Part shown: piece after piece, positions 1 through 34,363 of the stretch
Position numbering within the stretch: position 1 is the stretch's first letter
How the letters are laid out: every line of letters begins with the position of its first letter
NCBI GenBank assembly: GCA_002478275.1
Contig: DLMY01000015.1
Coordinates: 1 to 34,363 of the forward strand
Direction of reading: 5' to 3'
Length of the DNA stretch: 34,363 bases
Source of the DNA: Actinobacteria bacterium UBA7524
GTDB lineage: Bacteria > Actinomycetota > Coriobacteriia > Anaerosomatales > UBA912
Program-made: the position numbers and the translations under genes
The notes under the pieces: generated by a model
What the model was told of the DNA's origin: nothing
What the model saw: only the letters and a program-made list of their open reading frames with translations
The model's database searches: none

Positions 1-1136
1 GGAACCATCACGGGTACCGGCTCGGGTGTTGGCTCTGGCTCGGGTGCGGATCCGGGTGGAGATTCAACGGTGCGGGTTTCCTCGGAATCTGAATCGAGAT
101 CAGCCACCAAGGCATCGATCCAGGCATCTTCGGACGGAACCGCCTCGGCCGACGTTATGCCGATGGATGCTTCAAGTACATCTGCGATACGTCCTGCCAC
201 AGCTTCGGCCACCGCTTCAACGGTCTGCGCCGTCACCTCCGGCGCGATGACAGGTACACCGAACGGCTGTTGGGGATATGGCACGCCGTAAGGTTGCTGT
301 GGATAGGGAGCCCCGTAGAATTGGGCAGGATATGGCGTGCCGTAGGGCGGGACGGGATAGGGCGCGCCGTAGGGNNNNNNNNNNNNNNNNNNNNNNNNNN
401 NNNNNNNNNNNNNNNNNNNNNNNNNNNNNNNNNNNNNNNNNNNNNNNNNNNNNNNNNNNNNNNNNNNNNNNNNNNNNNNNNNNNNNNNNNNNNNNNNNAC
501 GGGATAGGGCGCGCCGTAGGGCTGCTCGGGGCAGGGAGCCGCGTACGGCGGAACGGGATAGGGCGCGCCGTAGGGCTGCTGTGGCTGACCCTGCGGATCC
601 GGCTGAGCCTGCGGTTGCTCCGCGACCTGCCGTACACCCGGGCCGGCCTCCGCCGCAGAGGTACGTGCGCCACTCGATACGGTGGGAACATATCTCTCAC
701 CCGGCATCTCGGTCCGCTCCGAGGGCCTCGGTGCCCCTTCGATCGAAGCCACCACCCGCGGCGTGGCATCAGCCCTCCCGCCGGCGGACCTGTCCGTCGG
801 ACGAACGAGAAGCGCCGGGTCGTCGATCAGACTGTCCCAGTAGTCCGTGGCACTCTCGCCCGATTCAGCATCCGGTTCGGGTTGCCATGAACCGGTCCTG
901 ATCGGCTCTTCGAGCACCGCTGCGATACCACCGGCAGGCTCATCGAAGAACGACGCGACATCATCGCCCGGGCCACTGACCCTCGGAGCCGGCATCAGTG
1001 CCGGCCACTGTCCTGACGCAGGTGCGGGAGGCTCTGGCGATCCCTTGCGCGATCTGACAAGAACCACTATCAGGACAATCAGCGAGAGTACGACGAGAGC
1101 GAAGGTACCGGCCAAGATATACAGCCGAGTATCCAT
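1..1136 (-). CDS. Membrane-anchored, Pro/acidic-rich low-complexity protein with 9-aa PYGAPYPxx repeats (3' end runs off the window; absent from the ORF track)
   Basis: Hand translation from ATG 1136 (GTG 1139 alternative), just after the GTPase stop: MDTRLYILAGTFALVVLSLIVLIVVLVRSRKG (single TM helix, then a basic stop-transfer)...QQPYGAPYPVPPYAAPCPEQPYGAPYP[gap]PYGAPYPVPPYGTPYPAQFYGAPYPQQPYGVPYPQQPFGVP...PEPEPTPEPVPVMV. No stop down to base 1, and the frame is kept across the N gap. Confidence 0.85.
   Translation of the reverse strand, partial: MDTRLYILAGTFALVVLSLIVLIVVLVRSRKGSPEPPAPASGQWPALMPAPRVSGPGDDVASFFDEPAGGIAAVLEEPIRTGSWQPEPDAESGESATDYWDSLIDDPALLVRPTDRSAGGRADATPRVVASIEGAPRPSERTEMPGERYVPTVSSGARTSAAEAGPGVRQVAEQPQAQPDPQGQPQQPYGAPYPVPPYAAPCPEQPYGAPYPXXXXXXXXXXXXXXXXXXXXXXXXXXXXXXXXXXXXXXXXXXPYGAPYPVPPYGTPYPAQFYGAPYPQQPYGVPYPQQPFGVPVIAPEVTAQTVEAVAEAVAGRIADVLEASIGITSAEAVPSEDAWIDALVADLDSDSEETRTVESPPGSAPEPEPTPEPVPVMV
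252..575 (-). repeat. Degenerate 27-bp coding tandem repeat (PYGAPYPxx), at least 7 units, interrupted by N gap 375-498
   Basis: ACGGGATAGGGCGCGCCGTAGGG occurs at 352-374, 499-521 and about 552-574, with further degenerate copies at 27-bp period. Confidence 0.85.
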
Positions 1137-1140
1137 CACC

Positions 1141-1668
1141 TTATCCCATACTCTCCAGGATCTCGTACAGGAGACCGAGCAATACGGCCTTGACCGAGTC
1201 CTTGTCACGAGCGTCGACAGGAAGAAGCGGGATGGAGTCTTCAAGACTCAGGGTCTCGCGCAAGCTCCTGATCTGATCGACATCATCTGCGGCGACCTTG
1301 TTGGCGGCCACCACGAACGGCACGTCAGACATCCCACGGAAGAACTCGATCATCGTCGTCGCGTCGACGAGGGAATCGGGATCGGTCGTATCCACAAGAA
1401 GAACGAATCCGAGCATCCCCTCTGACAGGGTCTCCCACATGAACGAGAAACGCTCCTGGCCGGGGGTGCCGAACAGGTAGAGCACCACATCATCGGAGAT
1501 GGTGATGCGACCGAAATCCATGGCGACCGTTGTCTCGCCGCTACCCTCGCCCGACACGTCCGAGACCTGACGTTCCGTGGACAGGACCGTTATCTCACTG
1601 ACCGCCTTGATGAAGGTGGTCTTGCCCGCATTGAATGGCCCGGTAACGACGACTTTCACTGACTGCAT
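1141..1668 (-). CDS. MglA/CvnD-like small GTPase (ATP/GTP-binding protein)
   Basis: G1 GPFNAGKTT, G2 TTVAMDFG, G3 GTPGQERF, G4-like ANKVA. The start MQSVKVVV at 1668 is preceded by GAGGAG. Confidence 0.92.
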   Translation of the reverse strand: MQSVKVVVTGPFNAGKTTFIKAVSEITVLSTERQVSDVSGEGSGETTVAMDFGRITISDDVVLYLFGTPGQERFSFMWETLSEGMLGFVLLVDTTDPDSLVDATTMIEFFRGMSDVPFVVAANKVAADDVDQIRSLRETLSLEDSIPLLPVDARDKDSVKAVLLGLLYEILESMG

Positions 1669-1687
1669 ACGATCGATCTTCTCCTCG

Positions 1688-3628
1688 TCACAAGTCCTCA
1701 ATGCCCTTGATGATCTTCATGAGCAGTTCCTTGTCGACCGTCTGGTCACGATGTAGCTCAAGCCCCTGCCCCGGTTCAGGGATCTTGTTCACGCTGGCTG
1801 CAGGTCTGCGCGCGCTTCCAGCTCCCGTCAGCGCGGACAATTCGGCACCCAGTCCGCCGGACAGTCCCGAGCTGAGTTCCTCGGGTGCGATATCGGCGAG
1901 GAACGCATCGGTCGATATGACTCCCCCGGACGACTGCTCTCCCGGTCCCTGGACTTCGTCATCAAGTGACTCCGTTTGGACGATCTCTGTACCTTCGTCC
2001 AGAGACTCGAGTATCTGCGTGAGATCCGCTGCCTCCGGCACATCCAGAGGCTCGACCGTCGGCGGCTCTACAGCATCGGCCGGCCCGGCTTCCGCACCCG
2101 CCAACGCCTCGATCTCAGCGATGGTCAGTTCGGCGGCATCGATCTCAGCGACAGGTTCTCGAGCTGCGTCCGTGCCTTCTGCGTCTTCCTCCATGACCGG
2201 GGCGACGGGAGGCTCCCCGCCGAGCATTTCGCTCAACGAACCCTCTCCCGAGTCCTGGGCTCCCAAAGGCTCGAGTAAGTCCTCTCCAGACAGCTCGCCC
2301 AGTCCCAGAGCCATAAGATCCCGCTCGAGATCTCCGGTGACCAACCCTTCATCAACCGCCTGGCCCACGTCCGGAACGTCTGGGGTCTCAGGCGAAGCCG
2401 ACTCCGGAGTGACCTCGGGCAGATCGAGAAGTGCAGGCGACTCAAGCTCCTCCGACATCGGGGCGTTCACCCCGACGTCGGGCTCGATGGCAGCCTCTGG
2501 CTCATGTTCTGGCTCGACCGAGACCTTGGGCTCAGGCTCCATTGCGGCTTCGGGCTCAACCGGTACCTCAAGCACCGCGCCCATCATCTCCTCGAACACG
2601 GCCATATCGTCGGCCGTGGCAGCGTGCGAATCTCCAGCAAGGAACTCGGGGACTTCGGGCTCGGCACGAGGGGTTGCCTGCCCCGGCTCGGCAGCGGGGG
2701 CTTGAGAAGCGATATCCGACACTGCCTCTTCGGGCGCTGGGGCCACCACAGCGTCTTCCTGGACGCGGGCGGCTGCTTGCTCAGCAAGAGCCGACTCTCG
2801 CTCTATGCTCTCTTGCGTTGCCTGCTGTTCAACGGCCGCCTGCTGCGCCCGGATGTCGGCGACTATCGCGTCACGTTCGACGCGCTCCGCTCTCAGCCGC
2901 TCGACCTCCTCGTCCGTCGCCACTTCCAGGAGGCCGGCCGAGAACAATCCGTACATGATCCGCGAGACCTCGAAGTCCGTTCTGTTGGTCTCCCGGGCCA
3001 GGTCGGACACGGATCTGGTCCCGTCAACGAGCAGAAGGAGATTCCATTCGATGGGCTTGAGAGATATCTCGAACGTACCTTCTCCGGGTGCGGTGGCCAT
3101 CTTGAAGACGATCTCCATCGACGGGATCTTCTTCTTGATCCGTGCCCACTCCTCGAGCCGCCTGCTGCCCTCCATCACGATGTTCTCGATGGATACGGAC
3201 AGGCCGATGTCTTCATGCACGACCTCAGGTAGTAGTTCGAAATCGAACTCCCCTTCGTCCCAGCGCATAAGGTCGAAGATAGTGTCCTGGATCTGCTCCT
3301 GAACGAATGTCTCGAGCACCTTGTCGGTGATGTACCCTTCGTCCACAAGGATCTGCCCGAGTCTGCGCCCATCCTTCTCCGAGGCGCTGATCTCAAGAGC
3401 ACGCGAAAGCGCACTCGGAGTTATCCGGTTCGCGCGAACCAAGCGCTCGCCAAGCGGTTCGCCATGCCAGTTCGACTGTGCGAAGAAGACGTCCCCATCC
3501 CGGAACCAGACCGACCCCTCGGCGTTGTCTGCCCGCACGATACGCAGAACCCCCGTCTTCTTGCTGAATGTCACCAGCTGGAAGACGTCGGGCAAACTGA
3601 AGTCTTTGAGGTTGCCGCGCAGCGCCAT
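1688..3628 (-). CDS. DUF4388 (PATAN-like) domain protein with an inserted MshEN-like motif, a probable winged-helix segment, a long acidic disordered region and a helical C-terminus
   Basis: N-terminal MALRGNLKDFSLPDVFQLV..KKTGVL..GSVWFRDG..WDEGEFDF..SIENIVMEGSRRLEEW is the DUF4388 pattern. EWNLLLLVDGTRSVSDLA..LFSAGLL looks like a winged helix. Roughly aa 265-600 are E/P/A/D-rich. Confidence 0.88.
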   Translation of the reverse strand: MALRGNLKDFSLPDVFQLVTFSKKTGVLRIVRADNAEGSVWFRDGDVFFAQSNWHGEPLGERLVRANRITPSALSRALEISASEKDGRRLGQILVDEGYITDKVLETFVQEQIQDTIFDLMRWDEGEFDFELLPEVVHEDIGLSVSIENIVMEGSRRLEEWARIKKKIPSMEIVFKMATAPGEGTFEISLKPIEWNLLLLVDGTRSVSDLARETNRTDFEVSRIMYGLFSAGLLEVATDEEVERLRAERVERDAIVADIRAQQAAVEQQATQESIERESALAEQAAARVQEDAVVAPAPEEAVSDIASQAPAAEPGQATPRAEPEVPEFLAGDSHAATADDMAVFEEMMGAVLEVPVEPEAAMEPEPKVSVEPEHEPEAAIEPDVGVNAPMSEELESPALLDLPEVTPESASPETPDVPDVGQAVDEGLVTGDLERDLMALGLGELSGEDLLEPLGAQDSGEGSLSEMLGGEPPVAPVMEEDAEGTDAAREPVAEIDAAELTIAEIEALAGAEAGPADAVEPPTVEPLDVPEAADLTQILESLDEGTEIVQTESLDDEVQGPGEQSSGGVISTDAFLADIAPEELSSGLSGGLGAELSALTGAGSARRPAASVNKIPEPGQGLELHRDQTVDKELLMKIIKGIEDL

Positions 3629-3673
3629 TGGCTACCTTCGCACCCTTCTCATCTCGCGTTGCCCACGAGATGT

Positions 3674-4279
3674 CTAGCCGAGAATCGCGGTGATGACCTC
3701 GGCGGAAGCTTTCATGTCGTACAGGACGAGACCAAGTTTGCTGCCGGGGCGCGCCAGTGTCGTCAGCACCGCCCGGTCACCGGCGGCGATGAGTACCACG
3801 TACCCGTCATCTCCTTCTATGAACACCTGGGTCAGGTGACCTCGTCCGAGTTCAGTGGCGGCCCGCTCACCAAGCCCCAGGATGGCTGCCGACATGGCAC
3901 CGACCCTGTCTTCCTGCATGCCCTCCGGCAGCGCAGAGGCCATCGTGAACCCGTCCATGCTCACCAGCGCTGCGGCCTGGATGTCTTGCGAGCTGTTCAT
4001 CAATTCATCAAGCGCGGAGACCAGCCGTTCCTCCCGCGTCGCCTGCCGAGCCGTGGCGACAGGTCTCCCTCCGGTGACCGGCGGGGCGACCGTCGGCTGC
4101 TGCGCAACGGGAAGTGGAGCAGGCGCAGGCTGTGTCGGCGAGACGGGCGCAGACGCCGGCGCTGCGGGTGCAGAGGCAGGAGCGACGACCACCGGAGCGG
4201 TGATCACGTCGTCATCCTCCTCGAGCAACTCGTCATCGACGTCGCTGATGAAGTAGTCGCCGATTCCTTTGTCAGCCAT
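3674..4279 (-). CDS. Roadblock/LC7 domain protein (MglB/CvnB-like) with an acidic and Pro/Ala-rich N-terminal extension
   Basis: C-terminal AAALVSMDGFTMASALP..DRVGAMSAAILGLGERAATELGRG.L.QVFIEG..GYV..KLGLVLYDMK is the Roadblock signature. ATG 4279 has a GGGAGGTG RBS. Confidence 0.92.
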   Translation of the reverse strand: MADKGIGDYFISDVDDELLEEDDDVITAPVVVAPASAPAAPASAPVSPTQPAPAPLPVAQQPTVAPPVTGGRPVATARQATREERLVSALDELMNSSQDIQAAALVSMDGFTMASALPEGMQEDRVGAMSAAILGLGERAATELGRGHLTQVFIEGDDGYVVLIAAGDRAVLTTLARPGSKLGLVLYDMKASAEVITAILG

Positions 4280-4382
4280 GCTGAATGACACCTCCCAAAC
4301 CAGCCCGACGGGGTATGTCAGCCCCCACGCGCCGATGCTCCTGCAGCACGAAGGCATCGCCAGACGTGCGAAGACAAGCCCC

Positions 4383-4411
4383 ATGATATGCGGACAGCCT
4401 TAGTCTCTCAC
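4383..4411 (-). promoter_or_regulatory. Putative sigma70-type promoter for the Roadblock/DUF4388/GTPase module
   Basis: GTGAGA-17 bp-TATCAT on the minus strand in the 193-bp gap between pilB and the Roadblock gene. Confidence 0.4.
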
Positions 4412-4472
4412 GAAGCAGGTTCGCAGAACAACCGCTAGCAGGGGTTTTTCGCACGGCGAGTGTACGGTGAAC

Positions 4473-6149
4473 TCAGGCGACGACGCGGAGTACCTCTTCG
4501 ATCGAGGTGATGCCGTCGAGCACCTTACGGAATCCATCCTCCCTGAGCGTCCGCATCCCCTCTGAGATCGCCTGACGCTTGATGTCATCGGCCGACGCAT
4601 TGTCCACAGTCATGCGCTCGATCGCCTCACTCATCACGAGCACCTCGAACAACCCCATCCGACCCTTGTACCCGATGTTGTTGCACTTCCTGCAGCCTTT
4701 AGGGCGATACAGTTTCGGGGGCTTGCCCTTCTCATAAGGGAAGCCGATGCGGTCAAGCGCGACCTCATCAGGGACGTACTGCTCCTTACAGGCCGTACAC
4801 AACCGCCGACCGAGACGTTGGGCGACTACAGCGGTGATCGCCGAAGCGGTAAGGAACGGCTCGATGCCCATTTCCGTGAGACGCGTGATGGCAGACGCAG
4901 CGTCGTTGGTGTGAAGGGTGGACAGAACGAGGTGACCGGTCAGGGCCGCTTCGATGGCGATCGTACCGGTCTCCTTATCGCGGATCTCACCGATCATGAC
5001 GGTGTCGGGGTCCTGACGCAGGATCGAGCGAAGCGCCGCGGCGAAAGTGAGCCCTGCACGCTCGTTCACCTGCACCTGACCGAGACCGTTGAGGCGATAC
5101 TCGACGGGATCCTCGACGGTGATCAGGTTGATCTTGGGGTCGTTGACTTCACCGATCGCAGCGTACAGGGTGGTGGTCTTACCGGAACCGGACGGCCCGG
5201 TGACCAGGATCGCACCGTATGGCAGGTGAAGCGCCTCGCGGAAGCGGTCGAGGTTACCGTCAAGAAACCCAAGGTCAGGCAGGGATATCTGTATCGAGTC
5301 CTTGCGCAGTAGACGGAGAACGGCGAGTTCGCCGTTCACGATCGGGAGCACCGCCACACGGAAATCGACACCTGCGCCGTCTAGAACGACGCCAAAGCGA
5401 CCGTCCTGCGGGAGGCGACGCTCGGAGATGTCCATGTTCCCCTGGATCTTGAGTCGGCTGATCAACTGCCGGTGCATACGCTTGGGATTCCGGAACACCT
5501 CGAGGCACACGCCGTCAACGCGGTAGCGTACGCGCATCTCGGTCTCGAACGGCTCGATGTAGATATCTCCCGCGCCCTGCCGGATGCCCTCGGTGACGAT
5601 GTTGTTCAGCAACTTGGCAACCGGCGCCGAGTCGTCCTCGATGTCTTCTTCCTCGACTTCCTCGGCTCCCGCAGAGACCGAGTCCTCGATGTCACCCACC
5701 ATCCCCGCCATGTCCTGCTGTGAAGCTGCGAAACGGTTGATTGCACTCAGTAGGTCGTTCTCTGCGGCGACCACAGGCCGTATCTCGAAACCGGTGACGA
5801 TCCGCAGGTCGTCGATGGCGAAGATGTTCGCAGGGTCGGACATAGCTACCACGAGTTCATCGTCTTGGATCTTCACAGGTAGCACTGTGTACCGGTGCGC
5901 CAGTTCCGAGGACAGGCTCGTGGCCGCGTTTGGGTCGATCTCATAGGAGTTCAGGTCGATGTATACCAGACCCATCTGATCTGCGACGGTCTGTGCGACC
6001 CTGGTGGAATCGGCGTACCCAAGCTCATCAAGAGCCGATGTCAGAGAACTCGCATCGGGAAGCGCTAGTGCCTCGTCGAGCTGCTCGATGGTGATCAGAC
6101 CCGATTGAACGAGGATCTTGCCGAGCCTCTTTCCGCTCGCAGCGCTCAC
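4473..6149 (-). CDS. pilB: Type IV pilus assembly ATPase PilB (GspE/PulE family)
   Basis: N-terminal RLGKILVQSGLIT (MshEN-like), Walker A GPSGSGKTT, Asp box TVEDPVE, Walker B LRQDPDTVMIGEIRD, His box TGHLVLSTLH, Zn motif CTAC..CRKC. The GTG start overlaps the aroE stop. Confidence 0.95.
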   Translation of the reverse strand: MSAASGKRLGKILVQSGLITIEQLDEALALPDASSLTSALDELGYADSTRVAQTVADQMGLVYIDLNSYEIDPNAATSLSSELAHRYTVLPVKIQDDELVVAMSDPANIFAIDDLRIVTGFEIRPVVAAENDLLSAINRFAASQQDMAGMVGDIEDSVSAGAEEVEEEDIEDDSAPVAKLLNNIVTEGIRQGAGDIYIEPFETEMRVRYRVDGVCLEVFRNPKRMHRQLISRLKIQGNMDISERRLPQDGRFGVVLDGAGVDFRVAVLPIVNGELAVLRLLRKDSIQISLPDLGFLDGNLDRFREALHLPYGAILVTGPSGSGKTTTLYAAIGEVNDPKINLITVEDPVEYRLNGLGQVQVNERAGLTFAAALRSILRQDPDTVMIGEIRDKETGTIAIEAALTGHLVLSTLHTNDAASAITRLTEMGIEPFLTASAITAVVAQRLGRRLCTACKEQYVPDEVALDRIGFPYEKGKPPKLYRPKGCRKCNNIGYKGRMGLFEVLVMSEAIERMTVDNASADDIKRQAISEGMRTLREDGFRKVLDGITSIEEVLRVVA

Positions 6150-7039
6150 TCTGGCACCTCGCTGTGATTCGCGTCCAGGGCGGCCTCTGCCGCACGTCTC
6201 ATCACGTCACGAGGTGTCCTGACCTGCGCGCTCTCACTCCAGATGTCTACCGCGAGCGCACCCTGATGCACCAGCATGCCGAGGCCGCTGACGGCCTTGG
6301 CGCCTACAGTGTGAGCGGCCTCCATAAGCGGCGTCGATGTCGCCCGGTAGATCATGTCACACACGACCTGATCCGGACCCAACCAGGCGGAGTTGACCGG
6401 CGAAGGATCATCAGGGGCCATCCCGAGAGGTGTCGCGTTGACGACGAGGTGTGAATCACGCACCACGTTCTCGGCACTCTCCAGGGCGACCACGTCAATG
6501 CGCGTGTTGCGCGCGTGTGGGCTCAATCGATCGGCCAGCTCCCTGCCACGCCCGACACTTCGGTTGACTATCGTGATCGTGTCGGCCTTGCCGAGAACGA
6601 AGCCGACCGCCGCCGCACCTGCAGCGCCGCCGGCACCGAGTATGGTCACCTTGCGGCCCTCAGGAGAGAATCCTGTTTCCTCGGCAAGTGCTTCGACGAG
6701 TCCGCGCCCATCGGTGTTATATCCGATGAGCTGCCCGTCTGTGCACACGACCGTGTTCACGGCACCCGCCATCTGGGCGAGCATCGCCACCTCGTCGCAC
6801 AGACTCAGCATGGCCTGCTTGAACGGCATGGTGACGTTGAATCCCACGAACGGCAGGACCCGTATGGCGTCCAGGACACGCCGAAGGTCGACCTCGTCCT
6901 CTACATGAAGCGGAACGTACACCCAGTCCAGTTCAAGCGCCTCGTAGACGGCGTTATGCATCGCGGGCGACAGCGTGTGGTCCAGGGGATGGCCGATCAC
7001 ACCGGCCAATCTCGTCCTTCCTCCGATTGGAATTCCCAA
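6146..7039 (-). CDS. aroE: Shikimate dehydrogenase
   Basis: GHPLDHTLSPAMHN, NVTMPFK, GAVNT, YNTDG, GAGGAA, NATPLGM, GLGMLVHQG motifs. Confidence 0.97.
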   Translation of the reverse strand: MGIPIGGRTRLAGVIGHPLDHTLSPAMHNAVYEALELDWVYVPLHVEDEVDLRRVLDAIRVLPFVGFNVTMPFKQAMLSLCDEVAMLAQMAGAVNTVVCTDGQLIGYNTDGRGLVEALAEETGFSPEGRKVTILGAGGAAGAAAVGFVLGKADTITIVNRSVGRGRELADRLSPHARNTRIDVVALESAENVVRDSHLVVNATPLGMAPDDPSPVNSAWLGPDQVVCDMIYRATSTPLMEAAHTVGAKAVSGLGMLVHQGALAVDIWSESAQVRTPRDVMRRAAEAALDANHSEVPE

Positions 7040-7075
7040 GTCACACTCCGATGCTCGTCGTATGCACCCTTCAGT

Positions 7076-7564
7076 CTAAGGCAGCGGCTGGCGACCCGCC
7101 AACAACCGCGCCTCGATACGGCGCAGGAACAGTGTGTGTGGAAGGTCTGTAGCGGACAGAGGTTCGACCAACACTGTCGTCATCCCCAGGAGGTTACCGC
7201 CCAGGATGTCGGTGAACATCTGATCGCCGACGACCGCGGCACGCGCACGCGTGGAACCCATCAGCGAAAGGGCGCGCAGAAAAGCGAACGGTAGCGGTTT
7301 GACTGCTTTCGCGACAAGAAGGAAACCGAGTTCATCGGCGACCGTCTTGACGCGAGCGTGCCAGTTGTTCGAGACAAGGCACGTCTTGAAGCCGCGATCG
7401 CGCAAGGTGGCCGCCCAATCCTTGAGGGTATCAGGGATGTCCTCGGAATCTCGCGGAAGTAACGTATTGTCCAGGTCCACGAGCAAGGTGTCGATGCCCT
7501 TTGCCACCAACCCGTCGAGGTCGATCGCGCGAACGTCGACGTGATAGAGGTCCGGCGAGAACAT
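7076..7564 (-). CDS. yqeG: YqeG family HAD subfamily IIIA phosphatase
   Basis: DLDNTL, VSNN, A.KP, GDQMFTDILGGN motifs. Confidence 0.93.
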   Translation of the reverse strand: MFSPDLYHVDVRAIDLDGLVAKGIDTLLVDLDNTLLPRDSEDIPDTLKDWAATLRDRGFKTCLVSNNWHARVKTVADELGFLLVAKAVKPLPFAFLRALSLMGSTRARAAVVGDQMFTDILGGNLLGMTTVLVEPLSATDLPHTLFLRRIEARLLAGRQPLP

Positions 7565-8658
7565 CAGCGGCCGAACACCTCCTTGGACTTGGCCTTGGCG
7601 ACGAGGAACTCCTCGAACGTCTCGGTGAACGTATGCGAGCCGTCCGGATCCGTCAGCACGTAGTAGATGTAGTTGGTGGACTGCGGCGCGACGGCCGCCT
7701 CGATCGACGCCAGCCCGGGATTGCAGATCGGTCCCGGGGTCAGACCCGCGTTGCGGTAGGTGTTGTAGGGACTGTCGATCTCCAGATCGGAGTTGCGAAG
7801 CCTGAACCTGGTGCCCGGGAGTACGTACTCGATGGTCGCGTCTATCTCGAGCCGCATGTTGCGCTCCAGACGGTTGTAGATGACCGAGGAGACCACCGGC
7901 CTCTCGGAAGCCACCCTCGTCTCGCGCTCGATGATCGATGCGATTATCACGATCTCCTCAAGCGACTTTCCCCGGACCTCTGCCGGTGAGAAATCGACTG
8001 TGGATATCTCACGCTCGAACTGGTTGAGCATCATCTCGATCACTTCGCGTGCCGTCGTGCCCTCTGGTATCCGGTAGGTCTTGGGGAACAGGTACCCCTC
8101 CAAAGAGCCTGCATACACCTCCGCGAGATACGGGTGATCGGAAACGAATCCGGCCGCACCGCCCTTGGCGAGCGCGAGGAACTCGACGGCAGGGATACCT
8201 GCCTGCTGCTCGAAGCGCTCGGCTATCTGTTCGAGAACGAACCCTTCCGGGATCGTGACGTTCGCGTACTCGATGGGAGGCCCCTCCCGCAGCAGTAAGA
8301 TGACCTCGTCGTAGTCCATGCCGGTCGTCAGATCGTATACGCCCGCCTTGAGCTGACCGTCCGCCTCCAGAGCCCGGGCGCGGACACGGAACATGTTCGG
8401 GTTTCTGACCACTCCGGCCTCTGCCAGCTTGGCGGCGATCTGGGCGGTCGACATGCCCTTGGCGATCTCAAGCTGCACGGGCGACCCGGCGCTGACCGGA
8501 TTCTCGGCACGCAACAGTAGCCACCACGTCCCGCCCCCCATGACCAGAAGGGCAAGAAGCAGGAATGCGGCTGCGCAGCCCAGCGCGAAACGCCACCGGG
8601 CTCCTTTGCGGCCTCGGCGACTGTTCATGCGGCCTTGCTGGATAGCGGGATCGCCCAT
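7564..8658 (-). CDS. mltG: Endolytic transglycosylase MltG (YceG)
   Basis: N-terminal TM, LEGYLFPKTY, IASIIERET, YNRL, SPYNTY..GLTPGPICNPG. Confidence 0.96.
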   Translation of the reverse strand: MGDPAIQQGRMNSRRGRKGARWRFALGCAAAFLLLALLVMGGGTWWLLLRAENPVSAGSPVQLEIAKGMSTAQIAAKLAEAGVVRNPNMFRVRARALEADGQLKAGVYDLTTGMDYDEVILLLREGPPIEYANVTIPEGFVLEQIAERFEQQAGIPAVEFLALAKGGAAGFVSDHPYLAEVYAGSLEGYLFPKTYRIPEGTTAREVIEMMLNQFEREISTVDFSPAEVRGKSLEEIVIIASIIERETRVASERPVVSSVIYNRLERNMRLEIDATIEYVLPGTRFRLRNSDLEIDSPYNTYRNAGLTPGPICNPGLASIEAAVAPQSTNYIYYVLTDPDGSHTFTETFEEFLVAKAKSKEVFGR

Positions 8659-9080
8659 CAGCGGTCGTTCTCCTCGGCAGATGAATCCAGATATGACTGG
8701 AGGATTATCGCGGCGGCTACCATGTCGACGCTTCCCCGCCGTTTCTTCGACGTGACTCCACTTTGTGCCATCACGCGCTCGGCCTGCGCGCTGCTCAGCC
8801 GCTCATCGTGATAGACCACCCGCACTGGCAGGCGGTCAGCCAGGGCCTCGCCTTCTGCGCGCACCCGCGCTGCCTGTGGTCCTTCCTGACCGGACATCCC
8901 CAGGGGAAGACCGAGGACGACCAGACCGATCTCGTAGTCCTCGAAGATGTGGTCCATCGCGCCAGTGCACGCCGACAGCGGTCCGTCGAGTACGGTAAGC
9001 GGCGTAGCCACCTTACCATCAGGGTCGGATATGGCGACGCCGATGCGACGCTCTCCGATGTCGAGACCCATGACCCGCAC
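8658..9080 (-). CDS. ruvX: YqgF/RuvX family nuclease (pre-16S rRNA maturation / Holliday junction resolvase-like)
   Basis: GLDIGERRIGVAISD, VLGLP, DERLSS, VDMVAAAIILQSYLD. The likely start is GTG 9080, just after the alaS stop. Confidence 0.95.
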   Translation of the reverse strand: MRVMGLDIGERRIGVAISDPDGKVATPLTVLDGPLSACTGAMDHIFEDYEIGLVVLGLPLGMSGQEGPQAARVRAEGEALADRLPVRVVYHDERLSSAQAERVMAQSGVTSKKRRGSVDMVAAAIILQSYLDSSAEENDR

Positions 9081-9087
9081 GAGGTTC

Positions 9088-11724
9088 CTACGCCCCCGAG
9101 ACGAGCATCTCGCGTGCCAGACGCAACGCTTCGTCCAGGCCGGTCGCATCCTTGCCGCCTGCCTGGGCCATCGACGGTTTCCCGCCACCGCCGCCCTTCA
9201 CCGCCGGCGAGATGGTCCTGATGACCGCCCCGGCATCGAAGCCGGCCGCCACCGCCTCATCGGTGCCAGCTGCAAGCAACAAAGGCGCCCCGCTCTCGGG
9301 ATCGACAGAGGCGAGAACAGCCGCCCCGGAGCCGCCAAGCCGGGAGCGGATGATGTCCCAGGCACTCCGGAGCCCGGTAGCGTTCGAATCCGGGATCCGG
9401 GAGACGACGAGCGGGTAGCCGACTTCGAGCTTCGCGGCCAGGACCTCGTCGATGTCCGACTCCGACAGCCGCTCGACGGCACGGTCTCCCGCCGACTCCA
9501 GCTCCTTCATGCGCTTGAGGGCGGAAGCCACACGTTCGCTGACTTCGAACCGTCGGACTTTGAGTGCGAGCGCGACGCCCAAGAGCTCCTTCTCCTCGCG
9601 CTCGACGTACTCGAGCGCATCGAAGCTTGTCACTGCCTCGATCCGCCTCAGGTTCGCACCGACCGAACCCTCGGAGAGCACCCTTAGAAGCCCGATCTCG
9701 CTTGTCGAAGCGACGTGTGTGCCACCGCACAGCTCCTTGGAGAAGTTCCCGACTTCGAGCACGCGCACGAACTCGCCGTACTTCTCACCGAACAGCGCAG
9801 TGACGCCGGTTTCTCGCGCAGTGGCCAGGGAGGTCTCGTACGCGCGCACGGGATGGTTCTCCATGATCTTGACGTTGACCATACGCTCCACCTTCGTAAG
9901 CACATCCGCCCCGGGAGCCTCGAAGTGAGTGAAGTCGAAACGCATCCGGTCGGGAGCGACATACGATCCGCTCTGCTTGACATGTTCACCGAGCACGAGG
10001 CGCAAGGCCCAGTGCAGCAAGTGGGTCGCAGTGTGGTTCCGGCGGATCCGCTCGCGACGCATCACGTCGATAGATGCCGTGACCTTCGAGCCGACGCTCA
10101 GCATTCCGGCATCCAAGACGCCCACATGCGCAACCACGCCCGCGACCGGCAACCGCGTGTCGCTGACGGTGAAGACAGCGCCATCGATGGTGGAAAGGGT
10201 GCCGGTATCCCCCACCTGACCACCCTGTTCGCCGTAGAAAGGAGTGCGATCGAGGACGATGTCCGCGGCACTCCCCGCTTCGACGCTGTCCTTGAGTTCG
10301 CCTTCGACGACGATCCCGACGACCGTGGCCTCGGCCACATCTGTCTCGTAACCCACGAACTCCGACGCGCCGGAAGCCAGCGCGATGTCATTGAAGCTCC
10401 CGCCGAAGCCGGACCATGACTCGTCCTTGACCGCGGCGCGGGCCCGCGCGCGCTGGGCGGACATCTCCCTCTCGAACACGTCCATGTCCACGCCATGACC
10501 CTGCTCGGCGAGAATCTCAGCTGTGAGTTCCACTGGAAAGCCATACGTGTCGTGCAGGGTGAAAGCCTTGACGCCGTCCAAGGTCGACTCTCCCGCTTCT
10601 TCGAGCGCGGCCACCTCGTCCTCCAGGAACGCCAGACCCTGGCGCAATGTGGCGCTGAAGCGCTGTTCTTCGGAATCGCAGATGCGCGCGACGAGATCAT
10701 GATGCTCGATGATCTCGGGATACGCCGCACCGAAGCGTTCGACCACGATGTCTACAAGCGCGTGCATGACCGGCTCGGACCTGCCGAGCAGTCGCACGTG
10801 ACGCACCGCTCGCCGCAACAGGCGGCGCAGGACGTAGCCGCGCCCCTCGTTCGACGGCAACACGCCGTCGGCGATCATGAACGTCACCGCGCGCGCGTGG
10901 TCCGTCACGATTCTCAGGCTCGTGTCCCGCTTCTCGTCCTGACCGTACGGCACGCCAGTGAGTTCCTCGGCGAGAGACATGATCGCTCGCAGGTCGTCGG
11001 TCTCGAAGTTGGACTGCACGCCCTGCATGATCGCCGCTACGCGCTCCAGGCCCATGCCCGTGTCGATGTTCTGCTTGGGAAGCGGGGTGAGTGTGCCGTC
11101 CTCGGCACGGTCGTACTGCATGAAGACGAGGTTCCAGTACTCGAGGAAACGGTCGCAGTCGCAGCCCGGACGGCACTCATCACTACCGCAGCCGACGTCG
11201 GCGCCCTGGTCGTAGTAGAGCTCCGAGCACGGGCCGCACGGACCGGTGGGGCCAGCCGACCAGAAGTTGTCCTTGGCACCCAGACGCACGATGCGGTCCG
11301 GGGCGACGCCGATCTCATCGCGCCAGATCGCTTCGGCCTCGTCGTCGTCCTCGAAGATCGAGTACCACATGCGCTCCGGATCGAGTCCGAGAACGGCGGT
11401 CGAGAACTCGTACGCCCACGCACACGCCTCACGCTTGAAGTAGTCCCCGAAACTGAAGTTGCCCAGCATCTCGAAGAAGCTGTGGTGCCGCCCTGTCGTC
11501 CCGATGATGTCGATGTCGGTGGTGCGCAGGCACTTCTGGCAACTGGTCGCCCGCGTGAAACCGAGGTCTTTCAGGCCGAGGAACACCGGCTTGAACTGCA
11601 CCATACCAGCGCTCGTGAACAACAGGGACGGATCATCGGGGATCAACGAACTCGAAGGCCAGCGGCGGCTTCCCTTGCTTTCGAAGAAGGACAGGTACGC
11701 CTCGCGTATCTCGGCGGACTTCAC
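9088..11724 (-). CDS. alaS: Alanine--tRNA ligase
   Basis: DPSLLFTSAGMVQFK, FFEMLGNFSFGDYFK, DTGMGLER, editing motifs HTATH and ELCGGTH, C-Ala GGGGGKPSMAQAGG. GTG start 11724 with a GAGGAG RBS. Confidence 0.98.
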   Translation of the reverse strand: MKSAEIREAYLSFFESKGSRRWPSSSLIPDDPSLLFTSAGMVQFKPVFLGLKDLGFTRATSCQKCLRTTDIDIIGTTGRHHSFFEMLGNFSFGDYFKREACAWAYEFSTAVLGLDPERMWYSIFEDDDEAEAIWRDEIGVAPDRIVRLGAKDNFWSAGPTGPCGPCSELYYDQGADVGCGSDECRPGCDCDRFLEYWNLVFMQYDRAEDGTLTPLPKQNIDTGMGLERVAAIMQGVQSNFETDDLRAIMSLAEELTGVPYGQDEKRDTSLRIVTDHARAVTFMIADGVLPSNEGRGYVLRRLLRRAVRHVRLLGRSEPVMHALVDIVVERFGAAYPEIIEHHDLVARICDSEEQRFSATLRQGLAFLEDEVAALEEAGESTLDGVKAFTLHDTYGFPVELTAEILAEQGHGVDMDVFEREMSAQRARARAAVKDESWSGFGGSFNDIALASGASEFVGYETDVAEATVVGIVVEGELKDSVEAGSAADIVLDRTPFYGEQGGQVGDTGTLSTIDGAVFTVSDTRLPVAGVVAHVGVLDAGMLSVGSKVTASIDVMRRERIRRNHTATHLLHWALRLVLGEHVKQSGSYVAPDRMRFDFTHFEAPGADVLTKVERMVNVKIMENHPVRAYETSLATARETGVTALFGEKYGEFVRVLEVGNFSKELCGGTHVASTSEIGLLRVLSEGSVGANLRRIEAVTSFDALEYVEREEKELLGVALALKVRRFEVSERVASALKRMKELESAGDRAVERLSESDIDEVLAAKLEVGYPLVVSRIPDSNATGLRSAWDIIRSRLGGSGAAVLASVDPESGAPLLLAAGTDEAVAAGFDAGAVIRTISPAVKGGGGGKPSMAQAGGKDATGLDEALRLAREMLVSGA

Positions 11725-11725
11725 T

Positions 11726-12943
11726 TTACGGTGTCTCCTCGGTACTCGGATCGGGCTCATCTGCTGGGTCGAAACACTCGGCTTCGTCGCCTTCGCCTGA
11801 AGCATCGGGCTCGGGACACTCCCTGCGACCGGGCTTGCGGAACAGCGCGCCTCTCTCGGTGGCGAGCTCGGAGGACGTGTGCTTCTCGAAATAGTAGACG
11901 AACAGCGTGTTGATGACACCCGCGATCGGGACCGCGAAGAACATCCCGGCCAGGCCTGCGGTGGAAGCTCCCACAAGGAGGGCGAACACCACGAAGACCG
12001 GATGGATGTTCACCGTGTCCGACATGATGCGGGGTTGAAGGAACATGGATTCGAACTGCTGGAGGATGACGATCCAGATGATGGTGTACAAGACGAGCTG
12101 GGGCGAAACGAACGCGGCCGAGATGGCCGCGATGAGCCCTCCGACCACAGGACCCACGTATGGGATGAAGTTGGTCACACCCGCTATCAGGCCGATGATG
12201 AGCGCATAAGGTACACCGAGCACCTGCAGGCCCGCCCACGTCAGCACGCCGACGATCATCGCGATCAGGCTCTGTCCACGCAACCAGCCCTCGATGACCA
12301 CACGGATGCGAGTCAGAATCTCCATGAGGGAGTCCCTGCGGTTTTCGCCTCCCAGCTGAAGCACCTCACGATGCAGCGTAGGTAGGTCGCGCAGTACGAA
12401 GAACGCCAAGGTCAGCGAGAGAAAGATGTTGATGACGAAACCGACCAGCCTGCCTCCCACACCGAGCACGCCGGCGGCGATCCGGCTCGACCAGGCCGTC
12501 AGCTGCTGCGCGAGCGACGCGCGCGCGGAACGGGCGGCCCCCTCGACCCAATCGGGAATCTCGAGCGTCGTGTACTCGCGCTGAAGATTGAACCAGAGCT
12601 TGCTTGCCGAATCGTAGTAGCCCGGAAACGCCTGAACGAACTCGGCTGTCTGGGAGACCAGCGGTGGGATGACGAAGAGTCCCGCGAAGGTGAGCAGGAG
12701 CGCGGCGACGAGGTACGCGATCGCAACCGCCGCGCCACGCGAAACACCGCGCTTGGCCAGCAGAGCGACCGGGCGCCGCAAGATGAACACGACGAGCGCT
12801 GCGAGAACGAACGGGGTCAGCACCGATGCGATGCGCGAGAGCAGCCACAGCAGTGCCGCGATGATCGCGGCGACACCGATGGCGGTCCAGACCAGCAACG
12901 CCCATCTTACGAGTCTGTCACGGTTGTCTATCCGAAACTGCAT
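11726..12943 (-). CDS. AI-2E (PerM) family membrane protein
   Basis: Multiple TM helices; GWLRGQ, NFIPYVGP, QQFESMFLQPRIM..VNIHP, GMFFAVP pattern. The position upstream of alaS is common in Firmicutes. Confidence 0.92.
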   Translation of the reverse strand: MQFRIDNRDRLVRWALLVWTAIGVAAIIAALLWLLSRIASVLTPFVLAALVVFILRRPVALLAKRGVSRGAAVAIAYLVAALLLTFAGLFVIPPLVSQTAEFVQAFPGYYDSASKLWFNLQREYTTLEIPDWVEGAARSARASLAQQLTAWSSRIAAGVLGVGGRLVGFVINIFLSLTLAFFVLRDLPTLHREVLQLGGENRRDSLMEILTRIRVVIEGWLRGQSLIAMIVGVLTWAGLQVLGVPYALIIGLIAGVTNFIPYVGPVVGGLIAAISAAFVSPQLVLYTIIWIVILQQFESMFLQPRIMSDTVNIHPVFVVFALLVGASTAGLAGMFFAVPIAGVINTLFVYYFEKHTSSELATERGALFRKPGRRECPEPDASGEGDEAECFDPADEPDPSTEETP

Positions 12944-12948
12944 CGCCG

Positions 12949-13740
12949 TCAGATTTCCCTCACTATGTTGTCACGCAGGATGCGTAGTGTGCGACGAAGC
13001 AGCCGGGAGACCTGCATCTGCGATATGTCCAGTCTGCGCGCGATCTCGGTCTGGGTAAGTCCCTGGAAGAACCTCAGGTACAAGACTCTCTGCTCCTGAG
13101 GTGTCAGGTCTTTGAGCGCGACCGAGAGCGTGGTGCGATCGTCGATCACGGCCATGAGTTCATCGTCCTGCCCGATGTACTCGAGGATGCTGAAGCTGTC
13201 GGAACCGTCGCCGCCCCTGTCGGATTCAAGGGAGACGAAGTTGTACGCCTCACTCGTCTCCATCGCCTCGAGAACCTCTTCGGGGGTCACCTCAAGGTAC
13301 TGTGCGATCTCCAGGATCGAGGGCGAGCGCTGCAGTTTCTGAGTCAGGGCGTCAATCGCCTGGTTCACACGAAACGAGAGTTCCTGAAGACGGCGGGGAA
13401 CCTTGATGGCCCAACCCTTGTCGCGGAAGTAGCGCTTCAGTTCACCGACGATGGTCGGGGTAGCGTACGTCGTGAACTCGACTTGCCGGTCGGTATCGAA
13501 ACGGTCGATCGCCTTGATCAAGCCTATCGTGCCGACCTGTATGAGGTCGTCGATCGGTTCGCCCCGGTTGCGGAAGCGGCTCGCAAGGTACTTCACGAGG
13601 TTCAGATACATCGTGATCAACTCGTCGCGAGCGGCCTCGTCATCGTCTTCGCGATATCGGCGAAACAGCTCGCGGGTGTGCTGCTTGTCCCACGTGAGCT
13701 TGCGAGAAGATTGCTTGTCTTGTCTTCTAGCCGACGGCAT
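12949..13740 (-). CDS. SigB/SigF/SigG family RNA polymerase sigma factor
   Basis: DDLIQVGTIGLIKAIDRFD, FTTYATPTIVGELKRYFRDKGWAIKVPRRLQE, LTQTEIARRLDISQMQVSRL. Probable start MPSARR at 13740, overlapping the anti-sigma end. Confidence 0.95.
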   Translation of the reverse strand: MPSARRQDKQSSRKLTWDKQHTRELFRRYREDDDEAARDELITMYLNLVKYLASRFRNRGEPIDDLIQVGTIGLIKAIDRFDTDRQVEFTTYATPTIVGELKRYFRDKGWAIKVPRRLQELSFRVNQAIDALTQKLQRSPSILEIAQYLEVTPEEVLEAMETSEAYNFVSLESDRGGDGSDSFSILEYIGQDDELMAVIDDRTTLSVALKDLTPQEQRVLYLRFFQGLTQTEIARRLDISQMQVSRLLRRTLRILRDNIVREI

Positions 13741-14131
13741 CGGCCCGCTCCGACGGCAGTGTCTTGATGACGGCCAGATGTGTGCCATCTTCATCAGAGG
13801 CCATCTCGAACCGGTCACAGACCGACTGCAGGATGAATGTGGCATAAGCGGCGCGACGCTCCGCGTCCTCATCAGCCACGCGCTCCCCATCGCCCAACGT
13901 GACCCGGATCTCGAACGAATCGGGCGTCTTGCGAAACTCCATGCTTACAGCATCCACCCCGGGAGAATGGTCCGCCGCGTAGATGAACGCCTCTTCGGCG
14001 GCTATTCTGACATCGTCGACCTCGTCATAGGACAGCCCGGTACGGCTGACCAGCGCCGAAGCGGTCATGCGCACGGTCAGTGCGTACTCCGGTCGAGGCG
14101 GCAACGTCAAGATTATCGTGTCGTATGCCAT
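13727..14131 (-). CDS. RsbW-like anti-sigma factor with degenerate GHKL motifs
   Basis: TIILTLPPRPEYALTVRMTASALVSRTGLSYDEVDDVRIAAEEA matches the RsbW N-terminus. GGAGGAG RBS; lies directly upstream of the sigma gene. Confidence 0.85.
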   Translation of the reverse strand: MAYDTIILTLPPRPEYALTVRMTASALVSRTGLSYDEVDDVRIAAEEAFIYAADHSPGVDAVSMEFRKTPDSFEIRVTLGDGERVADEDAERRAAYATFILQSVCDRFEMASDEDGTHLAVIKTLPSERADAVG

Positions 14132-14171
14132 AGCTCCTCCAGGCAGTTCTGTCTCGGTCCAGACCCGAACT

Positions 14172-14534
14172 TCACGCACCTCGGCCGCGACGCCATACCG
14201 ACACCGCCCGCCGCAAGCTACCGCCCAAGTTCACAAGCGTCTCGAGCGGCGCGTTGACCGCATCATGCACGGCGGTAGTCGTCGACGTAACACGGCCCGT
14301 GACCTCTTCGAACTGTGTCACGACACCGTCGATTCTCAGAAGCTCGGCGTTCACGGCGTCCAGCGTGACGTCCGCCTTCTCCAACATGGGAAGCAATCGC
14401 TCTCGAAGCTCATCGGAACTGCGACGTAGCGAGCGCAACGTGCCCACGGCCTCGTACATAGCGAACAGGGCCATCGCACACACCGCGATGACCGCGATCG
14501 ACACCATGAACTGCAGCACGGATGAAGACTCCAC
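14172..14534 (-). CDS. DUF948/YoxC-like protein (N-terminal TM plus coiled coil)
   Basis: Hydrophobic N-terminus followed by amphipathic helices (LLPMLEKADVTLDAVNAELLRIDGV). The position between rarA and alaS is as in actinobacteria. Confidence 0.75.
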   Translation of the reverse strand: MESSSVLQFMVSIAVIAVCAMALFAMYEAVGTLRSLRRSSDELRERLLPMLEKADVTLDAVNAELLRIDGVVTQFEEVTGRVTSTTTAVHDAVNAPLETLVNLGGSLRRAVSVWRRGRGA

Positions 14535-14567
14535 GGGCCATCCAATAAGACGGTGCTGGACCGCCTA

Positions 14568-14576
14568 AGTGTATCA
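14568..14576 (-). promoter_or_regulatory. Putative extended -10 promoter for the DUF948/anti-sigma/sigma unit
   Basis: TGATACACT (TGnTAnnnT) 33 nt upstream of the GTG start, in an AT-richer intergenic gap. Confidence 0.55.
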
Positions 14577-14603
14577 GAATCAGGCCAGGTTATGGCCGGT
14601 CGA

Positions 14604-15926
14604 TCACCCGTCTGTGGTCTCTTCGCGGCGCTGTGCGATCTCATTGGCGCGGGAATGCTCCCAACCCGCATCTCCGGGCTGGAAGAAACATCCGCGCTCG
14701 AGCCCATCCGGCAGATACGTCTGGTCGACCCATCCCCCGGGGTACGAGTGCGGGTAGAGATATACGCCATACTCATCGGCGCCGGGCCGGTGCCTGTCTC
14801 TGAGATGGTCGGGTACGGGTCGCGCCGGACCCGACCTGACCTCAGCCAGGGCATCGTCTATCGCACGATAGGACGCATTCGACTTGGGAGCCAGGGACAT
14901 GTAGACGGCGGCCTGGGCAAGGTTGATGCGGCACTCCGGCCACCCGATGAACTCCGCCGCCTTCACGGCGGCATGGGCGACGAGCACGGCTTGGGGATCG
15001 GCGTTGCCGATGTCCTCTGCAGCCATTATGAGGATGCGGCGTGCGATGAACTTCGGGTCCTCTCCCCCGTGCACCATTCTGGCAAGCCAGTAGACCGCGG
15101 CGTCTGGATCGCTTCCGCGCATCGACTTGATGAAGGCGGATATCACGTCGTAGTGAGTATCGCCGGTCTTGTCATAAGGCAGGATGCGTGTCGGAGTCGC
15201 CTCGCGAACGTGGTCCAGAGTGATACGCGCGACTGCTCCGCCGCCGGAGACACCGGCCTGCTGTGCAGCCAGCTCGAGCGTCGTGAGTGCGACCCTGGCG
15301 TCTCCGCCCGCTGTCAGGACCACGTACTCCTCGGCATCTGATTCGATCTCGAATCGGCCGGCAAGTCCGCGCTCGTCGAGCAGTGCCGTGCGTACGATGT
15401 CCCGAATCTCCCCATCGGTGAGGACTGCCAGCTCGAGCACGCGGGACCGACTGATGAGCGGAGCGTTCACCTCGAAGAACGGGTTTTCCGTGGTCGCGCC
15501 GATCAGGACCACAAGCCGGTCCTCCACCGCATGCAGAAGGGCGTCCTGCTGCGACTTGGAGAAGCGGTGGATCTCATCGACGAAAAGTATCGTGCGCTGG
15601 CCGGACAAACCGAGCCGCTCACGCGCTTGTTCGATGGCGTTTCGGATGTCGGCTACACCTGAGGTGACCGCAGAGAGCTCCGTGAAAGCCGAGCGAGTGG
15701 TGCTGGCGATGATACGCGCCAGGCTGGTCTTGCCCGTGCCCGCAGGTCCGTAGAAGATGAGCGAACTGAGGCTGTCTTGCTCGATCGCTGAGCGCAGGGC
15801 GGTACCGGGGCCCACGACATCTGTCTGACCGACGAACTCCTCGAGCGTGCGTGGACGCATACGAGCCGCAAGCGGCAGGCCCTCTTCCATCGCCCGGCGC
15901 GCGGATTCGTCGAACAGGCTTTCCAT
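14604..15926 (-). CDS. rarA: Replication-associated recombination protein A (MgsA/RarA AAA+ ATPase)
   Basis: PLAARMRPRTLEEFVGQ, GPAGTGKTS, VDEIHRFSKSQQD, GATTENP, HYDVISAFIKSMRGSDPDAA, YLYPH. Confidence 0.97.
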   Translation of the reverse strand: MESLFDESARRAMEEGLPLAARMRPRTLEEFVGQTDVVGPGTALRSAIEQDSLSSLIFYGPAGTGKTSLARIIASTTRSAFTELSAVTSGVADIRNAIEQARERLGLSGQRTILFVDEIHRFSKSQQDALLHAVEDRLVVLIGATTENPFFEVNAPLISRSRVLELAVLTDGEIRDIVRTALLDERGLAGRFEIESDAEEYVVLTAGGDARVALTTLELAAQQAGVSGGGAVARITLDHVREATPTRILPYDKTGDTHYDVISAFIKSMRGSDPDAAVYWLARMVHGGEDPKFIARRILIMAAEDIGNADPQAVLVAHAAVKAAEFIGWPECRINLAQAAVYMSLAPKSNASYRAIDDALAEVRSGPARPVPDHLRDRHRPGADEYGVYLYPHSYPGGWVDQTYLPDGLERGCFFQPGDAGWEHSRANEIAQRREETTDG

Positions 15927-15949
15927 GGCGACCTACCCGACCGCGCCGG

Positions 15950-16555
15950 TCACTGTGTGGCCCGAAGGACCTCACGCTCAATGGCGACCGCGTCGTTATA
16001 TCCGCGCATTCGAAACGTGATGTGCGCCTGCGTGTCGACGAAGACGATATAGGGTGTGTAGTCGACGGCCAGATAATCGCTACCGATGAGCTTGGCTGCC
16101 TTGTCAGCGGTATCGTCATCGGACAACCCGGGCAGGACTTCGATCTTACCGTCCTCGGAAGTCTTCACGTACTTCCCGACATCGAAGGCCACGAGATCGA
16201 TCAGCCCACGGTAGTCGGAAATCACCGAGTCGATCTCCTCGCGCTGGTCGTCAGACGCCCGCTGAGTGGAATCGTAGAAGAACAGGATCATCGGCTGCTT
16301 GGTCTCCAGCCTATCGAGTACAGCCGAGGGGATGACCGTCTCGTCAGTGGGAAACGGCTCGAACTCCTGCTCGGGAAGCGGCGATAGCACGTCGGCCTCT
16401 GACTCGGCGTCCGTAGGCGCTACGACGCCCTCGACGACCTCTTCCTGGACGGCCGCTTCTTCGCCACCTTCGTCGCCTCCCCCGCATCCGGCAAGTGAGA
16501 AGGCCATCACTGCTGCGAACACTACTGCGACTACTGCTACGACTGGTCTGCGCAT
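15950..16555 (-). CDS. Lipoprotein with an acidic linker and a probable thioredoxin-like fold lacking CXXC
   Basis: ATG 16555 with GGAGG RBS; signal peptide and lipobox LAGC; QPMILFFYD..., then L.V.YTPYIVFVD..G pattern similar to the thioredoxin cis-Pro region. Confidence 0.75.
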   Translation of the reverse strand: MRRPVVAVVAVVFAAVMAFSLAGCGGGDEGGEEAAVQEEVVEGVVAPTDAESEADVLSPLPEQEFEPFPTDETVIPSAVLDRLETKQPMILFFYDSTQRASDDQREEIDSVISDYRGLIDLVAFDVGKYVKTSEDGKIEVLPGLSDDDTADKAAKLIGSDYLAVDYTPYIVFVDTQAHITFRMRGYNDAVAIEREVLRATQ

Positions 16556-16585
16556 CTGCTTCCTCCGGGCCGTTGGCCTGTAAGC

Positions 16586-16764
16586 GAGCTCGCCCTGCCG
16601 TGGTCCGACGCGGTGTACCTGCTCTCCGCAGGTGGGTGCCCGCACCGACGGTCTCCAGCGTCCCCGACGAGGGGGATTCCTGTCCTCCGCGGAATGGTGA
16701 GGCTCCCTACTAAGAAGTGTTGGTTCAGCCGCATGATGCCGGATCCACGGACAAGGCGTAGCCC
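16586..16764 (-). ncRNA. ssrS: 6S RNA
   Basis: About 179 nt. The ends pair (GGGCTACGCCTTGTCCGTGGATCCGGC with GTCGGACCACGGCAGGGCGAGCTC). Internal TGAACC-AACAC..GGGAGCC and GGCACCCACCTG..CAGGT are typical of firmicute-type 6S RNA. It lies downstream of aspS and upstream of rarA, and has its own promoter. Confidence 0.88.
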
Positions 16765-16770
16765 ATACAT

Positions 16771-16799
16771 AGTGTAGCGTGCGCCGACGACACGGACAA
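16771..16799 (-). promoter_or_regulatory. Sigma70-type promoter of 6S RNA
   Basis: TTGTCC-17 bp-TACACT ending 6-7 nt before the predicted RNA 5' end. Confidence 0.75.
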
Positions 16800-16832
16800 C
16801 GCGCCCGGTCAGCGACCAGCATTCGGCGCGTC

Positions 16833-18599
16833 TCAGTCGACCTTGAGATGCACCTCGCGCAGCTGTCGAGCTGAGACCGCATCGGGTGCCCCGGTGAGAG
16901 GGCAGGCGCCAGACGAGGTCTTGGGAAACGCTATGACGTCGCGTATCGACTCGGCTCCCGCCAGTATCATCACGAGGCGATCGAGACCGAGTGCGATGCC
17001 GCCATGCGGAGGAGCCCCGAACGAGAGAGCCTCGAGCAGGAATCCGAACTTGTCTCGCGCCTCTTCCGGGCCGATGTCCATGAGCGCGAGTATGCGCTCC
17101 TGCAGGACCGCGTCGTGCACACGTAACGTCCCACCACCGATCTCCAGCCCGTTGACGACCAGGTCGTAGCTGTACGAGAGCACGGTGCCCGGGTCAGTCT
17201 CCAGTACCTCCAGATGCTCGTCGAAGGGCCTGGTGAAGGGGTGATGGTTCGCCTGCCAGCGGTTTTCGTCCTCGTCCCACTTGAACAGCGGGAAATCGAC
17301 GACCCACAGCGGGTGGAAGCCCTCCGCATGCAGCCCGAGCTCCTCGGCAAGATGCACGCGCAGCACGCCGAGGACCTCGTTTGCCACGTCGTGCTCATCA
17401 GCGACCATCAGTGCGAGGTCACCCGGCTCGACGGCGAGAGTCTCGCGCAGCGCGACCATCTCGGCCTCGGTGAAGAACTTCGCTATCGGTGAGCGGACCT
17501 CCCCGTCGCTTCCGAACGCGACCCACGCAAGGCCCTTCGCGCCCGAGTCGATGGCCAGCTGGTTGAGCGCGTCGATCTTCCCGCGGCTGAAGTCCCCGGC
17601 GCCCTTGGCGTTGATGCCCTTCACGCGGCCACCGGACGCGAGCGCACCGGAGAAGACCTTGAACTCACTCTCGCGGAACACATCCACAAGACAATGCAGC
17701 TCCATCCCGTACCGGGTGTCTGGACGGTCGGAGCCGTAGCGATCCATCGCCTGTGCGTAAGTCATGCGCTCCAGCGCTTCTGGCCACGGCGCGCCTGCAG
17801 CTTCCATGACCTCGGCCATGACGTCTTCCATCATCGAAAGCACGTCGTCTTGCGTCACGAAGCTCATCTCGATGTCCACCTGCGTGAACTCGGGCTGACG
17901 GTCGGCGCGCAGGTCCTCGTCGCGGAAGCAGCGCGCGATCTGGTAGTAGCGCTCGACACCGCCCACCATGAGCAGCTGCTTGAAGAGCTGTGGCGACTGA
18001 GGCAACGCGTAGAACTCGCCCGGGTTCAGGCGGCTGGGCACGATGAAGTCCCGCGCGCCCTCAGGCGTGGATTTCGTGAGGATCGGTGTCTCGACCTCCA
18101 TGAACCCGCGCTCTTCGAGGCTGCGGCGGAAACGCTGGGTCACCCGGTCGCGCAGCGTGAGCGCGGCTAGCATCTCCGGGCGCCGGATGTCGAGATAGCG
18201 CCAGCGAAGGCGGGTCAGCTCATCGACATCGGTCTCCTCGGCGATCTCAAAGGCGGGCGTCTCGGCGGTGTTGAGCACCTCTGCCGAGGAGACCGCTACC
18301 TCTATCTCGCCGGTCGCCAGGTTCGGGTTCGCTGTGCCCTCGGGACGCTCGCGGACGGTACCATCGATGCGCACGACCCACTCGGGGCGCAGGCGCTCTG
18401 CAAGCGCGAACGCCTCGGATACGGCGGGGTCGAAGACGCACTGCACGAGCCCCGTGCGATCGCGCAAGTCGACGAAGATCAGTCCGCCGTGGTCCCGGCG
18501 GCGGTGCACCCAGCCGGCAAGCGTGACGGCGGCGCCGGTATCGGAGGCGCGCAGGGCGCCGTTCGTGTGAGAACGCATGGAGTAACGTGCGTCGAGCAT
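16833..18599 (-). CDS. aspS: Aspartate--tRNA ligase, probably non-discriminating (Asp/Asn)
   Basis: GWVHRRRDHGGLIFVDLRD, TPEGARDF, ALPQSPQLFKQLLM, FRDEDLRADRQPEF, PPHGGIALGLDR. The His in RRDHGG is the anticodon-domain residue associated with ND-AspRS. AGGAGG RBS before ATG 18599. Confidence 0.97.
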   Translation of the reverse strand: MLDARYSMRSHTNGALRASDTGAAVTLAGWVHRRRDHGGLIFVDLRDRTGLVQCVFDPAVSEAFALAERLRPEWVVRIDGTVRERPEGTANPNLATGEIEVAVSSAEVLNTAETPAFEIAEETDVDELTRLRWRYLDIRRPEMLAALTLRDRVTQRFRRSLEERGFMEVETPILTKSTPEGARDFIVPSRLNPGEFYALPQSPQLFKQLLMVGGVERYYQIARCFRDEDLRADRQPEFTQVDIEMSFVTQDDVLSMMEDVMAEVMEAAGAPWPEALERMTYAQAMDRYGSDRPDTRYGMELHCLVDVFRESEFKVFSGALASGGRVKGINAKGAGDFSRGKIDALNQLAIDSGAKGLAWVAFGSDGEVRSPIAKFFTEAEMVALRETLAVEPGDLALMVADEHDVANEVLGVLRVHLAEELGLHAEGFHPLWVVDFPLFKWDEDENRWQANHHPFTRPFDEHLEVLETDPGTVLSYSYDLVVNGLEIGGGTLRVHDAVLQERILALMDIGPEEARDKFGFLLEALSFGAPPHGGIALGLDRLVMILAGAESIRDVIAFPKTSSGACPLTGAPDAVSARQLREVHLKVD

Positions 18600-18726
18600 G
18601 ATCGAGTCCCTCCTGGAGTCACTGAGTCACCCAAGGATAGCCGAAGGGAGCCATGACTTCAGCACAAGACACCCATCGGATACAATCGGTGTGGCCTGGT
18701 ACCCCAAACCCACACGAGGTCCCGCC

Positions 18727-21057
18727 GTGACGCAACGGCCCCTGCCTTTCTCTACAGACCGTGTCGTCTTGTTCGTGCTCGCCGTCATGGGCGCCGTATC
18801 GCTCGTCTATCAGGTGACCTGGACCCGCCAGCTCACGACACTACTGGGCTCTACGGTCAGCGCCGTCGCACTGATCACCGCGATGTTCATGCTCGGCATG
18901 GCACTGGGCGCGTGGCTGATGGGCGCCCGAAGTGATGGGCCAGGCAGGCCACTGCGTACGCTCGCTCTGCTCACGGGTGGCCTGGGAGTCACGGGACTGA
19001 TCGCGATCCCTCTCTACGATCTGGCGTCGCGCGTCTACGTCTCGGGCTTCCTGGGCACCTCACGCCTCTCTCTGCTGGTACTCGGGGCCGTTCTCGCCGG
19101 GGCGATGACACTTGTGCCGACCGCCCTCGTCGGTGCAGGCTTCCCTGTAGCCTCGCGAATCCTGTCGATCCACCGTCGGGACATCGCATCGGGAGTAGGT
19201 TCTGCATACGTTGCAGGAACCATAGGGTCAGTGACGGGTGCCCTGGCAGCCGGTTTCGCCCTCGTGCCCGGACTCGGGGTCAACATGACCATCATGGCCG
19301 TGGCCGCGCTCAGCGCTGCAGCCGGTGTCGCGCTTCTCCTGATGAACGGTCGCATACCGGAAGATGTCGAGGCTCTCGCGCCCACCACCGAGCCGGACCA
19401 GGGGCAATCAGCAGACCGTCACAGCGACGATCACCTCACCCGGCGGCCCGCTCTGGTGGCGTTCGTGCTGTCAGGGGCTTCCATCATGATCTATGAAACG
19501 GTCTGGGCAAGGGAGCTTCTGTTGGTCTTCGGCGCCAGTGTCTATGCCGTCGCAACCATGCTTGCCGCCGTTCTCAGCGGCCTGGCGATAGGACAGTGGC
19601 TCGGCAGCCGAAATGCGCAAGGCCGCCATGGAGCGCTGGGGACGATCGGCTTGTTGCAGCTGGCAGGTGCGGGTGCGGCCCTGTTATCGCTTCCTCTCAC
19701 CAGAGCAGTCCCCTTCGCGTACTTCGTTGCGCGCGCGGTGATCCCCGGTAACCTCGCAACGTTCGCCGCAACACAATTCGCACTGACGTTCGTCGTGGTC
19801 GCTGCCCCCTGTGTGCTGCTGGGTGCGACAGCGCCCATCGCCACACGCCTGGCTACTTCGACCCGAACGTTCCTGGGCAAGGATATCGGTCTGGCGTATG
19901 CCCTCAACACTTTCGGCGCGGTCGTGGGCTCGCTTATCGGTGGGCTGGTCCTGATGCCCCTGTTCTCGACCGCGGGAACCGCGATCGCAGCCGCAGCGCT
20001 GAACACGACTGCTGGGATGATCGCGCTACGAAGGGTGATGGCGCTGGATGTCGTGCGCAGGGCTCGCCTGGCACAAGCCGCGATGCTCCTGGCCGCCGGC
20101 GCTGCATCACTGCTATTCGTCAACAGTGCATCACCGTTACTCAACCTGGCCGTAGGCCGTGCACATCACTCAGGTGACATCCGCCAGTTGCTCGAGTCGG
20201 TCCGAATGATGAACGTCGTGTACGCGAAGGATGCGCCTCAGGGCCGCGTCGCAGTCTACGAGGACCCTGTGGGCGCACGCTCCCTGTACGCCTCTGGTAT
20301 GAACGAGGGTGCGCATGGATTCCAGGACATGCAGACGATGGAGCTCATCGTACGCATTCCCGTCGCAAGTCACGGTGAGATCGGCAGCGCGCTCGTCGTA
20401 GGACTGGGAACGGGAACCACATCGCTCCTGACACTCAGCGCGCCCGGTGAGCCGGTCGTCGACACCGTCGAGATCAACCCGGCTGTCGTCGAAGCGTCAC
20501 GTTACTTCATCGACACGATCCTGGAGACCCATCCTCGATCCAACATCATCCTTGACGACGCACGCCATCACTACACGACCACCGATATGCGCTATGACCT
20601 GATCGCGTCAGAGCCCAGCTACCCACTCTCCACCTATTCGGCACGGATGTTCACACGCGAATCACTCGAAGCGGCGTACCGCATCCTCAAGCCCGATGGC
20701 GTCATGCTCCAATGGTTGCCTGCCTACCTCATGGACGAGGAGGACCTGCTCATGATGACCAAGACTTTCGGGGAGGTCTTCCCCCAGTCGCACGTTTGGG
20801 TCACATACGTACCCGGCACGACGAACAGGGTCGACTACATGTTGGTGGGCGTGCACGGCGACTTCGAATTCGACCCGCCGGCAGTCCGCGAGTCGATACT
20901 GGAAAGCGGCGGGGACATCTACGAGTTCGAGCACATCATGGGGCCTGACGAGATCACCGAACTCGTGGAAGACCCCTCGATTCCTTCGAACACTGATGAC
21001 CGACCCATCTTCGAGTACCGGGCGCCGCTGCGCTACCTGCGGGCGGTGTGGGACTAA
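18727..21057 (+). CDS. Fused multi-TM (MFS-like) / spermidine-synthase-like SAM-binding domain protein
   Basis: Two homologous TM halves (SLVYQVTWTRQL..LLGSTVSAVA vs IMIYETVWAREL..VFGASVYAVA), then VVGLGTGTT, VEINP, DDAR, YDLIASEP, NTDDRPIFEY. Likely GTG start at 18727 (GAGG RBS; TACAAT at 18681-18686). Confidence 0.88.
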   Translation: MTQRPLPFSTDRVVLFVLAVMGAVSLVYQVTWTRQLTTLLGSTVSAVALITAMFMLGMALGAWLMGARSDGPGRPLRTLALLTGGLGVTGLIAIPLYDLASRVYVSGFLGTSRLSLLVLGAVLAGAMTLVPTALVGAGFPVASRILSIHRRDIASGVGSAYVAGTIGSVTGALAAGFALVPGLGVNMTIMAVAALSAAAGVALLLMNGRIPEDVEALAPTTEPDQGQSADRHSDDHLTRRPALVAFVLSGASIMIYETVWARELLLVFGASVYAVATMLAAVLSGLAIGQWLGSRNAQGRHGALGTIGLLQLAGAGAALLSLPLTRAVPFAYFVARAVIPGNLATFAATQFALTFVVVAAPCVLLGATAPIATRLATSTRTFLGKDIGLAYALNTFGAVVGSLIGGLVLMPLFSTAGTAIAAAALNTTAGMIALRRVMALDVVRRARLAQAAMLLAAGAASLLFVNSASPLLNLAVGRAHHSGDIRQLLESVRMMNVVYAKDAPQGRVAVYEDPVGARSLYASGMNEGAHGFQDMQTMELIVRIPVASHGEIGSALVVGLGTGTTSLLTLSAPGEPVVDTVEINPAVVEASRYFIDTILETHPRSNIILDDARHHYTTTDMRYDLIASEPSYPLSTYSARMFTRESLEAAYRILKPDGVMLQWLPAYLMDEEDLLMMTKTFGEVFPQSHVWVTYVPGTTNRVDYMLVGVHGDFEFDPPAVRESILESGGDIYEFEHIMGPDEITELVEDPSIPSNTDDRPIFEYRAPLRYLRAVWD

Positions 21058-22331
21058 GCGAGCCGACTGTGCACGTCGTCGACGATGCCCTGAATCGCAA
21101 CTCGATCGCTGGCACCATCCGACATGTCCCGCACCGTGACTTCGCCTGCCGCCAGCTCATCGGGACCGACCACGACCACGAGTGCGGCGCCCAGCTTGTC
21201 AGCCTGCTTGAACTGCGCCTTGAGCGAGCGCGCCATGTGGTCGAGCTCCGCTGCGACACCCGCGTCACGAAGCCGCTGTGCGAGCTCGAACGCCTCACCT
21301 GCGACGCTCTCGTCGACGCGTGCCACGTAGACTTCGGCCCGAGGTGGAGCGGGTATCTTCGCGCCGGACGCCTCCATCGCCAGCAACGTGCGCTCGAATC
21401 CGAGCGCGAAACCGAGGCCCGGCGTGGGCTTGCCTCCGAACTGTTCCATCAAGCGGTCGTAGCGCCCTCCCCCGCCGATGGCGTTCTGCGCCCCGAGGCC
21501 TGCGTCTACCTGGACCTCGAAGACGGTGCGTGTGTAGTAGTCGAGGCCGCGGACGAGACGTGGTTCCTCGGCGTACGGGATCCTCAGTGTGTCGAGATGG
21601 CCTTTGACGGCCTCGTAGTGGGCCGCACACGGCTCGCAGAGCCGGTCGCGCAGCAGCGGAGCGCCGGACATGACCTCCTGGCAACTGGGGTTCTTGCAGT
21701 CGAAGGCGCGTAGCGGGTTGGTGCCCGCGCGCCGGTCGCATTCGTCACACATCGCTCCAGCGTGCTCGCGAATGTATGCGGCGACATTGTCGCGATAGGC
21801 CGGGCGGCAGTCCTCGTCACCCATCGAGTTGAGCAGGAGACGCATCTGCGCAGCGGGGATGCCGAGGGTCTCGAAGTAACGCCACAGCACCGCGATGACC
21901 TCGGCGTCCGCACTGGGTTCGGGTGCGCCGAGGCACTCGATGCCGATCTGCCAGAACTGGCGCATACGGCCCTTCTGCGGACGCTCGTAACGGAACATCG
22001 GCCCCGAGTAGTAGAGCTTAGCGAACGAGCCCTGGGGCACCAGGCTGTGCTGGAGCGCCGCACGCACCACGCTGGCGGTGCCTTCAGGGCGCAACGTGAG
22101 TGAGTTGGGCGGGTCGCTGCGGTCATCGAATGTGTACATCTCCTTGGCGACGATGTCGGTCGCCTCACCGATGCCGCGCGCGAAGATCTCTGTATGCTCG
22201 AACAAAGGCGTGTAGACGGGCTCGTATCCGTAGCGCGCGAAGAGCTCCTGCGCGGTGCGCGTCATGTGCTCCCATGCGCGCGCCACATCGGGAAGCATAT
22301 CGGCCGTACCCCTGGGTGCTCGCGCGTCCAC
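21054..22331 (-). CDS. hisS: Histidine--tRNA ligase
   Basis: APRGTAD, KEMYTF, LRPEGTA, FRYERPQKGRMRQF, RLVRGLDYY, GGGRYD, GFALGFER. Confidence 0.98.
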   Translation of the reverse strand: MDARAPRGTADMLPDVARAWEHMTRTAQELFARYGYEPVYTPLFEHTEIFARGIGEATDIVAKEMYTFDDRSDPPNSLTLRPEGTASVVRAALQHSLVPQGSFAKLYYSGPMFRYERPQKGRMRQFWQIGIECLGAPEPSADAEVIAVLWRYFETLGIPAAQMRLLLNSMGDEDCRPAYRDNVAAYIREHAGAMCDECDRRAGTNPLRAFDCKNPSCQEVMSGAPLLRDRLCEPCAAHYEAVKGHLDTLRIPYAEEPRLVRGLDYYTRTVFEVQVDAGLGAQNAIGGGGRYDRLMEQFGGKPTPGLGFALGFERTLLAMEASGAKIPAPPRAEVYVARVDESVAGEAFELAQRLRDAGVAAELDHMARSLKAQFKQADKLGAALVVVVGPDELAAGEVTVRDMSDGASDRVAIQGIVDDVHSRLA

Positions 22332-22366
22332 GTGCCGCCTTTCTTTCGATGTTCGAACGGGTTTCG

Positions 22367-22372
22367 AGTGTA
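22367..22372 (-). promoter_or_regulatory. Putative -10 element of the hisS promoter
   Basis: TACACT 35 nt upstream of the start, the same hexamer as at the 6S and DUF948 promoters; no clear -35. Confidence 0.4.
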
Positions 22373-22443
22373 TCCGAAGCCTGCATGACGTGCTATCGGA
22401 TCAAGTGCTCCGATGTGGGCTTGCGCAGCACGCCCGTGCCGCC

Positions 22444-22899
22444 TCACCCCTCCTCCAACTCGCCGAGGAGTGCCTCGATGTCGAAGCCCTCGACGAATGG
22501 GTCGCAGAAGCGCACACCTTCGACGGTCAACCCGTCGGTGAAGTCCTCGCTGAGCACCACCGGCGCTCCCCACATCCGCGCGGCCGCCCATATCTGCGCG
22601 TCGTAGAAGGAGAACCCGTGACGGGCCACGCCGTCCACCGCCCGGGCCACGATCTCCGAAGTCACCGGAACGACGATCGCGCCTTCACTCAGTCGGTCCA
22701 CCATCAAGTGCGCCTCATCCGGCTCCGACCACAGCCGCAAGACGCTGTTCGCTGACTCCGACACGACCTGAGAAGACACTGTCGTTCCGGGATACGTCGC
22801 CAGCGCCATCCACAGCTCACGCGCGAATGCGTGCTTGCGAAGGTCACGGTCATCCACGGCGTAGACAACGACGTTCGTGTCGATGAAGAGCTTCGTCAC
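22444..22899 (-). CDS. vapC: PIN-domain toxin (VapC family)
   Basis: FIDTNVVVY, SQVVSE, SFYDAQIWAAA, LSED acidic tetrad; GTGA overlap with the antitoxin gene. Confidence 0.92.
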   Translation of the reverse strand: MTKLFIDTNVVVYAVDDRDLRKHAFARELWMALATYPGTTVSSQVVSESANSVLRLWSEPDEAHLMVDRLSEGAIVVPVTSEIVARAVDGVARHGFSFYDAQIWAAARMWGAPVVLSEDFTDGLTVEGVRFCDPFVEGFDIEALLGELEEG

Positions 22900-23180
22900 T
22901 TAGGCATCCCCCGAGGGGGCTCGTAGAGTGCTGCCCTACCGGGCCAGGCAGGTCCGGTGACACCTCTCTTCTCAGCAACCCCGGACATCCGGTCGCCTAT
23001 GGCGAGCATTTCCTCGACAGCGCGGATCCTGCGCCGTCTCGCAAAGTCAGCGTCGAGCAGGGCGTCTATAGCCTCGCGTATAAGCTCGGATTCCGTACGT
23101 CCCGAAGCGGCCGCGTGCTCTTTGAGCAGCCGCTCCTGGCGATCGTCTATGTAGACCTGTTTGCGCACCATGCGTCCCAT
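22896..23180 (-). CDS. Ribbon-helix-helix (CopG-type) antitoxin
   Basis: MVRKQVYIDDRQERLLKEHAAASGRTESELIREAID is an RHH pattern; directly upstream of the PIN gene. Start at 23180 or 23171. Confidence 0.88.
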   Translation of the reverse strand: MGRMVRKQVYIDDRQERLLKEHAAASGRTESELIREAIDALLDADFARRRRIRAVEEMLAIGDRMSGVAEKRGVTGPAWPGRAALYEPPRGMPK

Positions 23181-23250
23181 GATGACCCACCTGCCTTGCC
23201 GAAATCGAAACAGCGTCCAACCCCTGCCGTAGTCAGCGTGTGCTCGCTCC

Positions 23251-23291
23251 GCGATGTATAGTATACATCGCACCACCACTACACGTGTAGT
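23251..23291. promoter_or_regulatory. Two palindromic operators overlapping the putative vapBC promoter
   Basis: GCGATGTATA-G-TATACATCGC (23251-23271) contains TATACT on the minus strand; ACTACACGTGTAGT (23278-23291). Confidence 0.7.
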
Positions 23292-23325
23292 ACCCGTCTC
23301 GCATGACATGAACTGTGATGCGCCC

Positions 23326-23355
23326 CGCCGGATAGGCGGCCGAGGCGATCCGGCG
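23326..23355 (-). terminator. Possible hairpin closing the cytochrome maturation cluster
   Basis: CGCCGGAT...ATCCGGCG inverted repeat immediately after the stop codon at 23356; no U tract. Confidence 0.3.
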
Positions 23356-23727
23356 TCAGGACTCGCCGGTAGCCGCAGCTTCGATAGACCGCTTTACGCG
23401 GCGCCACATCACCACACCGGCTACGACCGCAGCAACCTCGACTACGTGCTTCACCGCGATGGCGGTCACTAAGTCCCCCCTTACGGCACCGAGGTCATGC
23501 GTATTGAAGAAGATCACGCGCGGAACGCCGCCGATCACCACCCACACAAGAGCCCCGATCGCGAACTTCGTCAGCGTCGGATAAGACCGTGCCAGAACGG
23601 CGATCTCCTCGGCGGAACCGCTTCGGGCCCTGCGTCCGAGCACCCACATGATCGCGGCTGCGGCCACCAGCACGGCCGTGGCCACGTCGTGGAAGTAGTT
23701 GTTCATGATGATGAGGATGTCGAACAT
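23356..23727 (-). CDS. Small membrane protein (about 3 TM) with two helix-associated His (NNYFHD, AVKH); CopD/DUF4149-like topology
   Basis: 123 aa, three hydrophobic segments; the ATG directly abuts the ccsA stop. Confidence 0.75.
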   Translation of the reverse strand: MFDILIIMNNYFHDVATAVLVAAAAIMWVLGRRARSGSAEEIAVLARSYPTLTKFAIGALVWVVIGGVPRVIFFNTHDLGAVRGDLVTAIAVKHVVEVAAVVAGVVMWRRVKRSIEAAATGES

Positions 23728-24591
23728 CTACCTACCTCGTCCCATGTCGACGTCGAAACTGCCGATATCTCTGAACAGATGATACGAACTCGGCAGGAGC
23801 TGGACACCCCAGAAGCTCATCATCACGCCGAAGAGCGCCAAGAACGCCACCCAGGCGAGCCTGGGACCTCGCCAGCCGAGCGTCAGGTAGGCGTGAAGGT
23901 AGAAGGCGTACGCAAGCCAGGTCAGCAGACTCCAGGTCTCAACGGGATCCCAGCGCCAGTAAGAACCCCACAGCTCGTACGCCCATATCGCACCTGACGC
24001 GATCATCACGGCATTGACGACGAATCCGAAAGCCACGAGCCTGAAGGTGATCTCGCGCAAGCGCTCGGGCCCCGGGGCCTTGTCGAGCACCGAGCCGGGC
24101 ACACTTCGCGCTCCACGCCTGGCCTTGAGCAACTCGATGCCCGCCAGCGACGCGGCGGCCACGTATCCCGCGTACGTCGCCCAGGCGAACAGGACGTGGA
24201 TCACGAGCCACACACTCTTGTACGGGGGGGTGACGGGTCCTGCCTCGGCTGGTACGAGAAGGCCGTAACCGATGGTCAGTAGCACGAACGGCATGACGAT
24301 AAGCCCCGCCACGCGGGTCTTGCGGTAGACGAGCGCCACCACGAGGTACGTCAAGACTATCGCCCACGTGCCTGACAGCGCGTTCTCGTAGTCCTGTACG
24401 TAAGGGAGCCGTCCGGTCGAGGTCCAGCGCGCGATGACCGATGCGGTCTGTGCGGCGAACCCCACACAGGTGACCATGAACGCCGAGGAGACCAGCTTCT
24501 CGCGCGCGAATACGACGCCTGCGGTGTACAGCAGTGTTGCCGCAGCGTAAGCCAGTGCGGCGAGCCAGAAGGAAGAGGCCTCTATCGTCAT
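23728..24591 (-). CDS. ccsA: System II cytochrome c synthase subunit CcsA/ResC (copy 1)
   Basis: RW..TGRLPY..YE, WLVIHV, WGSYWRWDPVETW (WWD domain), YAFYLH, SYH. Confidence 0.95.
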   Translation of the reverse strand: MTIEASSFWLAALAYAAATLLYTAGVVFAREKLVSSAFMVTCVGFAAQTASVIARWTSTGRLPYVQDYENALSGTWAIVLTYLVVALVYRKTRVAGLIVMPFVLLTIGYGLLVPAEAGPVTPPYKSVWLVIHVLFAWATYAGYVAAASLAGIELLKARRGARSVPGSVLDKAPGPERLREITFRLVAFGFVVNAVMIASGAIWAYELWGSYWRWDPVETWSLLTWLAYAFYLHAYLTLGWRGPRLAWVAFLALFGVMMSFWGVQLLPSSYHLFRDIGSFDVDMGRGR

Positions 24592-26042
24592 CGCGGTTCC
24601 TCTCCGTCTCGCAGACGGTTGCTGACGGCACCATCTGTGCCGGCCACATCCGTGTCCGCACCGCTCTCATCGCCCACATCACCGGTCACGACTCGAACAC
24701 CCGGCTGTCCCTCGAATTCAGCGTACAACCGTCTCATCTCGCGGGGCGCATGCGCACTCCAATAGCGCTGCTGACCCCACATCCGAAAGACCGGCTCCCC
24801 ATCAAACGTGTCAGGTACGACTGCCACCTGCCTGTCCGGGTCGAGGAAACGCATACATGCCCCGACTATGACGAGCAGGAATCCCAGATAGACGATGTGG
24901 CGGCCCCCGTCGGCCCGGACCATGAAACGGTTCCAGAGCCGCACTTCTTTGATAGTGACCGTGTACCCATCCCTGTCAGTGGACTGTCCCGGTTCGAGCC
25001 ACACGTAATCGCGCACCGACTCCTGTCTCCCGGCACGCACACCGACGACCGGCTCACGTAGGTCGAGTCCTCGCTCCACCGGTTCATCAACCGGGCGCGA
25101 GGAATCCGGGCGAGACAACAGGCGTATCTCAAGCCCGTCAACGTCCAGGGAATCTGAGTATCCCTCAGGCCCACTCTCCCCCATATTGACGAACGAGTCG
25201 AACAGCGAGGCTCCGTCCGGCCCTGCGACACTCACCCAAACGGCATGTCCCGTGTCGTAGAGCAGGAACGACTTCCCGTCCACCAGAACGGGGTAGTTGA
25301 CCCTTCCCTTGTCCTCGCGACTCGCACCGGCATCCGAGACGACCATGTGCGCCACGGCGTCCACGATAGTGTCGCCTTCGTACTCGAACTCCATGCGCTC
25401 CAGCGCGATCTGGAACTCACCGAACTGGGTCCCCCAGCGGGGTACCTGATCGATATGGAGGTACGACTCGGGCACGTCAGCCACCGTTTGTCCCTCGGTC
25501 AGGACCATCTCTCCGCGAAACGCCGTCAGGCCGCTCACGACGCCACCCGCCGCGAGAATCACCAGCGCCGCATGAAGAATCACCGAGCCCCAGTAGCCCG
25601 TGGTTCCTCGGCGCACTACGTAGGCGAGCAGCCCAAGGGGTGATCGCGTCTCGATCGCGCTCAGCGATCTCATCGATCGCTCGACGGCATCCGGATCCAG
25701 CCCATGGATGACCATGGCCTCAGCGGGAACCGTGCCGATGGTGGCTGCGCCCATCACTCGCCTGCGGCGAACCATCCGCCGCAGAGTGCACACAGTCAGG
25801 TTGAGGGCCAGCAGCGCTGCAACGACGTAGAAGAGGAACGAGGAGAACAGCGCGTCGAGACCGGCGGTCGCAACGAGCCATCCGAGTGCGTCCGGCAACA
25901 TGGCGAGGAACTCGTCCACCTGCTCGGGGGGATAGATGCCGCGCTGAGGCACGAGGAACGACAGCACGAGAAACCCGAGCAGGATGCCGATGAGCCAGCC
26001 CGCCAGGCGCACGGAAGCCAGGAATCTCATCATGCGTCTCAC
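24588..26042 (-). CDS. ccsB: System II cytochrome c biogenesis protein CcsB/ResB (copy 1)
   Basis: RFLASVRLA..VPQ, FSSFLF..LNLTVCTLRR, WGSVILHAAL (TM His), VNYPV..DG, C-terminal TM; ATGA coupling to ccsA. Confidence 0.9.
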   Translation of the reverse strand: MRRMMRFLASVRLAGWLIGILLGFLVLSFLVPQRGIYPPEQVDEFLAMLPDALGWLVATAGLDALFSSFLFYVVAALLALNLTVCTLRRMVRRRRVMGAATIGTVPAEAMVIHGLDPDAVERSMRSLSAIETRSPLGLLAYVVRRGTTGYWGSVILHAALVILAAGGVVSGLTAFRGEMVLTEGQTVADVPESYLHIDQVPRWGTQFGEFQIALERMEFEYEGDTIVDAVAHMVVSDAGASREDKGRVNYPVLVDGKSFLLYDTGHAVWVSVAGPDGASLFDSFVNMGESGPEGYSDSLDVDGLEIRLLSRPDSSRPVDEPVERGLDLREPVVGVRAGRQESVRDYVWLEPGQSTDRDGYTVTIKEVRLWNRFMVRADGGRHIVYLGFLLVIVGACMRFLDPDRQVAVVPDTFDGEPVFRMWGQQRYWSAHAPREMRRLYAEFEGQPGVRVVTGDVGDESGADTDVAGTDGAVSNRLRDGEEPR

Positions 26043-26045
26043 CGT

Positions 26046-27602
26046 CTACTCACCGGCAGGGCGCACGATGCGCCAAGAATCGACTGTTCGCAGCGCGTAC
26101 TCCTCGAAGGGATTCGCCCTGACACCTTCCAGTCCCCTGGACAGGACCGACTGCTCCCTACGTTCGTCCCACTTCACGACGTGGAGTTCTTCGAGCCTGG
26201 CCCAGGCAGCCGCCAAAGCCGCTCGCAGCTCTCCGGGATCGCCTGCGTCACGCATCGCGTCTGCATGCCGATCGAGTGTGTCGTCAGAGACTCGCGAAAG
26301 GTTGAGCCCCGATACGTTCTCGTTCGAGGGGACGTCCTCGCTCCGGTATGGCCACGCCCATCCGTACGGGATGCCGATGGGGAACTCCAGGAGCGCGATA
26401 TCGAACTGGCCGATCGCGGCGAACCCTTCACCCGCGTAGTCCGTATAGGGGAACGTCGGGTACTCCTCGACCCGGCCGCCGAATGACTCCATGTCGATGT
26501 CCTGGATCCGATCGCCTTCCTCGGCCGACATCGGGTTGAACACCACCGCGATCTCCAACTCCTCGCCGTCTTTCTGACGGTGCCCATCGGGCTGCAGGCG
26601 CCAGCCGGCGTCCTCCAGCGAGGCGTCGAGAGCGTCCCTGTCTTGTAGCGGTGGAGAGATCGGGAAACCATAAGGGCCTTCCTCGGCGGGTTCGACGGAG
26701 ACGGTGGCCAACGCCGAGAAGGCCTGCCGTACGGCGAGATCGGCGGTCGGACGACCATCGGAGAGATTCATCACGAATGCCTGCCAACGGGAGCTGGGCA
26801 CCGAGTCGAAGCCCTCACTACCCACCGGGCCTACCGGGGGTGAGAGCCAGGCGCCATTGACGACAGACTCCCAAACCGTCCGTGCATTCGCGTCGTTGTC
26901 CATGAAGACGATGGTGACTCGCGGCATCGTATCGTCGACAGGGGTGACGTCCACCTGGATGCCACGTAGGTGCCGAGTAACGGAGCGGTCCCTGGAGCCG
27001 ACAGGATGGATCCAGAAGTCATCAGAAAGCAGGTCGGGCGAGTCAGCCAACAGGTGTTTCGGCATCACGTACGGGACGAATCTCCACGCGAACGGGGCAT
27101 CAGGATCGGCCAAGGTCAAGCGGACGGTGTGCTCGTCGAGGGCGACGACCTCACTCACCTCAGAGACCCGGACACCTGGGTCATCGCTCAGGATGCCTGC
27201 ATCGATCAACTCCCACGTGAACACAACGTCATCCGCGGTCAGGGGTTCTCCGTCCGCCCACTCGGCCGTCTCGTCGAGACGATAGGTGATCTGCGTCCGG
27301 TCTGCGTTCATTCCTCCGTTGGCCACAGTCGGCACTTCCACCGCCAGATCAGGTACGGGCATACCCCTGTCATCGACGGCGAACATCCCACGAAACAGTA
27401 GCGCGCCTATCTGGCGGCTCGACAAGACGTTCGTATACGGATTGAGATTCACGCCGGGAGGACCCACGAGCACTGTGATGAACGGCGGCGGCGCCTCGAT
27501 GTCTGAGACGTCCGGCACGCAGCCGGCGAGAAGCATCACCGCGCACAGCAATGAGACGCCGATTGAAGCGCGCAAGCGCCTAGTCGAGATGGTGAATGAC
27601 AA
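26046..27602 (-). CDS. Family 5 (peptide/nickel/heme class) ABC substrate-binding lipoprotein with no adjacent permease or ATPase
   Basis: TTG start at 27602 after AAGGAGG; lipobox LAGC; LNPY..LF.GM..PVPDLA.EVPT..NGG..YRL...WADGEPLTADDVVFTW..ALDEHTV is the family 5 signature. The C-terminal half is divergent. Confidence 0.85.
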   Translation of the reverse strand: MSFTISTRRLRASIGVSLLCAVMLLAGCVPDVSDIEAPPPFITVLVGPPGVNLNPYTNVLSSRQIGALLFRGMFAVDDRGMPVPDLAVEVPTVANGGMNADRTQITYRLDETAEWADGEPLTADDVVFTWELIDAGILSDDPGVRVSEVSEVVALDEHTVRLTLADPDAPFAWRFVPYVMPKHLLADSPDLLSDDFWIHPVGSRDRSVTRHLRGIQVDVTPVDDTMPRVTIVFMDNDANARTVWESVVNGAWLSPPVGPVGSEGFDSVPSSRWQAFVMNLSDGRPTADLAVRQAFSALATVSVEPAEEGPYGFPISPPLQDRDALDASLEDAGWRLQPDGHRQKDGEELEIAVVFNPMSAEEGDRIQDIDMESFGGRVEEYPTFPYTDYAGEGFAAIGQFDIALLEFPIGIPYGWAWPYRSEDVPSNENVSGLNLSRVSDDTLDRHADAMRDAGDPGELRAALAAAWARLEELHVVKWDERREQSVLSRGLEGVRANPFEEYALRTVDSWRIVRPAGE

Positions 27603-28782
27603 CCGCCAGCCCTCCTTCGGTCTCCCGGATGGAGTAAAGGCCGTCTTCGCCCAGGCGCATCGGCATCCGTCCTTGCCATGCCGAGACGTACGAGAACGGC
27701 ATGATGATCGTCGAATCGACAGTGGCATCGAGATCGATCACAAGCACCTCGACATGTGGCTCGTTAGCCGAGATCCAACCCGCAGCGAGCTGCCGTGGAC
27801 GACCGCGGTCGACCTGGGGCTCGGTCGCGAGGTAGAGGCGCGAGTCGCCATCCACGCCGAGCAAGCGATAACGGCGCGGCACACGGATGCTGCGACCCTC
27901 GGAGCCCACCAGTGTGACCACATCACTCACGGTCGGCTCCAGCCCCAAGACCCTCGTTGCGAACGTGTAGGGCTGTCCGTCCCACCCGTACCCCCACAAC
28001 TCCACCGCGCCTTCATCAGCAGCGACGTCATCAACCTGGACACCGTCTCTTGCGACGGGGATGAGCACGTCCCGGGAGTAGATGACCTGCTCCTGATGAT
28101 CCACGTCTGACGGCGTCGCTGAGGCATACAAGACGCCCTCGGAATAGCTGAGACCACCACTGTTGATGCTCAGGGGAATCGTGTAAGTGGTCGCGACCGA
28201 ACGTTCGATGTCGAACAGCACGGCCCTCTCGCTCGGACCTCCGGCCTTAGCGACCACGTAGTTGAAGCCGCCCGGATGCGGCCGGAAGTGCGTGGACCCG
28301 CCGGGCGCATCATGCCTGCCGAGGAGTTCTCCCCGCGCCGAGAACCAACGCACACGAGCACCGAAGACATCGGCGGGATGGTCGACCACGAAGATGGCCC
28401 CTTCCGACCCGAACACCGCCTCTATGGTGGACCTGGTCGCCAACTCACCNNNNNNNNNNNNNNNNNNNNNNNNNNNNNNNNNNNNNNNNNNNNNNNNNNN
28501 NNNNNNNNNNNNNNNNNNNNNNNNNNNNNNNNNNGTGGACCTGGTCGCCAACTCACCGAGCCGAGTGGCATCGAGAGGACCATCGCCCCACGGCAAGAAC
28601 AGGATCTCCTCGGCAGGCCTGGAGGACCCCCTGACGGTACCCAGGTCGAGATCGACGTAGTCCGCTTCAGGCTGATCGATATCTTCCTGCGAGCCCGAGA
28701 AGAAGGTGATCACCCCAACGCCGAGAACGGCCATTACGGTCACGGCGGCGATGACCAGCTGTTTGCGGTAGCGTCGAATCAC
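27580..28782 (-). CDS. N-terminally anchored extracytoplasmic protein, possibly a degenerate NHL/beta-propeller (about 364 aa once the gap duplication is removed)
   Basis: Basic N-terminus plus TM helix; repeated short beta-strand patterns (EGAIFVVD..RVRWFSARGELL, EGVLYAS, GVDGDSRLYL, GEDGLYSI). Confidence 0.7.
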   Translation of the reverse strand: MIRRYRKQLVIAAVTVMAVLGVGVITFFSGSQEDIDQPEADYVDLDLGTVRGSSRPAEEILFLPWGDGPLDATRLGELATRSXXXXXXXXXXXXXXXXXXXXXXXXXXXXXGELATRSTIEAVFGSEGAIFVVDHPADVFGARVRWFSARGELLGRHDAPGGSTHFRPHPGGFNYVVAKAGGPSERAVLFDIERSVATTYTIPLSINSGGLSYSEGVLYASATPSDVDHQEQVIYSRDVLIPVARDGVQVDDVAADEGAVELWGYGWDGQPYTFATRVLGLEPTVSDVVTLVGSEGRSIRVPRRYRLLGVDGDSRLYLATEPQVDRGRPRQLAAGWISANEPHVEVLVIDLDATVDSTIIMPFSYVSAWQGRMPMRLGEDGLYSIRETEGGLAVVIHHLD

Positions 28783-28797
28783 AGTCTCGAGACTCCT

Positions 28798-29595
28798 CTA
28801 GTACGGCTTGACCAGTGGGATATCGAAGAAGTGCCAGGTATCAGGGAAGAACGACCACACGAAGTAGGCGGCGATCAACAGCGGCAAGACAAGCAGGACT
28901 GCCATATCGAAGCGTCTTGAACCCCAACGATAGAAGAGGCGCCCATGTATCACCACCCCATAGCTCAACCAGGTGACCAGAGCGAGGGATTCAACGATGT
29001 CCCACTGCCAGAACGTACCGAACAGTACGAACGAGTACCATGCGCCTGTCGCAAGCATGCCGGTGAAGCCTGCATAGCCGATCATGAGCAGTTCGGTCAT
29101 CAGGTCATCGGACCGCTCGGCGGGAAGGCCGAGCGGGCGCCCGCCGATCACGCGGACTGCGGCGAGCGAGGTCACACCAAGGAACGATACGAGCGCTATC
29201 CATGCGAAGACCGCATGGATGTCCACCCACAGCGACTGTTCGGAGATCGTGAGAGGGACAGGCTCCGAACGGAACTGGAGGCCGTAAGTCATCGAAGCCA
29301 AAGCCCAGGGAACAGCCATCCTCCACAAGTCTTCGAGATCCCTCCTGACAAAGCCCACGACGGTCGCGGTGGCGAGAAGCGCCCATGCGAGCGTGTAGGT
29401 GTTCTCGAAGGTACCGAAGATGGGCGCATGCCCTGAGACGGCCCATCTGACCGCAAGCCCGAGAGTCGCAGACAGCGCTGCAGCTGTGGTGGAGAATCGC
29501 CCAAAGCGCAGAGCGGACCGCCACTGAAGTGCGATGACGGACAGAGCCACCGCGCCGGCTGTGAGCGACAAGGTAATGATGTGCAGTGCGCTCAT
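28798..29595 (-). CDS. ccsA: System II cytochrome c synthase subunit CcsA/ResC (copy 2, divergent)
   Basis: RWAVSGHAPIFGTFE, QSLWVDIHA, FGTFWQWDIVES, YGVVIH, TWH. The true start is probably ATG 29786 if the N gap collapses. Confidence 0.9.
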   Translation of the reverse strand: MSALHIITLSLTAGAVALSVIALQWRSALRFGRFSTTAAALSATLGLAVRWAVSGHAPIFGTFENTYTLAWALLATATVVGFVRRDLEDLWRMAVPWALASMTYGLQFRSEPVPLTISEQSLWVDIHAVFAWIALVSFLGVTSLAAVRVIGGRPLGLPAERSDDLMTELLMIGYAGFTGMLATGAWYSFVLFGTFWQWDIVESLALVTWLSYGVVIHGRLFYRWGSRRFDMAVLLVLPLLIAAYFVWSFFPDTWHFFDIPLVKPY

Positions 29596-29782
29596 GGCCG
29601 TGCTCNNNNNNNNNNNNNNNNNNNNNNNNNNNNNNNNNNNNNNNNNNNNNNNNNNNNNNNNNNNNNNNNNNNNNNNNNNNNNNNNNNNNNNNNNNNNNNN
29701 NNNNNNNNNNNNNNNNNNNNNNNNNNNNNNNNNNNNNNNNNNNNNNNNNNNNNNNGCCTCATGGCCGTGCTCATCGCCGCGC

Positions 29783-31069
29783 TCATCCCAACACCCCTGC
29801 CTGACGGGCCAGCCGGATCAGGCGCCCGCGTCCGGCTTCCCTCCCCCTCATGTCGGTCCAACCGTCGATCATGAGCCCCTCATCCGTTTCCCAAGCCATC
29901 ACGTCATGTCTACGCAAGAAGAACCGCCACGCAAGACCGATGAGCGTCATCAACAGCGACAGCAGCACGAGAGGCAACCCGGGTGCCGTGGTCAGCCGGA
30001 AGGTCCCGTACCGGGACAGCTCGGGGACGCTGATCTCGTAACCGTCGACCGTAAGGGAGTCCCCTAGTCGCAGGAGTTCTCTCGCCTTCAGTGGTCCTGC
30101 TCGATCACCAGTCTGAACGGACATCAGGAACGCCGGTTCGACGATGTTGTACGACATGGAGACGTTACGGCCGTCGACGACACCGTAATCCGGGTATGCG
30201 ATCAACGACACGTACAGTGGAGAGACCGGGATCTCGGCACTGTCCTCGGTACCGGGCGGTGAGAGGTTCATTGCTATCACGTGCTCCTCGCGCTCTCCTG
30301 CCCAATCGACGACCGCGATGTGTGGCGCAAGGTTGTAGTCCTGGATGCTCAAGACACGGACAGGATCGATCCAGTAAGGCCTGGCCAAAGAGAATTCCTG
30401 CTGTGTGCCCGCAGGCGTCTCGATACGAGCTGTCAGGCGCGTGAACAGCAGGACGTCCTCATAGTACTCAGGCGTGATCGAGACCAGCCGGTGATGACGG
30501 ATCGATGACGGCAACAGGAGTTCCTCTTCGGCTGTCCACCCGGCCTCAGCGAAAGTCTGCCCTTCTGTGACACGTAGGCTTACGGATTCCACTGTCGCCG
30601 AATGGAGTGCGAGGGACAGTCCAACAGCCACGATGCCCACGTGAAACACCGACCCGCCGAGGAGAGAATAGCGGTTCACGGTCGCCCGGAGTGCTTGATC
30701 CTCACGCGTCACCCGATAGCCCTGTGATCGGAGCCATGCTTCAATATCGTCGCTGCCCACCGGAAACGGGCCTTGTGCTGCCTCGGTGGGCGTAGGCCGG
30801 ACCGAAGCATCGCGTCGGCGCCAGTCCTTCTTGATCCGAGAGTAGGTGCAGACTGTGGTGACGACCGCTGTGGCGAGGTAGACGATTCGAAGAGCGAACC
30901 AGTCCTCGGCTATCGCCTGCACCGTCGCCTTGCTCTGGCCGGTGAACTGGAACGGCACAAGCCACACAAGGGTCAGGACTATCCAGGCTCCGATGACCCA
31001 GAAGGACACCGCCCTCGAGCTGAGGAACAGACGTGCACGAGTAAGAAACCGAGCAACAGTGTCCGACAT
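29783..31069 (-). CDS. ccsB: CcsB/ResB-like protein (copy 2, divergent)
   Basis: Same layout as copy 1: FLSSR..TM..Q, TTVCTYSR, GGSVFHVG (TM His), VTEGQTF, large soluble domain, C-terminal PG-TM. Start at 31069 (ATG) or 31078 (TTG). Confidence 0.82.
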   Translation of the reverse strand: MSDTVARFLTRARLFLSSRAVSFWVIGAWIVLTLVWLVPFQFTGQSKATVQAIAEDWFALRIVYLATAVVTTVCTYSRIKKDWRRRDASVRPTPTEAAQGPFPVGSDDIEAWLRSQGYRVTREDQALRATVNRYSLLGGSVFHVGIVAVGLSLALHSATVESVSLRVTEGQTFAEAGWTAEEELLLPSSIRHHRLVSITPEYYEDVLLFTRLTARIETPAGTQQEFSLARPYWIDPVRVLSIQDYNLAPHIAVVDWAGEREEHVIAMNLSPPGTEDSAEIPVSPLYVSLIAYPDYGVVDGRNVSMSYNIVEPAFLMSVQTGDRAGPLKARELLRLGDSLTVDGYEISVPELSRYGTFRLTTAPGLPLVLLSLLMTLIGLAWRFFLRRHDVMAWETDEGLMIDGWTDMRGREAGRGRLIRLARQAGVLG

Positions 31070-31093
31070 CTTGTCCAATCGAGAGTCACACGC

Positions 31094-31128
31094 CCCCTGC
31101 CCGTCCCAGGAAGGCGGGCGGGCAGGGG
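31094..31128 (-). terminator. Strong GC hairpin between the cytochrome gene and ccsB (terminator or mRNA stabiliser)
   Basis: CCCCTGCCCGTCC (31094-31106) pairs with GGGCGGGCAGGGG (31116-31128), 10 nt after the stop; no U tract on the coding strand. Confidence 0.65.
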
Positions 31129-31138
31129 TTCTGCTGGA

Positions 31139-34100
31139 TCAGTACGAGTACTGAAGTTCAGTATACGTGTCCGGCGTGTGCTTGATACAGGCTGAGTAGT
31201 TGTCCTGCGGGAAGGTCGTGCTCTTCTGCAAGGTGTAGCAGCCAACTGTCGTGGTGCCCTTCTGATGCTGACTCCAAGAGGCGCCGTTCAGGAAGCGTTG
31301 GCCCATGTAGTTGGCTGCACCCGTATAGGTCGAGGCGCCCGGAGCGTAGGTCATGCTGCTGCCGTGGATGGCACCTGACTGGACTACCGTGTTCGCGGCG
31401 AAGTTGAAGGAGTTCTCGTCCTTGCGGCCGCCGTGACAGTGTAGACAACTCGAGAATTGCAGCGCCGTGCTGTTATAGGTGCCTGTGTTGTAGCACGAAC
31501 TCGACATACGGTTGTGGTTCATTCGAGACAGGAGTGAAGTTGGCGACGAGGGAATGGCGTTGTTCTGGCCATAGACGTCAGCTCGGTGGCAGTTCACGCA
31601 GAAGTTCGCGCCGGCAGTTGACGGCGGGTTGACCACGGAGCCGTTCTGCAACGTAGTCTTGACGTTCACGTCCACGCCAGTGAGTAGCCAGCGGTTGGTC
31701 GAACCGTGCGGTCCCGACGGGCCTGTCGGGTCGTTGTTGTTGTGACAATCGGTGCACACCACAACGCTCGTCGTCAGCCAGCCATCGGTGAACGTGTTCG
31801 ACAGACCGTTGTTGTTCGTCTCACTCGCGCCGTCGTTGAGGCCGTTGTTGTTGTAGTCGATCCACTTGCGGGCGGCATTACTCGCCCAGGCAGGGTTCGC
31901 GTTTGTGGCGGGCTGGTTCAGGCCCTGTTTGAAGATCGGATGGTATGAGAGGTTCATCGGGTTGAAGTCACGTCCGACGTCGGTCTGCTTTCCACCGGTC
32001 TGGCCGGCGAGGTTGACCGAAACGTTCGGCGGAGTGGTCGTGTATGCCCACGCAGAGTGGCACTTCAGGCAGAGCTGCCACTGATAGGACGATGAGTTGA
32101 CCTTGGAGTACGTCGGAGCCGACGGGTTGCCGCTCGTGCCCGAACCGTTCCAGGTGCCGTCGGCGTTCGCGCCTGTGATGTTCACACCCCAGACACCGAC
32201 GTTGGCACCGGCTATCGCGGGCGGCGTGCTACCGCGGAACACACCGTTGCTCGGCCACGGCGTCCGGCCTTTCTGGGCGGCATGGACGTTATGGCAGTCT
32301 TCGCACTCGACATGGCGGTTACTCGCGGGGTTCCAGCCGGAGGCGGTGCTCTCGTCGGTCTTATGCACGCCTGCCTTGGCACCGACAGGATGCGTATAGG
32401 TCTTCGCGAACTGTGCTTGGATGTTGCGGGAGTTGGCCGTCATCGCCGTGCCGCCCGGATTGACGCCGTAACCGTCAGGGCCCGCGCTGCTGCCGAGGCC
32501 ATGGCACTTGTAGCACAGGTTCTCCTCGGTAGCCGTACTCGAACCGGCGAGGGCAGCTCCAAGCGCCTTAGCGAGACGGTCTTCGGCGGACTTGTGCAGA
32601 CCGAGCTTGTAGGTCGAGCTCATCTTGCTGCCGGTGTCCATCTCGTCGTCGTGGCACTTGATGCAGTTGGCCCGGAAGGCGGTGCCGTCATTGAATCCGA
32701 CCCTGGCCGCATCGTTGATCACGTAATTGTGAGCGGATGCGGCATAGCCGGCTCCTGAGATCGGCGGAGTCGCCGCCGACCCACCTGTCTTCTGCTTGCT
32801 GACGTCCTTGATGCGAGTGGTGCTGTGGCAGCTGACGCAGATTCCGTAGTCACCACTGGCGATGAAGTCGGTGTTCGTGGCATTGGTTGGCGCTCCGCTG
32901 TTGTCGTTGATGCTGACTCGCAGGTTGTTCGCCTTGTTGTTCGGCCCACCTTCGGGAGTGAAGTTGTGGTGATCGGTGTGGCAACTCACGCACGTCAGGT
33001 TGTCCTTGCTCGTCGGGTAGGAGGGATTGTCCTTGGGGGCCTGTGTCGCATCGTCGAGCACGTGATGGAAGGTGGTCGTGTCACTGGTCATCGTCGCGTG
33101 GTTCGGATGACACGTGTTGCACGGCTTCCCGCCCTTGGACAATGCATGGGCGGCATCCTCGTAGTTCGGATGACAACCCGTCGGGCCGCCACACGTACGT
33201 TTGGCGGACGTCATGTCCTTGTTCTTGGCATCGTGGCAACCGGCGAGCGTGCAGCCACCACTCGCATTCCGATGCAGGTTGTGCAGGTCGAGAGGTTCCG
33301 TCCAGGTGTGGCAGCCAGACCTGGTGCACTGATCCGGGCTCGCAGGCTGCGTGCCCGCGACCGTCGGCGCAGTGGTCGCATTGTGCATGACCTGCGTTGC
33401 GCCGAGGACGCCTGACGCATGGCAGTGGTCGCAGCGACCGTTCCAGTTCGGCGCGGTTCTCTTTGCGATCTCGCTGACCGTGGCGTTGTAGTTATGGCAC
33501 TCGGTACACGTCACGTACGTGCCCTTGGTCTTGGAGCTGAAGCCGCCAGCGGCGCCACCGTGCCCTGCCCGCATGGCGAGGTCGTGGCAGTCGCCACATG
33601 CTGCTGAAGCGGTTCCTCCGGCGCCGACGTTACCCAGTCCGACGGTCGCGGTATGGAGCGAGGCGACATAGTGGCTGTCGACCGGTTCGACCGTATCGGG
33701 CGCGCCGACGAAGTTGCCGTCATGGCAACGGACACACTCCATGCCGGACCCTGCCTTCCAGGTCTCGTTCGAGAACGTGGGACTCGTATGGCAGGCGCCG
33801 CTCAGGCAGCCGCTGGAGGGGTGGAACTCGACTGCGGCGTTGACCGGCAACGGCGCGGTCACTCCGTGACAACCGGCTCCGGAGTTCATGCAGCCTGTCT
33901 CGGGGCCAGCACCGCTACCGTCACTGTAGTTGCTGACAACGGTGGCCTGGTGCAATGTGTCGTGAGCTGCGCTCGCGTGACAGGTGGCGCACTCGACGTT
34001 ATCGACCGTCGAACGGATGTCTGACCACCCATCTCCGCCGTGGCAGATGTTGCAGCCGTCGTTGGTCTTGCCGTCGATCGTCCCGCCGATCGTGGCCGGG

Positions 34101-34363
34101 TCGTGCTGGTCCTGAACATTCACGTAGGTGTGGCAGTCCGTACAGCTTGCGCTGGCCTCGGTCACGTGGAGCGAGCGATGCGTCGGGGCCGGATAGTGGC
34201 AACCTTCAGTGTTGCAGGTAAGCGTCGTGGGTACCGCGGTGTTGTCCTTGTGGCATGCCGCGCAGCTGAGCGGCTCAGCGCTCACGCTCGTGTGCAGTGC
34301 CGCGACATCATCCACCTCGTGGCAGCCACCGCCACCAGCAGGCTGGTTGACGGCGGTGACGAC
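31139..34363 (-). CDS. Giant multiheme c-type cytochrome (5' end outside the window; >1074 aa)
   Basis: The frame stays open to base 34363 (VVTAVNQPAGGGGCHEVDD...). I count 18 CXXCH, 4 CX4CH, 1 CX5CH and 1 CX6CH, plus many spare His for distal ligation. Lies next to the ccsBA genes. Confidence 0.96.
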   Translation of the reverse strand, partial: VVTAVNQPAGGGGCHEVDDVAALHTSVSAEPLSCAACHKDNTAVPTTLTCNTEGCHYPAPTHRSLHVTEASASCTDCHTYVNVQDQHDPATIGGTIDGKTNDGCNICHGGDGWSDIRSTVDNVECATCHASAAHDTLHQATVVSNYSDGSGAGPETGCMNSGAGCHGVTAPLPVNAAVEFHPSSGCLSGACHTSPTFSNETWKAGSGMECVRCHDGNFVGAPDTVEPVDSHYVASLHTATVGLGNVGAGGTASAACGDCHDLAMRAGHGGAAGGFSSKTKGTYVTCTECHNYNATVSEIAKRTAPNWNGRCDHCHASGVLGATQVMHNATTAPTVAGTQPASPDQCTRSGCHTWTEPLDLHNLHRNASGGCTLAGCHDAKNKDMTSAKRTCGGPTGCHPNYEDAAHALSKGGKPCNTCHPNHATMTSDTTTFHHVLDDATQAPKDNPSYPTSKDNLTCVSCHTDHHNFTPEGGPNNKANNLRVSINDNSGAPTNATNTDFIASGDYGICVSCHSTTRIKDVSKQKTGGSAATPPISGAGYAASAHNYVINDAARVGFNDGTAFRANCIKCHDDEMDTGSKMSSTYKLGLHKSAEDRLAKALGAALAGSSTATEENLCYKCHGLGSSAGPDGYGVNPGGTAMTANSRNIQAQFAKTYTHPVGAKAGVHKTDESTASGWNPASNRHVECEDCHNVHAAQKGRTPWPSNGVFRGSTPPAIAGANVGVWGVNITGANADGTWNGSGTSGNPSAPTYSKVNSSSYQWQLCLKCHSAWAYTTTPPNVSVNLAGQTGGKQTDVGRDFNPMNLSYHPIFKQGLNQPATNANPAWASNAARKWIDYNNNGLNDGASETNNNGLSNTFTDGWLTTSVVVCTDCHNNNDPTGPSGPHGSTNRWLLTGVDVNVKTTLQNGSVVNPPSTAGANFCVNCHRADVYGQNNAIPSSPTSLLSRMNHNRMSSSCYNTGTYNSTALQFSSCLHCHGGRKDENSFNFAANTVVQSGAIHGSSMTYAPGASTYTGAANYMGQRFLNGASWSQHQKGTTTVGCYTLQKSTTFPQDNYSACIKHTPDTYTELQYSY

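Follow-up and report, generated by a model that had tools for sequence, protein, structure and literature searches.

Two non-equivalent CcsB-CcsA pairs in a conserved locus with a giant multiheme cytochrome of an anaerobic actinobacterium

The cytochrome c synthase CcsBA of H. hepaticus (PDB 7S9Y/7S9Z) is a fused protein with four heme-ligand histidines, TM-His1, P-His1, TM-His2 and P-His2 (PMC6299221, PMC10663686), and a pocket for the second cysteine (C2) has been proposed in it from LMPVL, W828, A829, S832 and W833 (PMC10663686). Both W828 and W833 are required, synthase activity being lost upon replacement by Ala or Cys; Tyr and Phe do not occur among the substitutions described at these positions in the available text (PMC6299221). 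Wolinella succinogenes has dedicated synthases for unusual motifs, NrfI for CXXCK and CcsA1 for CX15CH, which are fused and are reported to retain every conserved CcsBA feature as well as the two pockets (PMC10663686). In biogenesis cluster 3 of Geobacter (Gmet_0571-0601 / GSU2880-2899), genes for cytochromes with 14-35 hemes are interspersed with several resB-resC pairs that are not fused; genes of the radical SAM, acyl-protein synthetase, spermidine-synthase-related, NHL, and conserved hypothetical types also occur there, and dedicated pairs were proposed, by which cytochromes encoded nearby would be expressed efficiently (Aklujkar et al. 2009, PMC2700814). Anaerosomatales isolates, of the same Coriobacteriia lineage type as the genome analyzed here, encode 17-18 multihemes per genome, some of which lie in clusters with biogenesis genes and have a proposed role in Fe(III) reduction (Khomyakova et al. 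2022, PMC9686372); the available text of that article makes no mention of a two-synthase locus, a divergent CcsA, or cytochromes of 3,000-5,000 aa. Substrate recognition by CcsBA and the reason for several pairs in metal-reducers are named as open questions in these papers (PMC10663686, PMC2700814).

The window analyzed here, 34,363 nucleotides, is a complete contig (G000:C24) from the genome of an anaerobic actinobacterium of the Coriobacteriia. An earlier note on this DNA described a cluster of eight co-oriented genes, and we find the same content at the same place, all on the - strand, in the transcription order cytochrome, ccsB2, ccsA2, anchored protein, SBP5 lipoprotein, ccsB1, ccsA1, small membrane protein. 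Two ResB genes (PF05140), two PF01578 genes, and an SBP_bac_5 gene score above Pfam cut-offs, and a Pfam search with the 400-aa and 123-aa ORFs gave no match. Spacing is tight: 69 nt between the cytochrome and ccsB2, 15 nt between ccsA2 and the anchored protein, 3 nt between the SBP and ccsB1, a 4-nt overlap of ccsB1 with ccsA1, and 0 nt between ccsA1 and the small protein; if the TTG at 27602, which is preceded by GGAGG, is taken as the SBP start, the anchored-protein and SBP genes share 23 nt. No sigma-70-like promoter was found at the locus. A GC-rich RNA hairpin without a U-tract lies between the cytochrome stop and ccsB2 (31094..31128, - strand; -35.5 kcal/mol, z = -3.14, as stable in 0 of 200 shuffles) and could stabilize the upstream mRNA or attenuate read-through. 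The cluster is interrupted by N gaps, as noted before, though there are two rather than one. That at 28450-28534, in the anchored-protein gene, is a scaffolding artefact, because a contig of run X1, a possible source of the DNA, skips 108 nt in frame, leaving 364 aa. The other (29606..29755), between ccsB2 and ccsA2, has a duplicated 15-mer at both flanks and is probably also empty; no run X1 contig bridged it.

The contig end cuts off the 5' part of the cytochrome gene (31139..34363, - strand). The remaining 1074 C-terminal aa contain 24 heme motifs (18 CX2CH, 4 CX4CH, 1 CX5CH, and 1 CX6CH), compared with maxima of 2 CX2CH and 3 CX4-6CH in 2000 shuffles of the protein. They align over their full length with residues 3865-4939 of the cytochrome of a relative, G128, which carries 121 CX2-4CH motifs (142 over all spacings); the record motif number quoted in 2024 was 113. 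Cytochromes beside the cluster in relatives measure 3,100-5,100 aa. Recovery of the upstream contig had been suggested; we found no end overlap among the contigs of the genome, and run X1 contigs reach only a few bases beyond the contig end. Two other contigs of the genome, C23 and C2, carry G128-type N-termini at open ends, and either could be the missing start. The C-terminal domain carries conserved extra residues, Cys957, Cys1042, Cys1059, and His1062; among the aligned sequences both Cys1042 and Cys1059 are invariant (15/15) and His1062 is kept in 14/15. A PDB sequence search with profiles of this domain returned no meaningful relative, and the predicted structure of the last 520 aa, at a pLDDT of only 31, was left unused.

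The gene order is intact on one contig in six relatives (G019, G058, G055, G128, G143, and G031), which belong to five other families. In a CcsA phylogeny, neither synthase groups with the other CcsAs of the genome, and the two pairs are clearly non-equivalent. The conserved order and the placement of the synthases support the proposal that this monoderm lineage has a locus dedicated to maturation of a giant cytochrome. Taken together, the window and its relatives contain the type of gene set found in Geobacter cluster 3, namely several pairs, large cytochromes, and radical SAM, acyl-protein synthetase, or spermidine-synthase-like genes, a comparison made with the gene descriptions in Table S5 of Aklujkar et al. 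(PMC2700814). Unlike that cluster, the present locus has a monoderm actinobacterial host, cytochromes of 3,100-5,100 aa in relatives, and a propeller-SBP5 unit between the pairs; no named Geobacter sequence was among the matches listed in sequence searches. The locus had been called unfamiliar as a characterized system. This is correct for the divergent CcsA2 subfamily, of which we found no description in the literature searched, which reached few subscription papers; it does not extend to the layout of several synthases beside large cytochromes, already known from Geobacter (PMC2700814). The CcsA2 subfamily with its rewritten pocket would be the new part.

CcsB1A1 is the conventional pair. 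Its ResB-like subunit (24588..26042, - strand; PF05140, 86.7 bits) keeps TM-His1, and CcsA1 (23728..24591, - strand; PF01578, 123.1 bits) has the canonical WWD and three histidines, so that all four heme ligands are present. CcsA1 narrowly misses the TIGR03144 cut-off (174 bits versus 187.6), keeps W828, W833, W837, W839, D840, E843, and W845 (H. hepaticus CcsBA numbering), and forms a cluster-specific clade (100/99). By gene content and residues CcsB1A1 is predicted to be a System II CcsBA pair, unfused here and fused in H. hepaticus. With its WWD site intact, it would carry out most heme attachment, probably at the CX3-6CH sites as well.

CcsB2A2 retains the ligands and departs elsewhere. 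CcsB2 (29783..31069, - strand; ResB-like, PF05140, 45.6 bits) retains TM-His1 as H146, a histidine kept in 14/14 members of its separate clade (100/99). CcsA2 (28798..29595, - strand; PF01578) keeps H127, H217, and H255, the three heme ligands found in 62/62 members of its family, and all four histidines are therefore retained. CcsA2 scores only 62 bits on TIGR03144 and lacks the canonical W828/W833 and the hydrophobic C2-pocket loop. Mapped by alignment to 7S9Y, its changes fall on the proposed C2 pocket of H. hepaticus CcsBA, one of the two pockets that the Wolinella synthases are reported to keep: LMPVL is replaced by PLTISE, and Tyr187 and Phe192 stand at the positions of W828 and W833 (W828Y, W833F). 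Leu204 takes the position of W845 (W845L). The equivalent of E843 is kept in 45/62 CcsA2 proteins, including the one at the locus, and at the K842 position CcsA1, CcsA2, and most of the canonical CcsAs examined have Val or Ile. The residues gained in CcsA2 are conserved in turn (Tyr 58/62, Phe 49/62, Glu119 58/62, Ile117 56/62), suggesting that a function is under selection and not that the gene is decaying; a pseudogene is rejected, the frame being open, conserved, and under constraint. Since the substrate pocket is rewritten, CcsB2A2 probably does a special job, although CcsA2 could keep ordinary activity, given that Tyr and Phe are absent from the mutants described (PMC6299221).

CcsA2 proteins form a single clade (100/99) even after removal of the trait columns, spanning Actinomycetota, Bacillota, Nitrospirota, and delta- and betaproteobacterial records. 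In metagenomes, 42 of the 47 loci with room for it have ccsB immediately upstream of ccsA2, and among 24 long loci found by CcsA2 patterns alone, 18 contain a canonical CcsA and 13 the same C-terminal cytochrome domain. CcsA2 is the sole CcsA in view at L080, L264, L266, and L268, and in G098, G109, L257, L258, and L268 the cytochromes next to it are unrelated or there are none.

From gene content, conservation, and residue anatomy we infer, tentatively and at somewhat short of an even chance, a dedicated System II locus for the giant cytochrome, in which CcsB1A1 is the bulk synthase, CcsB2A2 an auxiliary for a minority, non-standard attachment, and the anchored protein and SBP a tethered unit. 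Such a locus would serve to assemble an exported multiheme cytochrome of very large size, which most likely transfers electrons at the cell surface. CcsB2A2, an old and separately evolving subfamily, would still pass heme between the two His pairs, the membrane one and then the outer one, with the second-cysteine pocket rebuilt, and most likely acts on the same cytochrome; it appears dispensable in many lineages.

The retention of four histidines while two activity-required tryptophans are replaced would also suit an enzyme that no longer makes thioethers. CcmC hands heme to a non-CXXCH acceptor, and CcsB2A2 might export heme and hand it over non-covalently, or similarly to a non-CXXCH acceptor; recipients could be the propeller-SBP, b-type sites, or the small His protein. 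In H. hepaticus CcsBA, variants with Ala in the WWD co-purify with as much b heme as the wild type (PMC6299221), most long CcsA2 loci provide a canonical CcsA besides, no client motif co-varies with CcsA2, and in 24 of 52 metagenome loci with room the small protein comes directly after ccsA2. The replacements are nevertheless conservative aromatics, the E843 equivalent is mostly kept, the prop-SBP and the small protein also occur without CcsA2, the SBP has no invariant ligand residue, and loci with CcsA2 as sole CcsA exist. We regard loss of thioether formation as rather unlikely.

The auxiliary role has also to be weighed against simple throughput, in which both pairs read CXXCH and a second, differently tuned synthase adds speed or rescues skipped sites in proteins with 50-140 hemes. 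The adjacent cytochromes are indeed extremely large and mostly pure CXXCH, CcsA2 is lost without visible change in the client, and the proposal made for Geobacter is of this kind (PMC2700814). A plain duplicate is unlikely to fix an acidic loop and a Y/F pair across several phyla, however, and descent of CcsA2 as a recent or local duplicate of CcsA1 is rejected (p-AU 0.018). Redundancy thus seems unlikely to us.

Which client an auxiliary synthase would serve was approached through the cytochromes beside it. The earlier note assigned CXXCH to one synthase and CX4CH, CX5CH, and CX6CH to the other, in keeping with the dedicated synthases of Wolinella (PMC10663686), where, as here, general synthases are supplemented by an extra one whose gene adjoins that of a cytochrome. 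Six CX4-6CH motifs occur in the cytochrome here, and such motifs number 44 in G128, 13 in L300, and 22 in L302 beside CcsA2. That division of labor is not borne out by the wider comparison. In relatives, six of eight cytochromes adjacent to ccsB2A2 lack any CX3-17CH motif (G019, G058, G055, G143, G034, and G008, the last two 5'-cut), and the same holds at L280, L284, and L309. Conversely, G016, G047, and G123 have CX4-10CH cytochromes and no CcsA2 match in the genome, CX4CH-rich cytochromes adjoin a single canonical pair in genomes without a CcsA2 match, and in the source genome a cytochrome on C46 with 14 non-canonical motifs lies beside one canonical pair. The test is blurred by clients elsewhere in the genome and by CcmF-sized System I genes in several relatives. 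No CXXC-nonH (CXXCK-type) motif was present in 13 cytochromes examined, and across the adjacent clients and loci compared no client motif co-varies with CcsA2, so that the single specific motif accompanying a Wolinella synthase has no counterpart here. A split by motif spacing is very improbable.

The best candidate client is the conserved C-terminal C-Xn-C-XX-H site, with Cys957/Cys1042/Cys1059-His1062 the leading candidate here. In G019, G058, G055, and G143, nearly all cysteines outside CXXCH motifs and N-terminal regions fall in the C-terminal domain, which would make it the main source of non-CXXCH cysteine in all-CXXCH relatives. Across the order, the domain is found in 13 of 146 genomes and ccsB2 in 13, with both in 11. 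Strict dependence of the site on CcsA2 is rejected: G096 (98% complete) and G123 (95%) have the domain, prop-SBP, and ccsB1A1 and no CcsA2, and in a sample of 251 Nitrospirota genomes the domain occurs in 13, of which 10 were searched in full and all 10 lack CcsA2. Key residues of the domain do not differ between 24 loci with CcsA2 and 9 without. The Cys pair may be a simple disulfide, because the domain occurs without CcsA2, three of seven paralogues in G147 retain both cysteines and lose the histidine, and related C..C..H tails of variable spacing adjoin single canonical synthases.

More speculatively, and with a probability that we put on the low side, CcsB2A2 could represent a new activity of the WWD superfamily, attaching ordinary or BchE-like-modified heme to a rule-breaking site (C-X11-20-C-X2-H, where the His stands apart from the second Cys) at the terminal redox center of 50-140-heme surface cytochromes in several phyla. 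The locus is a natural variant in which the proposed second-cysteine pocket is rewritten and the heme path is intact, beside a canonical control enzyme and a candidate client; a direct swap test is therefore possible. In addition, it suggests that monoderm subsurface actinobacteria have a family of very large cytochromes, expression of which will require the right maturation genes.

Modified heme enters through a radical SAM gene that travels with the relatives' loci. The linked proteins match TIGR02026 (BchE) at 432 and 388 bits, far above any other family and below the BchE cut-off of 481, which is exceeded in 0 of 146 genomes. The gene lies inside 8 of 24 long CcsA2 loci, the source genome has one on C9, and W828 has been modelled beside the heme 4-vinyl (PMC6299221), so that CcsB2A2 might handle heme modified by this B12 radical SAM enzyme, perhaps with LuxE-like and spermidine-synthase-like genes. 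This seems improbable: the gene is present in 95 of the 146 genomes of the order, whereas CcsA2 is present in about 15, it often adjoins canonical ccsA only, and is unlinked to the cluster in the source genome. We rejected it as CcsA2-specific on that count of genomes. A search of the source genome for the LuxE-like gene gave no match.

The remaining genes, presented earlier as three accessory genes, do not form one set. The membrane-anchored extracellular protein (27580..28782, - strand) has no Cys and is fused to the SBP in most relatives, and the prop-SBP persists there without ccsB2A2. Its description as propeller-like is only weakly supported; similarity to NHL/beta-propeller clusters (Atlas 0.86; Pfam SGL, E 0.066, in 2 of 10 homologues) makes the fold possibly a beta-propeller, and a PDB profile search returned no propeller match. 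An HbpS match (E 1e-4) was set aside: it spans no more than the N-terminal ~100 positions and has its start within the signal/anchor region. The SBP (26046..27602, - strand) is a divergent family-5 lipoprotein with a LAGC lipobox, matching PF00496 at 67 bits, mainly over its N-terminal part, and peptide and metal SBPs in the PDB. As proposed, it is an orphan: no cognate permease or ATPase was present in the window or recognized beside the SBP gene in annotated related loci, and the genome has one other SBP5. No His, Met, or Cys is invariant in an alignment of 11 homologues. Tethered to the membrane, the anchored protein and SBP would act as a single unit, probably a chaperone that holds or folds the long apo-chain.

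The small membrane protein (23356..23727, - strand), with invariant His13, Asp14, and His94, belongs to a large unnamed family present in 74 of 146 genomes of the order. It is a general companion of cytochrome and ccs loci and was rejected as CcsA2-specific, since it also occurs without CcsA2. Its predicted structure (pLDDT 86.5) has three helices, and a fold search gave no match at E <= 0.001. A CopD/HemJ-like assignment has as its basis only Atlas scores of 0.82-0.83 and Pfam E 0.11. Outside the cluster coordinates, on the + strand, the window contains a fused membrane/spermidine-synthase-like gene (18598..21057; NF037959, over cut-off); in G058 and G128 such a gene lies within or right after the cluster.

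The earlier note described a giant cytochrome with two synthase pairs (window positions 23356-34363). This description holds, the genes lying on the minus strand and the cytochrome fragment having 24 heme motifs, far above shuffled protein. The fragment aligns from end to end with the C-terminal 1,075 residues of a 4,939-amino-acid cytochrome from another genome of the order (G128), the N-terminus of which matches open ORFs ending contigs C23 and C2 of the window's own genome (G000); the intact window cytochrome probably comprised several thousand residues. In G128, a one-contig genome, the protein is a single ORF (C1, L067:3667-18486) with 291 cysteines and 142 motifs (98 CX2CH, 3 CX3CH, 20 CX4CH, and 21 CX5-13CH); a record of 113 has been quoted as of 2024 (PMC11492766). 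The N gap inside the anchored-protein gene is an artefact, as the second (ccsB2/ccsA2) probably is.

The gene order, read in the earlier note as a dedicated assembly line, is conserved. The ccsB2 gene is present in 13 of the 146 genomes of the order, G000 included, and six genomes from five other families (G019, G058, G055, G128, G143, and G031) carry the unbroken series cytochrome-ccsB2-ccsA2-anchored protein/SBP-ccsB1-ccsA1 on a single contig, counts that include non-independent kin and several fragmentary genomes. CcsA2-type genes occur additionally in G086 and G098. The locus is in pieces in G008, G027, G034, and G086, lacks the two middle genes in G003, and has a TPR gene inserted in G037. 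Because the anchored protein and the SBP are fused into a single polypeptide of approximately 900 amino acids in eight genomes (G031, G008, G027, G055, G128, G143, G123, and G086), their sequences argue for a joint function. Variable extra genes of related loci encode a predicted exported protein of approximately 165 amino acids, a B12 radical SAM protein, a LuxE-like ligase, and a spermidine-synthase-like protein; Geobacter cluster 3 has the same inventory (Table S5, PMC2700814). The predicted exported protein, which matches no NCBIfam model, is found next to ccsB/ccsA in many of the related loci (L136:7893-8402, L086, L088, L093, and others) and is missing from the window and from G058. Dedicated synthase pairs have already been suggested for Geobacter, with their purpose left undefined (PMC2700814), and our verdict, by analogy, is that the present locus would work in the manner of a dedicated System II locus of the Geobacter type.

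Named homologues of the small protein belong to the Coriobacteriia, and one related locus carries the record title Anaerosomatales, isolates of which have 17-18 multiheme cytochromes, one of these isolates being an obligate Fe(III) reducer (PMC9686372). G000 (1.81 Mb, 83% complete; the window is its contig C24) contains five PF01578 matches and four ResB genes, distributed as two pairs in the window, one on C30, and one on C46, with an extra PF01578 gene on C19. It also encodes two DsbD/CcdA proteins and approximately 20 multiheme ORFs; a search of its contigs found no CcmF-sized gene. The C46 locus (238-9975) consists of a 5'-open cytochrome, a single canonical ccsBA, and a 1,972-amino-acid cytochrome with 52 motifs. 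The ends of C2 and C23 hold more paralogous cytochrome fragments, which suggests, together with C46, an array broken by assembly. The large C30 cluster (2167-23253) combines a canonical ccsBA and eight multiheme ORFs with genes for three NHL-like proteins and for two proteins that, by their sequences, look like Rex regulators.

In an IQ-TREE analysis of 44 chosen rows, four CcsA groups separate (CcsA2 100/100, CcsA1 100/99, C30 type 99/98, C46 type 100/100); the CcsA and CcsB trees have no outgroup, and the groups are sides of branches. Neither window pair grouped with the other G000 synthases, in keeping with the dedicated role first proposed. The CcsA2 branch retained 100/99 under a mixture model with signature columns removed (30 rows), constraining the order's CcsA1 and CcsA2 together was rejected (p-AU 0.018), and CcsB2 formed one clade (100/99, 28 rows). 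That the two pairs, which share one locus and stand apart in these trees, are simply redundant is quite unlikely. CcsA2 relatives were found in 20 loci titled Bacillota, Nitrospirota, Deltaproteobacteria, Betaproteobacteria, and other Actinomycetota, in Spirochaetia and Thermodesulfobacteriota, and in 73 metagenome loci, some duplicating genome loci.

We set 62 CcsA2 sequences against 55 canonical ones, drawn from the locus rows and from P0121-P0165, and divided them on the W828 column, which makes the tyrosine found there in 58 of 62 a circular count. All CcsA2 keep the three histidines; W833 is replaced by phenylalanine in 49, tryptophan never occurs at W845, and E843 is retained in 45. The loop preceding P-His1 reads P-L-T-I-S-E, each position in 52-58 of the 62, and falls on LMPVL when aligned to PDB 7S9Y. 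LMPVL, W828, A829, S832, and W833 have been assigned to the second-cysteine pocket (PMC10663686), and W828 and W833 are needed for synthase activity, their alanine variants still retaining b heme (PMC6299221). Because the histidines are kept, the pocket residues are replaced, and the alanine variants hold b heme, it is very likely that CcsB2A2 has retained heme movement and contacts its acceptor differently. The same residues could belong to an exporter of non-covalent heme, which we consider unlikely. CcsB1A1 has the sequence features of CcsBA; since CcsB2A2 has the histidines but not the WWD signature, we would class it as a distinct CcsBA subfamily, of which the literature searched gave no description.

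The earlier note had the synthases divide labor by motif spacing, and this division fails when tested on the adjacent cytochromes. Canonical/non-canonical motif counts beside ccsB2A2 are 49/0 (G019), 48/1 (G037), 75/0 (G058), 61/0 (G055), 75/0 (G143), and, in 5'-cut genes, 43/0 (G034) and 45/0 (G008). In G016 and G047, CX4CH-rich cytochromes have a single canonical CcsA beside them, and a 1,290-amino-acid cytochrome of G123 contains 12 non-canonical motifs; no CcsA2 match was obtained in these three genomes. Mixed cytochromes do adjoin ccsB2A2 in G128 (98/44) and among five 5'-cut metagenome loci (55/0, 47/0, 47/0, 52/13, and 26/22), and the comparison is to be read with synthases acting in trans and CcmF-sized genes in several relatives; we hold the spacing division to be highly improbable.

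The adjacent cytochromes all end in H...CXXCH...GxxHG...R-F-x-N-G-A-x-W...C-X11-20-C-X2/3-H...Y. This C-terminal domain and ccsB2 each occur in 13 genomes of the order, with 11 in common, 9 of the 13 having supplied rows for the domain profile; 13 of 24 long metagenome CcsA2 loci also have the domain. It is present without CcsA2 in G096 and G123. Among 251 Nitrospirota genomes, 13 have the domain, all with canonical CcsA (profile E <= 1e-50), and CcsA2 was absent from all 10 that were fully searched (G273 and G330 lay outside this search; G147 has CcsA2). Domain residues did not differ between 24 loci with CcsA2 and 9 without. In G002, G004, and G022, the corresponding place at hisS is taken by a related cytochrome whose tail reads C-X7-C-X2/3-H, accompanied by just a single canonical pair. 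Because the domain occurs without CcsA2 and its residues are unchanged by CcsA2 status, it appears to track the dedicated canonical pair, CcsB2A2 being an optional addition. An auxiliary synthase for a minority site is our leading reading of CcsB2A2, held at a little under an even chance. In G147, seven cytochromes (L323-L329) share the domain, with ccsB2A2 unlinked from all; three have lost the terminal histidine and kept both cysteines. The cysteine pair of the domain may form a disulfide.

Three residues of the small protein, His13, Asp14, and His94, are invariant, and its predicted structure has three helices. Its relatives number at least 2,061 at E <= 1e-10, and it occurs in 88 of the 146 genomes (74 at E < 1e-32), frequently with no ccs gene upstream; of its best 30 loci, 19 have hisS as a neighbor, 8 a radical SAM gene, and 7 a ccsA. 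BchE is the closest family to the linked radical SAM enzymes, with scores under the cut-off of 481 bits; the unlinked BchE-like gene of G000 (C9:32032-33411, L225) scores 416 bits. Such B12 radical SAM genes, present in 95 of the 146 genomes, often lie beside ccsA and the small gene. The lineage is not known to be phototrophic, and novel tetrapyrrole chemistry is possible; that CcsB2A2 handles a modified heme is very unlikely, and neither the small protein nor the BchE-like gene is specific to CcsA2. A lipobox is present in the SBP, which evolves rapidly and lacks any invariant heme ligand; from its family, it may hold peptide.

In G096, a divergent ResB-like ORF without ccsA (L212:2816-4290, contig C1) immediately precedes the small gene and could be a remnant. 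An RHH antitoxin and PIN (VapBC-like) pair (22444-23309) is inserted between the window's small gene and hisS; neither of the close relatives G058 and G034 showed it at this site. A spermidine-synthase-like fused gene on the opposite strand (18598-21057) separates hisS from aspS; its G058 orthologue (59%) is flanked by ccsA1 and the small gene. A type II/IV secretion ATPase gene is followed downstream by small-GTPase, DUF4388, and Roadblock genes (3-4384), presumably MglAB-like.
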